IMG/VR virus record: IMGVR_UViG_3300030116_003627
Span: 4,240 to 68,239 of that record
From: a virus
Direction: 5' to 3' (one strand)
Length of the DNA: 64,000 nt
Shown here in pieces: positions 1 through 64,000 of this stretch. The position numbers and the translations under genes are program-made. The notes under the pieces are model-generated. The model ran no database searches, was not told the DNA's origin, and saw only the letters and a list, made by a program, of their open reading frames with translations. Numbering within the stretch: position 1 is the stretch's first letter; each line of letters begins with the position of its first letter.

Positions 1-238
1 AAAATCTATTTGTTGGACTTAAATCAGCATCATCAACATCTGTTAGAGCTCTAAGAGTGGTAGTAATACCATCAATCGGTGCAAATCTAAATTCACTAGC
101 AGAGTCATTATATACTAGATATTTATTAGTCGCCCCAATACCACTATCATTTACATCATTAAGTTGTCTGACTCCAATTGAACTTACACCAGTTGGTATG
201 CCAGAAGTTACCTTTTTGACATAAACTGTCTTGGCCAT
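1..238 (-). CDS. Tail-fibre-like virion protein, 5' part (runs off the window)
   Basis: ATG at 238 overlaps the stop of the upstream ORF (TAATG). Open frame MAKTVYVKKVTSGIPTGVSS...LNDVNDSG...YLVYNDSASEF...LRALTDVD has L-x-D-V fibre-type repeats. Confidence 0.6.
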   Translation of the reverse strand, partial: MAKTVYVKKVTSGIPTGVSSIGVRQLNDVNDSGIGATNKYLVYNDSASEFRFAPIDGITTTLRALTDVDDADLSPTNRF

Positions 239-897
239 TAGAAGGAACCCCCGTCAATCAAGAATGCATCATCTGCCAAAGCATCTGCAATTGCTGCTGA
301 GTCAACAGCGGCAGTTCCTGTAATTACGCCAGCGCTATCAATTGTGATATTACTACCTGCTGAGTATACAGTTAAAATATAATCTGAATCTGCGATTGCC
401 AAAACTTCGCCAGAGTCAATTCCAGCAGCTGTGCCAAAAATATACCTTTGACTTGCACTGTCATATTTTAAAATTTGATTGTGAGTTGCAGTTCCATCTA
501 CATCTGTGAGATCAGCCAACTGAGTGGGAACTTTTTTGGTGCTTGCCTTAAATGCTTTCGCACCTTGAGTGACAGACGGAGTAATCTCTAGAATGCCCTC
601 TACAATACGTTCTGTAGTGTCTGTAGTGGTTGTAATCTCTACATCATAGAAATACCTACCAGCATCAATTGTATTGGTAAAGGCGGCACCTAAGTTGAGT
701 TTAATGATACCATCTGTTGCTGGTGTACCAATAGAGTCGGTAAATTCATAAACAATATTAGAGTTATATTGTTTTCTAAATTTTGCAGCAACAGATATTC
801 CTGTCAGATCACGGGGATTTCTGTTAGCATCAACCACGTCAATCTGAAAAGTAGTGTCTGTTCCCTGTTCGGCTGTTAAAATAGAATATTCAGCCAT
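238..897 (-). CDS. Virion structural protein (BppU-like N-terminal domain plus fibre-type repeat)
   Basis: EQGTD...DLTG...KFRK...AGRYFYDVEI...RIVEGILEITPSVT is typical of T4-like marine phage structural proteins; LADLTDVD repeat; C-terminal IDGGSF. Confidence 0.7.
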   Translation of the reverse strand: MAEYSILTAEQGTDTTFQIDVVDANRNPRDLTGISVAAKFRKQYNSNIVYEFTDSIGTPATDGIIKLNLGAAFTNTIDAGRYFYDVEITTTTDTTERIVEGILEITPSVTQGAKAFKASTKKVPTQLADLTDVDGTATHNQILKYDSASQRYIFGTAAGIDSGEVLAIADSDYILTVYSAGSNITIDSAGVITGTAAVDSAAIADALADDAFLIDGGSF

Positions 898-907
898 TTA
901 CTGTTCC

Positions 908-1615
908 TTAGTTATGTATAGTATGATGACAAATAATTGGATTATTCCCATGACCTAAATCTTTACGAAAAGTATGTACTGCATTCCATCTTGTATCATC
1001 TTCAAAAAAGTCATACTTTAAATATTTATATTTATCACTCTCCTTATTTAGCAGCCACCATAAAGCAAATTGGTCAAAACCTTGTAAAGTTTTTGGATAT
1101 TGGTTTTCAGTTCCTGGCCACCATTCATGATTAGATTGTTTCACCCAAAGTTCATACCAATCCATCATAAATTTTTTTGCAGATGATTTGTACAAACATA
1201 AACCGCCATGAACAGCAAAAGTCACTTCACCAAAATCTACCCCTTTAAAAGCATATTCTCTATCTTTAGTAATTCTTGTCCAAAGCATATCATTATCTTT
1301 TATCTGATCAAAGACAGTTGTAAACTCAGAATTTACAACTTCCATATCAGCGTCAAGGTATAATGTAGTATCATAGGGCGAATTTGACATACACCACATT
1401 TTAGTTCTGATATTAACCGTTGGATTTACATGCGCAGGAATATCAGTTACAACATTATCAAAAATTTTAGATTTAGAATTTAAAAATTCTTTTTCTGTAT
1501 ATAATGTAATGCTAAAATTGGGGGCATAGTCTTTAATTGTCTCAGCTAAGTAACAAGCAGAATTGTAGTATTTTACAAAATTGGTTGCTACAATAATAAT
1601 GCCATTATTCATCAC
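908..1615 (-). CDS. GT-A fold glycosyltransferase-like protein
   Basis: TK...SPYDTTLYLDAD (DxD motif), HGGL, DQFAL and terminal IICHH, a GT8-like layout. Confidence 0.7.
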   Translation of the reverse strand: MMNNGIIIVATNFVKYYNSACYLAETIKDYAPNFSITLYTEKEFLNSKSKIFDNVVTDIPAHVNPTVNIRTKMWCMSNSPYDTTLYLDADMEVVNSEFTTVFDQIKDNDMLWTRITKDREYAFKGVDFGEVTFAVHGGLCLYKSSAKKFMMDWYELWVKQSNHEWWPGTENQYPKTLQGFDQFALWWLLNKESDKYKYLKYDFFEDDTRWNAVHTFRKDLGHGNNPIICHHTIHN

Positions 1616-2234
1616 TCACCAACATTTCAATTGTATCTTCCCAAACTTCTTTTTCATCCATAAAATTAAATGCCATACTATATCGCAAACAATCATTTGA
1701 AGATGCATGGTATACTAATTTTTCTGGTTCATCATAAGCACCAAAATAAAACTGTTTGGCATTCCATCCTTTTTTATCTGGAATAATAATCACTTCTTTT
1801 TTATCATTATCCCAATATCTAAAATCACCCTCACCTGTTTCGGACCAAGTGAACATTATTCCATATCCACTTGCATTTGCATTATTATGCCAGTCACAAT
1901 ATGATTTAGGTGGATAAAATACATCTAAACATATTCTTTGGCAAAACATATACTCAGTTAAAGAACATTTGTGTTTATAGATTTCATCATCAATCACATC
2001 CTTACCATATTTAGAATTATAATAACGAGGCTGCCGAGAAGGATATCCTTTGTGATTGTCTCGCTGAAGCATAATATGTTTTAAATATTCTTCAGAAAGC
2101 CTACGATTTTTTTCATCAAAACATTCATGGTCTTCAACTAGCACATTATCATAATTTATATTTAATAGTCTAGATTCAATATGATTTAACTTTGATAATA
2201 CAAATTTGTCTTTTATCTCAAAGGTCTTCACCAC
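1605..2234 (-). CDS. Hypothetical protein, probable double-stranded beta-helix (cupin/2OG-oxygenase-like) fold
   Basis: YPP...WHNNANA...FTWS..G.G.FRY...YH...RYS pattern. Confidence 0.5.
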   Translation of the reverse strand: MVKTFEIKDKFVLSKLNHIESRLLNINYDNVLVEDHECFDEKNRRLSEEYLKHIMLQRDNHKGYPSRQPRYYNSKYGKDVIDDEIYKHKCSLTEYMFCQRICLDVFYPPKSYCDWHNNANASGYGIMFTWSETGEGDFRYWDNDKKEVIIIPDKKGWNAKQFYFGAYDEPEKLVYHASSNDCLRYSMAFNFMDEKEVWEDTIEMLVSDE

Positions 2235-2697
2235 TTTTGTTTTCCATTTCTTTCATCATCAGCATAACAGCAAGAGCAGTTGCCTCTACATCAGACTTAG
2301 CTCTTCTAATAGAGGATTTTGCTTCTCTGTCTTCTGATTCAAAAATAGCAGGAATATTGAAAATATCCAATTTTGTTTTAAACAGCTGTTCAAGTCTGTC
2401 CAACTCTCTACCCTGCTCATCTTCTTTTTTGAGGCGTTCATGTTTTTCTTTTTCTTCTTTATTAAAAGTTTCTGTAAACGCATCAATTTCTTCTGGTGAG
2501 TAAATTTCAGTGATGGTATTAAAAAGAATATTTTCTTTGGTTTCTTCCGGGTCTTCCCACTTTTTTACTGTTAGGTTTTGTTTTCTTTCAATCTTACCCA
2601 CTTTTGTGTGTTCTTCAACTTCAATAATTGATTTTTCAATGTTGAGCCAAATTGGTTTCACATATTTTTCTTTCAAAAGGTCATTCTGTGTTAACAT
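2218..2697 (-). CDS. Hypothetical protein (charged, coiled-coil)
   Basis: ORF coupled to its neighbours; E/K-rich. Confidence 0.6.
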   Translation of the reverse strand: MLTQNDLLKEKYVKPIWLNIEKSIIEVEEHTKVGKIERKQNLTVKKWEDPEETKENILFNTITEIYSPEEIDAFTETFNKEEKEKHERLKKEDEQGRELDRLEQLFKTKLDIFNIPAIFESEDREAKSSIRRAKSDVEATALAVMLMMKEMENKSGEDL

Positions 2698-2715
2698 TCT
2701 AAATAAAATCCTTCA

Positions 2716-3945
2716 TTAAATTTTAACATGTAAGTAGTATGCATTAATCTCAAAAGATTGATTGCTGAGTGTTTGAGTAAAGTTGGCAGTGAAATTTACC
2801 AATTGTCTAAAGACGCCTCGTTGACGTTGGTTTTGGCGTTGGTTTGGATACACATTGATCAGCTGGCCTTGTCTTCTTTGACTCCGCAACGCAGCTCGGT
2901 TTGTAAAGTTTCCTGTATAGGCGCCACCTGTAGATTCACCCCCATTACCACCAATAGTTTGAGTAAGTCCACCATTGTCTACAATTGCTTTTCTAAGGTC
3001 TTGGTATTTACCAAGATTTCTATACCCAGCTGGTGGTGTAGCACTTGTAGTAATTTGGAAATGTCCGGGTCTGTTTTGACCTTGATTGTCCATAAGTCTA
3101 TTTAAAAGGCCACCTGCAAAAAACTCTTGCATTTCTAGGTTTGTAGAAGTTTCATCATTACCAGCCATTACACCTACACCAAGGAAAATAGCACCAATGT
3201 TTCTGCGTTTCAAAAGTCTTAGTCCACCATCTGGTCTTTTACTTTTAATAAGAGTGTCTGTGGCAGAACCAGCGGTAATGCCAGTTTTCTGATAAATTCT
3301 AACTCTTTCATGGTCATCTAAAGACCCCGAAGCGTTATCAAATTCTTGATCAAGATTAAGAACTAGTCTCCACTCATCACTATCTAAATATTCTGCTTGA
3401 ACGTCAGCAAAAGTACTCAATACAGTATGATCAGAAGGGGAACTAGTGTGTTTATACGACGCTGCCATTCTATAAACACCCGGCAGATCGTGCTGGTAAA
3501 TCAGACTAAGAATGGCGTCTTGAACAGCTGTGTAAGCTGGATCAGAACCCCCAGAGTCACCAATCTCTTGAAGTCCCCCTAAAGTTCTATCATATCTTAA
3601 AGGGTATACTAAAGCATCACCTGAAGGTGGTGATTTTTGATTGACATTTTGTGTTGTTACCAGCCCCAAATGATAAGTGTCTGTAGAAATAGCATAACTA
3701 GAAGTCGTTGATGCACCATCTGTATTATCTACATTCCAGTAAGTATCTTGAATGGTCCCAACAAATCCGTCAGCGCCGGTGCCGCCTTTTAACTCCCACC
3801 AACCTTTTGATGTAGAGTCGTGAATGTCAGCAAGATATTCACCACATTTTGCCGCCAAAACAATAAGGTCATCTGAGTCAGTTTCAATAAATTTAATGAC
3901 ACCAGTACTAGTATCTAATCGTAAAGGAAAACTATCAGTTGTCAT
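2716..3945 (-). CDS. Probable virion structural protein with Arg/Gln-rich C-terminal segment
   Basis: G/T/S/D-rich composition; lies in the tail operon. Confidence 0.6.
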   Translation of the reverse strand: MTTDSFPLRLDTSTGVIKFIETDSDDLIVLAAKCGEYLADIHDSTSKGWWELKGGTGADGFVGTIQDTYWNVDNTDGASTTSSYAISTDTYHLGLVTTQNVNQKSPPSGDALVYPLRYDRTLGGLQEIGDSGGSDPAYTAVQDAILSLIYQHDLPGVYRMAASYKHTSSPSDHTVLSTFADVQAEYLDSDEWRLVLNLDQEFDNASGSLDDHERVRIYQKTGITAGSATDTLIKSKRPDGGLRLLKRRNIGAIFLGVGVMAGNDETSTNLEMQEFFAGGLLNRLMDNQGQNRPGHFQITTSATPPAGYRNLGKYQDLRKAIVDNGGLTQTIGGNGGESTGGAYTGNFTNRAALRSQRRQGQLINVYPNQRQNQRQRGVFRQLVNFTANFTQTLSNQSFEINAYYLHVKI

Positions 3946-4144
3946 TTACCAATTTCTCCAAAAGTCTTTTAATTTCACTTACATCATCCTCTAACTTGTT
4001 CAATCTTTTTTTATCTTCAGATAACGCTTGCTTTTTTCTTTTAGCAGCTTCTAAACCTGTCATGTCTGTATTTAGTACAACCCCAGACACAGTATCTTTT
4101 ACTAGTCCGGGGTGACCATCAACTTTTACATAATCATCAGACAT
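3935..4144 (-). CDS. Small conserved T4-like phage protein downstream of VrlC-like gene
   Basis: VKVDGHPGLVKD..SGVVLNTD followed by a coiled coil. Confidence 0.7.
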   Translation of the reverse strand: MSDDYVKVDGHPGLVKDTVSGVVLNTDMTGLEAAKRKKQALSEDKKRLNKLEDDVSEIKRLLEKLVNDN

Positions 4145-4147
4145 TCA

Positions 4148-7100
4148 TTAAGTTCCTAATGCGATTGCTCTCAAGTCTTTAATCCGTGGTACTCTAGAAG
4201 AGTTTTGTGCACGGAACACAATCTTCAATTGGAAAGTTGTGAATGGTGTAAGTGTACCACCCAATCCACCAATTGTGTAAACATGTTCACGGAATATATT
4301 AGGATTATCAGTAGTTGCCATTTCAGTATCAATTGTTGCTTTAGTGTAGTTAACGTCATCCATGTCTACATCAGCACCAGGCTCTGTGGTTCTGAAGTAA
4401 AGATCAATGAAAGACCCTGTAGGAACGTTAGCACCAATTAATACTTTCAATCCGACAGCTGGTTCAGCAAGAGAGATTGGGTTTGTAACGTGCTTTGCAG
4501 GAGATGTTCCATCTGGATCAGTCTCTGCAACATATGTGATAGGAACGTTTGTTGTGTCATTCACACCTTCAGCACCATCAGAGTCAACAGGGTTGTCAAC
4601 AATATTGTTAACTGTTGTCAAGGATGCTGTCTGAAGATCAATCACTGGCGAAACATATGTGTCTCTGGTAGACAGACTACCAGTAATCTCTACAGACTTT
4701 CTAGGAGTGGAAGCACCACCAAGTGTAGCCTCATCACCTTCAACTCTTTCAGATGCAATAATTCTTGGAGTATCAAAAACTATTGTTGTATTTGGAATAA
4801 TATCAATATCTTCAAAAGTTCCATATGCAGTGTTGGTTGTGAGATTTGCTTTTGTTAAAGATACAAAGTCAGTGAAACTAGCACTAAAGTTTGCAGTAGT
4901 TGGTTCTAAATTAAACACATCTAGATTTGGTGTTACCTCATCCATGATTGCCTGTTGTTCAGAAACAACTCTCCGACCACCAACAAATGCGTTTTTGGTA
5001 GTAGCAGAGTCTGCCTTAAACTGATACCCGAAAGCATCTACTTTAGTAATTGTTCTTTCACCAAGCAAGCTGGCACCTGTCAAATCACCATATGTCCTGC
5101 TAGAGTCAAGTCCAGTTAATTCAACTTTATCGTTGATTGTGAACCCGTGGTTTGGCATGAATACAGTAACATCACTGTCACCAGCTGTTAACTCAATAGG
5201 AGCTCGTGGCAATCTTGCTGTAGGTACAGCATCATTATCAAATAATGCAGACCCACTAGTTTCAAACTCTGCACGGCGCAACCTAAACATCATATCTCTG
5301 CGCTGATCAGGTGTCCATGTAATAGCATTCTGAGACATAAAGAAGGAACCAAGAGTTGGTTGCTTTCTTACACGTCTAGTATTAGACCCTACAAGGAATT
5401 CTTCAATCTCTGCAACATAAACATTATATCCTTGAGTATTGGCAAGAAGAACAAATGCATGTTCTGTATTACCCGGAATATAAACAGGAGCATCAAATTC
5501 AAACTTAGTAGGTCTTGATCTAATCAAGGCCATACCACCTTCGCCAGCAGCAACTGCTTCAGACAATGGAGTAACATTTGAAATTTCACTGCCCTGTTTG
5601 ACTACAACGCCGCCTGTGACAATCTCATCCTGAGATGGTACACCACTTCTGACAGGACGCAGTTCAAGACGAACAGGAACGTCACTATCAATACTAGCAA
5701 AGTATACATCAATAGAAGTGATAAATGCACCAGCGGTATTTGAAACTTGGAAGGATTGTGCAATAGGATCACGCCGTCTTGGTATTTGAGATACTGTAGT
5801 TCTACTGGATGTAGAAGTTGTAACAACATCTTGGAAGACAACTCTTACACCTTCTGCTTCATATCCAGCAGCTGCAAAAGATAATGCGTTGTTTTCATTA
5901 GCGGATTGAATATCCGTAAGTTTTACAATCTTTCTACCAGCATCAAATCTCAAAGTATCATTGTTTGGCAGGAAGAACGAACCTTCAATTGTACCATTGG
6001 CATCAGTTCTCAGTGTACCCGCACCTTGTGGATGAGAGTCAACATCAGCAAATCTTCCAGCGATGTAAGAAGCCAGTCCATTCCCGTCACCGAATCTTTG
6101 GAATGTTTCTTCTCTAGCATAACCAGTAATATTAGTATCATCAAAGAACAGGAAGTGCTGTCTATCAGGAGCAAGTTCTGTTCCTCTAAAGAATACTTTT
6201 CTGTGTCTGATAAATGGTAACAGAGTGATACTAATAACTCTGCGTCCTACAAGAGTTCTAAGTGTAGTTGTAGTAGTTGTAGTTCTTCTACCACGCCGAG
6301 TACTGGTGTTGCGAGAAGTTGTTCGGCTAATTACCTGATCAGGAACATCAATAACATCACCAACAGAAATGTTACCAAAACTCTCTAAGCTATTTGGATT
6401 ATTAGGGTTATTTGTGTTGATACGATTTGGATCAACTGCAACTCTGATAGGTCTTCTTAACAGCCTTGCTCTATGTCTTCTGCGCCGTGGGTGTCTTGTT
6501 CTGTTTCTATCACGACGAGGTAAACCAATTCTTGGTCTATCTTCTAATACATCTTCTCGCCAAGCGTCAACATTAGGTGACAGAATTAACGTGCCGTTGT
6601 AAAGAATAACATCAAATGGGTTAATGTTTTCAATACCTGTTGCCACATTTTGATTGATTTCAACAGTTTCACTATAACTCAGATATACATTATCGCCTTT
6701 TCTGACCGTGTTGGTAGAACCATCAGAATCATAGAGAAGTCTAACATTTTTTGCACCGACACTAGGCATGATAGAATTTTCTCTGTCGTTATGACTAGCC
6801 CGGTAATCATTGGAGAAAATGTCAGAGAAAGTTAAGTCTTTGAAGTTGTCAGCAAAGAAACCATTTTTAAATCTATTGTTACCATTAGAATCTAAAACTT
6901 CAAGGGCCGAAGTTTCAAGTTCCAACATACTAAGTGTAACCGCTTCTTCAAGATTATCAATTCTCTGTTCAATGTCACCAATGTCACGCATTGTGTATCG
7001 TCTATTATCAATTACACTAATAGACAAATCATCTTCGTTATCAGTGTATGGATTTAAAGCAATATCATACAACTTCATTGTGTTGTCTGGTACTACAGGA

Positions 7101-9436
7101 GATTGTGGATTTAATTGTGGTCTGCCCTCAATATATACAACTGGATTATCAGGGTCTTCTGTTGCAACCAAGATATCTTTTCTTGACTTGTAATATTTAA
7201 TGTCAGTAGTGATTACATCAGTATTTCTAGGCAGTGCATGAATAATAGCACCACCACCGTCAAATCCAGTAGACACACTATCTTTAACACTTCTGAAGTC
7301 CAGAACATCTCTTAGTTCAACATCAAAACCATTTGTCAGTCTGTGAGATGGAATGTCTTCATAGTCTACCGCACCAATATAGGAGTTACGGGAGAAGAAG
7401 TCACCTGTTGCACCATGTTCAAAGTGATTATAAACTGTCCTAATAGTCCCGCCAGTAGGTAATGATTGTCCACCCTTAAGGATTACCCGGCCTCTCTGAT
7501 AGAAGTTATCTCTTTGACCGTTATCAGTAAATACTCTAGCAGAAATGTCAACACTATCAGCATCAAGAATATGCTTGAATTGGTGAATGTCAACATCAGG
7601 AAGTGTTACAAATCTTAGACCAGCACCATCACTTTCAATTGCACCAGTATGATCACTGTCAAGCGAAAGTGTTTTGGTTCTATGCTTTGCATCTGAACCT
7701 CTAGAAACATAACCAATAATTTCAATTGTAGTGCTGTTGACACTAGTATCAATCGTAACAGAGTTGGTTCCAGAACCCGTAATACTGTTAGGTGTAATAA
7801 TAGCACCTGTATCTGTTCTAGCTACAATCCAGAGACCAGTATCTACAAAAGTCTCTGTTCCTGTTACGGTTAAAGTTACGTTACCTGTTCCGTCAGTTGT
7901 ATCTTGGAATCTTCTCTGAACTGTCAGATTAATATCTAAAAGACCGCTTGTAGCTGTGCCTACATCTGATGGTCTTGTTCTAGGAAGGTCAAAGAATACA
8001 TTGTTATTTCCAGCATCTTTAAGTACAGCAATACTATTTTCTAAGATTAAATCTGCACCATTGTCAGAATCAACAGCAATAGCTCTTGTGTTTCTGAAGT
8101 TTTGGCCAGCATTCATATTCACATCAAATAAGTAGTATCTGTAATTAGACCCCTCAGTTTCAACAGAACGAACTTTTGCTGTACCAATTTTACTACCTGT
8201 CAGATTGATATTGGACATGGTATCTGTAAACAGACCATAAGTTTCAAAATCATTAACACCAACATCAGGCAAACCTTTATTACTGGTAACACGAACATAG
8301 TTACCAAAGTTTGCCGGAACATTTACATTTTCTTGTACATCTGTAGTGGTCTGTGACCTATTCACAGTAATATTAGTAGGTGCTGTTTTACTTACTCTAT
8401 AACCATTTGTGTATGCAATACCGGGAGAAATTTCCAAAAGAAGTGTTGAAGCATCATCTGGATTTTCTTTGAATTTAATATCAAAGTTATCTACAACATA
8501 ACTACCAGACTCTTCTTTTGTTCTCAGAGCTAACTCATCGCCAATAATGTTGTATGTATTTTGATCTATCTCTCTTTGAATTACACCGTTTACAATTTTG
8601 TTTGTAATCACAAAGTTAGTACTAGAGTCAACACCTGTCTCATCTGTATAACTGAGAGTCAATCTAATTCTATATCTGTCAGCACCCGGCGCAGTTAAGT
8701 TTGGTGTGCCAAGTTGGTTATCATAAAGTTCATTAGTATCTGTAACTGTAACAATATCTTCTGTGACAATAAATCCAATATCTACTGTAGGAGTATTGCT
8801 GTACTTACTAATAATTTTAGTTTGTGGTAAAGCTTGTACAAAGTGATCACGAACAAAGTAACCACCTAAATTAACTGCAATTTGATAACCTTGCCCTACA
8901 ACATTTGCTGCACTAGTGTCACTATGACCAAGAGCAGACAGTGTTGCAGTAGTTGCTACGTTTACAGAAGATGATCCACCTTGCCCACTCTCATTACCGT
9001 TGGTCAAAGTCTGACCAGCACTAAATTTGATTGGTGTTGTGCCACTAGTCGCTGTACCGCCACTGATGTATTTTACATATACAGTTGGTGGATCATTGTT
9101 TTCTTGTGCTACAAACTCAAGAACTTCTGCCTTTACTCCATTAGGAGCAGTCAAAATATCTTTTCTGTACAGAACAAGACTAGCAGAAGATTGCAGTTTT
9201 ACATATTCATATTCATTATCAATATCTAAACCACCGGGATTTACAACAGACCCCTCTTTAAAGATATTTCTACCAAATCGTGCAAGTTCCTTTTGGATGA
9301 TAGTTTGCATCTGCGTAAGTTCTCTGGCTTGCAGTGCTTTACCAGAGTTAAACAGAATGCGGTGATAGTTGTCACTATCCCTGTAATCATCCTTATAGGT
9401 AGTAGAAAATGTATTTTCGTTAAACGTATTTGGCAT
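4148..9436 (-). CDS. Large virion structural protein, VrlC/DUF4815-like
   Basis: YKDDY..YHRILF..GKALQARELTQMQTIIQ, APGADRY, RRYTMRDIG, RFKNGFFADNF, DPIAQSF, C-terminal PRIKDLRAIAL. Confidence 0.9.
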   Translation of the reverse strand: MPNTFNENTFSTTYKDDYRDSDNYHRILFNSGKALQARELTQMQTIIQKELARFGRNIFKEGSVVNPGGLDIDNEYEYVKLQSSASLVLYRKDILTAPNGVKAEVLEFVAQENNDPPTVYVKYISGGTATSGTTPIKFSAGQTLTNGNESGQGGSSSVNVATTATLSALGHSDTSAANVVGQGYQIAVNLGGYFVRDHFVQALPQTKIISKYSNTPTVDIGFIVTEDIVTVTDTNELYDNQLGTPNLTAPGADRYRIRLTLSYTDETGVDSSTNFVITNKIVNGVIQREIDQNTYNIIGDELALRTKEESGSYVVDNFDIKFKENPDDASTLLLEISPGIAYTNGYRVSKTAPTNITVNRSQTTTDVQENVNVPANFGNYVRVTSNKGLPDVGVNDFETYGLFTDTMSNINLTGSKIGTAKVRSVETEGSNYRYYLFDVNMNAGQNFRNTRAIAVDSDNGADLILENSIAVLKDAGNNNVFFDLPRTRPSDVGTATSGLLDINLTVQRRFQDTTDGTGNVTLTVTGTETFVDTGLWIVARTDTGAIITPNSITGSGTNSVTIDTSVNSTTIEIIGYVSRGSDAKHRTKTLSLDSDHTGAIESDGAGLRFVTLPDVDIHQFKHILDADSVDISARVFTDNGQRDNFYQRGRVILKGGQSLPTGGTIRTVYNHFEHGATGDFFSRNSYIGAVDYEDIPSHRLTNGFDVELRDVLDFRSVKDSVSTGFDGGGAIIHALPRNTDVITTDIKYYKSRKDILVATEDPDNPVVYIEGRPQLNPQSPVVPDNTMKLYDIALNPYTDNEDDLSISVIDNRRYTMRDIGDIEQRIDNLEEAVTLSMLELETSALEVLDSNGNNRFKNGFFADNFKDLTFSDIFSNDYRASHNDRENSIMPSVGAKNVRLLYDSDGSTNTVRKGDNVYLSYSETVEINQNVATGIENINPFDVILYNGTLILSPNVDAWREDVLEDRPRIGLPRRDRNRTRHPRRRRHRARLLRRPIRVAVDPNRINTNNPNNPNSLESFGNISVGDVIDVPDQVISRTTSRNTSTRRGRRTTTTTTTLRTLVGRRVISITLLPFIRHRKVFFRGTELAPDRQHFLFFDDTNITGYAREETFQRFGDGNGLASYIAGRFADVDSHPQGAGTLRTDANGTIEGSFFLPNNDTLRFDAGRKIVKLTDIQSANENNALSFAAAGYEAEGVRVVFQDVVTTSTSSRTTVSQIPRRRDPIAQSFQVSNTAGAFITSIDVYFASIDSDVPVRLELRPVRSGVPSQDEIVTGGVVVKQGSEISNVTPLSEAVAAGEGGMALIRSRPTKFEFDAPVYIPGNTEHAFVLLANTQGYNVYVAEIEEFLVGSNTRRVRKQPTLGSFFMSQNAITWTPDQRRDMMFRLRRAEFETSGSALFDNDAVPTARLPRAPIELTAGDSDVTVFMPNHGFTINDKVELTGLDSSRTYGDLTGASLLGERTITKVDAFGYQFKADSATTKNAFVGGRRVVSEQQAIMDEVTPNLDVFNLEPTTANFSASFTDFVSLTKANLTTNTAYGTFEDIDIIPNTTIVFDTPRIIASERVEGDEATLGGASTPRKSVEITGSLSTRDTYVSPVIDLQTASLTTVNNIVDNPVDSDGAEGVNDTTNVPITYVAETDPDGTSPAKHVTNPISLAEPAVGLKVLIGANVPTGSFIDLYFRTTEPGADVDMDDVNYTKATIDTEMATTDNPNIFREHVYTIGGLGGTLTPFTTFQLKIVFRAQNSSRVPRIKDLRAIALGT

Positions 9437-9451
9437 CTCTTATTTTACCTT

Positions 9452-10831
9452 TTAAAACTGCACAATCACTTTTACGTCTTCAGTACCAAGTGTGGTTCTG
9501 GTAACTGGCGCTCTGTTTTCAATATATAGTACCTGACCACTGAAAGGATCAACTTCACCATCAGAGTCAGAAACAAAACCGGCCTCGTTAGAAGCATTGC
9601 TAGAATCTTGAATGCTTGTATCAGAAGCAGTAAACTGAATAAATCCAGTATTTTCATTTTGATGGTAAGAAATAATTCTATCATTAGAAGAACTTACTTT
9701 ATCTACAAATGCTTTTGCACCTGTAGTTTGACCAACAATAGTTTGGTCAGCTGCAATGCCACTAGTAGAATCATCAAGTGTAAGAATTCTAAGAGCAGAA
9801 CCTGTAGTAGCAGTAAAGTCAGAATCAACAGCAGACCGACTATTAGGAACTTTTGGATCACGAATCAGACCAACTTGTCTAAAGTCTTGATTAACTAAGA
9901 AATCACCTGCGCCTGCCTCACCAACAATCTTAGCATTGAACATTACTGCTCTTGCTCTAAGATCATCTCTAGGGTCTGCACCCATACCATTTTTGGCAAT
10001 GATAGGTCTAATGATAGCACCTGATCCACTATCCACACCCGTCACGACAACGTTAGCATAATCGTATCCAGCACCAAATGGAATACCGCCAGCAGAATCG
10101 TCTACTTCTGCCTTTACAATAACTCCACCACTAACAGTAGCAATTGCTCTTGCAGAACTACCATTACCTTTTACTGCAAGGGTTGCTCCACTATTGTAAC
10201 TTGTACCACCGTCAATAATTTTATATCCGATAATTTCACCGGGGACAGCTGCATTTTGTACGTCTTGCTGTGACTGCTGAATATTTGTAAGAGTACCACT
10301 ATCAATAAGTTGTACAGGAATAAAGTTTGCAGAACCAAACTTACTCAGACTAATAGCAGAGTGTGTATAGAGATATTTCCAAATATATCCATCTGCTGTT
10401 GCTTTTGCTGATGTTGTAGTCAGTGTGGTATCTGGATCAATAGAAGATGGTACAGGCGTTCCGGTAGCTGATTTACCCTGTTGTAAGCAAATATACACTC
10501 TGTTAGAACTGGTTTGTACATAGTACTGTCCATTGGTATTAGTACCAGTTGCAGTCTTTTCATCACTGTAAGCCTGATAAATTGTACCAGAAGACCAGTT
10601 GTATCTTGGGATGACATAAGACACATCAGTAGTTTTGATCACTGACTGAAGGTTAGTTCTAAACTGCCTTTCTTCCCGCTCAGTGTTAACAGGGGCAGGA
10701 GCTGCATCAGTTGCATTCCACTGATCAGACTTTGCAATACCAATATAATAATTTGTCCCAGAATCATTCAAATCAGTGATTAATTCTTGGACAAGATTCT
10801 TTTTAAAATCATCAGTTACGATAGCTACCAT
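9452..10831 (-). CDS. gp8: Baseplate wedge subunit gp8
   Basis: VIPRYNWSSG, VYICL, DGYIWKYLY, DFRQVGLIRDP, SGQVLYIENR, EDVKVIVQF. Confidence 0.9.
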   Translation of the reverse strand: MVAIVTDDFKKNLVQELITDLNDSGTNYYIGIAKSDQWNATDAAPAPVNTEREERQFRTNLQSVIKTTDVSYVIPRYNWSSGTIYQAYSDEKTATGTNTNGQYYVQTSSNRVYICLQQGKSATGTPVPSSIDPDTTLTTTSAKATADGYIWKYLYTHSAISLSKFGSANFIPVQLIDSGTLTNIQQSQQDVQNAAVPGEIIGYKIIDGGTSYNSGATLAVKGNGSSARAIATVSGGVIVKAEVDDSAGGIPFGAGYDYANVVVTGVDSGSGAIIRPIIAKNGMGADPRDDLRARAVMFNAKIVGEAGAGDFLVNQDFRQVGLIRDPKVPNSRSAVDSDFTATTGSALRILTLDDSTSGIAADQTIVGQTTGAKAFVDKVSSSNDRIISYHQNENTGFIQFTASDTSIQDSSNASNEAGFVSDSDGEVDPFSGQVLYIENRAPVTRTTLGTEDVKVIVQF

Positions 10832-10845
10832 TTGTTTACCTTATC

Positions 10846-11901
10846 TTATGTGATTGCCACATGTCTGTCTGAGTCTCTGTCAAGGTTCCATCTGTCACCG
10901 TCAAAGACCATTTCAAAGAATGCGTTACCTGTTAATACAATATTACCAGTACCAGCGTCTGGATGACCAAGATATGTAGAACCTACCTGAAGTGTTACTT
11001 CGTTAGCACCACTTTTGTTTACAATCTTTTTAATCTCACCAGCATCAAAACCTGTATTAAAGAAGTTATATGCAGTAGTTGTACTTACGTTAATAATATA
11101 CATTGCTTTATCAGAATCAAATGTAGCACCAGATGAATCTAATGTTTGTGTGGAGTATTTAATTCTACCACCAACTTCAATAACACCACTATTCTTTGGT
11201 GCAATCTTAATACCAACATTAGTATCTGTACCATCTGCTCCAATAGTTGGAGATGCAGTAGATGCTTCTGCTGTAACTTTTAAGTAGTTATTTGGAGTGC
11301 CGCTAGTGGTAAGTTGAATGATTTCATTATCCGCAGAGTCACGAATAATTGTATTCATCTTTGGTTGGTTCAGTGTCAAACTATTCAGTGTTGCATTTGT
11401 AGTAATACTATAGTTACCAGTTGTTAATGTATCACTATCAATTACTTTAGAGTAGTTTGTACCATTAGAGTAGAAAGCTTTGTTGCTTTGACCATCATGT
11501 AAAATAACACCCTTATACACAGAAGCAGTTGGAAATGCGCCTGTACTATCATAGTTGTTATTAAACAATGCTCTAGCAGCTGTAGCACCATCTGCTAAGT
11601 CAACTGATTTTCTAGATGATCCTTCAATAACTACAATCTCACCGTCTTTATTGGGGAGATTAACTGTTCTACCAGCTGCATCAGGATTTAAGAACCCAAG
11701 AGTAGTGGTATGGTTAGAGTCATCAGTAAAGATAATACCAGTGCTATCAAAGGTAATGTCATTTCCTAATACAGTGCTATCACCACCTAGTGCAGTGTAA
11801 AGTTCTGTAAAGTTTTCATTAATTTTGGTTGCAGCCGACCGTAAGGTATCACCTGTACCATCATTTGCTGCCGTACCTTTAGAAATATTTTGTCTTGCCA
11901 T
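10846..11901 (-). CDS. Baseplate wedge / tail fibre connector, gp9/gp10-type N-terminus
   Basis: MARQNI..GTAANDGTGDTLRSAATKINENFTELY. Confidence 0.8.
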   Translation of the reverse strand: MARQNISKGTAANDGTGDTLRSAATKINENFTELYTALGGDSTVLGNDITFDSTGIIFTDDSNHTTTLGFLNPDAAGRTVNLPNKDGEIVVIEGSSRKSVDLADGATAARALFNNNYDSTGAFPTASVYKGVILHDGQSNKAFYSNGTNYSKVIDSDTLTTGNYSITTNATLNSLTLNQPKMNTIIRDSADNEIIQLTTSGTPNNYLKVTAEASTASPTIGADGTDTNVGIKIAPKNSGVIEVGGRIKYSTQTLDSSGATFDSDKAMYIINVSTTTAYNFFNTGFDAGEIKKIVNKSGANEVTLQVGSTYLGHPDAGTGNIVLTGNAFFEMVFDGDRWNLDRDSDRHVAIT

Positions 11902-11929
11902 GTTACCTACTCATTGAGTGAATTAGTAA

Positions 11930-11937
11930 TATTTATA
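11930..11937 (-). promoter_or_regulatory. T4-type late promoter (TATAAATA)
   Basis: Exact TATAAATA in the intergenic gap upstream of the gp9-like gene. Confidence 0.8.
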
Positions 11938-11945
11938 TCAAATTA

Positions 11946-12914
11946 TTAAGGTGTATCTGCACCAACGCTATCATAGAATGGGAAAATATCTTCATCCATT
12001 GTCTGAATAGTGTCGGACATAAGAATTCTTGTAAGACCAGAACCAGCAGAATCTGCCGAGTCATCAAAGGTGGGTGAGTTAGTATTTAGAATATCTTTGA
12101 TAGACTTGTATTGTGCATACGAACTATCAAGACCACCTATAGAGTCATTGTAGAAGTGAATGTCTCTACCTACATAATATCTAGCGGTTTCAGAACTATC
12201 AATACCTGTAAGACTGATAGTTGGAGAAAGAGAAAAGTCTGCAATCTCTTGTACAATTACTGTGTTAATATCACTGTCAACTGCCGACAATGGCATAGTT
12301 GCTGCTAATTCTGAATTGTTTGCCAAAAGTTCAAACAATGTTTCACTGAAAATAGCAAAACCAGCCGGATGAATATATTGTTTATAGAAAGCAAACCACT
12401 GGTCAGCAGGAACATTTGTTCTCAAAAGAATAGAGTATACTTGATAGAAGTAAGAGTCCTGAATAAATCTAAGAGATTCTGCTCCTACTTCTGACTGACC
12501 AACAATAAACATAGAGTTTCTAGGAAGAACCTGCTCAACATCAGTACCAAAGAAAAATCTAAAGAAACCTTCTACAGATACTTTTGAACCTTTACCATTC
12601 AAAAATCCCGGTATCTGTAAGAAAGCGTATCTTGGCGATGGAAATGTATCACCAGAAATGCCGGGAACACGTTCTTCAAACATTGTTGCAAGAAACTCAT
12701 CTGGCGTAGAGCCCGGGTCTTTAATTGTAAATAAATTTTTCAGATTGTGTGTTGGTTGACCATCACTATCCAAATAGTCGTAATATGCTTCTAAAAAATC
12801 AATTAATTTTGGATACTGTTCCTTGAAATGTTCAGGCACAACTGTATTGATTTGAGACTCATACATATTTGCATTAAGTCTATTAAAGTCAGTTGTGGTT
12901 CTTACATTACTCAT
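11946..12914 (-). CDS. Baseplate wedge initiator, short gp7-like
   Basis: PEHFKEQYPKLIDFLEAYYDYL, KGS, QDSYFYQVYS, HPAGF; position directly after gp6. Confidence 0.75.
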   Translation of the reverse strand: MSNVRTTTDFNRLNANMYESQINTVVPEHFKEQYPKLIDFLEAYYDYLDSDGQPTHNLKNLFTIKDPGSTPDEFLATMFEERVPGISGDTFPSPRYAFLQIPGFLNGKGSKVSVEGFFRFFFGTDVEQVLPRNSMFIVGQSEVGAESLRFIQDSYFYQVYSILLRTNVPADQWFAFYKQYIHPAGFAIFSETLFELLANNSELAATMPLSAVDSDINTVIVQEIADFSLSPTISLTGIDSSETARYYVGRDIHFYNDSIGGLDSSYAQYKSIKDILNTNSPTFDDSADSAGSGLTRILMSDTIQTMDEDIFPFYDSVGADTP

Positions 12915-12915
12915 T

Positions 12916-14799
12916 TTAGTTTGTCACACCCGTAACAGAAGTAGCAGCATCAATATCTGGAACACCAGTAACCAAATTATCGCCTAATTCAATCAGTGTA
13001 TTTCTCAAAGGCTTAAAGTTTGTATCATCAGCAGGGATAGCTTTGATTTGTAAGTAAGTATTGCCAGAAACAATAGTTTGTGGTAAGAACCCGACAAGAT
13101 TAACTTTTCCTGTAGTTGGTTCATAATTACCAACGTTACCAACAATTACGTTTGCATCACCATCAATAATTTGTAATGTTGTAGAATGTAAAGGTGCATT
13201 TCTGATAGTACACTGTAAGTTATTAAAAGTAAACTTTTCACTAGTAATTGTAGGAGTGTCCATCTGTGGTGCTTGTATACTGTTCAGGAAGTTAATAGTA
13301 TAATCGGAACGAACAAAGTTTCCTGTTGTAGCATTAACAACCGGAGTAAATCTTGCTTTCATATTAATAGCAAGTTTAGTTCCAAGAATAGATGGATCAG
13401 CACCATCAATAGCAGCTGCAACCTTTGACTTATGGATTACATCATTAAACTTTCCTGCATTGGTAGCAAAATATGATTGTACAAAACTTCTAATTTTATT
13501 TTCAATTGCTTGTCTAGTTAAGTTAGTCAAACCAGCATTATATCTAAATGTTGTACTTACGTCAAGGTAAATAAATGTTGGGTCAACAAATTCAGTTTCA
13601 ACACCAATAACAGATAGTGGATTTGTAAGATTTTGAATAATAATTGCTTCTGTAGCAACTTTTTGTGCAGCTGTTAATGTATCTTCATAGACTAGAGATA
13701 CTAAGACTTTACCATATTTGGCAGGAACATTGTCTTCTCCACCCCATGCGTTGATAGACTTAATACCCGGAACACCGTTAGCAATAATACCGAGATAGTC
13801 ACCGGCTGCAACAAATCTGTTCTGTGCAAGATAAGACAATGGTGCATTAATACGAATAGATTCTGTACCTTCTTTGTCAGCACCAAAAGAAGACTTTGCA
13901 AAAGTTACTGCGTTAAGTGTGTAAGATACATTGTTCACACTTAGTGTAGATGATGGTGTAAAGACAGAGGCACCATTTGCATCAAGTCCATTTGTTCTCA
14001 GGTATGTAATACGAATAACCTGACCGTTAGTTGGGTTTACACCTGTAACACCACCAACACCAAAATTGAATTCCCAATAACCATTATATGTTTCCAAAGG
14101 CAGATATAACGCAGTAGTAGAAGACACAGTAGCAATAATGTTACCACTTGTCGTAGCGTTTGCACTAAAATAAGTGGTGAAGTTATCAGAGTTAACATCA
14201 TCATATACTTGTACACCTACTGTACCCAAGTCCAAGTCTTGATCAGGTACAACATAAACCTGTCTATCACCAGTGATTTCTGCAATAAATGTTTTTACAG
14301 TCAGTTCACCTTCAAACACAGTAATGTATGGATTACCAAGTTGATCTACAAATGTGTAGATACCTGTACCTGTTGTATCATATCCTGTATACTCAAGAAG
14401 TGTTCTAAATGTATAACTTACGCCATCAACAGAAGCAGTGAATGCTGTACCAGCTGGAAGTGTTACAGTTGCTGGTCTGGATGCAGCATTAGATAAGTTA
14501 ACAGAAACAGTAAGTTGTGCACGGGATGCAGTCTTTGATCTTGGAATATATCCAAAAGAAAGTGACTGGTTTACCAAAGACGTTCTGAGCTGTGCCGTAG
14601 GCAAGAATGCTTCATTCAATGCAAAGTTTGCCAGCAATCCATTTAAGTGTGTGTTATATGCTAACACATCCATAATGTTAGATAGGGCAGAACCTTCAAA
14701 ATCATAATCTGAAAACTCTGATTTTGATTTAAAATAATTTGTCAGAGATGTTTTGATATCATCAAAATTCAAATCTGATGGTGTAATAGTGGTTGCCAT
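12916..14799 (-). CDS. gp6: Baseplate wedge subunit gp6
   Basis: LNFDDIK..L..Y, FSDYDFEGSALS..MDVLAYNTH, AQNRFV..DY, WGGEDN.P..YGKV. Confidence 0.95.
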   Translation of the reverse strand: MATTITPSDLNFDDIKTSLTNYFKSKSEFSDYDFEGSALSNIMDVLAYNTHLNGLLANFALNEAFLPTAQLRTSLVNQSLSFGYIPRSKTASRAQLTVSVNLSNAASRPATVTLPAGTAFTASVDGVSYTFRTLLEYTGYDTTGTGIYTFVDQLGNPYITVFEGELTVKTFIAEITGDRQVYVVPDQDLDLGTVGVQVYDDVNSDNFTTYFSANATTSGNIIATVSSTTALYLPLETYNGYWEFNFGVGGVTGVNPTNGQVIRITYLRTNGLDANGASVFTPSSTLSVNNVSYTLNAVTFAKSSFGADKEGTESIRINAPLSYLAQNRFVAAGDYLGIIANGVPGIKSINAWGGEDNVPAKYGKVLVSLVYEDTLTAAQKVATEAIIIQNLTNPLSVIGVETEFVDPTFIYLDVSTTFRYNAGLTNLTRQAIENKIRSFVQSYFATNAGKFNDVIHKSKVAAAIDGADPSILGTKLAINMKARFTPVVNATTGNFVRSDYTINFLNSIQAPQMDTPTITSEKFTFNNLQCTIRNAPLHSTTLQIIDGDANVIVGNVGNYEPTTGKVNLVGFLPQTIVSGNTYLQIKAIPADDTNFKPLRNTLIELGDNLVTGVPDIDAATSVTGVTN

Positions 14800-14801
14800 T
14801 C

Positions 14802-15284
14802 TTATCTAATCCTTGATATATTAGTCTCTAGTACTACAGTCTCTTCTGTGTTGACAATCTGAAACTCTACTATGACAGATAGGTAATTTCTATCCAAAAA
14901 GAGTTGCTGTTTATCAAGTGCATCATTATCAGCATCATTAACAATAACATTCAACACTTTTGCTCTTGGTTCATAAGTATCAATAGCATCAATAACAGCT
15001 TGTGCAATAAAAAATTCATTTTCTTGAGCAGTGAAGTTATCAAATAATTTTGATCTTAAATCTGCCCCTAACAATGGTTGGAAAGGTCTTTCGCCATAAT
15101 TAGTCTGCAAGATAGTCTTTACAGATTGCTTGACAGCAGCTGCATCAGTCTTTTTAAATACATCACCAGTAGTTCTAGCAGTGAAAGTTAAATCCAAATC
15201 ACTGTAATCTCTAGACTTAGTAGAGATAATAGACCTTAACTGTTGATTACCATCTTCAATTGAAAATGCTTTTGATACTGCCAT
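14802..15284 (-). CDS. gp25: Baseplate wedge subunit gp25
   Basis: YSDLDLTF, AVKQSVK.IL.T..GERPFQP.LG, YEPRA. Confidence 0.95.
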   Translation of the reverse strand: MAVSKAFSIEDGNQQLRSIISTKSRDYSDLDLTFTARTTGDVFKKTDAAAVKQSVKTILQTNYGERPFQPLLGADLRSKLFDNFTAQENEFFIAQAVIDAIDTYEPRAKVLNVIVNDADNDALDKQQLFLDRNYLSVIVEFQIVNTEETVVLETNISRIR

Positions 15285-15312
15285 TTGTCAACTTTTCTTG
15301 TTAGATTATAAT

Positions 15313-16224
15313 TTATTTATAACTAAAATGCATCAATCCATCAGTAACATATAGATTGAAGTTAAAATCAGTTTGAACTTCTCTTTTAAAATCACCTCTA
15401 TAAAACGAATCTACAATAGGCATGATCACTGTAATTTCTGTGTGATAAGGCTTACGAATTTCAATAAGACCGGGATCACCGGGATCAACACTCTTCTCAA
15501 AAGAACCATGCTTAACAATTGCCCTAGTCGGTTCTAGTGTATCATAGTGAAGAATCATATTTTGGAATAGATGATTATCTTTCCAATAATTTGCTAACTC
15601 AAATGTCTTATATGGATCAACTCTACCATTTGCATCTAAGACTTCATATACAACTGCCCGACCTTTAGACTGTAAATCTCTAACACTTCCTTCCAGCATA
15701 ACTTCACCAGAGAATGGTTTGATCAAACCTTCAGAAATAATTAAACTATGCTTATCAAATCTTTTATTGTTTCTAAAACCTTGGATCAAAGGAACATGAC
15801 AATAAAATTGTTTAGCAATTTCTCTTCTCTTTCCTTGGCCCAAATGGTTCATTGTAGTTCTTGCCCCATGACCATTTGTAAACATAGCAAGAGGGATACC
15901 TTTACCCAATTTAGAACCAACACTTACTTTGTCTAGTTTGACAGGATCATAAAGTGGATCAGGTAAAATTCTTTGTGTTCCTAAATTCTCTCTATACCTT
16001 CTAACAGACTGACTTTTGATAAGAGAGTCTTTGGAATACTTTGCTCCTGCTGTTGATCCATAATAAGTTCTATACTTTTTAGGAATAGGAATAAAATAAT
16101 CAAGTCCTATTTTATTTGCAACATATGCAGTTCCAATCAGAGCTCCATTAACTCTGTTGTTTGGATTTCTCATCAAACTTCTGATTTCTCTAGGAGATAA
16201 ATCTAAAACATTAAGTGTTGCCAT
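15313..16224 (-). CDS. Hypothetical protein between the gp5 C-terminal module and gp25
   Basis: 303-aa basic ORF in the operon; no recognised motif. Confidence 0.65.
   Translation of the reverse strand: MATLNVLDLSPREIRSLMRNPNNRVNGALIGTAYVANKIGLDYFIPIPKKYRTYYGSTAGAKYSKDSLIKSQSVRRYRENLGTQRILPDPLYDPVKLDKVSVGSKLGKGIPLAMFTNGHGARTTMNHLGQGKRREIAKQFYCHVPLIQGFRNNKRFDKHSLIISEGLIKPFSGEVMLEGSVRDLQSKGRAVVYEVLDANGRVDPYKTFELANYWKDNHLFQNMILHYDTLEPTRAIVKHGSFEKSVDPGDPGLIEIRKPYHTEITVIMPIVDSFYRGDFKREVQTDFNFNLYVTDGLMHFSYK
15314..15321 (-). promoter_or_regulatory. T4-type late promoter (TATAAATA)
   Basis: Exact motif about 30 nt upstream of gp25. Confidence 0.7.
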
Positions 16225-16227
16225 TTG

Positions 16228-17823
16228 TTAAATCCACCCTAACTTTTCGCCATTGTCATATGCATTAGACCACCCCTCATCTGACAAAGAGTGTGTTCCA
16301 CCTTTTTCATGATATGCCATAGCTTTAGCCAGATCAATTGTTCCTTGCTTAGTAGCCGTATAAAAACTAACATTTTTAGTTGTATCAATACCTTGAGCTC
16401 TCAGTTGTGTTAAGTATGCATCAACATTATTTCCACCCGACCAAGTAGCAATTGCTTCTGTGATAGGAACATTTCTGTAATATTTACCTTCTTTCAGTAG
16501 AGCCATCTGTGCAGATGCACCACCTTCAGCAGTTGTAAAGCCTTGGATTAAATGACCGTCTCCAATGACACCTGTACCTGTAGTACCATATTTTTCTTGC
16601 CATGAAGCCGGGTACAATCCACCGGGATTATTAAATCTTTCGGTTGCTGCACCGCCTTCTGGATTTGGTGGAACAGAGCCATAAATGTCTGGTCTATTTT
16701 TAACAGCATCAACACCAATATCACCGCCAACATTTGCAACAGAAATGCCGCCAGTTACAGTAGAGTTAAGTTTACCGTCATCAACATCTACATTACGAAT
16801 ACCAACAGTTCTTGTTTTTGTAAGTGCTTCTGTGAGATTTAATCTATTTGGTTCAGCAGTTGTAGTTGATGAAATCTCTGTGACACTTGGAGTTGGCGAT
16901 GCAAAATTTAAATCAGAATCAACATCACCAGCAATTATTGCAGAACTTGCAACTCCTAGTAAACCACCCTGCACATCACCCCTAAGATCACCGACAAATC
17001 CATCTGCTCTAATGGTTGTAGCGTCTATTGTATCTGTATGGAGTGATTTAGCATACATTACTACATTGTCACCGCCAATAGTACCAGAGTCACCTGCAAC
17101 GGCAACGTGTAACCCTGTCATTCTTGCATTGGTTGCAGACAAGTTCATATCATCTTCTGCTGTCATCCACAAATTATCTCCAGCCATAATATGCATATTA
17201 TCACCAGATGCAATCTTTGTTCTTTTACCAGAAGCAATGTAAGTATTTTTACCACTGGCTATGATACGATTTCCGACAACAATATCTGACCTAGTTCCTT
17301 TTGTTGTGACAATTCGGTCAGCTGTGTAGTTTTCTACTTTTGTCTGTCTGGTTTCTGTTACATTTCTACCGGCGCCATTCACTGTAAAGTTTGCACAGTT
17401 AATGTTGAAGTCACCTTCTACATTTAAATTAAGATTTCCTTTATAGGTAACATTACCATTGCCATTAACAATCATGGTGAAGTCATCACCTGTTAATTGC
17501 ACAGTCCTACCATGAGAGTTTACCAGTAATGTTCCGTCTGGATACATTTCAACGCCTGTTCCAGAGTTATGTGCATAAGACATTCTAGGCGCCTCTGGTG
17601 TATCATCAATCTCAATTCTATGTCCTGTAGGAGACTCTTCTACTTTATTGTAAGGATACTTCGGTTGGAAATCGGTTTTGATAAGTTCAGCACCAGCTGC
17701 GCCGTCTGGCAACTTTACATAAGGTTCCCATTCTTCTCTAGCAGCTTTGTTAGTTGTAGGTTTACCCTGATATTCTGGAAGTGGATATACCTCATCCGGG
17801 TCTTTAAAACCTTGCTCTGACAC
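16228..17823 (-). CDS. gp5-like C-terminal part (spike beta-helix) fused to an NNPG-type lysozyme-like domain
   Basis: GFKDP..YP, PKYPYNKV.ES..GH.IEIDDTP, H.SGT..EMYPDG, V.G repeats; C-terminal FNNPGGL...F.T...G...I..W. Confidence 0.8.
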   Translation of the reverse strand: MSEQGFKDPDEVYPLPEYQGKPTTNKAAREEWEPYVKLPDGAAGAELIKTDFQPKYPYNKVEESPTGHRIEIDDTPEAPRMSYAHNSGTGVEMYPDGTLLVNSHGRTVQLTGDDFTMIVNGNGNVTYKGNLNLNVEGDFNINCANFTVNGAGRNVTETRQTKVENYTADRIVTTKGTRSDIVVGNRIIASGKNTYIASGKRTKIASGDNMHIMAGDNLWMTAEDDMNLSATNARMTGLHVAVAGDSGTIGGDNVVMYAKSLHTDTIDATTIRADGFVGDLRGDVQGGLLGVASSAIIAGDVDSDLNFASPTPSVTEISSTTTAEPNRLNLTEALTKTRTVGIRNVDVDDGKLNSTVTGGISVANVGGDIGVDAVKNRPDIYGSVPPNPEGGAATERFNNPGGLYPASWQEKYGTTGTGVIGDGHLIQGFTTAEGGASAQMALLKEGKYYRNVPITEAIATWSGGNNVDAYLTQLRAQGIDTTKNVSFYTATKQGTIDLAKAMAYHEKGGTHSLSDEGWSNAYDNGEKLGWI

Positions 17824-18488
17824 TATCTAAACCCTCTATTTCTACTTTCACTAATAAGTGCATTCACATCTAAAGAACCCTTTTCTCTTGCAGTAATATT
17901 TCTTAATGTATTTCTTTTATTAAAAATATTTTCTGCATATTTTACTACATCAAATCCGGGATCAACTGCATTAAGATTTATATCAGAATGTCCAAATGCT
18001 TGTCCACCGGGCAATACAGAATAAAAACATGCCATAAACTTTCTAAAAGTTCTCCACTGTGCACCAGATGAGGTATCAATATCTTGAACACCGTCATTTA
18101 ATCCACCCACAAAAGCAATACTGATACTATGGGGAATGTGATTTTCTACAGAAGTATGAGATGTTTCTTCATTGATAGACTTATTAATTTGTATTCTGCC
18201 ATCTCTCAATAATAAAAAGTGATAGTTTACATCACTAAGCCCATATTCTAAACTATACCAATTTAATAATTCATCTCTAGTAAAGTTTTGTCTATAGTCT
18301 GTAGAAGTATGATACACGACAACCTCTGTGTATTCCCTTCTGGATGATCTTAAGTATGACTCAAGCTCTTCAGCAGTTTCAATATAGTCACCAACTTGTG
18401 CAGTTAAAGCATCAAAAATAGTTGTTCTGTCATCACCTAAGTTTTCAGAACCAGATGTATCTTTAATATCAGGATTAATAACAGACAT
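17823..18488 (-). CDS. N-acetylmuramoyl-L-alanine amidase (T7 lysozyme/Amidase_2-like)
   Basis: VVYHTST, YHFLL.RDG, SISIAFVGG, FGHSD, DPGFDV. Confidence 0.85.
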   Translation of the reverse strand: MSVINPDIKDTSGSENLGDDRTTIFDALTAQVGDYIETAEELESYLRSSRREYTEVVVYHTSTDYRQNFTRDELLNWYSLEYGLSDVNYHFLLLRDGRIQINKSINEETSHTSVENHIPHSISIAFVGGLNDGVQDIDTSSGAQWRTFRKFMACFYSVLPGGQAFGHSDINLNAVDPGFDVVKYAENIFNKRNTLRNITAREKGSLDVNALISESRNRGFR

Positions 18489-19406
18489 TTATTCTCCTGT
18501 GTATCCACTTATGTAATTAGGAATTTTTTCACCTCTAGTAAAAACAAATCCGCCAGAAGCTGTCCTGACAGGATTGCCACTAACTGCTGATCTAACATAG
18601 TTTTTATAATAACCATCAGCAAACCTATTTAGTTCAAACCCTTTAGCTTTACACTCATTAACTACAGAGTTATTTGGATCAGCAGGCTTCTTAGATGTAT
18701 TAGAAATTCTTACCTGTTGCCCCTTATGATATTCAATAGCGTTGGGTTTTCCATAAATTAGTTCTAAATCATTTTTATATGATCCTGTAGGGCCGGGAGT
18801 TTCTGTCAAATCTTTTTCTGTAGTCAGAGTTTCTACTTTTTTATTCTCAGCGTCAAGATATGTTCCTGATTTTGCCATAGCAGCGCCGGGGTCAACACCG
18901 CCGGGCGTTAAATCCTTATCTGAACCAGTTTGGTCCATTCCAGAATATCCACCACTAAAATTTGTACCATATTTTTCTTGATTAGGCCCAATTGGAATTT
19001 CATCCTCTTCAAAGTATTCTTCATCATACCAGTCCATAGGGACTTCTTCATCTTGATTAAACTCGTAAACATCACCGTCTTCAGGAACAAACTGATCAAG
19101 AAAATCTTGTAGTGTGTCTTCATTACCAAATGTATCTGGAAAAAGTTCACCATCACCCGGACCATAAAACTCACCTTCTAATTCTTCCCGAAACGACTCT
19201 TTGGGCAATAAGTTTAATGGTGGGTTTGTCCAATATTCAGGCGGTGTAATGAAAGCACCGCCTTCTGGTCCAAAATAGTCATATGGAGTTAACGCAGGGC
19301 CAGGAAATCCAGATATTCCTTCAACCCCTAGAATTTCACTGAGTGCTTGCTGATAGGTTGTAGGAGCAGATTGATTTAAACCTTCACTTTGTCCGTTTGA
19401 TGCCAT
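18489..19406 (-). CDS. Acidic, Pro/Gly-rich hypothetical protein within the gp5 locus
   Basis: 305-aa ORF with a very acidic central part; coupled to its neighbours. Confidence 0.6.
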   Translation of the reverse strand: MASNGQSEGLNQSAPTTYQQALSEILGVEGISGFPGPALTPYDYFGPEGGAFITPPEYWTNPPLNLLPKESFREELEGEFYGPGDGELFPDTFGNEDTLQDFLDQFVPEDGDVYEFNQDEEVPMDWYDEEYFEEDEIPIGPNQEKYGTNFSGGYSGMDQTGSDKDLTPGGVDPGAAMAKSGTYLDAENKKVETLTTEKDLTETPGPTGSYKNDLELIYGKPNAIEYHKGQQVRISNTSKKPADPNNSVVNECKAKGFELNRFADGYYKNYVRSAVSGNPVRTASGGFVFTRGEKIPNYISGYTGE

Positions 19407-19780
19407 TACTGCCCATTCCTTTCCAAAATATCATATGCAGTTTCTATTGTGTTTTGAAATCCTGCCTGTTCTTTCAAAATATATTTGTGAATTAATTCTG
19501 CCGCTTCTTCAACAGAACCAGCTTGTTTTAATTCAGACCCTTTTAAACTAGGATCATTATCTAACAATCTAAAAAGAAACTCTACTTGATTTTTAAAGTC
19601 ATCTCTATCTAGGTTATTCTGAAAACAATATAAATTGTATTTGACTAAGTTAATACCTGTAAATTTAAATACACCAAATTTCTCTTCTTCATAATCAAAA
19701 TTGCCATTAATAAAAGGGTCTAATTTATAGACTGGCAAATTACTTTTTAATTTTTTTGATGCATCTGATCTTTTAGCCAT
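19406..19780 (-). CDS. Small protein resembling the C-terminal half of phage tail lysozyme (Phage_lysozyme2)
   Basis: D..NQVEFL...L......LK.A.SVEEAA pattern; catalytic N-terminal motif not evident. Confidence 0.45.
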   Translation of the reverse strand: MAKRSDASKKLKSNLPVYKLDPFINGNFDYEEEKFGVFKFTGINLVKYNLYCFQNNLDRDDFKNQVEFLFRLLDNDPSLKGSELKQAGSVEEAAELIHKYILKEQAGFQNTIETAYDILERNGQ

Positions 19781-19781
19781 A

Positions 19782-20330
19782 TTATCCTCCTGATGCTACT
19801 GCACCCAAGGCACTAGATGCTGCTTCACTATAACCTTTTTGCATACCTGTCTCAAATGTAAATTGCCCACCAGAAAATCCTACTGTAACTGTACCAGCAT
19901 CATTACTGGCATTTACAGTATTACCAGCACCACCAATAGTGCTTTGAATACTATCAGGTTTCATTTGCAACGCTTCTTTGTAGTCTTCACCGGGTGGTAA
20001 TTCAATCTTTGGAATAGTGCCTAAGATTAAAGGGTCTTGTGAATGAAGTCCATCCATAAACACACCAAATACCCAAGAACCCTGCTCAATACCTGTAGGA
20101 CTTCTACCAACACCAGAAATACCACCATATGTAGCTGGGATCATAATTCTGGCCCAAGGCAAACTTTCTGTAGGAATATCTTCTAAAAAGGGACTGTGTG
20201 CACCTAAAACCCTAACTCTGACTCTTCCTAACATTTCTGGATCATTTTTATTGTCTTCAACAATGCCCAAGAACCAACGGATGGTATCACCATAAAATTC
20301 TTTTTGTAGTGTTTTAAACAACTCTGCCAT
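19782..20330 (-). CDS. gp5: gp5 N-terminal OB-fold domain as a stand-alone ORF
   Basis: WFLGIVED..DP..LGRVRVRVLG.H, LPWA, G.WVFG.FMDG...Q.P.ILG. Confidence 0.9.
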   Translation of the reverse strand: MAELFKTLQKEFYGDTIRWFLGIVEDNKNDPEMLGRVRVRVLGAHSPFLEDIPTESLPWARIMIPATYGGISGVGRSPTGIEQGSWVFGVFMDGLHSQDPLILGTIPKIELPPGEDYKEALQMKPDSIQSTIGGAGNTVNASNDAGTVTVGFSGGQFTFETGMQKGYSEAASSALGAVASGG

Positions 20331-20334
20331 AATC

Positions 20335-21663
20335 TTATGCCTTGTTTAACTGTTCACCACCGAGAGAACCCAAGGTGCTTGTCTTGGTTCCGGTAACTGT
20401 TGACGTAAATCTATTATCAAATATATTATACCTTACTTTTTGAATTAAGTAAACCCCTGATCTTTTTTTGTCTTTCACTGACTCTGGGGATACATTTTCT
20501 TCAGCAGGAATATCTTTAGGAATGTAAAGTTCTACTTGCTTACCTAATTTATCAAAACCCAAATCAACACCATTTAGAGTAACATCAATAGGTTGCTGGT
20601 CTAAGAAGTGATAAATGCCTCTTGACTGTGCTTTTTTCTTTTGCTCATCACTCTGATGGACTTCAGCATAAGAATAAATTCCGTCTTCAAAAAGATTCCA
20701 TGTCACAATTTGTGAACTAAATTCGTTTTGCCCTTTGTGATAAGGCCTGCCTACAGAGAATGCTGGATCATAATTATATACCGTGGCACCATTTGGTTTT
20801 GCTAATGCATTAAAAGGTTCTGTAAAGTCATAGGTTACTTCTGTTGCACTCTCTTCAAATGTATCAATCCAAACCATTTGTGAACCGTACACTTTTCTTG
20901 TCATAGCTAATAGTGTATCTTCATTATTATTGATGCTGTAATTTAAAATCTTTTTTCTAAGAACAGATAAAGGATCAGTTCCACCCGGTGGTGGTGCAGC
21001 ATTCATAGAAAAAATATACGGATCACCCGCATTAAAGGCTCCTTGTGCCAACAATATGTTTAGGTCTACTAACTGTAATTCGTTATCTACTAAAGTAGAA
21101 TAAAACATAAACGGATGACCACTAGCGTTTGTACATCTAGCCGCCATCCAATTTGCTGCTTCTAATGGAGTAATTGTATATGGGAAGATTACTCGCATAT
21201 TTTTTTGGGAAGTTCCGCCCCTTACTGCAACAGATACACCTAATTGCTCAGAACAAACACTGTTACAAATGCTATCAGGCTTACCTTCATATACCTTACT
21301 AAACCTAGTTAAGTTACTAAGCATAGCGTGTTCTTCAATAAGTTTTACAACATATCCAGATTTATCATCTCCAAGTTTCTGTCCACCTTCAACACCCATA
21401 CAAATAAATTCTTTGTTAAAGATAGGATTCTCATCTTTGTCAAGAATTACAATAATAACTCTTTCTTGCCCCTGAAAGTGCACAGCATTAGATGCGTTAG
21501 CAGAATCAATAATTGTTAATTGCGCAGTAATGTAAGGAGACATTAAATTTTCAAAAATAGACACTTGAACATTGATAAGGGAAATCTCCTGAAGTGGATA
21601 TCTAGGAGAAGTTACAAATACTTTTGTTGTGCCTACATATGCTGGATGATGATCAAGAGCCAT
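20335..21663 (-). CDS. Baseplate hub protein (gp27-like)
   Basis: IFENL.SPYITA.L.I.DS, F.GQE, SGVYLI..VRY; position between gp53 and gp5. Confidence 0.7.
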   Translation of the reverse strand: MALDHHPAYVGTTKVFVTSPRYPLQEISLINVQVSIFENLMSPYITAQLTIIDSANASNAVHFQGQERVIIVILDKDENPIFNKEFICMGVEGGQKLGDDKSGYVVKLIEEHAMLSNLTRFSKVYEGKPDSICNSVCSEQLGVSVAVRGGTSQKNMRVIFPYTITPLEAANWMAARCTNASGHPFMFYSTLVDNELQLVDLNILLAQGAFNAGDPYIFSMNAAPPPGGTDPLSVLRKKILNYSINNNEDTLLAMTRKVYGSQMVWIDTFEESATEVTYDFTEPFNALAKPNGATVYNYDPAFSVGRPYHKGQNEFSSQIVTWNLFEDGIYSYAEVHQSDEQKKKAQSRGIYHFLDQQPIDVTLNGVDLGFDKLGKQVELYIPKDIPAEENVSPESVKDKKRSGVYLIQKVRYNIFDNRFTSTVTGTKTSTLGSLGGEQLNKA

Positions 21664-23306
21664 TAATAACCATATCCCCCGCCACCAGAACTACCGACTG
21701 AACTGCTAGTAGTGGTAGTTGTAGTTGTAGGACTAGCTTGAGCAACTGCTACAGAAGAGGTAAATGTTGAATTACCTTGAATCTGACCTACAGCAGTTTC
21801 TAGTTCAATGTTCTGTGTTCTCTGTAATTCATACCGAGTTTGTCTATCAAACTCTCCAGCTACTTCTGGTTTAAGAACTTTGATTGTTCTAAGTTCATCA
21901 TTCTCTTTTTGATATCTTTCAAGGAATGTAACAGGCGTAAGAGTAGCAGGAATAAGAGCATCATAGTTAGAAGTAATATAAGATTCAATCTGATTTTGCA
22001 CAAAGTTAAAAGCTTCATTAGTAGTATCAATAGCATCTGATGCTGTTTTATTCTCCAAGAACGGAGAATCTGAAATGACCGCACCTACGCCAGCAGTTGC
22101 ACTATATGCTACAAAGTTTCTTTCATCTGTATTACTAGTATCATTTGCTGTAATAGTATCAAAAGCTAATGGTTCATAAATGCCACCATATACAGTAGTT
22201 ATATCTACATTAACATTTGACCTAAATTCAAACATAAAATATTGTGGTATGGAGTCTGTAAGTCCTGCTACGTTTAACTGATTATCTACAAGAGTAAAGA
22301 TGTGGTATTTCAGATTTGTAGGTGGAGTGCCACCGGATGCAGCAATACCGACAAGAATAGCTTGAAGTTGAGTTGTTAAAGTTACGGCTAACTCCGCTGG
22401 ATACTGTAAGGTGTTTATCAAATAGTTTGTTTGAAAATCATCAACTGTATATTCAGAATCAGTTACAAATTGCTGTTGCAGTGCGGCACCAATAAGCAAC
22501 GCAGAACCACCGGGAATAATATTGCCAAATACTGCCTGTACTGTAATCTCACCTAAACTAAAGTTACTGTAAATACTTGAAAGATTAGAAACTCCAACAT
22601 CATCAATGATAAACTTATCTGCTGTTACTTGTGCACTCAAAGGTGAAAATGCTTCGCCCGCCCATGCTGCATAGTTTCCTGTCCATCTGATATCAAGAGA
22701 CAATCTTTGAATGAATGGTGCGTTTGGAGAAATGTCAATATGCCTACCATTAGCATCTTCCCAATGGTGCTTGGCATTATATTCTTCAGATGCTCTATCA
22801 ATAAAGATAGACTTAACTGTATCATCCTCTGTGATTTCAATAGTCTCAGCATTAATAAAATCTGCTGTAGATGTTTTTCTTACAATAATTTGTCCCATGT
22901 CTGGTCTTCTACGCAAGATGACACCTGTAGCACCAGAAGATTTACCTGTAACTGTGCCTCCTACCAAGAACTGTGCAGAAAGATTTGCTCTAGTAGTCAA
23001 AGTAAAGTGTGGGTATTCTCTCTTTGCCTTTTCAGTCAATTGTTGATTAGACAAGGGCCATCCACGTCTTTTCATCTCATCATTAAGTGCATAGAAAGTC
23101 CAGTAGTAATCAGGAGTATCATAAAGAGTATAGGATACTTGGTCTGGTCTATCACCGTCTCTAATATAATATTCTTTGTAAAAAGAAATATCATCCTTAA
23201 CTCTATCAAGCAAATCAACATATGCACCTACATCAGTAAAGCTAGTAGGCGTTGAATTTGTTGTAAATGGATATTTGACTCTAGGATAATCTGTAAAGTA
23301 TGCCAT
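21663..23306 (-). CDS. gp53: Baseplate wedge subunit gp53 with large internal insertion
   Basis: MAYF..YP, Y.IRDGDRPDQVS..LY....YYW, WP, HHWED, and C-terminal NDELR.IKVLKP. Confidence 0.85.
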   Translation of the reverse strand: MAYFTDYPRVKYPFTTNSTPTSFTDVGAYVDLLDRVKDDISFYKEYYIRDGDRPDQVSYTLYDTPDYYWTFYALNDEMKRRGWPLSNQQLTEKAKREYPHFTLTTRANLSAQFLVGGTVTGKSSGATGVILRRRPDMGQIIVRKTSTADFINAETIEITEDDTVKSIFIDRASEEYNAKHHWEDANGRHIDISPNAPFIQRLSLDIRWTGNYAAWAGEAFSPLSAQVTADKFIIDDVGVSNLSSIYSNFSLGEITVQAVFGNIIPGGSALLIGAALQQQFVTDSEYTVDDFQTNYLINTLQYPAELAVTLTTQLQAILVGIAASGGTPPTNLKYHIFTLVDNQLNVAGLTDSIPQYFMFEFRSNVNVDITTVYGGIYEPLAFDTITANDTSNTDERNFVAYSATAGVGAVISDSPFLENKTASDAIDTTNEAFNFVQNQIESYITSNYDALIPATLTPVTFLERYQKENDELRTIKVLKPEVAGEFDRQTRYELQRTQNIELETAVGQIQGNSTFTSSVAVAQASPTTTTTTTSSSVGSSGGGGYGY

Positions 23307-24178
23307 TAGTAACCTTCCTGAATATCAGGTTTAGCAAGTGCACGTTCTTCAACAAATGCGAGAGAAATTTGTGTCTCATTAAATTTACCATCAGAGAAGA
23401 AAGAGGATGACCTTGGGTTAAAGGTCGTGTTAATGCTAGTTAAGTGACAGTCCAAAATCTTTGGTGGTTGAGACATTTCACCACCATTATATTTCATAGT
23501 AATTCTAAACTTGTTTGGAAATCTGTATGCGTATCTAGCACCACTAACATATTCTGGATATGCATTCACTCTAAAAAAGTCTACAATGTTTTCAATAGCA
23601 GATGCTTCAGCTGGACTAGCAGGACTAAGAAAGAATGAAAACCCAAAGTTACGAATACCTACATCTCTAAACAACGAACGCTTATGTGGGTTAGCAGTGA
23701 TTTGACTACCAAGTGCAATACCAGAAGAAATTGCTTCAGGTGATAATCCTTGTGTAGTAAGAGAAACTAATGGACCAGCATTATCTCTGAAACTACCTAC
23801 AGGGTCTTCAACTACATCTTTTAGACCAGAAAGCACACCAGCTTCTTGAAGAGAACTAGCGCCAGCGCTAAGAGATTTATTCAATCCCTGCATTGCTGTA
23901 TTTACACTTGAATAATCTGATTTTGCAATATCTGATACTGTACCAGCAGTTGTAGCTGCAAACATACCCGCAATACCTAAGTTCACACCATCATAGTTGA
24001 TAGCATCATTAAACGATAATGCTTCTGGCATATAAAGAATTGCCGGGCCACCTGTTCCGTTGATGGCTTCAAAGAAAATTTGTGCTTTATATTTCTCATC
24101 TTGAACGATTGGAAATTTCAGTCCGCCGGATTGAGATAACTGCGACTCTCCACCAGCGCCACCTACGCCATAAGCCAT
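23306..24178 (-). CDS. gp48: Baseplate tail-tube cap gp48
   Basis: LYMP, NP....LF..V..RNF.FSF.LSP....EA..I..IV.FFR, FP..F.I, L.F.E. Confidence 0.85.
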   Translation of the reverse strand: MAYGVGGAGGESQLSQSGGLKFPIVQDEKYKAQIFFEAINGTGGPAILYMPEALSFNDAINYDGVNLGIAGMFAATTAGTVSDIAKSDYSSVNTAMQGLNKSLSAGASSLQEAGVLSGLKDVVEDPVGSFRDNAGPLVSLTTQGLSPEAISSGIALGSQITANPHKRSLFRDVGIRNFGFSFFLSPASPAEASAIENIVDFFRVNAYPEYVSGARYAYRFPNKFRITMKYNGGEMSQPPKILDCHLTSINTTFNPRSSSFFSDGKFNETQISLAFVEERALAKPDIQEGY

Positions 24179-24188
24179 TTACTATTCC

Positions 24189-24220
24189 TATAAATATTTA
24201 ATAGTTTCTAATTATTTATA
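24189..24220. promoter_or_regulatory. Divergent pair of T4-type late promoters
   Basis: TATAAATA at 24189-24196 (+, toward gp4) and at 24213-24220 (-, toward gp48). Confidence 0.9.
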
Positions 24221-24227
24221 TGGTGTT

Positions 24228-24665
24228 ATGAAAACTTATAAGGGTAAATACAAAGTCAAGAAACCCAAAAAGTATGATGGTGACCATACAAAGGTTATTT
24301 ATCGTTCAATGTGGGAAAGATTTGCATTTAAGTGGTGTGAGAACAATACTGATATTAAATCATGGTCATCTGAAGAAACTGTGATACCATATATTAGTGC
24401 TGTTGATAACAAATACCACCGTTACTTTGTTGACTTAAAACTAAATATGAAAGACGGTAGAGTTATTTTAGTAGAGATTAAACCTGACAAACAAACTAAA
24501 CCACCTAAAGGTGCAAGAAGAACAAAACGATTTATATCTGAATCATTAGAGTATGTAAAGAATCAATGTAAATGGACCGCTGCAAACGAGTATTGTCTTG
24601 ACAGAGGTTGGCATTTTCAGATATGGACCGAACACACATTAAAGAGCATGGGGATGAAGTTCTAA
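24228..24665 (+). CDS. gp4: Head completion nuclease gp4
   Basis: YKGKY...KY.GD...IYRS.WE, WSSEE, HRYFVD, EIKP, KW.AA. Confidence 0.95.
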   Translation: MKTYKGKYKVKKPKKYDGDHTKVIYRSMWERFAFKWCENNTDIKSWSSEETVIPYISAVDNKYHRYFVDLKLNMKDGRVILVEIKPDKQTKPPKGARRTKRFISESLEYVKNQCKWTAANEYCLDRGWHFQIWTEHTLKSMGMKF

Positions 24666-25253
24666 ATGGCAAGCCTGTTTCAAAAACTAGAGTTTGAGGC
24701 ATTCCGTAAAGGTATTACACCACGGACCAAAGAGTCCCGTGCATGGTTCATGAACAAAGCAAAGAACCTGACTGTCAGCAGAAGTGGTCTGATGAAACAA
24801 GAACCTCTTGAGTTTCGTAGCCGTCCTGCTGTCGGTAGAATGTATATGTATTTCTATGATCCCAAGCACAAAGAGAAACTTCCATACTATGACAGGTTTC
24901 CTTTGATTGTGATGGTTGGTCCTGCTAGGGGTGGATTTATGGGATTGAATTTACATTATCTTCCGCTTGCTACCAGAGCAAAATTCTTAGATGCCTTGCT
25001 TGGGACTATAAATAATGAACGATATGATGAATCTACTCGTTTCAGGTTGTCCTATGATATGTTAAAACGTGCATCCAGATTGAGAGCATTTAGACCTTGC
25101 TTAAAACATTATCTTAATGCTCATGTACGTTCTAGACTTGCCTTGGTTCCTGCACCTGAGTGGGAGATTGCAACGTTCTTGCCAACTGCTGATTTTGAAA
25201 AGGCAAGTAGCAGTGAAGTGTACAGAGACTCTAGAAGAAAGATGGCTGCTTAA
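24666..25253 (+). CDS. gp2: DNA end protector protein gp2
   Basis: MY.YDPKHK..LPYYDRFPL, GLNLHYLP, PCLK.YL. Confidence 0.95.
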   Translation: MASLFQKLEFEAFRKGITPRTKESRAWFMNKAKNLTVSRSGLMKQEPLEFRSRPAVGRMYMYFYDPKHKEKLPYYDRFPLIVMVGPARGGFMGLNLHYLPLATRAKFLDALLGTINNERYDESTRFRLSYDMLKRASRLRAFRPCLKHYLNAHVRSRLALVPAPEWEIATFLPTADFEKASSSEVYRDSRRKMAA

Positions 25254-25747
25254 TGGCTACTATTGAAGAACTTAAAGGTGCATTTGCAAAAGCACCAGCA
25301 TTTCCAAACAGATACCGTGTTATCATTCCCGGTCTAGGTAGAAGTGGTGACATTCTCTGCCAAGCTACAAACTTGCCGGGAAGACAGATCACAACTAATC
25401 CTAGAACAATTGGTATGCTTACTCAAAAAATGCCATATGGATTTATTTTTGATGATGTAAACTTACAGTTCTTACTAGACGGAGACTATTCTGTCAAAAA
25501 CTATTTTGAAGACTGGCACGAACAAATCATTGGGTTTGATACCTATGAGTTAGAGTACAAGACTACATACACAAAAGATGTTTTAATTCAACAGCTTGAG
25601 AAAGAAACAGATAGTGTAATCTATGGGGTAAAACTCAAAGGTGCATTCCCTGTAACTGTCAATCCAATTGAATTGTCTGATGGATTGACAGGACAAATTA
25701 CACAAGTAAACGTACAATTAGCATTCACTGATTGGGAACGTACATAA
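25253..25747 (+). CDS. Tail tube / baseplate tube initiator (gp54/gp19-like)
   Basis: NRY.V.I, LC....LPG, PY, F..W, L..AFP. Confidence 0.75.
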   Translation: MATIEELKGAFAKAPAFPNRYRVIIPGLGRSGDILCQATNLPGRQITTNPRTIGMLTQKMPYGFIFDDVNLQFLLDGDYSVKNYFEDWHEQIIGFDTYELEYKTTYTKDVLIQQLEKETDSVIYGVKLKGAFPVTVNPIELSDGLTGQITQVNVQLAFTDWERT

Positions 25748-25759
25748 TGGAGTTATAGA

Positions 25760-26470
25760 ATGGCTTTACCTAAACTTAATGAATCTATTAAATATACTAC
25801 AAAAATTCCATCAACCGGCGAACAAGTAAGTTACAGACCATTTCTTATTAAAGAAGAAAAAATTCTTCTTATTGCTATGGAAACACAAGACGAAAAAATT
25901 ATTATCAACTCTATTGGTGATACTGTAAATGCATGTGTAATTGAAGATATTGATGCGTTTAGTCTACCCTTATTTGATCTTGAGTATTTGTTTTTGCAGA
26001 TCAGATCAAAGTCAGTAGGTGAAACATCTACAGTCAGTATTGGATGTAAGTCTTGTGGTCACAGAAATGAAGTTACTATTCCTATTGATGAAATTAAAAT
26101 TACTGTGCCAAAAGCAAAAAAGCACATTGAGTTAAATAATGATATTACTTTGTTAATGAAATATCCATCACTATCTGATATTTTAAAAACAAAAGCTCTT
26201 GATGGTAATAATACTGAGATTGAACGCAACATGGAAACATTCTATGCTTGTCTAGAAGCAGTAGAAACATCAGAAGAACGTTTCTTGATTGCAGATGAAA
26301 CACATGATGAGATTGAAGCATTTGTAGAATCACTGACTAGTTCGCAGTTTGAACATATCAAAAAGTTTGTTGATACTATTCCTACACTGAGACACACAGT
26401 AAAATATAAGTGCCAATCATGCGGAACTGAGAACACAAGAATTTTACAAGGAACTAATGATTTTTTTTGA
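25760..26470 (+). CDS. gp26: Baseplate hub assembly protein gp26
   Basis: MALPKL, PSTG..V.YRPFL.KEEKILL.A, FDLEYLFLQIRSKSVGE, two CxxC motifs. Confidence 0.95.
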   Translation: MALPKLNESIKYTTKIPSTGEQVSYRPFLIKEEKILLIAMETQDEKIIINSIGDTVNACVIEDIDAFSLPLFDLEYLFLQIRSKSVGETSTVSIGCKSCGHRNEVTIPIDEIKITVPKAKKHIELNNDITLLMKYPSLSDILKTKALDGNNTEIERNMETFYACLEAVETSEERFLIADETHDEIEAFVESLTSSQFEHIKKFVDTIPTLRHTVKYKCQSCGTENTRILQGTNDFF

Positions 26471-26652
26471 TAAGCCTTTCTCATGAAACACTGGTGAACC
26501 TGTATCAGACTAACTTTCAACTACTACACCATTACCATTATTCTTTGAATGAAATTGAAAATCTGATACCTTGGGAAAGGGAAGTTTATTTGTCTATGTT
26601 GATTAGTCATTTAGAAAATGAGAAAGAAAAAAGAAAACAACAGCAGAGATAA
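26467..26652 (+). CDS. gp51: Baseplate hub assembly catalyst gp51
   Basis: Y.TNF.L..H..YSL.EIENLIPWEREVY..ML. Confidence 0.9.
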   Translation: MISLSHETLVNLYQTNFQLLHHYHYSLNEIENLIPWEREVYLSMLISHLENEKEKRKQQQR

Positions 26653-26655
26653 CAA

Positions 26656-28209
26656 ATGGCGACGTTTACAGAAGTAATTGAAAGTTTACAGACTGAGCAA
26701 GAGAACACTACAAAAGCGATAGAGTCTCTTGATAATCGTATGTTGGAGTTTATCTCTCTTTCTAAACGTAGTATGTTAGATGATCTTGAGGACAGACGTG
26801 AAGCGAAGCGCCAAGCTAGAAGAGGTGGTTTCTTTGGCATGGGAGCAGGAAGTAATCAAACTGGTAGCCGTGATAATAAAGGATTCAGTTTTTTAGAATT
26901 GGTGGGTGGTTTAGCTACGGCAAGATTTGGGTTAGCAATGTTAGGTGGACTGGCCGCCGCTCTCACTACTGGCGCTGGAGTTGCTTTATTAGCAACTATT
27001 GTAGGAGCATCAGTTGCTGCTATTGGTCTTAGAGACCCAGAAGAAAAAGCCAAAAAAGAATTAGAACAAAAACCTGTAACTGTTACCGAAGAAGAATTTG
27101 TAGAACCATTTTTACAAACGGGTAGCATTGAAGATGCAAAAAGACTTTTAACAAGACAGGACATTTTTGGTGATGATCCAACGGGTAGAGTATTTGATAT
27201 GGTCATGGGAAGTAATCTTCCTAAAAGTGAAAAAGTTCAAATGTTAAAAACTATAAAAGATGCATATGAATTATTGCAAAGAGAACAAAGAGGAACTATA
27301 TTTAATGCCACACCGGGATTACGGTCAACAGAAAATATAAGCAGAATTCCAGAAATGGAACAAATGTTGAATTTTATGGAAAGTGAAAGAAGAAATGCAA
27401 CTTACCTTCCGGGACCAACTCCGTTAACAAGAGCTGAACGAGCAGCTGCTGCAAGAGCAGCTAGAGATGCACAAGAAGATTTAAATAGGCAAAGATTAAT
27501 GAGACTTTTTGGAATAGAAACCGATCTCAGAAATATGCCAAACGAATATAACATTGGTGACGCAAGAATCGCCCAAGAAAGTGACCTTTTAGGAAGAACA
27601 CCAGAACAAATTGATGCAGAAAGAAGTGCAATTGCTGCACAAACTAGAGCTTCTGAAGAAAGACAAATGAATATCATCAGAAGACTTATTGGTGTTATTG
27701 GTTTTGGTAAAGCAGAAACAAGGGATGAAATCAGACAGAGACTTAGCACAGAAGGTTATCTGTCAGACTTAGTTCCGCAACCACCTACTCCAACTGAAGT
27801 GCAAACATCTACTAGAAATGTTGATGGTCTTCTGAAAGCAGCTGCAAACTATATTGACCGTATTGTTAGATTTGCTGCAATGACCAGTGACATTATCCCA
27901 CCTGATCCTAATGATCCAAACTATGGTAGATTGATGCAAGACTTTATGCTACTTGATGAAGCAAGCCGCAGGGGTGTTCCAATTAGCCCCCTAGTAAGTC
28001 CAAAAGGTCAGATGCTAGAGCAAATGGGTGGAGAACTAGGCGTAGGTGGTGTTACAATTATTAACCAGACAACTAACAATGTCAGTTCTGGCGGTGGCGG
28101 AGGCGGTGGAGCTGCGCCAAACACACAATCCTCTACAGCAGCACCAACAAATACACATAACTATGGTATTAGTCCTGTTGATGTAATTAGTGCTGGTGCA
28201 TCCAGATAA
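26656..28209 (+). CDS. Putative tape measure / hub protein (gp29-like)
   Basis: Follows gp26-gp51; helical, has a hydrophobic segment and a C-terminal IINQTTNNV...GGGG tail. Confidence 0.6.
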   Translation: MATFTEVIESLQTEQENTTKAIESLDNRMLEFISLSKRSMLDDLEDRREAKRQARRGGFFGMGAGSNQTGSRDNKGFSFLELVGGLATARFGLAMLGGLAAALTTGAGVALLATIVGASVAAIGLRDPEEKAKKELEQKPVTVTEEEFVEPFLQTGSIEDAKRLLTRQDIFGDDPTGRVFDMVMGSNLPKSEKVQMLKTIKDAYELLQREQRGTIFNATPGLRSTENISRIPEMEQMLNFMESERRNATYLPGPTPLTRAERAAAARAARDAQEDLNRQRLMRLFGIETDLRNMPNEYNIGDARIAQESDLLGRTPEQIDAERSAIAAQTRASEERQMNIIRRLIGVIGFGKAETRDEIRQRLSTEGYLSDLVPQPPTPTEVQTSTRNVDGLLKAAANYIDRIVRFAAMTSDIIPPDPNDPNYGRLMQDFMLLDEASRRGVPISPLVSPKGQMLEQMGGELGVGGVTIINQTTNNVSSGGGGGGGAAPNTQSSTAAPTNTHNYGISPVDVISAGASR

Positions 28210-28245
28210 AAAAATCCCCGGCGGAAAGGAAACACCGGGGATTTT
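28208..28245. terminator. Probable bidirectional intrinsic terminator
   Basis: AAAATCCCCGG-N13-CCGGGGATTTT between convergent gp29-like and gp32 genes. Confidence 0.85.
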
Positions 28246-28254
28246 CTCTAACTT

Positions 28255-29151
28255 CTAGTCTTCATTTGCGAGACGTGAGAAGTATGACATAGTATCCTCA
28301 TCACCGTCATCATCAGAAGTTGGTGCAGATGCTGGTTCCACACTTTTCATGGGAGCAGTATCAGCAGTGATTGACAAATCTTCTTCCTGCTGTGGAGTAA
28401 AGGTTCCACTTACACCGAGAACAGCATCCAGACGTGCCTTCAGCTCTTCGTAAGACTTGTAGTTAGAAGGGTCTGTAAACTCACCCAATGGATAAACCTG
28501 ACCATAAATGTTTTCCAGTTGTGCATCATCTGCAAGAGCAGACGCAGATGCAAACTCAGAACGGTCATAGTTGCGGTAACCCTCAACATTCCGAATCTTC
28601 AGTTTGAAGTCAGCACCTTCCCAAAGATCAAACGGATTGATAGGGTCTTCATCTTCAAACTGAGGCTGCATTGCTTCCATCAGTTTGTCATGAATCTTTT
28701 TACCGTACTGGTACAGGAACACCTTGCCTTCATTCTCAGGATTGCCTGAGTCAGATACAACATAGATGTTAGAGACATAGTGCAGGCGACGTTTCTGATC
28801 CCGTGCAGTCTGCTTGTCTTCATCCCGACCAGAGTTCCACAGCTGCGAGTTCAATTCGCCTACAGGGTCTTTCTGACCAATAGAGGTAAGTGATTTTTCA
28901 ATATACCACATACCTGTAGTCTTGCCTTTAAAACCGTGATCCCAATAACGAACCCAAGGAAGTTCTTCACCTTCTGGTGCAGGAAGGAAACGAATAACAG
29001 CATAACCGTTACCTGCCTTATCAACAGTAGGTTTCCAGACACGTTCATCTGGACCATTCCGAACATCAGCAGTCTCATTAAGTTTAGCTGCTGCGTTTAC
29101 GAGTTTGTCAATGGAAGAACCACGGGATTTTTTAAGATTTGCAAGAGACAT
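28255..29151 (-). CDS. gp32: Single-stranded DNA-binding protein gp32
   Basis: D.R.WKP..DKAGNGYAVIRFLP, WYIE.SL, F.YGKKI, GADFKLKI, NYD.SEF, acidic tail. Confidence 0.97.
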   Translation of the reverse strand: MSLANLKKSRGSSIDKLVNAAAKLNETADVRNGPDERVWKPTVDKAGNGYAVIRFLPAPEGEELPWVRYWDHGFKGKTTGMWYIEKSLTSIGQKDPVGELNSQLWNSGRDEDKQTARDQKRRLHYVSNIYVVSDSGNPENEGKVFLYQYGKKIHDKLMEAMQPQFEDEDPINPFDLWEGADFKLKIRNVEGYRNYDRSEFASASALADDAQLENIYGQVYPLGEFTDPSNYKSYEELKARLDAVLGVSGTFTPQQEEDLSITADTAPMKSVEPASAPTSDDDGDEDTMSYFSRLANED

Positions 29152-29192
29152 ATTTTTGTATTCCTTTGTATTTCTGAAGTATTAAGATTTGT

Positions 29193-29221
29193 ATCATACT
29201 ATAAAGTTCAAGTGTTGTCAA
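29193..29221 (-). promoter_or_regulatory. Sigma70-type promoter for gp32
   Basis: TTGACA-17 nt-TATGAT. Confidence 0.75.
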
Positions 29222-29248
29222 CCATTTTTTTCAAAGGTGATTGAACCT

Positions 29249-29632
29249 TCATTTACTTCCATCGGTTTCAGGGCATACGCATTCCCCGATTGCTGGAAGA
29301 TTCTCGATACCGGACTGGTCATTGTCACCGTTGTCCGTGGGTGCTGGTTCTGTAACAATGTCATCAAAGGTTGGAGATTGTTCATTGTTTCCAACATCTT
29401 CTGGTAGTTCTGGTTCATCTGTTACGGTTTCCTCTTCAATAATTTCTTCTTCTTTATCCCAGCCTGCGCCGACCTTGACACTGCCAAGAAGTTCATCTTT
29501 GTAAATGTACGAACACGCACCGATACCAAGAATAACAATCACAAACGGAATATACATTCCAATTAATTTAAGCATAAACTTCCCCAATCTATTCATTTGT
29601 TCCTCACAATGGTAGAGTATTAATCCGTTCAA
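29249..29632 (-). CDS. Membrane-anchored protein with acidic tail
   Basis: Hydrophobic segment IGMYIPFVIVILGIGAC followed by an E/D/P-rich region; true start probably downstream of 29632. Confidence 0.55.
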   Translation of the reverse strand: MNGLILYHCEEQMNRLGKFMLKLIGMYIPFVIVILGIGACSYIYKDELLGSVKVGAGWDKEEEIIEEETVTDEPELPEDVGNNEQSPTFDDIVTEPAPTDNGDNDQSGIENLPAIGECVCPETDGSK

Positions 29633-29831
29633 GGAAATTTAAGTTACGGGCTTCTGCCTCTAGTTTATCCTTGATTGAGGTATTTATCAGGTTAGGTATT
29701 CGGTCTGGTTCAACCTCTAGTTTACTCATCAAATGTGTTAGTGCATCCATGTAAGACTCTTTCTTAGAGAATACATGTTCTTCTACCAGTTCACAAAACT
29801 TTTTCTTGGTTAGAATTTTATCTGCAAGCAT
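29604..29831 (-). CDS. gp33: Late transcription coactivator gp33
   Basis: F...VE..V......YMDA, LI...IKDKLEAEA..LNFL.....LPL. Confidence 0.9.
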   Translation of the reverse strand: MLADKILTKKKFCELVEEHVFSKKESYMDALTHLMSKLEVEPDRIPNLINTSIKDKLEAEARNLNFLERINTLPL

Positions 29832-30597
29832 TGTACATATCCATTAAACCCTTGTAGGTGTTAGTTTCAATAGGACAGAGCTTATCACAGTTTTTACACA
29901 CTGTCAAGTCTTTTCTATTACCTTCTACTAAATTAGTTCTGTAAGACATTAACATTGGATTCTCTTCTATGTATTCTGATATTGTTTCAGTCTTAATATT
30001 CCCCAGAGATATTCTGTTGAACCAATCATGACAACATAGATTGTAATCACCGTTCCAATCAATTATAATTCTTTCAAAAATAATACTACATGTTGTATCA
30101 TCAAGTGTTTTAGTAATATGTTCTTCATATCCCCGACTAGACATATTAAGGCCATACGGAGTTTCAGTCTTTACTTCTATTCCATAATCTGGTCTATGAT
30201 CTAGGTGCAGATTATTATATCTGCCTTCCCACTCATTTGTAATTAATGTTGGGTCTAAATCATAAATGTCATAGTGAACACTAGAAAACTTTGGTATCAG
30301 ATGTTCATACTGTTTTAAATTTTTTCCATTAGTAATTAGAAGCAGATTAAACTTTGATAATATGTTAACTGCTTCTTCAAAATACTGATGTAATGTTGGT
30401 TCACCCTTTCCTGATAAAACAACATCACCACCAAATTCAATCTCATCTAAATGTTTTGCAATTAGTTCTACAGTGTCCAAAGACATGTGTACGTTGCTAT
30501 TAGGAAACCCAAAAGCATGTGGACAAAATGAACACTGTAGATTACAAAGATCAGTTAGATTAAGTTCTACTGATTTTAGTACATCAGTAAAAATCAC
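29818..30597 (-). CDS. Radical SAM / SPASM-twitch protein
   Basis: CNLQCSFC, GEPTLH, C...GDYNLCCHD...GN...CKNC. Confidence 0.9.
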   Translation of the reverse strand: MIFTDVLKSVELNLTDLCNLQCSFCPHAFGFPNSNVHMSLDTVELIAKHLDEIEFGGDVVLSGKGEPTLHQYFEEAVNILSKFNLLLITNGKNLKQYEHLIPKFSSVHYDIYDLDPTLITNEWEGRYNNLHLDHRPDYGIEVKTETPYGLNMSSRGYEEHITKTLDDTTCSIIFERIIIDWNGDYNLCCHDWFNRISLGNIKTETISEYIEENPMLMSYRTNLVEGNRKDLTVCKNCDKLCPIETNTYKGLMDMYNACR

Positions 30598-30784
30598 TAT
30601 TTTTTTCGTTTACAAATTCTTGATATGCTTCGTTGCCATACAGGACTTCATCCATGTCAAAGGACTGTGCATACTCAAGATCATAAGCAGCTTGCTTTTC
30701 CATGCTCTGACTCAGACGGTACTGGTTATCAAACTTCTTATTGCGGATTTTATTTTTCAGGGTTGCCATTCTATATTGCTCCAT
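30584..30784 (-). CDS. Hypothetical protein
   Basis: Short ORF coupled on both sides. Confidence 0.55.
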   Translation of the reverse strand: MEQYRMATLKNKIRNKKFDNQYRLSQSMEKQAAYDLEYAQSFDMDEVLYGNEAYQEFVNEKNSDFY

Positions 30785-31160
30785 TTGGTGTGTAGTAGGC
30801 GTACATGTTTTCTACATATCGGGCGGTGTCACTGTAATCATCAATATAATTATTGATTTGTCTACATTCCATACCTTTCATTGCTTCATATTGGACTAGT
30901 ATAGTAGTAAGTTTCCATCCTTCAATGTCACCTATGTCAACATCATACCCTTCTTCTTTTGCTTTGTCAAGCATAAAAATGTCAAAAATCACATTAAATT
31001 TTCTTACGGCTTCCTTTTTGGTTTCACCACAACCTAAAACTTCTGCGGCTGATAGTGATGCAATATCCTTGAATTCCATAATCATGTCATCTTTGACCAT
31101 CTCTTGACTCATAGCAACACTAGGAACCAAAGCAAACAGTACTGCTATGAACGTTTTCAT
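30771..31160 (-). CDS. Hypothetical secreted protein
   Basis: Signal-peptide-like N-terminus MKTFIAVLFALVPSVAMS. Confidence 0.6.
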   Translation of the reverse strand: MKTFIAVLFALVPSVAMSQEMVKDDMIMEFKDIASLSAAEVLGCGETKKEAVRKFNVIFDIFMLDKAKEEGYDVDIGDIEGWKLTTILVQYEAMKGMECRQINNYIDDYSDTARYVENMYAYYTPNGAI

Positions 31161-31970
31161 TTAACTCTCCCTAAACACTCTGTGTATATCTCTCAATAGA
31201 TTCTTGCCATCATCACGTTTCCGTTGGAACACGTTGCGTCCTATAATCATGCCATAACCACCATTCTTAGCGATTGCTTCTGCTTCCATTAGGATTGCTT
31301 CAGTGCCACGTCTAGACCCCCCAGAGAAGACTACAGGGACGCCACACGCCGCTTTAACAACACGGTCTACACGAATGCACAGAGTTGCCATACTGTCGTA
31401 GTTAGGAAGCTTGACCTTGATTACATCAGGTTCTAACTGTGCTGCAATATATGCTGCATGCATTGTAGTCTCAAATGATGTAGGATTAAAATCACCACCA
31501 CGGGGATAGGACCAGAGAATAGTCTTGGCAGTTGGAGATGCATGAGTCTTGATACGACCAAAGTAGTCAATCATCTCATCTTGATTTGGTGAACCCGGAT
31601 AAATTGTAAACCCAACACCACCCATTTGTTGAGCAGCTGTTGTGGTTGCATAGACCGCCTGTGTAGGAGCAAGGTCTTTGTTCAGATTGTTACCATGATT
31701 TAATTTCATGATAATATCTTTGGCAAGATGTGGATACCAAAACTTCAATAGGTTAGCAGTGCGTTGTGGCAGTGCTGTAGCACCTACCAAACCTTCTTCT
31801 AACAACTCAGCAATGTAGTCCACCTGATAGTTAACGTCCAGCATCTCAGGATGGTCTGAGGCATAGAACGCTGCATGTGGTCCATGCTCCACACCTTGAT
31901 CAATAGGAAGAATAAGAGTATAGTTACCCTTTTTGCCAAACTCTGGTTCACATAAACGCTTGTGTTTCAT
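31161..31970 (-). CDS. fbaB: Class I fructose-bisphosphate aldolase (FbaB/DhnA family)
   Basis: ILPIDQGVEHGP, GFTIYPGS, LWSYPRG, Schiff-base Lys in DVIKVKLP, VFSGG, IGRNVFQR. Confidence 0.9.
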   Translation of the reverse strand: MKHKRLCEPEFGKKGNYTLILPIDQGVEHGPHAAFYASDHPEMLDVNYQVDYIAELLEEGLVGATALPQRTANLLKFWYPHLAKDIIMKLNHGNNLNKDLAPTQAVYATTTAAQQMGGVGFTIYPGSPNQDEMIDYFGRIKTHASPTAKTILWSYPRGGDFNPTSFETTMHAAYIAAQLEPDVIKVKLPNYDSMATLCIRVDRVVKAACGVPVVFSGGSRRGTEAILMEAEAIAKNGGYGMIIGRNVFQRKRDDGKNLLRDIHRVFRES

Positions 31971-32098
31971 TCTCTTCCCTCAATTTTTTAATACGATACT
32001 TACAATCCTGTTGCAAACTTTCTAGTTCTTCAATATTTTCATGACGTAGGATAATCTCCATCGCCCGAATATAGTCACTGGTCTGTTTGATTTCAAAG

Positions 32099-32629
32099 TC
32101 AGTCAACATTGTAGCAGTACTCCCAGACCATATAACCCATAGTCACATCATCATCAGAGAAACCTTTCATGCCTTCAAGAACAGACATCCACTTGGCAAA
32201 CTCAATGATGCTTTCATCATTCACATTTACTTTGTATGTATCCCGATCATAACCAGTCTTTTTAGCAACAAACCGAACATACTTTTCAGTGTCATTTTCT
32301 ACAGGTGGAGCCCACTTGTAGATAGCCTCACTGAGAGTGAGTCCAGTGTAAAGACGGTCCAGAAGGTCAAACATAGCTGCATATCCCCATTCAGGAGCAG
32401 CGAAGGACTCAAACCCAGAGTCATTAGTCGTTTCGCCATAGTAGGTTACCTTTGTTTTCCGAATGTTACCGGGATTGTTATTCCGAGTAGGAAGGTTAGT
32501 AGATACATCAGTATAGTCATATTCACCAAAACTGACATAATTACAGTCCATAGTATCATCGGACCATGCTGGTCCGAAAAGAAAAGACAAAAGCAAAAAA
32601 CTTAATGCCGCCAAAATAATAATGCGCAT
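32099..32629 (-). CDS. NNPG-family lysozyme-like protein with N-terminal hydrophobic/signal segment
   Basis: RNNNPGNIR, F..PEWG..A, T....I.KWAP..ENDT..Y, EG. Confidence 0.7.
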   Translation of the reverse strand: MRIIILAALSFLLLSFLFGPAWSDDTMDCNYVSFGEYDYTDVSTNLPTRNNNPGNIRKTKVTYYGETTNDSGFESFAAPEWGYAAMFDLLDRLYTGLTLSEAIYKWAPPVENDTEKYVRFVAKKTGYDRDTYKVNVNDESIIEFAKWMSVLEGMKGFSDDDVTMGYMVWEYCYNVD

Positions 32630-32758
32630 TTACTGCAACCACTCTGGACCAAAAGCAACTGTAATGAACGAGAATACAAGTGCCATAACCATTACACCAA
32701 CTGGTAACACCATAAACTGCAAAAAGTACCGAAGTACACTATCATAATTCATTTTCAT
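32630..32758 (-). CDS. Small single-TM protein
   Basis: MKMNYDSVLRYFLQFMVLPVGVMVMALVFSFITVAFGPEWLQ, preceded by an AAGGA RBS. Confidence 0.55.
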   Translation of the reverse strand: MKMNYDSVLRYFLQFMVLPVGVMVMALVFSFITVAFGPEWLQ

Positions 32759-32771
32759 ATCCTTAAGAGTT

Positions 32772-32791
32772 GGGTGGAGATAACTCCACCC
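32772..32791 (-). terminator. Hairpin downstream of the DUF932 gene (weak terminator or processing stem)
   Basis: GGGTGGAG-N4-CTCCACCC perfect 8-bp stem; U tail poor. Confidence 0.5.
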
Positions 32792-32801
32792 GTTATTTAG
32801 A

Positions 32802-33746
32802 TTACATGTTAACTGCCAGTTCCAATGCCTTCTTCTTGACGTTCTGGTTTTGGCCGTACCAAGAAGACTGCAACCGAGTATCGGCATTACGGCCGAGAGT
32901 GTGGTCAGTCATGTAGGTGACAGTGTTGAACAACTGCCAGAAGGTGCCTTCACCAAGGTTTGCACCAGCCTGAGTGTGCATTACCTCTTGTGCTTCCCGA
33001 GACTTGTTAGAGTCACGATCAGAAGCGGAAGGGAAGACTTGGTTGAAGTAGTCCAACATCTGATCAGTCGTGTAAGACTTCTGACAAAGATACTCAGCAG
33101 CTTCCTTGTAAGTCTCCATCTTCTGCTGTGCTACGCCTAGAGTTGCCATAGCATCTTCAGCATTGAAGGGACGTTGGTGACCAACCCGAACATATTGATC
33201 AACATTCTGGTTCAGAGAAAGAGTCAGAGTGTTGTTACAGACAACCCGGATAGGAGTGAAACGCACGTCAATAGACTTGCCGTACTGGTGTGGGTTAGAG
33301 AACAGAAGGTAGGACTCTACAGAGTCTTCACCCTGATCAGTCTTGATGGTGAAACCGTCATTGACCTTTGCCAATGCCCAGACCATCTTACCATCCTTGA
33401 GGGAACCAGCGGTGTGCATTTTCATGTCACCAGCATCAACGAATTCACGGAAGAAGTCAAATGCTTCTGCGTTCTGGACAGGATTCCAGTCAGAACCTAC
33501 AATGTCCATGACTTTGTTGTCAGAAGAACGAACCAAAGCAGACTTGCCGGGAACCTCGCCCATCTCACCAAGATCATCCATGTAGTACATAGGCTGCTTG
33601 GTCACAGACCAGTCAAGACCAGCAGCTTCCATCATACCATCTGTGGTAATGTCATCAGAGACCTGAGTGCCAAGACCATGCCAAGGTGTGTCACCCGCAT
33701 AAGCCATCTGAGCAACACCGTTTACCATTTCAATTTCGTGAGACAT
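32802..33746 (-). CDS. DUF932 family phage/plasmid protein
   Basis: MSHE, PWHGLG, AGLDW.V, VQN.EAF.FF, TAGSL..G..VW.LA, TPIRVVCNNTL. Confidence 0.9.
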   Translation of the reverse strand: MSHEIEMVNGVAQMAYAGDTPWHGLGTQVSDDITTDGMMEAAGLDWSVTKQPMYYMDDLGEMGEVPGKSALVRSSDNKVMDIVGSDWNPVQNAEAFDFFREFVDAGDMKMHTAGSLKDGKMVWALAKVNDGFTIKTDQGEDSVESYLLFSNPHQYGKSIDVRFTPIRVVCNNTLTLSLNQNVDQYVRVGHQRPFNAEDAMATLGVAQQKMETYKEAAEYLCQKSYTTDQMLDYFNQVFPSASDRDSNKSREAQEVMHTQAGANLGEGTFWQLFNTVTYMTDHTLGRNADTRLQSSWYGQNQNVKKKALELAVNM

Positions 33747-33775
33747 CTTGTTTTCCTTTCTTAAGATACTCTTGC

Positions 33776-33804
33776 ATTATACTTGGTTTAAAACCAAAAG
33801 TCAA
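33776..33804 (-). promoter_or_regulatory. Sigma70-type promoter with palindromic spacer
   Basis: TTGACT-17 nt-TATAAT; spacer holds a TTGGTTT-N-AAACCAA inverted repeat. Confidence 0.75.
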
Positions 33805-33813
33805 CAACTTTTT

Positions 33814-34275
33814 TTATGCAGCCTCAGCCTCGTAAAAGACTTCGCCCGTATAGTCTTCACCGAAGATACCCTTCTCATCAAAACCATTTGAGAACGATTT
33901 GAGTGCTTGCTCCAGAAGCCGAAAATTAGGAGTGCTAGTGTAATAGGTTCCTACAAACCAAATCTCTTGATTAGCATCCCAAACATAGAGATATTCTTCA
34001 CCACAACTAGGGATAAAAACATTCTCTTCAGTTTTCATCTCAACTTTACCACCAGACTCTTTGTAAACATTACCTTCATCAGTGGCAGTCTCTTCTACAG
34101 TCTCTTTCAGACTGGACATGTCACCGAGAGCTACAAGGTCAAGAATGGTGTCAGTGTCATTGTAATGCTCATTAAGTACTTTACCGACATACCAAAGACC
34201 ACCATCCCAATGACAGTATGCCGTAGCAAAGTTTTTCCAGTCCGAGGTGATCATGATATTAGCACGGGTAGCCAT
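33814..34275 (-). CDS. Conserved phage early hypothetical protein
   Basis: MATRANI...YCHWDG...G..L..HY...LGDMSSL...EY.Y.W family pattern; start taken at MATR rather than 34326. Confidence 0.7.
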   Translation of the reverse strand: MATRANIMITSDWKNFATAYCHWDGGLWYVGKVLNEHYNDTDTILDLVALGDMSSLKETVEETATDEGNVYKESGGKVEMKTEENVFIPSCGEEYLYVWDANQEIWFVGTYYTSTPNFRLLEQALKSFSNGFDEKGIFGEDYTGEVFYEAEAA

Positions 34276-34500
34276 CTGGCAATTCCTTTCTTTAGTTACT
34301 ATGCGAACAGAATTTTCTCTGCCCACTCTACATAGGACTGCACTTCTTCAATGCCGTTGTCCCATGCACTTTGCTTCAGAGCAGACCGAATCTCAAGGTC
34401 TTCCATCATTTCCAACATCTGGATTGCTTCGTTGAAAGCAGCAACGTATGCATTTTCAAGATTGGTCATGTCAAACTCTCTTTCTCTCTCTTACATACTT

Positions 34501-34529
34501 AATATAGTAAAAAGGGGCCGCAATTGCAA
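34501..34529 (-). promoter_or_regulatory. Early sigma70-type promoter
   Basis: TTGCAA-17 nt-TATATT; downstream AAGTATGTAAGAGA shared with the promoter at 60402-60430. Confidence 0.8.
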
Positions 34530-34572
34530 GCCCCTTTTTTAATTTTTTTTCAACTATCGTTTCGGATTTTAT

Positions 34573-34884
34573 CTAAACTGGCCAACCCATACCATCAAAC
34601 TTCCGACCATCAGTCAGAGTGCGGACATTCTTTTTGTCTACAGATTGAATGATATTGTTACCCTGTAAAGAGATAACTCCATCAGGTTCAATAACCCGAA
34701 TGATATCATTAAGGCTGCCATACATGCGTGAGGTATACTCACCCTTCTTGGCATTCCAGTTTGAAATAATAGGTTTATCACCAATTTCTGCAATTCGTGA
34801 GAAGTAGTTATCAACTTCTACTTCAGGTGTCTTGACTACATTCTTGGGTTTGTTCTTAGAACCCTTTGGACGGCCTCGTGGCAT
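34573..34884 (-). CDS. AT-hook-containing small protein
   Basis: N-terminal PRGRPKGSKNK. Confidence 0.7.
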   Translation of the reverse strand: MPRGRPKGSKNKPKNVVKTPEVEVDNYFSRIAEIGDKPIISNWNAKKGEYTSRMYGSLNDIIRVIEPDGVISLQGNNIIQSVDKKNVRTLTDGRKFDGMGWPV

Positions 34885-34935
34885 AACAATCTCCTTTTAG
34901 AAACCATTATAGACTACCACACTATTTTAATCTTG

Positions 34936-36561
34936 TCAAGCCACTGAAAACATCAAAGATGAACTTTCATCATGATTAGCACATCCTTTAGACCATGCTT
35001 TAATGCCAAATGGTTCTTTGTATTTTTGTTTTACTTTTTTATTCAGTCTTGCAATACGGGTCTTTCCACCTTCTTGATACTCAGACCATTGTAGAGACTT
35101 ATATTCTTTCATAAGATTATCATATTGACTTTTATTTTTCAGAGATGCTTTAATCTCAGGCCATCTCTCATCAGGAAAGAAAGAAAGTAAGGTAAAGATT
35201 TTGAGATAATCAAAAACTTCGTCGTGTTGAATATATGGTTTTGGCATATTCAGCACCCATTCTGTAAGGAACCCACCTCTAGAAACATAATTTGGGTCTA
35301 GAAATCCAGCATTGACAGCAAGGTTTCTAAGACCAGTACCACGATATGGAACAAAAGATGCAATAGTTAGTGCATCCCAACCACGACATTCTCTGGTAAA
35401 CCGAGCAGTCTCTTCTACCATTGCTGGCGTTTCATATGGCATGCCAAGTATGATATTGAAGTTATATGGAATATCAGATTCATTGATATACTCCATATGC
35501 TTTAAGTATGTTTCGTTTGTTACATTTCTGCTCAGAATATCTTTGCGAAACTTCTCATTACCAGACTCAAGACCAAATGACATGCGATAACATCCAGCCT
35601 CTTTCATCATGGACATTGTTTCTGGTGTACAATTTTCAATACGAGTATTCATCCAGAATGGAATTTTGTATTTTGACCAAACCTTTGAAAACTCTTCAAT
35701 CTCTTTTTTTGGTCTAGCCAAGAAAGAATCATCCATAAACATAATCATTTCAGGATCATGCTTTTCAATAATTGCGACAATTTCTTTTTCAATCACTCTA
35801 GCATCTTTACGACGCATGAAATTGCCTTGATTATTTTCTTTGGAGAAAGCACGTTGTGATGGTGAGTTGCAGTATGTACAATTGTATGGACAACCCCTGT
35901 AAGTCTCCATTGGCACAACTCTCTGGAATACTCTACCACCCATAGGTCTTGCCCAGCGAGAATCATCAAACAAAGAGAAGTCCGGGGTGATAGCCGCAAT
36001 GTTACAAAGTTCTTGCTCTACATTTGTGTGCGCATGATCTTTGTACCTGTAAGTAGTTCCTTTGATATTTTCTAAAGACTCATTTCTCTTCCATGCATGG
36101 ATAGCATCTCTGACAACATATTCACCCTCATGATGACATACTTGATTAACCACATCATGTTGCAACAGCATATCTCTTGCTTCTCTAGCAAACACACCGC
36201 CAACTATATTAGGAATATTCTTTTCACGAATAGATTCTAGCAGTTCAATACCAAGTTTGTAAGTATCTTCTGCTACAGACATTAAAATTAAATCTGGATT
36301 ATATTCTTTGACTTTAAGTTGAAAATCACTTATTAGATTGTCAGGGTCACGAATTTCAAAAAACTCTTCCGCATCAGATGTTTGATTTGCACCAACACTA
36401 GTCAAAGTAACATGTCTATTTTTAAACTGATCAGAATGATATGTTGTTTCAAAAATATCTACTTCAACATCTTCTTCTTTGCAGATAGCAGTGAATAACC
36501 CCACACTAAGTGCAGGGGTAAACATCATAGGCAAATTTGGATAAAGGATTAGAACCTTCAA
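34936..36561 (-). CDS. Cobalamin-binding-domain radical SAM enzyme (class B-like), copy 1
   Basis: N-terminal B12-type Rossmann domain (PDLI..S, IVGGVFA), RGCPYNCTYC, DDSF, FGLESG, PYRGT. Confidence 0.9.
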   Translation of the reverse strand: MKVLILYPNLPMMFTPALSVGLFTAICKEEDVEVDIFETTYHSDQFKNRHVTLTSVGANQTSDAEEFFEIRDPDNLISDFQLKVKEYNPDLILMSVAEDTYKLGIELLESIREKNIPNIVGGVFAREARDMLLQHDVVNQVCHHEGEYVVRDAIHAWKRNESLENIKGTTYRYKDHAHTNVEQELCNIAAITPDFSLFDDSRWARPMGGRVFQRVVPMETYRGCPYNCTYCNSPSQRAFSKENNQGNFMRRKDARVIEKEIVAIIEKHDPEMIMFMDDSFLARPKKEIEEFSKVWSKYKIPFWMNTRIENCTPETMSMMKEAGCYRMSFGLESGNEKFRKDILSRNVTNETYLKHMEYINESDIPYNFNIILGMPYETPAMVEETARFTRECRGWDALTIASFVPYRGTGLRNLAVNAGFLDPNYVSRGGFLTEWVLNMPKPYIQHDEVFDYLKIFTLLSFFPDERWPEIKASLKNKSQYDNLMKEYKSLQWSEYQEGGKTRIARLNKKVKQKYKEPFGIKAWSKGCANHDESSSLMFSVA

Positions 36562-38255
36562 GCGACAACTCCAAAATGATCTTCAATACTAGGATCATGA
36601 TTAGCACAACCAATAGACCATGCCTTTACCCATTCAGCAGTTTGCTTTGGAGTAAATTTCTTGACCTTATTACTTCTATCTTGCCATGCTTTTTGCAGTC
36701 TGTCAATCTTTTCTTGACCACCTTCCTGATATTCTGCACCGTAGTATTCTTTATTACGAATTTCTAACAGTTTATCAATATTTTCTTTGGCATCAATCTC
36801 AGGCCACATTTCATCAGGGTAATAAGCATAAAGTGGAAATAACTGAACTAAATCAGAAATTTCTTCTGGCTGTAGATAAGGTTTTGGCATTTTAATTAAT
36901 GGTGTTCTAAATCCATCATTACTACCATCACCTTTACCAAGTTTTTGCTCAAGTGTCCATGTTAGATCAGCTTTCATAAAACCAGCTTCAACTGCAATAT
37001 CTCTTAACTCAGTACCGTGATAAGGTGACCATGCCGACACAGTAAAGGAATCATGTCCACCACACTCTCTAGAAAATCTAGCAGAGTCTAGTGCCATTTC
37101 TTTTGTCTCATAGGGCATACCAATAATAACATTGATAGAGTATGGAACATTAGACTTATTCACATAGTCAATATGCTGTAGATACTTTTCATTAGTAACA
37201 TTTCTTTTCAGGAAGTCTCTTCTATATTCTTCGTTACCAGACTCAAGACCAAATGTAATTCTGTACATACCACACTCTTTCATCATCTGCATGATTTCAG
37301 GAGTGCAGTTTTCAATGCGAGTGTTGCACCAGAAAGGAGTTTTGTGTTCACTCCAAACTTTTGCAAACGCCTCCAATTCTTTCATTGGTCTTGCTAGGAA
37401 TGAGTCATCAACAAAGTTTACATGGTCTACTTGGTGCCGTTCAAAGAAAGTTTCAAACTCTGCTTTAATAACATCAGCAGACTTCCTTCTCATAAAGTTG
37501 CCAGTACCAGCATCCTTAGAGAATGCTCTTTGGCCGGGAGAGTTACAGTATGTGCAAGAATAGGGGCAACCACGATATGTTTCCATCTGCATAGAAAAGT
37601 TGAACCAACGTCCACCCTGAAAACGTCCAAACCTTTTCTTATCAAAAAATTCAAAGTCTGGCGTAACTTCATTAATATCTACTAGATCAGCAGGAAGGTT
37701 CTTTTGTGCATGATCATCAAATCTATAGGTAGTGCCTCTAATGTCATGAAGAGGATTGCCTTCACGCAAGCATGTAATAGCATCTCTAACAACTTGCTCG
37801 CCTTCTTGATGACAAAGTTGATTTACAACATCATACTTTAGGACTTCTTCAGGAGCAAATGTAGTGAATACACCACCCATGATATTAGGGATATTTTTAT
37901 CCCGGATAGATTCTAATAGATCAATACCAACACTAAAAGAATCTTCTACACAAGAAACTAAGATAAGGTCTGGTTTAAATTCTTCTACTTTAGCAATAAA
38001 GTCAGGAACAGCTTGTTTGGATGGTTTGATATCAATCCAATCATTTGCATCTAATTCTGCTCTACCTTGGTGACCAGACTTTTTTGTTGCAATTCTCCGA
38101 CTTTGAAATTGGTCTGTATAAGCTGTTGTTTCAAATAAATCTACAGGGGCATTCATTTCCTTACAAATAGATGTAAGAATTGCCATAGAAATAGGTGGAG
38201 AGAACATTAATGGAATGTTAGGGTATACAAGTAATACCCTTGGATTGGCAATCAT
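36558..38255 (-). CDS. Cobalamin-binding-domain radical SAM enzyme (class B-like), copy 2
   Basis: Same architecture: RGCPYSCTYC, DDSFLARP, FGLESG, PYHGT; clear paralog of copy 1. Confidence 0.9.
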   Translation of the reverse strand: MIANPRVLLVYPNIPLMFSPPISMAILTSICKEMNAPVDLFETTAYTDQFQSRRIATKKSGHQGRAELDANDWIDIKPSKQAVPDFIAKVEEFKPDLILVSCVEDSFSVGIDLLESIRDKNIPNIMGGVFTTFAPEEVLKYDVVNQLCHQEGEQVVRDAITCLREGNPLHDIRGTTYRFDDHAQKNLPADLVDINEVTPDFEFFDKKRFGRFQGGRWFNFSMQMETYRGCPYSCTYCNSPGQRAFSKDAGTGNFMRRKSADVIKAEFETFFERHQVDHVNFVDDSFLARPMKELEAFAKVWSEHKTPFWCNTRIENCTPEIMQMMKECGMYRITFGLESGNEEYRRDFLKRNVTNEKYLQHIDYVNKSNVPYSINVIIGMPYETKEMALDSARFSRECGGHDSFTVSAWSPYHGTELRDIAVEAGFMKADLTWTLEQKLGKGDGSNDGFRTPLIKMPKPYLQPEEISDLVQLFPLYAYYPDEMWPEIDAKENIDKLLEIRNKEYYGAEYQEGGQEKIDRLQKAWQDRSNKVKKFTPKQTAEWVKAWSIGCANHDPSIEDHFGVVA

Positions 38256-38878
38256 TTGTGAACCTTAATATCTAAATTATCTGGTTTTTTAAATGGAACG
38301 TTATCATGTTTATGATGGATAACAAATTGCGTACCACTAAACTCTTTAAAAATCCCTTGGAAGATTGGGCGCCATACACGGGTCAATCTTTCGGTATTAG
38401 TGGCTCCCCGATCAGATGGAAGATAGAAATCGGTTTTGGACCGAATATCAAAATCCATAATAGAATCAAAACCATAGATGTGAATTTCGTCCGCCTTTAA
38501 TTTGTTTGCTGCATAGTGAGTTGCAAAGTGACCACAATTGAAATCAGTATAGTTCTTTGCATATTTAGGCAAAACCTCATAGAATTCTTTTACTTGTGGG
38601 GAGTATTTCATATAGAAGCTTTGTCGCATCTCCATCCACTTCTTAGGTCTTACTCCAAGAACCCACGGATAAGGATTTATAACACTACCTTCTGTGATTG
38701 CTTTCATCATCTTGAAATCAACCATACAAGAAACATACACATTGGGTACTTCAAATGGGGGCAGATTGCATGTGATCTTCAAACCCTTTGCAGGTTTGTA
38801 ATGAACAGCATTATCACCATTACCAATAATATGAACTACTCTAGCCATTATTCTTTTTAACTCCTGATAACCAATCAA
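38252..38878 (-). CDS. Glycosyltransferase-like / Rossmann-type protein
   Basis: VHIIGNG.., CN, N.GH.A, I.IYGFD, a layout resembling sialyltransferase/DUF115-like folds. Confidence 0.5.
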   Translation of the reverse strand: MIGYQELKRIMARVVHIIGNGDNAVHYKPAKGLKITCNLPPFEVPNVYVSCMVDFKMMKAITEGSVINPYPWVLGVRPKKWMEMRQSFYMKYSPQVKEFYEVLPKYAKNYTDFNCGHFATHYAANKLKADEIHIYGFDSIMDFDIRSKTDFYLPSDRGATNTERLTRVWRPIFQGIFKEFSGTQFVIHHKHDNVPFKKPDNLDIKVHK

Positions 38879-38901
38879 CTAAAGAGTATCTAGTCACTTT
38901 A

Positions 38902-39588
38902 CTACTTCCAATTATCTTTTACCCATTTCTGAGGTTTGTAAATACCAAATGGAGTTTTTACAGTATTGTTAATTGCTTGTACAATACTAGGTCTACCATG
39001 AAAGCATACAATAGAAAGTTTCTCTGTAAGGTTATCTGGATATACTTGGTACTTGTATGATTTTAGTTTACCGGGAAATCTTTTCTGGATAAAATCTCTA
39101 GACATGCTAGAAATAGCAGTATTGAGATATTCACCATCGCCTCTAAACTGTTGCATTACTTGTGGATTATTAGCAAATCTGCGCCAAACATCAGCATTAA
39201 AGTTATAGTCCCAAGCCATTACAGCAGATTGTAATCTATTTCTAAGGTATGGTTGATGTTCATTTACAGAACCAAGGTCTTCAATCCCCATGAAAATGCC
39301 GTCATACTTCAGCAACCAATCAATATTGCTTACGATAAGGGTATCAAGATCAAGATAAACAACTCTGCTTCCTAGTCTATGGTCTGTATTGAAAAGTTGT
39401 AGTTTATTCCACCAGCCATCATATCCGGGAATAAGTGAAACAGTTCTAATACCATCCATTTTTTTACGGTCAGTCAGGCACACAAACTGATGCTCTACAG
39501 TTGTGTTACGTTCTACCATAGACTTCAGATTATAAACGTAATCCTCAGAAAACTTGTCACCCCAAAATACACATGCTACAGTAACCAT
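38902..39588 (-). CDS. GT-A glycosyltransferase
   Basis: CV.WGDKF...YV..L..MV, F.CLTD, GWWNKL.LF, YLDLD, FHGRP. Confidence 0.8.
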   Translation of the reverse strand: MVTVACVFWGDKFSEDYVYNLKSMVERNTTVEHQFVCLTDRKKMDGIRTVSLIPGYDGWWNKLQLFNTDHRLGSRVVYLDLDTLIVSNIDWLLKYDGIFMGIEDLGSVNEHQPYLRNRLQSAVMAWDYNFNADVWRRFANNPQVMQQFRGDGEYLNTAISSMSRDFIQKRFPGKLKSYKYQVYPDNLTEKLSIVCFHGRPSIVQAINNTVKTPFGIYKPQKWVKDNWK

Positions 39589-39589
39589 T

Positions 39590-40444
39590 TTACATTCCTT
39601 TAGAAACTAAGTCCCATGCAAAACCTTCACGAATTTCTTTGACTGTGAATTCTGAATACAAATATCTCTTAAACCATTCTTCACGGTCAGGACGATCAGG
39701 ATTTTCAATGTTACTAAAATCTTTGATAGGATTTGCTACCGGATATGCAATGCTTCTAGGACCAGTATATGCAGGGACACCATCAAGTACTGCACGAATA
39801 CCGGGACTGCTAGACCAGTTCACTACTGCCCAAACATTATCAAAACTCAAATCAAATTCATCAAAGGAATTGACTTTCTCTGGCTGCTGAAGTTCATCAA
39901 CCAAACCATAAAATTTATGAATGCTGATAGGAGCTCTTGGGTGTGGTCGCAAAGCAATAGGTCTATCTGTATGCTCTCTAATTCTTTCTACAGCTCTCAT
40001 AATCCAGTCATCAGGTTTCATTAGACCAGACCATTGCAAACTCTTACCATGTTGACATGCAATAAGAATTTTGTCTCCGGTGTATGTCCAATCTTTTAAT
40101 TTGATATCAAACTTTTCTGCTCTGGACATGTCCATATCAATCTTATCCAGATAAGGATAATTCATTTTATTGACACCGTTAAGACCAATCTTCCATGTCT
40201 TACCACGTTTGATACTGCCAACCTCTAGGACTAGTACAGGTTTGTTTTGATCTTTAAAATGATCAAATACTTTTTTGTTAGGTTTCATACGTCCAGACCA
40301 AAGTACAGACCAGATAACAGCAACATCAGCTTCCATATCATTATGTACAACATCATGGCCAGCATTCTTCAGAGAAGTTTCAAATGCTTCAAAGATAGAT
40401 GGACTGTTTAGTGCACCATGTTCTGTAAATAAACTAAATCGCAT
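39590..40444 (-). CDS. Capsule-biosynthesis-like GT-B glycosyltransferase
   Basis: ILIACQ, RPI.LRPHP, VVNWSS...AVL.GVP, EF...EI..G.AW. Confidence 0.7.
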   Translation of the reverse strand: MRFSLFTEHGALNSPSIFEAFETSLKNAGHDVVHNDMEADVAVIWSVLWSGRMKPNKKVFDHFKDQNKPVLVLEVGSIKRGKTWKIGLNGVNKMNYPYLDKIDMDMSRAEKFDIKLKDWTYTGDKILIACQHGKSLQWSGLMKPDDWIMRAVERIREHTDRPIALRPHPRAPISIHKFYGLVDELQQPEKVNSFDEFDLSFDNVWAVVNWSSSPGIRAVLDGVPAYTGPRSIAYPVANPIKDFSNIENPDRPDREEWFKRYLYSEFTVKEIREGFAWDLVSKGM

Positions 40445-41117
40445 CTCTCATCCCCACTTGTGACATTTCAAAATAATCTCTCCACCAATCTTCAGCATAG
40501 TCTGTCTTTTTATATGATTCAAACCAAGGTCCACCTTCAGTGTAGTGCACATTGTTCACGTCTTCTTTATACTCATATTCGGAAGCAAGCCAGTTCCACT
40601 CTAGAGGAAGTCCACCAATCTTTGTCTCATTATCCAGCCATTTAAATTGGTGCAGTTCTAGACCAGAAGCAGAGTTAACATAGTCGGGTGTTAGTCTTGT
40701 ACATTCTGCACAGTTCATCAGCATAAAACTAGACCAGTTTTTCTTTGGGTAAACTGTCTGTGTCTGGTTCAAGAATTTTGTTTCTGACTTTGGCATATAG
40801 TCGTGTTGACAAACTTGCACTGCATACCGATCATCACGCATACGCCATAGTTCTGCGATATCTGATTTCATCAACATGTCACAGTCCATAAACAAAGCCC
40901 ACCCCTGATAGTTCATCAAGTGCGGTACAATGAACCGACTGAAAGAAAATTCTGTAGAAGAAATCTTATTGCGCTTACGAGAAAAATCATCCTTAATATT
41001 CTTCAGGTAAATAGGCGTGATTGCTACAGGTTGTGTACTATGTTTCAAGATAGAATATGACAGTGTACTAAATGCAGCTTTTTCTTTGCTGTCATATCCA
41101 ATGAATACATTAATCAT
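40434..41117 (-). CDS. GT-A glycosyltransferase
   Basis: VFIGYD, STEFSFSRF.VP, FMDCDML, KNWSS.ML.N, LP.EWN, HYTEGGPW. Confidence 0.85.
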   Translation of the reverse strand: MINVFIGYDSKEKAAFSTLSYSILKHSTQPVAITPIYLKNIKDDFSRKRNKISSTEFSFSRFIVPHLMNYQGWALFMDCDMLMKSDIAELWRMRDDRYAVQVCQHDYMPKSETKFLNQTQTVYPKKNWSSFMLMNCAECTRLTPDYVNSASGLELHQFKWLDNETKIGGLPLEWNWLASEYEYKEDVNNVHYTEGGPWFESYKKTDYAEDWWRDYFEMSQVGMRDAI

Positions 41118-42159
41118 TACCGAACCCTCTTTGCTCTCTCAATTTTCTCCATAAGTCGCCTTGCTCAACTTCTTCTAGACTCCAATGTGAATTTGCATAA
41201 TACCTCAAAAACTCATCTCTGTCAACATTTAAATTTGGATTTTCAATATCTTTTAGTTCACCAGCTGACCACGGTTTTATATATGCTGCGTCATGAGTAA
41301 CAAAAGTTGGAACACCTTTCATCATACTTACCGCACCAGCCGTGCTTGTTAGGATAACACTTGCCCATGCTGTTTTCAGATAAGCATTGGAATAGTCACC
41401 CAAAACTTTTGTGACACTGTGGTAGTATTCAACATCCTTAACACTATATTGTAAAAATCTCAAGACTTCATTTTTGTGTGTCTCATTCATAGCATGTCGG
41501 CCAGGATGGTCTTTAACCTTAATAGGTCTGTCAGTGTACTTTCTCAATTCAAGAACTGTTTCTTTCAACCAAGTATAAACATCAATACCCATGTGTGACC
41601 AACCACCAACACCACGATTAAGGAAAATCATGATGTGATCACCCTTAGTTTTCCAATCATGAACTTTTAAATTCAAATCAGATGTTATTTGTTCAACTCT
41701 TTTGTCTACATTATCATCAAATTCCAAAAAATCAGATTGATTAGCATGGATAGAGTTTAGAGGAAATCTATAATACCTAATCCGGCCAGACTTTTCAAAA
41801 TGCTTTAGAACATTGCCTTCAAAGAAAAACATGTTCTTTCTGGTTCCGCCTGCTTCTTCAAAAGAAGTCAGACACTTCTGCCTAAGATCAGAACGGTTTT
41901 TTGCACTTGTGTTAATGAAACCCTCTTCAACTTGAACAGCATCACGACCATGTAAAGGCCAACCCCACATAAGTCCAAACTCCCTGTCTTGATTTTTGAC
42001 AGGTTGAGTCATTCCATCATTAGCCCAAATGTATTCGTCTCCACAAGCAGAAACGCCTTTTACCCACCGGGCCATCATTTCTTTTTTTTCTTGGGATTGA
42101 GCAGTCTTCTGAAAAAACCAGAGTTTGAACTGATTATGTTTTCTTGCTGATCTTTTCAA
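41110..42159 (-). CDS. Capsule-biosynthesis-like GT-B glycosyltransferase (paralog of 39590-40444)
   Basis: W...GD.I.I, YTDRPI.V..HP, S.A...GVP, IENP, HWSLEEV..G. Confidence 0.65.
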   Translation of the reverse strand: MKRSARKHNQFKLWFFQKTAQSQEKKEMMARWVKGVSACGDEYIWANDGMTQPVKNQDREFGLMWGWPLHGRDAVQVEEGFINTSAKNRSDLRQKCLTSFEEAGGTRKNMFFFEGNVLKHFEKSGRIRYYRFPLNSIHANQSDFLEFDDNVDKRVEQITSDLNLKVHDWKTKGDHIMIFLNRGVGGWSHMGIDVYTWLKETVLELRKYTDRPIKVKDHPGRHAMNETHKNEVLRFLQYSVKDVEYYHSVTKVLGDYSNAYLKTAWASVILTSTAGAVSMMKGVPTFVTHDAAYIKPWSAGELKDIENPNLNVDRDEFLRYYANSHWSLEEVEQGDLWRKLREQRGFGND

Positions 42160-42775
42160 AGTTTTTTACCGTCATTAAGTTAAGCCATTCAACTCTGTTC
42201 ATATCTAGACCAAGATATGTAAGTTGACCTTCTGGAACAAATAGAGGTTCTTGCTTTCCCCGTTGAACAATACCAACACCACAATCTGTATTAATTGTAA
42301 GCATTTCTAGGTCTGGATTATTTCTAAGTTTGACAAAAGCTTTCCATACAGTTCCGTTCCAAGAACCTGTTCCATTATACTGTTCAGCTGGTCTTTGGTG
42401 CCACTCTGTGGGTGGATTGCAATCATGCATAACAATAGTCCCACCCTTTTTCAAGACTTTCAGACCGTTTTCAACATCTTTGTATACTTGCTCTGCGGTA
42501 TGAAGTCCATCAACAAAAATAATGTCATACTTATTTTTATTCTGTGCAAAAAATTCATCTGAAGTCATATGAAAGTTTTCAGATGCTTTTGGATATTCTT
42601 TAGGTGCTTCTAAAAAACTTGGATCAACTGCATGTTTAATTTTACAACTAATCCGATCAAAGCACTCTCTTGAACGTCTTACACCAATCTCTAGATATTT
42701 TTCATATTTATTTTCTCTGATTAGAAAATTGATAATATCAAAACGCTCTCGCATCCTACCACTCCAGCCACTCAT
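42134..42775 (-). CDS. Class I SAM-dependent methyltransferase (Methyltransf_24-like)
   Basis: YLEIGV, TSDEFF, DIIFVDGLH, GG.IV.HD, G.VWKA. Confidence 0.85.
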   Translation of the reverse strand: MSGWSGRMRERFDIINFLIRENKYEKYLEIGVRRSRECFDRISCKIKHAVDPSFLEAPKEYPKASENFHMTSDEFFAQNKNKYDIIFVDGLHTAEQVYKDVENGLKVLKKGGTIVMHDCNPPTEWHQRPAEQYNGTGSWNGTVWKAFVKLRNNPDLEMLTINTDCGVGIVQRGKQEPLFVPEGQLTYLGLDMNRVEWLNLMTVKNFEKISKKT

Positions 42776-43781
42776 TATTTTTCAAAGACCAGTCTACAGT
42801 TTCAACTAAACGTTCCCGAACAGGTTTAGGTGTCCAGCCCATTTCTGCCATCTTAGAACCGTCCAAAGCATAACGCAAATCATGTCCTGGCCGTGAGGAA
42901 TGGAAGTCTACCATTTCATAGTTCAGTTCCTTGCCTTGAATGTCTGCAATCATTTTTGCCAGTTGAAGATTATCAAGTTCTTCACCACCAACAATATTAA
43001 ATTTGTGACACTTAGCACCACCATAGTCTGCTTCAAGCTGAGACATATCATAGTTCATGAGGAAGTAGAGTGCATCTGCCACATCATAGGCGTGAATATA
43101 GTGACGTGATCCCGCTTTCTCTTTTAATGGATCACTATGCACAGTGACCTTCTCACCATCCCGTGCACGTTTGATACACATAGGAATATACTTCTCAGGA
43201 TGCTGGCGTTCACCGAATACGTTCATTGTATGAGTAATAATAGCAGGAAGGTTGTAAGTGTTTTCATATGCTACTACCAACTCTTCTGCACCAGCCTTAG
43301 ATGCACTATAGGGGTTAGTAGAGTTGTATCTGTCATTCTCTTTATAGTGAACACCTTCTGGTGCAGGACCAAAGACTTCATCTGTAGAGAAGTAAATGAA
43401 CTTTTCTAGACCTTTTACCTTACGAGCATATTCCAGAATGTTTACTGTGCCTACAACATTGTCCAAAACAAATTCCATAGGGTAGTCAATACTACGGTCC
43501 ACATGACTGCCAGCTGCTAAGTGTGCAATATAGTCTACATGTCCAATTGTATTAATAATTTGTGGATTGAGTTCTGCTTTCAAATCATGAAAGACTGTGC
43601 GCACACGGTTCTGTGTTGCTTTTTCATGCCGACGAACAACATCATGCAGTCTGTTCAGATTACCACTGTAGTCAAGTCTGTCTAGAGTTACAATATTCCA
43701 GTCAGTCTTAGCCAGAAGATAATCAACTACATGGTGCGCAATAAAACCGGCGCCACCTGTAATCAGAATAGTTTTAGTCAT
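42756..43781 (-). CDS. rmlB: dTDP-glucose 4,6-dehydratase
   Basis: TGGAGFI, HLAAGSHVDRSI, STDEVFG, YSASK, EKYIP, RPGHDLRYALD. Confidence 0.92.
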   Translation of the reverse strand: MTKTILITGGAGFIAHHVVDYLLAKTDWNIVTLDRLDYSGNLNRLHDVVRRHEKATQNRVRTVFHDLKAELNPQIINTIGHVDYIAHLAAGSHVDRSIDYPMEFVLDNVVGTVNILEYARKVKGLEKFIYFSTDEVFGPAPEGVHYKENDRYNSTNPYSASKAGAEELVVAYENTYNLPAIITHTMNVFGERQHPEKYIPMCIKRARDGEKVTVHSDPLKEKAGSRHYIHAYDVADALYFLMNYDMSQLEADYGGAKCHKFNIVGGEELDNLQLAKMIADIQGKELNYEMVDFHSSRPGHDLRYALDGSKMAEMGWTPKPVRERLVETVDWSLKNNEWLEW

Positions 43782-44724
43782 TAGATAGTTCCTTTACCAC
43801 TTCAATCCATTGTTTAGCAATATTAATATCAGATAAGTTCTGTTGTATATATTCCTGTCCTAAACGTATTCTTTCCAGTGTCTGCGCAGGATTTTTCAGA
43901 CACTCAATCATATTATCTACAAAGTTATCATTTACATAAGCATAGTCAGAGAACTTAAGATAACTGTCTTGTGGAGATGCAAGTACCATAGTTCCGCATG
44001 CTAATCCATCTACAAGTTTGTTATGACTCTTACCAAGAGTAAAAGGATGCTCTGGATCAATTGGTAAGATGATAAAATCAGACTTGGTTGTAATGATCTT
44101 TTGGATTTTTTCTGTCCACTTTACATTTCTGTATTCACCATTCAAAGACCCAACGCCAGCTGGCATAGTTCCGTTACGATTAATTACCGTAAATTTAATA
44201 GGTGGTAATTCATTTTGCCGTTCTGCTAACGGGCCAAATACTAATTTTTTCCAGTCAGCATATTGTAGGTTACCATCATTGCCATACCAAGTTACTTTTA
44301 AAATGTCTTTTGGACTAAAACTAGGTTCATTAAAGTCATAGAATACAGGATCATCAATGATAAAGATTTTCTTTTCAATCTTTAACTTTTTACATTCTTC
44401 TTCAATGACCTTCTTGAGTCTATCTGTAGTTGTCGTTACAGCATCACATTTCTTCAAAAGTTCTATTGCTTGACTGCGGCGGCGATCAGAAAAATAATTG
44501 TCACAAACATCCCATACAATCTTTTTGCACTTTGTGTTCAGCAGATTGGTGGAAGTTTTCATTATCACGCCAATACTATCAGAATTAGTGGGTTTGTTAA
44601 ACCCACCATCAAATCCAAGTTTCTCCATACCTCTTGATGGAGTAACCATTCTAATTCTTGCTGATGCTGATACCCTGCCTTTTAAATCAACAGGATTTAA
44701 AAACCTAAGATTCTCTTTTGTCAT
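43774..44724 (-). CDS. GT-B glycosyltransferase-like protein
   Basis: ASARIR, WDVCD, WYG...N, KS.NKL...LA.G..V.ASP..SY. Confidence 0.7.
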   Translation of the reverse strand: MTKENLRFLNPVDLKGRVSASARIRMVTPSRGMEKLGFDGGFNKPTNSDSIGVIMKTSTNLLNTKCKKIVWDVCDNYFSDRRRSQAIELLKKCDAVTTTTDRLKKVIEEECKKLKIEKKIFIIDDPVFYDFNEPSFSPKDILKVTWYGNDGNLQYADWKKLVFGPLAERQNELPPIKFTVINRNGTMPAGVGSLNGEYRNVKWTEKIQKIITTKSDFIILPIDPEHPFTLGKSHNKLVDGLACGTMVLASPQDSYLKFSDYAYVNDNFVDNMIECLKNPAQTLERIRLGQEYIQQNLSDINIAKQWIEVVKELSND

Positions 44725-45310
44725 CTAAAACAATATTTCCTGCAATTGTATATCTTTTCTTTTCTGACCACTGCGGCTGTACTTCGTGCATCAAATGCCA
44801 AGGAAAGATAATGATTTGACCTTCTTTTAAATCATCTGTATACATTTCTTTTTTAAGAAAACTTCTATCAAACATTGTATTATGAAATACAGTTGTGTTT
44901 GGTTCCTCTAAATGCAATAGATAAATTAAACACAAGTCAGAGTCTGGATGATTATGGGGGTCATGGTGTCCCATTTTATTATATCGGTTATACCAATAAT
45001 CAATAAACTTTACGGGGTATGAATTAAAATTTAATTCTTCAATGACTTCACTAACAACAGGTCTGACAACTTCATCTGTAAAATCATCATAATTTATAGA
45101 ACTTGATTCGTTAAAGTATGATGTAGAACTATTTCGTTGCTGCTCCCAACCCATAACTGATCCATGTTCACTAGTTTTCATAGCAATTTTATCTTGGTGT
45201 GAAAGTTCTTTATCAATAGCCGAAACAAAATACTGTTTCCACTTATCATGGTCAGGAACATCTTTAACAGCTATAAAATGAGTATGAAACTCTCTAATAT
45301 CTAAAGTCAT
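44705..45310 (-). CDS. 2OG-Fe(II) oxygenase-like protein
   Basis: W.N.Y....H..H.H, EG..IIFP..L.H.V, R..IAGN. Confidence 0.8.
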   Translation of the reverse strand: MTLDIREFHTHFIAVKDVPDHDKWKQYFVSAIDKELSHQDKIAMKTSEHGSVMGWEQQRNSSTSYFNESSSINYDDFTDEVVRPVVSEVIEELNFNSYPVKFIDYWYNRYNKMGHHDPHNHPDSDLCLIYLLHLEEPNTTVFHNTMFDRSFLKKEMYTDDLKEGQIIIFPWHLMHEVQPQWSEKKRYTIAGNIVLDDKRES

Positions 45311-46244
45311 TCAAGTCAAACCTTGTACCATGCATTTTATACAAATCCCGAGTATGATTAGTATATACTAAAACTTCAGGATCGTCAATCAAAAAGTCAC
45401 AACCCTTACAAAAGTCAGGATAGTTTCCTGTAAGATGTTGCTGTCTTAGTTCTGTATACTTATCACCTGTCCAAATGTCTTCAATGCTTTCTTCTGAGAC
45501 ATGACCAAGGATTGCTTCATCATCTCTACCTAAGACTTGGCAGCAAGGGTGCACTGCTCCCCATTTACCTTCCTCACCCCCAGCACGAATAACAAGGTCA
45601 GGAGAGAAAGGTCTACCACAAGTCTTAACTTCACCAGTGCGTTCTTCAGGTGGTCTATAAACACCAGACCAGTTGTGCATCTTCCAAATCTCTGTTTGTA
45701 CTCTAGCACTATCTACAATCTTACGATACTGCTCTACTTCATAGTCAACATTATCATTATCCATAATAAGATGATAAGTTGATACGTCACAAGAAGAACC
45801 AGACTGTTCTACATATTTCTGCATCTCATGCAGATTATCAATTACAATATCAAAGTAATCTGAATTCATCCATGCTTTATAGGTTTCTTTGTTGTATCCA
45901 ATGATAGAGAAACGAAAGAAGTCTGCGCCAGCATCTACAACTCGTTTCATAAAGTTACCACGCATTTTATATCCGTTGGAGAACATAAATGCTTTGGCGC
46001 CATATTTTTTTACAATCTTTACATATTCAGGTAAGTCAGGATTGAGGGTAGGTTCACCAGAACCTTCAAGGTTAACTACATTTAACCCCTTATCAGATAA
46101 CTCTTCAATGATTGCTTCAAAGTTTTTGAGACTAAGTTTTTTTAACCAGTTTTTTCCCCGGCCGCCGGGGGCGGATTGTGGACACATCTGACAACTGTAG
46201 TTGCATCCACCATTAATCTCAATTACCGCTCTGTCTATATTCAT
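45294..46244 (-). CDS. Radical SAM / SPASM protein
   Basis: CNYSCQMC, GEPTL, C.RP...PCC...G...W...C..C. Confidence 0.9.
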   Translation of the reverse strand: MNIDRAVIEINGGCNYSCQMCPQSAPGGRGKNWLKKLSLKNFEAIIEELSDKGLNVVNLEGSGEPTLNPDLPEYVKIVKKYGAKAFMFSNGYKMRGNFMKRVVDAGADFFRFSIIGYNKETYKAWMNSDYFDIVIDNLHEMQKYVEQSGSSCDVSTYHLIMDNDNVDYEVEQYRKIVDSARVQTEIWKMHNWSGVYRPPEERTGEVKTCGRPFSPDLVIRAGGEEGKWGAVHPCCQVLGRDDEAILGHVSEESIEDIWTGDKYTELRQQHLTGNYPDFCKGCDFLIDDPEVLVYTNHTRDLYKMHGTRFDLNDFRY

Positions 46245-46431
46245 TGATTACCTTTTGGCACACTTCAAGTGCATCATCAAATCCTTTACGAAAACGATTT
46301 GCGGTATATCCTTTTTTAACAAACCATTCCATACTTTGAATTGTACCATGATATTTATCTTCTGGTAGAACGAAACCGGAGACGAGTCGTTCATACTCGC
46401 TCCGACAATTTAGATAGTCAATAAATTTCAT
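46219..46431 (-). CDS. Hypothetical protein
   Basis: Short coupled ORF. Confidence 0.55.
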   Translation of the reverse strand: MKFIDYLNCRSEYERLVSGFVLPEDKYHGTIQSMEWFVKKGYTANRFRKGFDDALEVCQKVINEYRQSGN

Positions 46432-46432
46432 A

Positions 46433-47212
46433 TTAATAGTATTTCCTAAAAAATCTTTCCAGATGAATTTTTTTGATATTCAATCTGTCTTTCATAGAAC
46501 GTAGGTGTGCAAAGTTTTGATCTTTGAGTTTAATCGGTGTTGAGATTTTATCAAGTCCTGTTATAGCATTCCAGTTATCATCAATTATTTCAATATACTC
46601 TTTGGCCCATCGGTCTATGACATAATCAACCATCGGTTCATTACCAGCAAAGTGTAAATTGAAAGGGTGTTTAGGTTTCTCTGACATATATTTAAACTTT
46701 GTAGCTTTGATAATTTCTATGTCATCATTTTCACCTTTATGATACAACCGCATGTTGCTTAGAATATTCATCATAGCATCTTTGGTCTTTTCTCTAACTT
46801 CTTTAGTCAAAACATACACACCTGAAGTACCACCTTCAGTAGTCTTATAGGTATTGGTATCTGTGAAAATATCCCCGGCCCAAGGCAAAGCTAGAATGTC
46901 AGTATCTGCATAAAGAACCTGATCATAATTATTCCAAATATCATCATTAAACCATGTATTAATTTGCTCCCATGTTGGATGAAAGAAATTAATCTCAGGA
47001 TCACAAAACCTTTTATAATCATGCCCATACTTTTGAGCATAAAGTTCAAATGATTTTTTAGAATAGTCTGCAATAAATTCTTGGTGATAGTCACCATTAT
47101 ATTTTGCTATACTGTGACAAAGAGTGCCGTTCCCTTCAAGTTTTACACTCTCATCATAAGTGTGTTGATACTCAGAGAACGGCACCCAATATTGAACAAT
47201 GAGTTTTTTCAT
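46433..47212 (-). CDS. GT-A glycosyltransferase-like protein
   Basis: S...YA.KYG.DY, YDQVLYADTD, DIF, SGV, WN, FAH. Confidence 0.65.
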   Translation of the reverse strand: MKKLIVQYWVPFSEYQHTYDESVKLEGNGTLCHSIAKYNGDYHQEFIADYSKKSFELYAQKYGHDYKRFCDPEINFFHPTWEQINTWFNDDIWNNYDQVLYADTDILALPWAGDIFTDTNTYKTTEGGTSGVYVLTKEVREKTKDAMMNILSNMRLYHKGENDDIEIIKATKFKYMSEKPKHPFNLHFAGNEPMVDYVIDRWAKEYIEIIDDNWNAITGLDKISTPIKLKDQNFAHLRSMKDRLNIKKIHLERFFRKYY

Positions 47213-47218
47213 GATATT

Positions 47219-47362
47219 TTAAATCATCCGTAGATCATAATAGTCAATATCAGAGTCATGAATCATTTCAACAAACTCTTTTGCTTCTTCCATAGTGGTT
47301 TCGTAACCAGCAGCAGAATCTACATATTCTTTCAGAAGTTCATTCTGCTCAACATCCCACAT
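47219..47362 (-). CDS. Small acidic hypothetical protein (47 aa)
   Basis: MWDVEQNELLKEYVDSAAGY...; fills the gap between two genes. Confidence 0.45.
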   Translation of the reverse strand: MWDVEQNELLKEYVDSAAGYETTMEEAKEFVEMIHDSDIDYYDLRMI

Positions 47363-47975
47363 CTTTTGATTCTTCGTCATCATCATCTAAATCTAGCTCC
47401 AGCTGCTCAACATTTTTCTTCATAGCTTTTAGACGAAGAATAACTTCTTCACCATCAAGCCACAAGTCTTTACCTTCAAGAACATCCTTGATTTCAGTAT
47501 CACTTAGAAAACCACTATACACTTTTTTCATCATCTTGTCAATAAGTTTTTTCTCAAAAGATACTTGAGCAAACATCTCTGCACCTTTACCTACAGCAAT
47601 ACCAGAATAGTTATGGAACATAAAGGCAGAGTGGTCAGAGATTTCAAATGACTGTGCTTGTAAGAATACCATAGTTGCGGCAGACATACACGCACCCTCT
47701 ACCGATGCAGTAATGATAGCATCTGACTCTTGAATACATCGCATCAACTGAATAGCAGTAAACAAGTCACCACCATAAGAGTTGATATGGATGGTGATAA
47801 TATCTGACTTACCACCACTACGGATAAGTTCAAACCAGTCAGTGTATTGTTCAGCAGACTTAATCTCACCAGTTAGATACAAGTCATGTTTTGTTACAAC
47901 AGACTTACTAGGGAACATATTTTTATTTTTTTGTCCCATACCCAACAATTCATCAAGTCCTAGAGGGTCCATCAT
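47349..47975 (-). CDS. ClpP-like serine protease
   Basis: HINSYGG, nucleophile in CMSAAT, FMFH, DLW....E. Confidence 0.85.
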   Translation of the reverse strand: MMDPLGLDELLGMGQKNKNMFPSKSVVTKHDLYLTGEIKSAEQYTDWFELIRSGGKSDIITIHINSYGGDLFTAIQLMRCIQESDAIITASVEGACMSAATMVFLQAQSFEISDHSAFMFHNYSGIAVGKGAEMFAQVSFEKKLIDKMMKKVYSGFLSDTEIKDVLEGKDLWLDGEEVILRLKAMKKNVEQLELDLDDDDEESKDVGC

Positions 47976-48328
47976 AGTTCAACTTCCTTATATCCAAGAT
48001 CAGCACGGCGTTTAGACTCTGCTGTATCTGTTTTATTGCGAGAAGATATGTGTTTACGGTTACAGTCTTTGCAGACATGGTAGTAAGCATAATACTTATT
48101 ACCTTTACCTGTCTTCTCAACAAATCGTTCAACAGTATCAAATTTATCTATACAACTGTTTAGAGTGCAGTATCCACCATCAGGATTATAAAACCGAATG
48201 TCACCTTTTACCGGAGTGAGTTTTTGAGGAACCAACTCTTTACCAGTCTTGGTTTCACCCATTAAGGGTGGATTGTTCTGCTTCATATTGTTCAATCGTT
48301 TCACGAAGTTTCTCCGTCCAATCGTCAC
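47972..48328 (-). CDS. Hypothetical protein with Cys motifs
   Basis: C....C and CKDC. Confidence 0.5.
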   Translation of the reverse strand: MTIGRRNFVKRLNNMKQNNPPLMGETKTGKELVPQKLTPVKGDIRFYNPDGGYCTLNSCIDKFDTVERFVEKTGKGNKYYAYYHVCKDCNRKHISSRNKTDTAESKRRADLGYKEVEL

Positions 48329-48947
48329 GTTGTTCTACAAATACAAGTGGGTGGTCATCATCAACAGACATGATAGTAACCAGTTGTGTAATAGGCATCT
48401 TGGTACGTTCTTCCCACATGATAGCATAGGCTGCTTCCTGCATGAAATAGTTATAACACCGACTACGAGTTTTACGTTTCTTAGAAGTCTTGAAGTCAAT
48501 AATAGACAACTTACCATCAAACTCTGCTACACAGTCTACACGTCCAGCAACCTTCAAGTGATGTGAATAGAGAGGTTGCTCTTGTGCATAAACCTTACCG
48601 ATACGTTTATCAATAATGTCTTTAATCTGATGAAAGTTTTCTAGGACATGAGGAAAGTATCCAGCATCATAGTCAGGCTTGTTATCAATATAGTCTTCTA
48701 CAATCTGATGCACAGCAGAACCACGGGTAGTGGCCTGCCGTGATACACGGTCTGCTTCTTCGTCTCCTACACGTTTACGCCATGCAGCAATAGCAGCACG
48801 GGAGAGAATAGACAGAACAGTTGTGATAGAAGGATATTTTTTGTTATCCTCCGTTACATACTTTCGTCCGTTTTCAGTATCTTCCGATAGAAGATCATCA
48901 TAATCAAAGTGAACTTTTACATGTTCAAATGTCCGTCTGGTATCCAT
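48255..48947 (-). CDS. PD-(D/E)XK exonuclease (T4-like exonuclease A)
   Basis: R.Y......YPSITTVL, W...VG, RG...H, AGRVDC, IIDFKTS, Q..AYA. Confidence 0.9.
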   Translation of the reverse strand: MDTRRTFEHVKVHFDYDDLLSEDTENGRKYVTEDNKKYPSITTVLSILSRAAIAAWRKRVGDEEADRVSRQATTRGSAVHQIVEDYIDNKPDYDAGYFPHVLENFHQIKDIIDKRIGKVYAQEQPLYSHHLKVAGRVDCVAEFDGKLSIIDFKTSKKRKTRSRCYNYFMQEAAYAIMWEERTKMPITQLVTIMSVDDDHPLVFVEQRDDWTEKLRETIEQYEAEQSTLNG

Positions 48948-49668
48948 TATATGTCAGTTTTCTTTCACAGTAGTAATCAATAATAAACCTTGCCCAACCA
49001 TAGATATCATCAACATAGACATTCATGTTAGGTTTCTCATTATCATACGATATTAACTTACGTTTGTCAAGAAAAATATTCACAGAATGATCAGAATTTG
49101 GCCATATGTATTCATAAAAATTAATTGCTTCCAGTGTGAAACTTTCCCAAGACCATTCATATGGCCACCCAGAATTTAATTTAATAGTATAACTGTCACC
49201 TGATTTATGAAAGTGAAAGTCCATATCTTCTGAACTTGCAACTTTGGCATCAGGAAAATCTTTCAATATCTTTTCTTCATTTTGATCATAATCAATTATT
49301 AGAGCAGAAATTTCAAAATCATCTTCTACACAGTTCAGTAAATACCTTTGCGTACCGGGATGAACATAGTATTGATTATTCTTTAATCCAATATTGATAT
49401 GTTTATTAACCAGTTCATCCCGTGTTGTGTATGTGGCATACACTGATCCAGTAGGTCCAATTAAGTCATCTGATGAAAGAGTTTCTTCAACCTGTTTACA
49501 ACGCCAATTTTTTGGGAGTTTGTCAATCTCATAAATCTTTAACACCCAAGGTTTATTTGATGTAGATGGTTTAACATCTTTCAGAGCATTAATAAATTTA
49601 TGCGCTCCAATTTTATTGGCATGATTCCAAGCATAGTCATTTTCTTTATAATGAAGTTTATTGGGCAT
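48925..49668 (-). CDS. Hypothetical protein
   Basis: 247-aa ORF with HPGTQR motif; weak similarity to 50004-50927. Confidence 0.6.
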   Translation of the reverse strand: MPNKLHYKENDYAWNHANKIGAHKFINALKDVKPSTSNKPWVLKIYEIDKLPKNWRCKQVEETLSSDDLIGPTGSVYATYTTRDELVNKHINIGLKNNQYYVHPGTQRYLLNCVEDDFEISALIIDYDQNEEKILKDFPDAKVASSEDMDFHFHKSGDSYTIKLNSGWPYEWSWESFTLEAINFYEYIWPNSDHSVNIFLDKRKLISYDNEKPNMNVYVDDIYGWARFIIDYYCERKLTYNGYQTDI

Positions 49669-50002
49669 ACCCTACAGTCTCACGCACAATATCATTGTGA
49701 TTAAATTCAGCCCAGTAAACTTCAAAAGCTACAGCATCTTCAAGACATTCAAACTGGTGCATTACACCGGGTTTAACTTTAGTCCATTCACCCGGACCTA
49801 CTACAGTTTCATCAACCAAGTCATAATCATTCTGCCAAACACGAATAAGCAAATATCCCGACTCAACATAGAATCCATTCCACTTAAATTCGTGTTTATG
49901 TTTGGAGCATACTCCACCTTTTTTTGTTTGAATGCGGTGAAATTCTAACGCCCCGTTTGCTTCAATCAGTTCTGTAGAACCCCATACTTTACCTGCAATC
50001 AT
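49658..50002 (-). CDS. Cupin-domain protein (sugar isomerase-like)
   Basis: K.WG, CSKHKH..K...F.V.SG, V.PG..H.F, E. Confidence 0.8.
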   Translation of the reverse strand: MIAGKVWGSTELIEANGALEFHRIQTKKGGVCSKHKHEFKWNGFYVESGYLLIRVWQNDYDLVDETVVGPGEWTKVKPGVMHQFECLEDAVAFEVYWAEFNHNDIVRETVGYAQ

Positions 50003-50003
50003 T

Positions 50004-50927
50004 TCAATCTCCTATACTAAAATATTGTTTATCATCTTGCCATCTTGTTACACCAAAGAAAAACCATAAAGTAAATTGACACAACCCTAAAGAACTTCTG
50101 CTGTCATCATAATCAATATTAATTCTCAAAGGCTTTTTACCTGTCGGTATTTTCATCATTAACTCATCATGACAGTATATATTAATTTCGTAATCATGAT
50201 TTTTAATTTCGTTTACAAATTTACTCCACCTAGTATCCCAACGTTTTGTCCATTCCATATCTCTTTTATTGGGACCAAATTCAAAAGTATTTTGACCTAA
50301 GTATCTTATGTCCATATATTTTGTATATTTTTTAGGATCAAGTTGAACAACATTTTTTCCAAAAAAGTTTTTAACATAGTCTGAAGTAATTCCAGTTGTA
50401 TTATACAAAATTCCTTCATAGTCATCTATTGGTTTGAGTTTTGGTTTATTATATAAACTATTCCAAAAAGTCAATCTGGTAAAAGATAAAAATGCTGAAA
50501 TCTCACAATCTTCTAATACATTAACATTAAATATAAATGGCGCTTCTAAAAGATTTTCAACATATAATGACCACCATGCGAAAAGTTTAACTAGGCAATT
50601 CTGTTTTTTATCCCAAAATATATTATGATTTTTTGGTCTAGGTACAAAATGTGTACAGTTATCAGGTAGTTTTTTTATTCCCCAGACTGTCCAAGGATAA
50701 CTCTTTCCATCAACATATTTGCTTATGGGATGTTGACCATATATTTCATATGGCCATTGATGTTTTGTATCTGAATATGAAAACTTGAGTTGGTTTTCAT
50801 ATTGTTTAACAAAGGTATCGGGGAAGTCTCGGTATACCCTATCTACAATAGACTGGTCATAATCAATAGTCAACTCAGCACTAAAATGAGTGGATTTTAA
50901 TTTATTCTTTTTTACCGAACTGGCCAT
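50004..50927 (-). CDS. Hypothetical protein
   Basis: 307-aa aromatic-rich ORF. Confidence 0.6.
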   Translation of the reverse strand: MASSVKKNKLKSTHFSAELTIDYDQSIVDRVYRDFPDTFVKQYENQLKFSYSDTKHQWPYEIYGQHPISKYVDGKSYPWTVWGIKKLPDNCTHFVPRPKNHNIFWDKKQNCLVKLFAWWSLYVENLLEAPFIFNVNVLEDCEISAFLSFTRLTFWNSLYNKPKLKPIDDYEGILYNTTGITSDYVKNFFGKNVVQLDPKKYTKYMDIRYLGQNTFEFGPNKRDMEWTKRWDTRWSKFVNEIKNHDYEINIYCHDELMMKIPTGKKPLRINIDYDDSRSSLGLCQFTLWFFFGVTRWQDDKQYFSIGD

Positions 50928-51103
50928 CCCAATTCTTCTTCTGCTTCTTCATCAACAAAATCAATCTTTTTATATTTGTTGTAGAGTCGGTCTTCATCTA
51001 CATCAAAAGTATTCTTTTTGTTTTTTGGGTATTCCCCAATACTCATCTTTTTGTGACGGCCGTTCTTTTTATTACGGGGGTCAAAACGAGAAAATTTAGC
51101 CAT
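50912..51103 (-). CDS. Small basic hypothetical protein
   Basis: MAKFSRFDPRNKK; RBS AGGAGA upstream. Confidence 0.6.
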   Translation of the reverse strand: MAKFSRFDPRNKKNGRHKKMSIGEYPKNKKNTFDVDEDRLYNKYKKIDFVDEEAEEELGWPVR

Positions 51104-51121
51104 TATCTTTCATATCTCCTT

Positions 51122-51805
51122 TTACTTAATGCCTAACATTTCTTTGGTCATAATATAGTCTCTCACAAAGTCGGAACGAACAATATCTTCCCAACCAAAT
51201 TCTACGGTTGTAAAGTTTCTAAGCTGCTCAACAATGTTCATAAACATCAGAATACCATTCTTGTCTTTTTCTTTTTCAAAGTCAGATTGGTAATAGTCAC
51301 CACACATGATAAATCTACAATCACGACCTACACGGGTGATTACAGAATCAAGTTCATGGAAGTTAAGGTTCTGCATCTCATCAATAATCACAACTGTATT
51401 ATTGAATGTAGTGCCACGCAGATGCGACGTGGACTCAAAGTGGACAGTGCCAGCTTGGATTAGTTTGTTCCAGCTGTCATTCTGTCCAAACAGTTCCGCA
51501 CAAATACCACGATAGGGTTTTGTGTAGGGGTCTTCTTTTTCTTCTTTGGTTCCGGGGAGAAAGCCTGTATCACGGGTGGGTACAACAGACCTAACCAATA
51601 CGATTTGATCATAGGGAGTTTCCTTGTCTAGTACGTCTTCTAATGCGAGGGCAAGTGCAACAAAGGTTTTACCTGTTCCAGCTGCACCAGAAAGAATGAC
51701 ATGATCACCTTTCTCATAGGCATCAAAAATCTTTTCCTGATTTTTTGTGATTGGTTCAATCTCAGGAAGGTCTTCTAAACGAAACCTCAGTTTGTTGTTA
51801 GACAT
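51122..51805 (-). CDS. phoH: PhoH family ATPase
   Basis: P.T.NQ, GAAGTGKT, RS.V, GFLPG, RG.T, DEMQN, GD..QSD, DIVRS. Confidence 0.95.
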   Translation of the reverse strand: MSNNKLRFRLEDLPEIEPITKNQEKIFDAYEKGDHVILSGAAGTGKTFVALALALEDVLDKETPYDQIVLVRSVVPTRDTGFLPGTKEEKEDPYTKPYRGICAELFGQNDSWNKLIQAGTVHFESTSHLRGTTFNNTVVIIDEMQNLNFHELDSVITRVGRDCRFIMCGDYYQSDFEKEKDKNGILMFMNIVEQLRNFTTVEFGWEDIVRSDFVRDYIMTKEMLGIK

Positions 51806-52031
51806 TGATAGTATTGTCTTTCCCTGAAGCCTTCTTGACCTTCTTCAAAAGATCAGACCAACCCTCACCAGCTCTTCGGTGTGTAGAGATTGCACCAGAA
51901 ACTGTTGCTGGCATTTTAAAAATCTGAGAATACTCAGGATTACCATGCAGGAAGTCTTGCAAGTCTTTATAAGACATGTTTACATCCATAGTTTCTTCTG
52001 TTACGTCATTTCTAACTGTGTATACTGGCAT
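51798..52031 (-). CDS. Conserved small T4-like protein upstream of phoH
   Basis: MP.Y...N..T, GW.DLL..VKK. Confidence 0.65.
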   Translation of the reverse strand: MPVYTVRNDVTEETMDVNMSYKDLQDFLHGNPEYSQIFKMPATVSGAISTHRRAGEGWSDLLKKVKKASGKDNTINV

Positions 52032-52032
52032 A

Positions 52033-52560
52033 TTAATCTCTAAACTGAATTGCTAGTGAATATCTAGGTTGATCATTAGTGAATGATGTACCTTTGTGCA
52101 TTTTACTACCATCAAAAGCCATCAATCTATTTGGTAATGGTAACACACCTACTATCTGGTTGTCAACTAAAATCTGCGTTTCTCCACCCATTTGATAATG
52201 ATATTTTGCAATGTCAGGAAAGTAGATAAAAGTCCAACCACCATCTTTATGATCATAATGAAAATATGTAGGCGTCTTAGCATCATATTTATTATAAAGA
52301 GTTTTTTCATAAGAAGTGTTGAGAATTTTTTTAAGATTTGGATATGCTAGACACTCACTAAGGATAATTTGTGTACCAAGTTCATCAAAGGTATCCCCTG
52401 AGTTATATCCAGATTGACTAGTTAGTGGGTCTTCTTCTGTGTCATTTACAGGATTCCACTCTCTTTTCATAGTCAATTCGTAAATTTTCTGATGATCTTC
52501 TTCAGGAAGAAAGTCATCTATAACAATAAGTTCTTTCATTATACCTCTGGAAACAAACAT
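52033..52560 (-). CDS. 2OG-Fe(II) oxygenase (prolyl-hydroxylase-like)
   Basis: IDDFL, HYD, GGET, PNR...FDG...H, R.SLA. Confidence 0.85.
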   Translation of the reverse strand: MFVSRGIMKELIVIDDFLPEEDHQKIYELTMKREWNPVNDTEEDPLTSQSGYNSGDTFDELGTQIILSECLAYPNLKKILNTSYEKTLYNKYDAKTPTYFHYDHKDGGWTFIYFPDIAKYHYQMGGETQILVDNQIVGVLPLPNRLMAFDGSKMHKGTSFTNDQPRYSLAIQFRD

Positions 52561-53219
52561 TTATCAATGAAAAGTCTAACGTCATCTTCACCTAGACCAA
52601 GAGAAGTCATAGTTCTTGGAGTATGTGGATTTTGTTTTTGATAATAAGCATATCTATTCTGTGCTTCTTTACCTAAAGTGTCGTGGATATATGTACCATT
52701 ATAGTTAGTAACATTATTTAAATAGTATTCTGCACCCTCATGAATCATTTTAGTGATCATCTCCATCTCAGATTCTTGAGAAACATTTCCAGCAGCTACC
52801 ATATGCCGACTAAAGATTTGTTTTGCCCAATCAGGAAGTTCTCTAGTCTTATTATATCCGTACTTTGCCATAGTATTACCAAACCAATTGATCATACTGT
52901 GACTCTTATCAATAGTTGGACTAAAATCAAAAAAGCACCCGGTGATCTTTTTCTGTCCAGCAATAACATCAAACCCAAAGACAGGGGCATCACTCTTTAG
53001 ATGTGGAAAGACGCAAACATGCATCATCCAGAGTTTCTTAGTTTCTCTGGCATCTACTACATCAACATGCGCTCTGCGATAAGCATTAGAAGTCCAGACA
53101 CGATTAACCCAACCGGGACGATTGAACTGATCCATCCCCTCTTCTTGGACTTCTGTGCCTGTACTTTCAAACTTATGTTCCAGAAATCTCTGGATTTCCT
53201 CCAAGCGATCCCATATCAT
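52539..53219 (-). CDS. pcyX: Ferredoxin-dependent bilin reductase, PcyX-type
   Basis: W.NRVW....RRAH.DVVD, LWMMH.C.FP, P.FGFDVIAG..K.TG.F.DFSP, R.LP.WA..IFS, Q..NPHT.R. Confidence 0.85.
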   Translation of the reverse strand: MIWDRLEEIQRFLEHKFESTGTEVQEEGMDQFNRPGWVNRVWTSNAYRRAHVDVVDARETKKLWMMHVCVFPHLKSDAPVFGFDVIAGQKKITGCFFDFSPTIDKSHSMINWFGNTMAKYGYNKTRELPDWAKQIFSRHMVAAGNVSQESEMEMITKMIHEGAEYYLNNVTNYNGTYIHDTLGKEAQNRYAYYQKQNPHTPRTMTSLGLGEDDVRLFIDKCLFPEV

Positions 53220-53760
53220 TCAATTTATCCAATTCAAGAAAAATATAGTGAGCATGGTCAAAAGCACGCATTGCCTCTTCCGCCATGTCATTATTTAGTT
53301 TTTCTTTTAACTTCTCTTTCAACATATCCTGATCTTCATCAAACTGGTAAAAGTTGGTAGGAAACTTATCACCAAGTCGTTTAGAGATAATTTGCCCGCC
53401 GGACAAGTCGCCCATGTGTCGTACATAAACATGTGCCAAGATTTTACTTCGGTTGTATCTAATAGACATAAGATAGTCCATATACTCCCGAACAGAATCT
53501 AGCAGCGGAGCAAGGGGAAACTCATCTTTCATTTCTTTATGATCTTGCCAGATTTTCTCGGCCCGACGAATAGACTCAATACCATCCAAAGCATCAGCCT
53601 GCCATGCAAGGTTCTCTAGGGTGTTGTAAACAAATCCCATATTATAGAGGTAAACACAATACTCAAATGGAGTAACTTTGCCCGACACAAGTTTCTTAGC
53701 AAACTCTGAACGTTCTGCTTCTTTATGATGGTTCATTGTTAGTTCACGGAGTTTAAGCAT
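53173..53760 (-). CDS. hemO: Heme oxygenase
   Basis: LRELT...H..AE, Y..LE, AHVYVRHMGDLSGGQII, EA..AF. Confidence 0.93.
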   Translation of the reverse strand: MLKLRELTMNHHKEAERSEFAKKLVSGKVTPFEYCVYLYNMGFVYNTLENLAWQADALDGIESIRRAEKIWQDHKEMKDEFPLAPLLDSVREYMDYLMSIRYNRSKILAHVYVRHMGDLSGGQIISKRLGDKFPTNFYQFDEDQDMLKEKLKEKLNNDMAEEAMRAFDHAHYIFLELDKLNDMGSLGGNPEISGT

Positions 53761-54862
53761 TTTCGTATACCTTATTGTATTGATTGTTCACTCGCACAAA
53801 TGTTGCACACTTAGTAAGGTCTTTAATCTGCCTAGCGCCAATGTAGGTACAAGTAGAACGCAGACCACCAAGAATATACTGCATTGTATCTGCTACAGGA
53901 CCACGATAGGGTACAAGAATATCACGACCTTCAGATGCACGATAGTTCTTCAGTCCACCTGCATGCTTCTTGTTAGCTGTATTGGATGACATACCATAGA
54001 ACTGTCTAAACTCTTTGCGTTCAATAACAGGCTTATAGATTTCATCTTCTTTCATATAGTAGTATTCATTGTTATGGATATACTTGTAGACTGGTTCACC
54101 ACCACCTTCGTCATGACCAGCAAGCATTCCACCTAGCATTACAAAGTCGGCTCCTGCGGCAAATGCTTTTGCTACATCGCCCGGAGAAACGCAACCACCG
54201 TCAGCGACGATGTGACCACCAAGGCCATGAGCAGCATCCGCACACTCCATAACCGTTGATAGTTGCGGATAACCAACACCAGTAACAATACGAGTTGTGC
54301 AAACACTTCCAGGCCCAATACCCACTTTAACCACGTCAGCTCCATTTAGAATTAACTCCTGTGTCTGATCAGCGGTAACCACGTTACCTGCAATGATAAT
54401 ATTATTTACACCACATAGTTCACGAATGGACTTTACAAACTTGACATACTTCTCCATATACCCATTTGGAGTGTCAATACAAATTACTGGAAACTTATTC
54501 TTAAGAGAACGAACCTTATCATAGTCTGCGTCTTGCATACCTACAGTCAAACACAGACTTTCTTTCATACGGTCTTTGTCGTAAATGTCTGCATGTAGAT
54601 GGAGTTTAGTAAGTTCATCAACACTGTAACTTTTATTCATGGCAACCATCATGTTCTCTTTTGAGAATGCTTTTGCCATATTAATAGTGCCAACACCATC
54701 CATGTTGGCAGCAATAATAGGGATAACTTCAAGTGTTCTTTGAGAGTGAGGAAATTTAAACTGTCTGGTGAGTTTAACTTCTTTTCGGGATTCTAGAGTA
54801 GATCGTTTCGGTCTTAGAAGAACATCCGAATAGTCTAACTTAGTATCACTCTCAATATGCAT
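53753..54862 (-). CDS. guaC: GMP reductase
   Basis: [66 protein letters not shown]. Confidence 0.95.
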
Positions 54863-54885
54863 TTGTTGTTATCTCCCTAAAATAA

Positions 54886-54961
54886 TGGTGCTGGCGGAGA
54901 GACTTGAACTCCCGGCCTGAGGTTTACAAAACCCCTGCTCTACCAACTGAGCTACGCCAGC
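54886..54961 (-). tRNA. tRNA-Thr(UGU)
   Basis: 76-nt cloverleaf GCTGGCG...TTTGTAA...GTTCAA...CCA. Confidence 0.95.
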
Positions 54962-54970
54962 ATAATAAAA

Positions 54971-55122
54971 TGTATAGGTGGGATTAAGGATTACCCACAA
55001 TGGACCACTGGCAAACTCCTGTCTACTCGGTCCAAACCTACCTGCATCCGCTAAGACGGGCCGCTAAACCCCTTCGGTATTACCTTATCCGCATCTGCCA
55101 CGGATTATTCAGTCACTATACC
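54971..55122 (-). ncRNA. Structured ncRNA, manA-RNA-like
   Basis: GC-rich intergenic element between two tRNAs. Terminal GUAUAG/CUAUAC pairing; stems AUCCG/CGGAU, GGACC/GGUCC and GUGGG/CCCAC; possible UAAGG/CCUUA pseudoknot. Family assignment is from recalled motif features only. Confidence 0.6.
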
Positions 55123-55148
55123 ATTCCTGCCGTCGCAGGAAATCCTAT

Positions 55149-55225
<77 letters not shown>

Positions 55226-55227
55226 TA

Positions 55228-55428
55228 CTACTTATCAGCTTTAACATACTCCATAAACGCTTGACCATCTTCTACCCATTGCTGAGTAGTCAGGTGAGTG
55301 ATCTTATCTACATAGACACTCTGCTCTTCATAGGTATCACCGTCATCATACGTCCAGACAAAATAGCCGGGATACTGATGCAGGCTCAGGTGTTCCTCAC
55401 CGATAATTTTAAGAATGGTTGCTTTCAT
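55228..55428 (-). CDS. Small early hypothetical protein
   Basis: Directly downstream of an early promoter. Confidence 0.55.
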   Translation of the reverse strand: MKATILKIIGEEHLSLHQYPGYFVWTYDDGDTYEEQSVYVDKITHLTTQQWVEDGQAFMEYVKADK

Positions 55429-55456
55429 AACTCTTCTCTGTCAACACTACATTATT

Positions 55457-55485
55457 AATATAGTACATCTTGGATAAGATTTCAA
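55457..55485 (-). promoter_or_regulatory. Early sigma70-type promoter
   Basis: TTGAAA-17 nt-TATATT. Confidence 0.75.
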
Positions 55486-55513
55486 GCCTTTTTTTCAACT
55501 ATCGTTTCTAATT

Positions 55514-55948
55514 TTATGTAAAGTCTAAGTCAACTGTTGCATGTTCAATAAATCCATCACCAGTAAAGTAAGGAACTTCAACATCATCATAACGGTCTTC
55601 AATCAGAGTAGAAGCATCACCATTAATAGAAACGACACCAGCATCATTCCAAGTCCAGACTTTGACTTCCCAATCACCTGTCCAGATATTAGGTTCATCT
55701 GCCTCAACCCAATCCATCACAGCATTTAGTGTCAGGTCTGCGTCAATACCATCATCATCTTCTACAAGATATTTAATTCCAGCCTGTGGTTCTGAAAACC
55801 ATTCTGCTTCTGCATAGTATGCTACAGTAGGAGTTTCACTTTCAGTAGTGTCTTCTTTTTCACCACCCCAGAACTGGTCATACAATACCCAGCCACCAAT
55901 AAACAAAGTTGCAGTAAACATAACTGCGCCTACACCAAGAAACAACAT
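55514..55948 (-). CDS. Membrane-anchored acidic protein
   Basis: N-terminal TM segment; RBS AGGAGA. Confidence 0.6.
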   Translation of the reverse strand: MLFLGVGAVMFTATLFIGGWVLYDQFWGGEKEDTTESETPTVAYYAEAEWFSEPQAGIKYLVEDDDGIDADLTLNAVMDWVEADEPNIWTGDWEVKVWTWNDAGVVSINGDASTLIEDRYDDVEVPYFTGDGFIEHATVDLDFT

Positions 55949-55957
55949 TATATTCTC

Positions 55958-57598
55958 CTAATAAGTCCATCTAAGGGGCATATTAAATTTTGCCCAATCT
56001 ACATTAATTTTTTCACCAAACAACTTTTCTAGTTCTTGTTCTGTTTGTATATAGTTGTCTGCCATAACTTTCAATTCACCCATTCTCATACTTCTAGTAA
56101 ACCAGATAGTTTCAAACTCATCAGTAATTGTGGTTTCGCTTTCAGGTGCAAAAACTCTTCTTATCAAATTTCTTTGCATCTCCACACAACTACTCAAGAT
56201 AGGGTATTCATCTAAATTATCATAAAAATCTTTTGTCTGTTTTGTTAAATCATAAATTTTATCCGTTGCAATGTTAGTGTTAACAAAATTATGCCAGAAC
56301 CATTGGTAGTCAAACATTTTTACTAATTCTTCTAAATCAAAACTTAGTGACTCATACATAATTTCATAGTATTGGAATTTACTAAAAAATACCTTTTTTG
56401 TTTTAATCTTGTGTTTTTCTTGATATTCTGGTGTACCAAAAGAAGTGTTAGCAACTACAAGAGCAATAAACGTCATGGTCTTGTCAATACCAAGATTGTG
56501 TATATTATGATGTAAGGTTTGAAGCCAACTGTCAGCAGTTTCACCGGGAAGAGTGATAATCATTTCTGCTGTGATTTCATTACCTAAAGCTTTTTGTTCT
56601 GCAATAACAGGTAAAAGTTTTTCATTCTTAATATTTGCTCTATCAATAATCTCTAGCACTTCTGGTGTGTGGGTTTGAAAACTAACTTTCATATTATTTT
56701 GAGTAAGAGAAAGTTGATTCTCTAATAAGTCAACAATTTTGGTTAGATTTTTACTACCATTTTTTGCAAGACCACCGTAAATAACATTAACCTTATGATT
56801 ATACTTTTCTTGGAAATCTACCATCTTTTCCAAAACAGTCACATCATCTTTAAAAATGCCAAAGTTAGCATTTGTAATAAACATGCTATTCACTTTTTTC
56901 TTGTATAAAAACTCTAGTTCATCTACACATTTTTGTAACTCAAACTTTGTGATTTTACTACTCGCATTGCCACCCCAATCACAAAAAGCACATTTATATG
57001 GACAACCCCTATCAGTTTCTACAGGGACCATTATTCTTCCTACATTATATTTTTCTGGATTATCAAAAACATAGTCAAAAATACCATCACTATATGGCGT
57101 CGGAAGTTCTCTAATTTTATTACCACTGATAGGTTCATCTAATAACCATTCTTCAAATGCATATTCTGCTAGACCTTCTATGTGTACATCAACCCAAGGA
57201 CGATCTTCTCTATACTTTTCTAATACATCCTTGTGTTTAGGTACTTGTGGCCCACCATATACTACAATACCATCAGGTTTAATTTTTTTATAATGCTCAG
57301 AGATTAAATCACTATAATATTGATTCCATGTATAGTTGGTCAATCCAAAAATATCTGTCTCTGACAAAATATCATCAAATTCTTCTACAGGTTTAGGTAT
57401 GAATAAAGGATCGTAGAAATTGTATTTTTTATTAATTTTTGGATTTTTTATGGCATGCCAAATCAAACATCCAGAGGAATAAGGCAACCATGCATCTAAT
57501 CCTTCTGATGTTGCATATTTCTTAGTTTTTTTACTTTCCCAAAGTGGAATGTGATTAAAATTACCAAGAAGAATATTTTTCTTTGATGTGACTTCCAT
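55958..57598 (-). CDS. Cobalamin-binding-domain radical SAM enzyme, copy 3 (divergent)
   Basis: LPYS.G.L, YTWN, VVYGGPQV, ETDRGCPYKCAFCDWG, NFGI, LPGET. Confidence 0.88.
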   Translation of the reverse strand: MEVTSKKNILLGNFNHIPLWESKKTKKYATSEGLDAWLPYSSGCLIWHAIKNPKINKKYNFYDPLFIPKPVEEFDDILSETDIFGLTNYTWNQYYSDLISEHYKKIKPDGIVVYGGPQVPKHKDVLEKYREDRPWVDVHIEGLAEYAFEEWLLDEPISGNKIRELPTPYSDGIFDYVFDNPEKYNVGRIMVPVETDRGCPYKCAFCDWGGNASSKITKFELQKCVDELEFLYKKKVNSMFITNANFGIFKDDVTVLEKMVDFQEKYNHKVNVIYGGLAKNGSKNLTKIVDLLENQLSLTQNNMKVSFQTHTPEVLEIIDRANIKNEKLLPVIAEQKALGNEITAEMIITLPGETADSWLQTLHHNIHNLGIDKTMTFIALVVANTSFGTPEYQEKHKIKTKKVFFSKFQYYEIMYESLSFDLEELVKMFDYQWFWHNFVNTNIATDKIYDLTKQTKDFYDNLDEYPILSSCVEMQRNLIRRVFAPESETTITDEFETIWFTRSMRMGELKVMADNYIQTEQELEKLFGEKINVDWAKFNMPLRWTY

Positions 57599-57603
57599 AG
57601 AAT

Positions 57604-57680
57604 TGGCCTGCCCGGTAGGAGTCGAACCTACAACCTACGGCTTAGAAGGCCGTTGCTCTATCCAATTGAGCTACGGGCAG
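57604..57680 (-). tRNA. tRNA-Arg(UCU)
   Basis: 77-nt cloverleaf, anticodon loop CTTCTAA, GTTCGA, CCA. Confidence 0.95.
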
Positions 57681-57688
57681 ATAACAAA

Positions 57689-58249
57689 TCAATTACAATT
57701 TTGACTACGACAAATAGTCACAGAAACATTCACTTCAATTTCGTCGCCTACAGCATATTGATCTTTGACAACCCCCCAACCCTGATATCCGTTCCAATCA
57801 TATTGAATGGTATAATCTTCAGGAACAGACTCAGTGCGTTGAACATAACGAGTTGTACAAATCTCTTTGTCTTCATATCCTACGATACGAAGTTCTGGTG
57901 CACGGCCTGCTTCAGCAGCAACCACACCACCAATAACTGCACCAGCAACAGCACCTTCATCTTTATCAGTCACTGCTTTACCAAGCAAACCGCCAAAGAC
58001 TGATCCAAAAAGAACTTCTAAACCAGTAGCACCTTGACCTTGTACATTCTCATAGATTGGTACTTGTGCAATACTACACTTTGTTACGGGTACATCTCGT
58101 ACAACCTCAATCCAGTTAGGTTCTACATCAGTTACAATTGCAGTCTCCGCTGCGGCGGGACTGGCGCATGCACCAACCCCTACCATAGATAAAACGGCTA
58201 GAATACGTTTCATTGAACTTCCTTTAATACTTCTGTCATTGATGGACAA
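57689..58249 (-). CDS. Glycine-zipper 2TM envelope protein
   Basis: Signal peptide; G..FGGLLG...GAVAGAVIGG; Cys pair. Start probably at MKRIL. Confidence 0.75.
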   Translation of the reverse strand: MSINDRSIKGSSMKRILAVLSMVGVGACASPAAAETAIVTDVEPNWIEVVRDVPVTKCSIAQVPIYENVQGQGATGLEVLFGSVFGGLLGKAVTDKDEGAVAGAVIGGVVAAEAGRAPELRIVGYEDKEICTTRYVQRTESVPEDYTIQYDWNGYQGWGVVKDQYAVGDEIEVNVSVTICRSQNCN

Positions 58250-58512
58250 ATCTCTGCTGTATATAGTCCACCGGATGCTACAGTACCAGCAAGAGCGCCT
58301 GTAGCAGCACCAAAGAGTGCATCGGTTCCACCTACGTTGCCATCAGAAAGAACAACCATAGCAGCTGTACCAGCTACTGCACCAAGTGCTGCATACTGTG
58401 GTGTTTTTTCATTATAGTACATTACATTGGTACATTCACCAAGAGGTTTAGTAAGTTGCGCACATCCAGTCAAACCAAGCATCGCAACAGATGCAATAAT
58501 AATAGATTTCAT
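58210..58512 (-). CDS. Glycine-zipper lipoprotein
   Basis: Lipobox LTGC; GAVAG...GAATGALAG. Confidence 0.75.
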   Translation of the reverse strand: MKSIIIASVAMLGLTGCAQLTKPLGECTNVMYYNEKTPQYAALGAVAGTAAMVVLSDGNVGGTDALFGAATGALAGTVASGGLYTAEICPSMTEVLKEVQ

Positions 58513-58513
58513 T

Positions 58514-59104
58514 TTAAGCTCCTACAATGGAATAGTAAATATCTTCCCAACCGTTAACACGATTAGCAAAGTCAAACTGCTGATTGTGAGGCAAGTCAAT
58601 TAGATAAGATTCAAGTCCAAGTTCTTCACCTAGCACAGCATTCTTGTACTTATCTTCTACCCAAACACAACCCGTGCCACGATACTGTTCAAGTGCATCA
58701 TCTTTATCAGCACCAGTATCTAGACATACCAGTTCATCAATAACAGTTTCACCAAACAGGGCGTGCAGGTTTTGTAGACGTGCCTTGTACGCATACTTGT
58801 TCAGAGACATGGAAGTAATTACACGCAGGACATAACCACATTCCTCATGCAACTTCTTAACATATTTGACTGCATCCAAGTGCGGGGTCAGGTATGCCAT
58901 AGCAGCGGAGTTGTTAAACTCACGAACAAGAGGTTCACCAGCATTTTTGTTGATAAAACCATACCGTTTCCAAATAGCATATCCGGTAGGGTCTTGTTCA
59001 GTATACCCACGGTCTGCCATAAACTCTTTGAAACCAAAGAGCCAATCTACTAGAACTCCATCACAGTCAGTGAGGATTACCTTATCTGCAAGGTCGCTTT
59101 TCAT
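58514..59104 (-). CDS. HAD-superfamily hydrolase (5'-nucleotidase-like)
   Basis: ILTDCDGVL, ITS, K, WVEDK..N. Confidence 0.85.
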   Translation of the reverse strand: MKSDLADKVILTDCDGVLVDWLFGFKEFMADRGYTEQDPTGYAIWKRYGFINKNAGEPLVREFNNSAAMAYLTPHLDAVKYVKKLHEECGYVLRVITSMSLNKYAYKARLQNLHALFGETVIDELVCLDTGADKDDALEQYRGTGCVWVEDKYKNAVLGEELGLESYLIDLPHNQQFDFANRVNGWEDIYYSIVGA

Positions 59105-59679
59105 TACTTTTCCTTATCTTTCAAAAATTCTATGTTTAAGGTTTTGCGTAAACCTTCACCTTGTTCAAGTGCACAATGTGGTATCTGATGTGAAAAGATA
59201 AACACAGTGTCTAACTCAGGTTTAAGATAGCACCATTCTCCATCTTTGTCAATATAAGAAAACCATCCCTTCATATCTGACATGTCTTCTGGCAAATTAA
59301 GATAGAGTAAAACACTCATACCTTCTCTCACTAATCCAGCTGGATTGCTATGCTGATGAATACCATGCCTAGAACCCTTATATCCATCTATGGTCCATGA
59401 ATTTACATATTCCATATTTTCAAAATGTGGTATATTATTTCTTTCACAGATACCTTTGACCATATCATAGAAAAAATCTTTGACGTAAGAATCTTTTACT
59501 GGTAAACTCTCGCCTTTAGAACCATCATCAAAGAAATGTTGAGTGCTATCCCCTCGGCCGCTATACGCACCATATCCATCAGTTGTAATGATCTGTTTGC
59601 TAAGAACCCATTTTTTTAGTTCTTCAACATCAAGTCCATGTTTAACTACATGAAAAAACCAAGGCATTTCTTCTGTCAA
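59104..59679 (-). CDS. 2OG-Fe(II) oxygenase-like protein
   Basis: SW......H..H.H, S..LYL, P.....IF...I.H, R.TLN. Confidence 0.75.
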   Translation of the reverse strand: MTEEMPWFFHVVKHGLDVEELKKWVLSKQIITTDGYGAYSGRGDSTQHFFDDGSKGESLPVKDSYVKDFFYDMVKGICERNNIPHFENMEYVNSWTIDGYKGSRHGIHQHSNPAGLVREGMSVLLYLNLPEDMSDMKGWFSYIDKDGEWCYLKPELDTVFIFSHQIPHCALEQGEGLRKTLNIEFLKDKEK

Positions 59680-59894
59680 TCTGTTGCTCCATCTATGTCT
59701 ACAACATGTTCATTTTCATTCATAACTTCAAAGTCTGTTGTCAACCAACGAATATTGCCAGTTTTAGGAGAACCTAACAGCAGACCCTCAAAAGTTCCGG
59801 GACGCTTTTCAAGAACTTCCCATAAGGCACCATGCTCTTGAATACGTTGCTTACCTTTTTTGGTAATGCCTTTTAGGTGAACTGTTTCACGCAT
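59676..59894 (-). CDS. Hypothetical protein
   Basis: L.G.T..GK.RI.EHG..W pattern. Confidence 0.6.
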   Translation of the reverse strand: MRETVHLKGITKKGKQRIQEHGALWEVLEKRPGTFEGLLLGSPKTGNIRWLTTDFEVMNENEHVVDIDGATD

Positions 59895-60063
59895 CTTTAA
59901 CCTCTTGAATCACACATTGTACTTCAATGCCACATGCCTTCATACGTTTTTCAAAGTCACGCATAAACTTCTTGGCTTGACGTTCAGAAGTGATTGGTTC
60001 AAGCAGACCAAAACGAATACCGTTACTGACTGCATCACGAATTACAAAAGACTTCTTTTTCAT
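59887..60063 (-). CDS. Small early hypothetical protein (58 aa)
   Basis: MKKKSFVIRD...; coupled to neighbours. Confidence 0.5.
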   Translation of the reverse strand: MKKKSFVIRDAVSNGIRFGLLEPITSERQAKKFMRDFEKRMKACGIEVQCVIQEVKDA

Positions 60064-60221
60064 TACTCAACCTCTGTAAAAAGCTCAACCTCTTTAATAC
60101 TGAACTTAATGTCAGGATTCATTTCTTCAAGAATCATCATCAGTTCAGCAGCGTTACCGGGGCAGGCTTCTTTATTGACAACTTTCATGTCAGTCATGTT
60201 CATTACCCAAAACTCAGTCAT
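60063..60221 (-). CDS. Small early hypothetical protein (52 aa)
   Basis: MTEFWVMNM...; TAATG coupling to the next gene. Confidence 0.5.
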   Translation of the reverse strand: MTEFWVMNMTDMKVVNKEACPGNAAELMMILEEMNPDIKFSIKEVELFTEVE

Positions 60222-60226
60222 CTGTC

Positions 60227-60373
60227 TTATTCCTCAATAAGTGCTTTAAAGTCTGCAATCATACCTTCACAGGCAGCAACAGCACGTTCACGTTCAACAG
60301 GGTCTTCAATCTGCTGATACTTAGCAAGGTTTGCTTCACAAGCAGCAATGTAACTTTTAATCTGTTCAATCAT
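60227..60373 (-). CDS. Small early hypothetical protein (48 aa)
   Basis: MIEQIKSYIAACE...; first gene after an early promoter with an AAGG RBS. Confidence 0.5.
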   Translation of the reverse strand: MIEQIKSYIAACEANLAKYQQIEDPVERERAVAACEGMIADFKALIEE

Positions 60374-60391
60374 CAAACTTACCTTTTTCTC

Positions 60392-60970
60392 TTACATACT
60401 TAATATAGTATCTTGAGTAGGGTTTGTCAAGTACCAATTTGGACTTTTTCGTGTTTTTTTCCACCGTGCAAACTTAGATTTTTCGTGGATATAAAAGTCC
60501 CGATATGCCTGTACTGTGTTAGAACGTTTGAGGTAATCGTCCATACACTGAGGGGGTGGAGTCCAACCACCATTCATTTTCATAGACTTAGGTGGAAGTT
60601 GAAGATACGGTAGGACAGTAAGAGCAGTGCCGTGTTGCTTGCCAAAACGATACTCATACTCATCAGCAAGTGCATTCATCAAATCTTTTGCCCAGCCATA
60701 CTGTTCCATAGTTTGACGAATCCATATATTAGATGGATGCTTGAAGTGCACTGCTTTGTAGAGTGTATGTTCTAGTACAGGATCAGGGTGTACATAGTAG
60801 TCTACCATGCGTTTACCTGATACTGATGAACGTTTAGTCTTGGTCCCGTCCAGCATTCTGTGTGCAGTAGACAGCATTTGAGCAGTCTCTAACAGCATCT
60901 TATGTACATGCTGGTCACAATGCATCTGTGCTGCTTTGACTGGATTGGGATCAAGATAGAAAATATTCAT
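60392..60970 (-). CDS. Pyrimidine-dimer DNA glycosylase-like (DenV superfamily) protein
   Basis: MNIFYLD..P..AA..HCD.HV.KM.LE.AQMLSTAH, H..HP...W, EY..R.GK.H, AYR.FY...K. Confidence 0.8.
   Translation of the reverse strand: MNIFYLDPNPVKAAQMHCDQHVHKMLLETAQMLSTAHRMLDGTKTKRSSVSGKRMVDYYVHPDPVLEHTLYKAVHFKHPSNIWIRQTMEQYGWAKDLMNALADEYEYRFGKQHGTALTVLPYLQLPPKSMKMNGGWTPPPQCMDDYLKRSNTVQAYRDFYIHEKSKFARWKKTRKSPNWYLTNPTQDTILSM
60402..60430 (-). promoter_or_regulatory. Early sigma70-type promoter embedded in the 3' end of the upstream gene
   Basis: TTGACA-17 nt-TATATT. Confidence 0.8.
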
Positions 60971-61143
60971 GGTTTATTCCTGCGTTGGGTACGTTTATTA
61001 CCATACCCTAATTTACGCATTATGTCAAGTCTTTCTTCATCAGTGTATCTAGTCCACCTTGCAATCTGTTCTCTAGTGCGGCCGCAACCAATACACTCAC
61101 CACCCTCTATCTTGCAAAGAGACACACAAGGTGTTACATACAT
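60967..61143 (-). CDS. DUF1289-like small Cys protein
   Basis: TPC...C.....C.GCGRT..QI..W; start set after the tRNA-Leu. Confidence 0.8.
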   Translation of the reverse strand: MYVTPCVSLCKIEGGECIGCGRTREQIARWTRYTDEERLDIMRKLGYGNKRTQRRNKP

Positions 61144-61146
61144 AAT

Positions 61147-61232
61147 TGGTACTCCCTGCCGGAGTCGAACCGGCACTTCCAAAGGAAAACGGATTTTAAG
61201 TCCGCAGCGTCTACCATTTCCGCCAAGGGAGC
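61147..61232 (-). tRNA. tRNA-Leu(UAA)
   Basis: 86 nt with long variable arm, anticodon loop CTTAAAA, GTTCGA, CCA. Confidence 0.95.
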
Positions 61233-61270
61233 ATACTCGTTATTCACATACACAAATCATCATAAAGAAG

Positions 61271-61299
61271 AGTATACTGCCTATGCTTGCTTGTGTCAA
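61271..61299 (-). promoter_or_regulatory. Sigma70-type promoter upstream of tRNA-Leu
   Basis: TTGACA-17 nt-TATACT. Confidence 0.8.
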
Positions 61300-61356
61300 G
61301 AGAAAAAATCTTCCAGAATATCTTTTTTAACACTTTTTTACTCCTAAGATAAGAAA

Positions 61357-61385
61357 GGGGCGAGAAGTATATATTCCCTCGCCCC
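61357..61385 (-). terminator. Intrinsic terminator-like hairpin
   Basis: GGGGCGAG...CTCGCCCC followed by TTTCTT on the minus strand. Confidence 0.65.
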
Positions 61386-61398
61386 AAAAGACATATAG

Positions 61399-61427
61399 AT
61401 TATATATCAGTTTTTATGTCTTGTCAA
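61399..61427 (-). promoter_or_regulatory. Consensus sigma70 promoter
   Basis: TTGACA-17 nt-TATAAT. Confidence 0.8.
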
Positions 61428-61629
61428 CGAAAAAGTTGTTCCTCCAAATCTTTTATTGATCTACCCAGATAGTCCCGTTTCAATTTCATTTGCCTTACTA
61501 AAGTATCTCTCCCTTGTTTTACGAGTTTTCTTTCATAATGTTCAAGTTCACGATAATCTTTTTTGAGACGGTCAATTTGAGAAACGAGCATATAATGCAT
61601 TCCTTAAAAAGTTAATAGGACATAACAAA

Positions 61630-62061
61630 TTAGTCAGGGGGCATCAAATTTGGATAGACCTCCTTGACTAGAGCAGATGAAATACCTTTGAATGGTTTTT
61701 TATCTTTCATCTGCAATACAATCTTTGCATCTTCTGGATGGATAGATTCTAAGAGTTGGATGAAAAATCTTTCTCTTTTAATTGTGCCTAATTCTTTAGC
61801 TCTCTTGCCAACAAAGTTAGCAAACTGATTAGACCTTTTGAAAAGATTTGAAGGTGCGTTATGAGCTTCGCAAGGCTCATAAGGTGGTTCACCTTCTGGC
61901 AACTGAAGTTTTATAGTTGGATTGTAGCAACCTTGAAGAATAGTTCTTAACCCAAAAGAATCATGTTCTTTAAGTAAAGCAATCTTGTCTGCCTTCTTTT
62001 TAGCAGAACCAATTTTCTCTAGGATTTCAAAAATATTAAGTGTAATCTTATTCACCATCAT
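61630..62061 (-). CDS. Conserved T4-like phage hypothetical protein
   Basis: EIL.......K..K...L, LPEG.PPY, KRE..FIQLLE.IHP.DA......KDK. Confidence 0.75.
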   Translation of the reverse strand: MMVNKITLNIFEILEKIGSAKKKADKIALLKEHDSFGLRTILQGCYNPTIKLQLPEGEPPYEPCEAHNAPSNLFKRSNQFANFVGKRAKELGTIKRERFFIQLLESIHPEDAKIVLQMKDKKPFKGISSALVKEVYPNLMPPD

Positions 62062-62494
62062 CTTCTCTTTTCAAATGTTTCGCATTAATCCGACACTGGA
62101 TGTATTCATTAAAGTAGTCATCTCGTAATAGCACGTCATATTCAAATTGATATTTTGCTTCATAGTAAGAACAATCGCCCTTTGTTTTACAAAACTTCAA
62201 AATTTCTCTGTAGTATTTATCACCGCCGACTTCTTGGACTTGTTCTTGGAGAGCCTTGTTTGAACCATAATATGTACGCCAGTCAGATTCTTTTGTCACA
62301 TACTTTGTTTTGGTTCCACCTGTCTTGGTCTTTACCTTGGTTTTCCTGCGGTTCCAGAAGAGTTTCTTGCCGATGTACTTCTGTAGTGTGTCTAGGTTTT
62401 GAATGCGGTAGACGAACCCTACAAACTCTTCTGGCGCTGTTTCAGGATCATATTCGCCAAACTCATAGTACCATCCTGTATAATGATCAGACAT
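62048..62494 (-). CDS. GIY-YIG-like protein conserved in T4-like phages
   Basis: GFVYRI.N.....KYIGKK, ESDW..YYGS, REIL, Y.E...Q. Confidence 0.7.
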   Translation of the reverse strand: MSDHYTGWYYEFGEYDPETAPEEFVGFVYRIQNLDTLQKYIGKKLFWNRRKTKVKTKTGGTKTKYVTKESDWRTYYGSNKALQEQVQEVGGDKYYREILKFCKTKGDCSYYEAKYQFEYDVLLRDDYFNEYIQCRINAKHLKREDDGE

Positions 62495-62530
62495 AAAAAA
62501 ATAACCTCAGTGTGTTTCAACTGAGGTTAC
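62495..62530 (-). terminator. Intrinsic terminator
   Basis: TAACCTCAG...CTGAGGTTA stem followed by a T-run on the minus strand; a late-promoter variant TATAAGTA lies at 62528-62535. Confidence 0.65.
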
Positions 62531-62535
62531 TTATA

Positions 62536-62685
62536 TTAGTCACAAAGGCATCCTGCGTCATATTCTGATACTTCATCATCTGTTAGTTCAGAACCACAAT
62601 ATGGACAGTGATTTGGTTTTTCATCATAAATTAGATGAACTACACTTTCTACTTCACAATCGTCACAGATAATTCGGTATTTCAT
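62536..62685 (-). CDS. Small zinc-ribbon/rubredoxin-like protein (49 aa)
   Basis: MKYRIICDDC...HCPYCG...; GGAGG RBS; directly after nrdJ. Confidence 0.7.
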   Translation of the reverse strand: MKYRIICDDCEVESVVHLIYDEKPNHCPYCGSELTDDEVSEYDAGCLCD

Positions 62686-62693
62686 AGACCCTC

Positions 62694-64000
62694 CTAAAAG
62701 TCAATCTCGCAAGCACCACCTGCACAGGCTGCTGCACCAAGAGTGTCAACATCAGTGTATTTCTTTTCAGACAGTTCACTGATCCATTCTACTTGCATGT
62801 AAGACCTTTTGATTTTTTCCCACTTGTGAATAAGGAATGCATCCTTCAGGCAGTACTCAGTTCTCTTAAGGTCACCTTCAAGGTATTTATCAGCAAATGC
62901 TTGGAAGCGTCGCACCCAATCTTTCTTCAGAGTGTTCTTAGAGTTTTCAGCTGAGATATCTTCACCGAAACCTTGTGCGGTCTGGCAGCCCATCCAAAGG
63001 TCACCAAAAGCAGCAAGTCCATCTACTACCAGACCAGATGCTAGAACAGCCGCCACGCCATATTTTTCCACCATCTTTTCAGCGTCGATGACTTCAGTGT
63101 TCGGCGCTTGATTAAAATCCTTATCGCCAGAAGTAGACAAGAAAGAAATACCAGCGAAGTTATTCCTATTGCTATAAACATATTCAGCAACATCATCCCA
63201 ATCCTCTACTAGAATAGTATTTGATACGTTATGTGATACTGTAGGGTCTGCACAAAGTTCTTTGTTCTTGCCAGTATTTACCCAATGCTTTTGTGCCTTT
63301 GCAACCAATTCAAGGTGGTCAGTTCCAATAAGTTTATCTTTCAGAATAGAACCTTGCTTTGGTGTAATTGGGAAAGATACAACCCAATCAGTTCCAGAAG
63401 CAGACCATACAGAGTCTTCTACCATCTCTGGATTTGTTTTAGCAATGAGTTGTGCAACTTCAGAATCTTTGTTTAGTTGGATATTTCTGATATACCTCTC
63501 AGAGTGTTCAGCGTGGATTCCACTTGCTGTTCCCAAGAGTACAGAAGCATTGCCACTAGGCTTAACGCAAGTAGTCCTAGCAGCAGGATTAATCCCGAGA
63601 AGATCAGCAACTCTCTTATTAGTATCCTTAACAATCTTGGCACCTTTTTCCAAAATCTTTTCATCAAACAAAATCTCCGGGTTGTTCATCCATCCAGTGA
63701 TAGATACACCAAGCAATGCTTCACGGTCAAAGATTTGCTTTGTAGTATCTGGAAGGAATTTAAAGTCAGTATAACCAGCCTGTAGTGTACCAAGGATAGA
63801 TGCTGCTTCACATGCCTTGTAGAATGATTCTTCATCTACACAAAGACCACCATTAATCTCTGTCAGGTTACACCCCTGCCAGCCAGACTGTCCATCAATC
63901 TGTGGGAACATGCCAATCTCTACACATGGATTAGTGGTGTGTTCAGTAGACTCAACAAATACAAATCCCGGTTCACCAAACTGTTTAATGCTATCCATGA
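62694..64000 (-). CDS. nrdJ: Class II (adenosylcobalamin-dependent) ribonucleotide reductase, 3' part
   Basis: GEPG, TNPCVEI, CNLTEI, TCVKPSG, HNVS.T, C-terminal ACAGGACE; no class I YY pair seen. Confidence 0.88.
   Translation of the reverse strand, partial: MDSIKQFGEPGFVFVESTEHTTNPCVEIGMFPQIDGQSGWQGCNLTEINGGLCVDEESFYKACEAASILGTLQAGYTDFKFLPDTTKQIFDREALLGVSITGWMNNPEILFDEKILEKGAKIVKDTNKRVADLLGINPAARTTCVKPSGNASVLLGTASGIHAEHSERYIRNIQLNKDSEVAQLIAKTNPEMVEDSVWSASGTDWVVSFPITPKQGSILKDKLIGTDHLELVAKAQKHWVNTGKNKELCADPTVSHNVSNTILVEDWDDVAEYVYSNRNNFAGISFLSTSGDKDFNQAPNTEVIDAEKMVEKYGVAAVLASGLVVDGLAAFGDLWMGCQTAQGFGEDISAENSKNTLKKDWVRRFQAFADKYLEGDLKRTEYCLKDAFLIHKWEKIKRSYMQVEWISELSEKKYTDVDTLGAAACAGGACEIDF

What the first reader, a model, noticed from the sequence alone, without database searches (positions are those of the whole stretch)
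1..12914. Asp-Ser dipeptide strongly enriched in peripheral virion proteins: candidate sequon for phage-encoded virion O-glycosylation
Seen (hand counts of 'DS'): 6 in 219 aa at 238-897 (6 of about 15 Ser follow Asp), 9 in 351 aa (gp9-like), 9 in 322 aa (gp7-like, 7 in the last third), 8 in 459 aa (gp8), about 14 in VrlC, 5 in 2716-3945 and 2 in the 79-aa fragment at the window edge. Most are hydrophobic-D-S-[A/D/G/S/T]. I found none in gp6 (627 aa, also D/S-rich) or gp25, and the 3 in gp53 all lie in its inserted domain. Established: D-(S/T)-x is the protein O-glycosylation sequon in Bacteroidetes, and some phages glycosylate their virions with their own glycosyltransferases. Inference: exposed baseplate/fibre proteins carry a dispersed modification tag written by the enzymes at 908-1615 and 38-47 kb, giving a sequon-directed virion glycan coat.
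Basis: partly seen in the sequence, partly recalled or inferred. Interest (0 to 1): 0.9.

Follow-up and report, generated by a model that had tools for sequence, protein, structure and literature searches.

The report
Asp-Ser motif peppering phage tail fibres
The outer baseplate and tail-fibre proteins of this uncultured marine T4-like phage and its relatives carry two to four times more Asp-Ser pairs than chance allows, a real lineage-wide signature whose cause (a structural turn motif or a tag for sugar attachment) is still open.

Summary
All hand counts reproduce. In the 7 peripheral ORFs inside 1-12914, DS occurs 53 times against about 24 expected (z about 6.5; 0 of 2000 shuffles reach it, also with shuffling inside 10-residue blocks). 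Adding 4 fibre ORFs upstream of the window gives 85 against 35.5, z 8.8, the top of all 400 dipeptides. The signal is at the amino-acid level: both Ser codon families are used. It is Ser-specific and orientation-specific, since DT, SD, NS and ES are not enriched. It recurs across a large uncultured marine myovirus group. It is absent from orthologues in C48C1, Pelagibacter phage Mosig, P-SSM2 and S-8S55.

The motif does not behave like the Bacteroidota sequon. ORF 908-1615 is a glycogenin-like GT-A enzyme, but its presence and DS enrichment dissociate in both directions. Most of the 38-47 kb cluster is absent from DS-rich relatives.

My best reading (0.45) is a lineage-specific Asp-initiated turn or cap motif. 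A Ser-modification sequon stays open (about 0.3). Nothing here shows modification.

The parts
2..238 (-). N-terminal 79 aa of a 150-aa fibre-like protein; the ORF runs off the window start to G000:4025. It has 2 DS in the window part and 6 in the whole protein.
238..897 (-). 219-aa fibre-associated protein. N-terminal domain matches phrog_1084 / phrog_3304 ('L-shaped tail fiber protein assembly'). The C-terminal 75 aa carry 5 of its 6 DS. DS 6 against 1.5 expected.
908..1615 (-). 235-aa GT-A glycosyltransferase, glycogenin/GT8-like fold, with invariant D88-x-D90 and His230. It has 0 DS.
   Evidence: no Pfam or PDB sequence hit
1605..2234 (-). 209-aa partner of the GT, probably a 2OG-Fe(II) oxygenase of Asp/Asn-hydroxylase type. 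The pair is also adjacent in C48C1, and both genes occur in G009. It has 0 DS.
2218..2697 (-). 159-aa Lys/Glu-rich protein of unknown function, part of the inserted cassette. It has 0 DS.
2716..3945 (-). 409-aa protein of unknown function, with no Pfam or PHROG family. DS 5 against 2.35; its homologue in L005 has 8 against 2.8.
3935..4144 (-). 69-aa virion structural protein (phrog_473). It has 0 DS.
4148..9436 (-). 1762-aa VrlC-like / DUF4815 protein. DS 14 against 10.2, not significant alone.
9452..10831 (-). gp8 baseplate wedge subunit. DS 8 against 3.6. Its DS columns sit next to indels; outgroups have NS, ES, DT or GD there.
10846..11901 (-). gp9/gp10-type N-terminal domain (aligns with T4 gp10 residues 2-41) plus an unknown C-terminal part. 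DS 9 against 2.4.
11946..12914 (-). gp7-like baseplate wedge protein (PF23786). DS 9 against 2.7, with 7 in the last third. Sites 239 and 285 are kept in 28 of 33 relatives.
12916..14799 (-). gp6 (internal control). It has 0 DS against 2.5 expected; the family across relatives shows 58 against 107.
14802..15284 (-). gp25 (internal control). It has 0 DS.
21663..23306 (-). gp53-like wedge subunit with a long extension. It has 3 DS (283, 351, 413), all outside the conserved residues 1-99; not enriched (expected 2.85).
38252..39588 (-). Two conserved marine-phage genes. p208 has unknown function and 959 clusters of relatives. p228 is a homologue of the C48C1 CDS annotated 'glycosyltransferase'. 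Both are also present in the DS-poor C48C1.
39590..47212 (-). Variable sugar and modification island: GT8 (40434-41117), methyltransferase (42134-42775), NDP-sugar 4,6-dehydratase/epimerase (42756-43781), 2OG oxygenase (44705-45310), radical SAM/SPASM (45294-46244), a DxD protein p259 (46433-47212), and unknowns. Mostly without homologues in the DS-rich G001 and G002.

Best explanation
Hydrophobic-Asp-Ser-(Asp/Ala/Ser/Asn/Gly)-(Gly) is a short structural punctuation motif. An Asp-initiated turn or cap ends one short strand or helix and starts the next. The fibre and outer-baseplate proteins of this phage lineage are built with it.

Mechanism (inferred, from textbook turn and helix-cap preferences that I recall): the Asp carboxylate caps free backbone NH groups (Asx-turn or N-cap). 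Ser at the next place is small and not beta-branched, fits the turn conformation and adds a second hydroxyl hydrogen bond or a ligand for a cation. The preceding hydrophobic residue anchors the end of the previous element.

The motif multiplied in two ways. Fibre repeat units were duplicated and shuffled; in a relative these units begin with ...DSAYVQ.R. and PNVLDS.NV. It also spread by repeated D-x to D-S replacement in surface loops of gp7-, gp8- and gp10-like proteins.

Shown: the enrichment, its class and lineage specificity, its sequence context, and its position in loops next to indels. Inferred: the structural role. No structure covers a site.
For: - Context equals the classic type-I turn / N-cap pattern. 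Hydrophobic at -1 in 49 of 85 sites; D, A, S, N or G at +2 in 65 of 85; G at +3 in 20 of 85.
- In fibres, DS heads short repeated units. The G001 fibre has 40 DS against 10.5 expected, with spacings of 9-26 residues, and Asn replaces Asp in two repeat copies, as an Asx cap allows.
- Where Ser is lost in relatives, Asp often stays (DG, DQ, DD, DT, DI), so Asp is the older, anchoring residue.
- Ser is replaced by Thr about as often as at other Ser columns (41 of 201 against 216 of 861).
- gp8 DS columns lie next to indels, as loops do.
- Some sites are strongly position-conserved (gp7-like 239 and 285: 28 of 33; p811 site 575 is shared even with cyanophages).
- No gene that could write a tag is shared by the DS-rich genomes and absent from outgroups within the 68 kb held. 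Non-target proteins show no clear DS avoidance: own 'rest' 41/67 = 0.61, against an outgroup baseline of 0.80-0.88 and 0.89-1.10 in G002 and G001.
- Precedent recalled, not from a call: repeated metal-binding His-x-His motifs in T4 fibres.
Against: - A generic turn or cap preference should not be lineage-specific. Orthologues with the same folds lack it: gp7-like 1/2.0, gp8 3/2.7 and VrlC 7/10.9 in C48C1; no outlier among 53 Mosig ORFs, and its fibres show 4/7.8 and 3/3.4; p811 orthologues 2/2.9 and 2/3.2 against 15/6.4 here.
- Equally good cap or turn pairs (DT, NS, DG) are not enriched.
- DS occupies many different alignment columns (32, 27 and 47 in the gp7-, gp10- and gp8-like families), more than DT, DA, DG or DN. 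This indicates repeated gain.
- The only structural model of a DS-rich protein failed (gp7-like, pLDDT 47.6, DS-rich third below 45). No site has been placed in a turn or cap by structure.
Confidence: 0.45

Rival explanations
1. DS is an acceptor sequon. A phage-encoded enzyme of this lineage modifies the Ser (O-glycosylation is the leading candidate; phosphorylation or another Ser-specific change is possible) on exposed turns of fibre and outer-baseplate proteins, giving a decorated adsorption apparatus.
For: - The signal is dipeptide-exact, Ser-specific and orientation-specific.
- It is restricted to exposed peripheral proteins, while gp6, gp25, the hub and other inner parts are at or below expectation.
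- It is lineage-wide and was gained on conserved folds.
- It turns over between columns while its density is kept.
- The genomes carry several GT-A enzymes and sugar-nucleotide genes.
- GT genes sit inside fibre modules here, in C48C1 and in G002.
- A 266-aa GT8-like protein (Pfam GT8 E 2.5e-4, below the cut-off) is highly conserved in this group. It is in G001, G002, G004 and G007 and in 294 IMG/VR stretches, and in 0 of 50,697 deposited phage records. All 4 long contigs picked because they carry it have DS-rich fibres: 33/10.1, 27/10.3, 66/20.6, 33/9.9.
- Proteome-wide enrichment of a D-(S/T)-x motif is the known signature of the Bacteroidota system (PMC12871550, passage).
Against: - There is no direct evidence of any modification.
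- The co-distribution with the 266-aa GT is one clade against the rest, so it is confounded by descent. It was not found in the window's own 68 kb, nor in G003, G005 and G006 (all fragments, 35-39% complete). Its positional counterpart here (46433-47212) matches it only round the DxD motif (hhalign 88% over 43 columns).
- GT8, GT25 and Asp/Asn-hydroxylase-type enzymes are also classic lipopolysaccharide-modifying families (GT25 by its Pfam description; the rest recalled).
- Thr is not used.
- There is no consistent avoidance of DS in non-target proteins.
Confidence: 0.3
2. DS sites are ligands for divalent cations (Ca or Mg of seawater). They stiffen fibres and inter-domain joints, in the manner of DxDxDG loops.
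For: - Asp at +2 in 24 of 85 sites and Gly at +3 in 20 of 85.
- DSDG occurs 6 times.
- The proteins are extracellular and marine.
- Repeated ion sites are known in T4 fibres (recalled).
Against: - Only 6 of 85 sites have the DSDG form, and Ala is the commonest third residue in relatives' fibres (24 of 40).
- Marine outgroups (Mosig, cyanophages) lack the enrichment.
- No structure is available.
Confidence: 0.1
3. The phage infects a Bacteroidota host and its virion proteins carry that phylum's D-(S/T)-(hydrophobic) O-glycosylation sequon.
For: - Asp precedes the Ser.
- In one relative's fibre 27 of 40 third residues are A or T.
- That system has a slight preference for Ser over Thr (PMC12871550, passage).
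Against: - DT is not enriched (31 against 41).
- Only 30 of 85 third residues fit A/I/L/V/M/T (background 0.40), and 40 of 85 are D, N or G.
- That system modifies non-cytoplasmic proteins in the periplasm, whereas virions assemble in the cytoplasm.
- The nearest cellular relatives of the phage's GMP-reductase-like gene are 63 of 80 Pelagibacteraceae or uncultured Alphaproteobacteria records and 0 of 80 Bacteroidota, by my count of the titles.
- The nearest cultured relative by gp8 with a named host infects Pelagibacter.
Confidence: 0.03
4. The excess is an artefact of composition, of regional D/S-rich stretches, or of a DNA-level motif such as GANTC.
For: - SD is mildly raised (46 against 35), so D and S co-localise a little.
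- GAY-TCN always contains GANTC.
Against: - None of 2000 shuffles reaches the observed count, even within 10-residue blocks.
- DS against SD: p 0.0008.
- 36 of 85 Ser after Asp use AGY codons, which cannot form GANTC, close to the 116 of 345 among other Ser. GANTC is not raised in the other two frames.
Confidence: 0.01

Closest known systems
Bacteroidota general protein O-glycosylation sequon D-(S/T)-(L/I/V/T/A/S/M)
   Same: Asp immediately before the hydroxyl residue. The motif is statistically enriched in the set of target proteins. Sites lie in soluble, exposed regions.
   Different: Here Ser only, and the third residue is mostly D, A, S, N or G. The targets are cytoplasmically assembled virion proteins of a phage with no sign of a Bacteroidota host. 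No glycan has been shown.
Virion glycosylation by phage-encoded glycosyltransferases in mycobacteriophages (recalled; I saw only papers that cite it, in the listing, e.g. the PMC11256854 abstract)
   Same: Glycosyltransferase genes sit next to structural genes in a tailed phage, so virion proteins are plausible substrates.
   Different: There the capsid and tail tube are modified and no dipeptide sequon is described (recalled). Here capsid, sheath and tube homologues in relatives are not DS-enriched, and modification is untested.
Asx-turn / type-I beta-turn and helix N-cap sequence preferences (textbook knowledge, recalled)
   Same: Asp first, a small polar residue second, Asp/Asn/Ser third, Gly fourth, and a hydrophobic residue before the cap.
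   Different: Such preferences are universal and weak. Here one exact dipeptide is raised 2-4 fold in one protein class of one lineage.
Glycogenin / GT8 and UGGT (GT24) catalytic domains, for ORF 908-1615
   Same: Predicted GT-A fold (Foldseek E about 1e-9, TM about 0.6), a DxD motif and a conserved C-terminal His.
   Different: No Pfam GT8 hit even at E 1. Donor and acceptor are unknown. Bacterial GT8 enzymes mostly act on lipopolysaccharide (recalled).
Hydroxylase plus glycosyltransferase pairs that modify structural proteins, such as collagen Lys hydroxylase with GT25, Mimivirus L230 and Skp1 prolyl hydroxylase with GlcNAc transferase (all recalled)
   Same: An oxygenase-like gene (1605-2234) and a GT (908-1615) are adjacent, and the pairing is conserved in C48C1. 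Both lie inside a fibre gene module.
   Different: The pair does not track the DS signal. Its substrate is unknown, and Asp/Asn-hydroxylase-family enzymes also hydroxylate lipid A (recalled).

Membership tests
Bacteroidota-type O-glycosylation sequon | Asp directly before the modified residue | tested here: met
   True by definition of the DS count. 85 sites in 10 peripheral ORFs.
Bacteroidota-type O-glycosylation sequon | Both Ser and Thr serve as acceptors (slight Ser preference) | tested here: not met
   DT 31 against 41.0 expected in the same proteins. Across relatives DT is 0.73-0.94 of expectation. The motif definition comes from passages of PMC12871550.
Bacteroidota-type O-glycosylation sequon | Third residue hydrophobic or methyl-bearing (L, I, V, T, A, S, M); Gly not tolerated | tested here: not met
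   30 of 85 are A/I/L/V/M/T (background 0.40). D 24, N 8 and G 8 make 40 of 85.
Bacteroidota-type O-glycosylation sequon | Targets are non-cytoplasmic proteins of a Bacteroidota cell | tested here: inconclusive
   The host is unknown. 0 of 80 nearest cellular homologues of an auxiliary gene are Bacteroidota. Virion assembly in the cytoplasm is general knowledge. Signal peptides were not tested.
GT-A glycosyltransferase, GT8-like (ORF 908-1615) | GT-A fold resembling glycogenin or LgtC | tested here: met
   AlphaFold2 pLDDT 89.6 and pTM 0.89. The top 18 Foldseek PDB hits are glycogenin, followed by the UGGT catalytic domain, E 1e-9 to 1e-7, TM 0.54-0.66.
GT-A glycosyltransferase, GT8-like (ORF 908-1615) | DxD metal and nucleotide-sugar binding motif | tested here: met
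   D88 and D90 are invariant in 15 of 15 sequences.
GT-A glycosyltransferase, GT8-like (ORF 908-1615) | Match to the Pfam GT8 model (PF01501) | tested here: not met
   No Pfam family at E up to 1. No PDB sequence hit at E up to 10.
Phage virion glycosylation system | Glycan attached to virion proteins | not testable with these tools
   This needs mass spectrometry or glycan staining of particles. No cultured member is known: 0 near matches in 50,697 phage records.
Phage virion glycosylation system | Writer gene co-distributed with the target motif | tested here: inconclusive
   For 908-1615 the test fails: G002 is DS-rich without it, and C48C1 has it without DS enrichment. A 266-aa GT8-like gene does co-occur in 8 of 8 DS-rich contigs where it could be seen, and in 0 of 50,697 deposited phages, but that is a single clade.
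T4-type outer baseplate (gp7, gp8, gp10) | Homology to the T4 wedge and periphery proteins, in T4-like gene order | tested here: met
   gp8 phrog_438 E 1e-77. gp6 phrog_219 E 1e-124. PF07880 and T4 gp10 residues 2-41. PF23786 for the gp7-like protein.

The most novel reading that the evidence does not exclude
An abundant, uncultured group of marine T4-like phages writes a dipeptide-directed modification on the Ser of hydrophobic-Asp-Ser turns all over its tail fibres and outer baseplate. Most likely this is an O-linked sugar, added by lineage-specific GT-A enzymes. One candidate is the conserved 266-aa GT8-like protein, possibly acting with oxygenase partners. It would be the first sequon-directed protein glycosylation system encoded by a phage, and it would cover the adsorption apparatus rather than the capsid.
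Probability: 0.3. Interest if true: 0.85.

Novelty: new variant of a known kind. Interest (0 to 1): 0.55.

Why it matters
If the motif is structural, it is a compact, countable signature of a fibre building block. It marks receptor-binding and outer-baseplate proteins in a very common but uncultured group of ocean phages, which helps annotation because most of these ORFs have no family.

If it is a modification site, it would assign a function to the large sugar-gene islands of marine T4-like phages. These have usually been read as host-surface modifiers. It would also show that phages can coat their host-recognition machinery by a sequon rule, with consequences for host range, particle stickiness and grazing.

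Either way the signal gives a sharp experiment: about 85 predicted sites in one phage and 66 in one fibre of a relative.

Tried and rejected
- DNA-level cause (GANTC inside GAY-TCN): rejected. 36 of 85 Ser use AGY codons, and GANTC is not raised in the other frames.
- Regional composition: rejected by block shuffles.
- 'The rest of the genome avoids DS': 41 against 67 here. But outgroup genomes also sit at 0.80-0.88, and G002 and G001 at 0.89-1.10 once the outlier ORFs are set aside. I make nothing of it.
- Structural mapping: the AlphaFold2 model of the gp7-like protein (26-row alignment) came back at pLDDT 47.6, with the DS-rich third below 45.
- PDB sequence searches with the gp10-like protein and with a DS-rich fibre of G001 matched only the T4 gp10 N-terminus and one generic fibre segment. 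A tblastn search with the DS-repeat region found only generic fibre modules in cultured phages. Pfam and PHROGs have no family for the repeats.
- p208 (38252-38878) as a Maf/MptE-like writer: only a Pfam E of 0.08 and a 13% share in a neighbouring Atlas cluster, and it has a homologue in the DS-poor C48C1. Dropped.
- Search for a gene shared by the DS-rich G001 and G002 and absent from C48C1 and Mosig. No ORF on the window's contig has that pattern (only 100 kb of Mosig's 141 kb were read). From the G002 side there were 21 such ORFs, and I scanned 10 of them in Pfam.
- Rows dropped from the family counts: homologues covering under 80% of the query or differing in length by more than 35%, identical sequences, and C48C1.
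- Literature: four searches listed no paper on an Asp-Ser signature in phage fibres or on virion glycosylation in cyanophages or pelagiphages. I read only the listings. Supplementary figures of PMC12871550 on residue preferences could not be seen.
- Not used: complex prediction, the search of protein representatives, the look-up of sequencing runs, read laying, the look-up of encoding contigs (closed).

Full report
**What the window is.** The window is bases 4240-68239 of a 68,239-base IMG/VR viral contig estimated 39% complete. It has no near relative among 50,697 deposited phage records. The gene order is that of a T4-like myovirus baseplate and fibre module, all on the minus strand: gp53-like, hub pieces, gp25, gp6, gp7-like, gp9/10-like, gp8, VrlC/DUF4815, then fibre genes. 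By gp8 the nearest named phages are Phage C48C1 (34% identity) and Pelagibacter phage Mosig (30%), followed by cyanophages.

- Four proteins are individually significant against 2000 shuffles of their own sequence: 238-897 (6 against 1.5), gp8 (8 against 3.6), the gp9/10-like protein (9 against 2.4) and the gp7-like protein (9 against 2.7).
- VrlC (14 against 10.2) and 2716-3945 (5 against 2.35) are not significant alone.
- Pooled, the seven window ORFs hold 53 DS against about 24 expected. None of 2000 shuffles reaches that, even when residues are shuffled only within 10-residue blocks. Local D/S-rich patches therefore do not explain it.
- The contig continues upstream of the window with four more fibre ORFs that show the same pattern: a 401-aa fragment 11 against 3.4, an 811-aa protein 15 against 6.4, a 111-aa protein 2 against 0.5, and the full 150-aa form of the edge ORF with 6.
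- Over all ten ORFs (4995 aa) DS is 85 against 35.5, z 8.8. It is the top of all 400 dipeptides by a wide margin. SD, DT, ES, NS and DG are near expectation.
- The Ser after Asp is encoded by AGY in 36 of 85 cases and by TCN in 49. GANTC is not raised in the other reading frames. The signal is therefore in the protein, not the DNA.

**Anatomy of the motif.**
- The residue before Asp is hydrophobic in 49 of 85 sites.
- The third residue is D (24), A (15), S (10), N (8) or G (8).
- The fourth residue is G in 20 sites.
- In relatives' fibres the DS heads short repeated units. One 1406-aa fibre (G001) has 40 DS against 10.5, at spacings of 9-26 residues. Its units begin ...DSAYVQ.R. or PNVLDS.NV., and in two repeat copies Asn stands in for Asp.

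**How far does it reach?** I fetched 68 IMG/VR loci by gp8.
- Loci with gp8 at least about 40% identical keep the enrichment in the gp7-, gp10- and gp8-like proteins, in VrlC and in the fibre ORFs. gp6, gp25 and the hub proteins stay at or below expectation.
- Summed over the aligned families, DS is 223 against 91 (gp7-like, 33 sequences), 134 against 51 (gp10-like, 23), 318 against 178 (gp8, 57) and 58 against 107 (gp6, 30).
- Six long contigs of the group show the same outliers:
  - G002 (146.6 kb, terminal repeats, 100% complete): fibre 30 against 11.4, gp7-like 8 against 2.5, gp8 7 against 2.6.
  - G001: fibre 40 against 10.5.
  - G008: 33 against 10.1.
  - G009: 27 against 10.3.
  - G010: 33 against 9.9.
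  - G011: 66 against 20.6.
- Outgroups lack it:
  - C48C1: gp7-like 1/2.0, gp8 3/2.7, VrlC 7/10.9, a 3347-aa fibre 8/14.8. Its one outlier ORF is as rich in SD (28) as in DS (31).
  - Mosig: no outlier among 53 ORFs of 50 kb. Its fibre ORFs in a second 50 kb show 4/7.8, 3/3.4 and 4/2.7.
  - Cyanophage orthologues of the 811-aa protein: 2/2.9 (P-SSM2) and 2/3.2 (S-8S55). Of the 15 sites here, only one is DS in both of them.

**Conservation.** The sites are a mixture. Some are fixed: gp7-like 239 and 285 are kept in 28 of 33 relatives. Many come and go, and DS occupies 32, 27 and 47 distinct alignment columns in the three families, more than DT, DA, DG or DN.
- Where Ser is missing, Asp often remains (DG, DQ, DD, DE, DN).
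- In gp8 the DS columns sit beside indels. The outgroups have NS, ES, DT or GD there.
- Thr replaces Ser about as often as at control Ser columns (20% against 25% of alternatives).

- ORF 908-1615 has no Pfam or PDB sequence match. With 14 homologues it folds confidently (pLDDT 89.6), and the model matches glycogenin (GT8) and the UGGT catalytic domain. D88-x-D90 and His230 are invariant. It is a GT-A glycosyltransferase.
- Its neighbour 1605-2234 looks like a 2OG-Fe(II) oxygenase of the Asp/Asn-hydroxylase kind. The Atlas feature score is 0.93 to a viral cluster so named, and the structural match to an AlkB-type model has TM 0.51. This is a lead, not a proof.
- The two genes are adjacent in the fibre module of C48C1, and both occur in G009.
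- The pair does not track the DS signal. G002 lacks it. C48C1 has it without DS enrichment. Four closer relatives have DS-rich fibre modules with no cassette at this place (their contigs are fragments, so the genes could lie elsewhere).
- The 38-47 kb region holds a GT8 (40434-41117), a methyltransferase, an NDP-sugar dehydratase/epimerase, a 2OG oxygenase, a radical SAM/SPASM enzyme, a DxD protein, a homologue of a C48C1 'glycosyltransferase' (38902-39588), and two B12-radical SAM genes just upstream. Most genes of 39.6-47.2 kb have no homologue in the DS-rich G001 and G002. It behaves as a variable island.
- G002 instead carries a GT8, a second GT-A-like gene and a radical SAM/SPASM gene inside its own fibre module. 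It also has two GT25 genes and a 266-aa GT8-like gene elsewhere.
- That last gene is the best candidate for a lineage-specific writer. It is 57-79% identical over 79 IMG/VR relatives (the 80 loci kept out of 294 matching stretches include G002's own) and is present in G001, G002, G004 and G007. It is absent from all 50,697 deposited phage records. All four long contigs chosen for carrying it are DS-rich.
- This is one clade against the rest, so descent alone could explain it. It was also not found in the window's contig. There the gene in the corresponding position (46433-47212) resembles it only round the DxD motif.

**The Bacteroidota analogy.** That sequon is D-(S/T)-(L, I, V, T, A, S, M). 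It acts on non-cytoplasmic proteins after the glycan is flipped to the periplasm, and it does not accept Gly at the third place (PMC8550257 abstract; PMC12871550 passages).
- Here Thr is not used.
- 40 of 85 third residues are D, N or G.
- The targets are virion proteins.
- The only host hints point to SAR11-like alphaproteobacteria. 63 of 80 nearest cellular homologues of the GMP-reductase-like gene are such records and none is from Bacteroidota, by my count of the titles. Among the cultured relatives by gp8, the nearest with a named host is Mosig, which infects Pelagibacter.

**Weighing.**
- For a structural reading: the context is a textbook Asp-initiated turn or cap. Asp is the older residue. 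The motif heads repeat units. Asn can substitute for Asp. No writer gene is shared by the DS-rich genomes within the DNA held. Repeated structural or ion-binding motifs have precedent in phage fibres (recalled).
- Against it, and for a recognition tag: the exactness of the dipeptide, its lineage specificity on conserved folds, its repeated gain, its restriction to exposed parts, and the wealth of GT-A enzymes.
- I put the structural motif at 0.45 (a separate cation-binding version at 0.10) and a Ser-modification sequon at 0.30. The Bacteroidota-type version gets 0.03 and artefact 0.01. The rest is left for causes I have not thought of. No tool here can show modification.

**Limits.**
- The structure prediction of a DS-rich protein failed.
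- The window's genome is only 39% complete.
- All comparisons between DS-rich and DS-poor phages amount to one phylogenetic contrast.

Noticed in passing
window 908-2234: A glycogenin-like GT-A gene and an Asp/Asn-hydroxylase-like oxygenase gene overlap by a few bases. They recur as an adjacent pair in the fibre module of Phage C48C1, which has two further paralogues of the oxygenase, and both genes occur in contig G009. This looks like a mobile two-gene modification cassette of unknown substrate.
   Followed up: partly
window 34936-38255: Two tandem paralogous B12-binding radical SAM genes (541 and 565 aa; E 3e-188 to each other). They have no homologue of note in G001, G002, C48C1 or Mosig. 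This is unusual cargo for a phage, and the function is unknown.
   Followed up: no
window 38252-38878: A 208-aa protein of unknown function with 959 clusters of relatives at E up to 0.001; the 120 listed are 60-86% identical and mostly from marine metagenomes. It is one of the most conserved genes of this phage group and has no Pfam family.
   Followed up: partly
window 4148-9436 (VrlC residues about 965-1075): The VrlC-like protein contains an extremely Arg-rich stretch followed by a run of seven Thr, in the middle of an otherwise acidic protein. The 409-aa protein at 2716-3945 has a Gln/Arg-rich stretch near its C-terminus.
   Followed up: no
window 2-897 and 11946-12914: The 150-aa and 219-aa fibre proteins both end in IDGG(T/S)F. 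In many relatives the gp7-like protein ends with a DS motif 2-3 residues from the C-terminus (for example ...SDSAI, ...GDSFY). These are conserved C-terminal tags of unknown role.
   Followed up: no
window 53753-54862: An IMPDH/GMP-reductase-family gene. Its nearest cellular homologues (50-57% identity) are mostly Pelagibacteraceae or uncultured alphaproteobacterial single-cell genomes (63 of 80). This is a weak hint of a SAR11-like host.
   Followed up: partly
G002 (L078:722-4041) and L075:15730-16530: The complete relative G002 has a minus-strand cassette inserted between plus-strand fibre genes: a p228-like gene, a radical SAM/SPASM gene, a GT8 and a GT-A-like gene. A separate 266-aa GT8-like gene is very common in IMG/VR (294 stretches) but absent from all deposited phage genomes.
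   Followed up: partly
window 39590-47212: Most genes of this island have no homologue in G001, G002, C48C1 or the 100 kb of Mosig that I read. The flanking genes are shared. It looks like a hypervariable sugar-gene island.
   Followed up: partly
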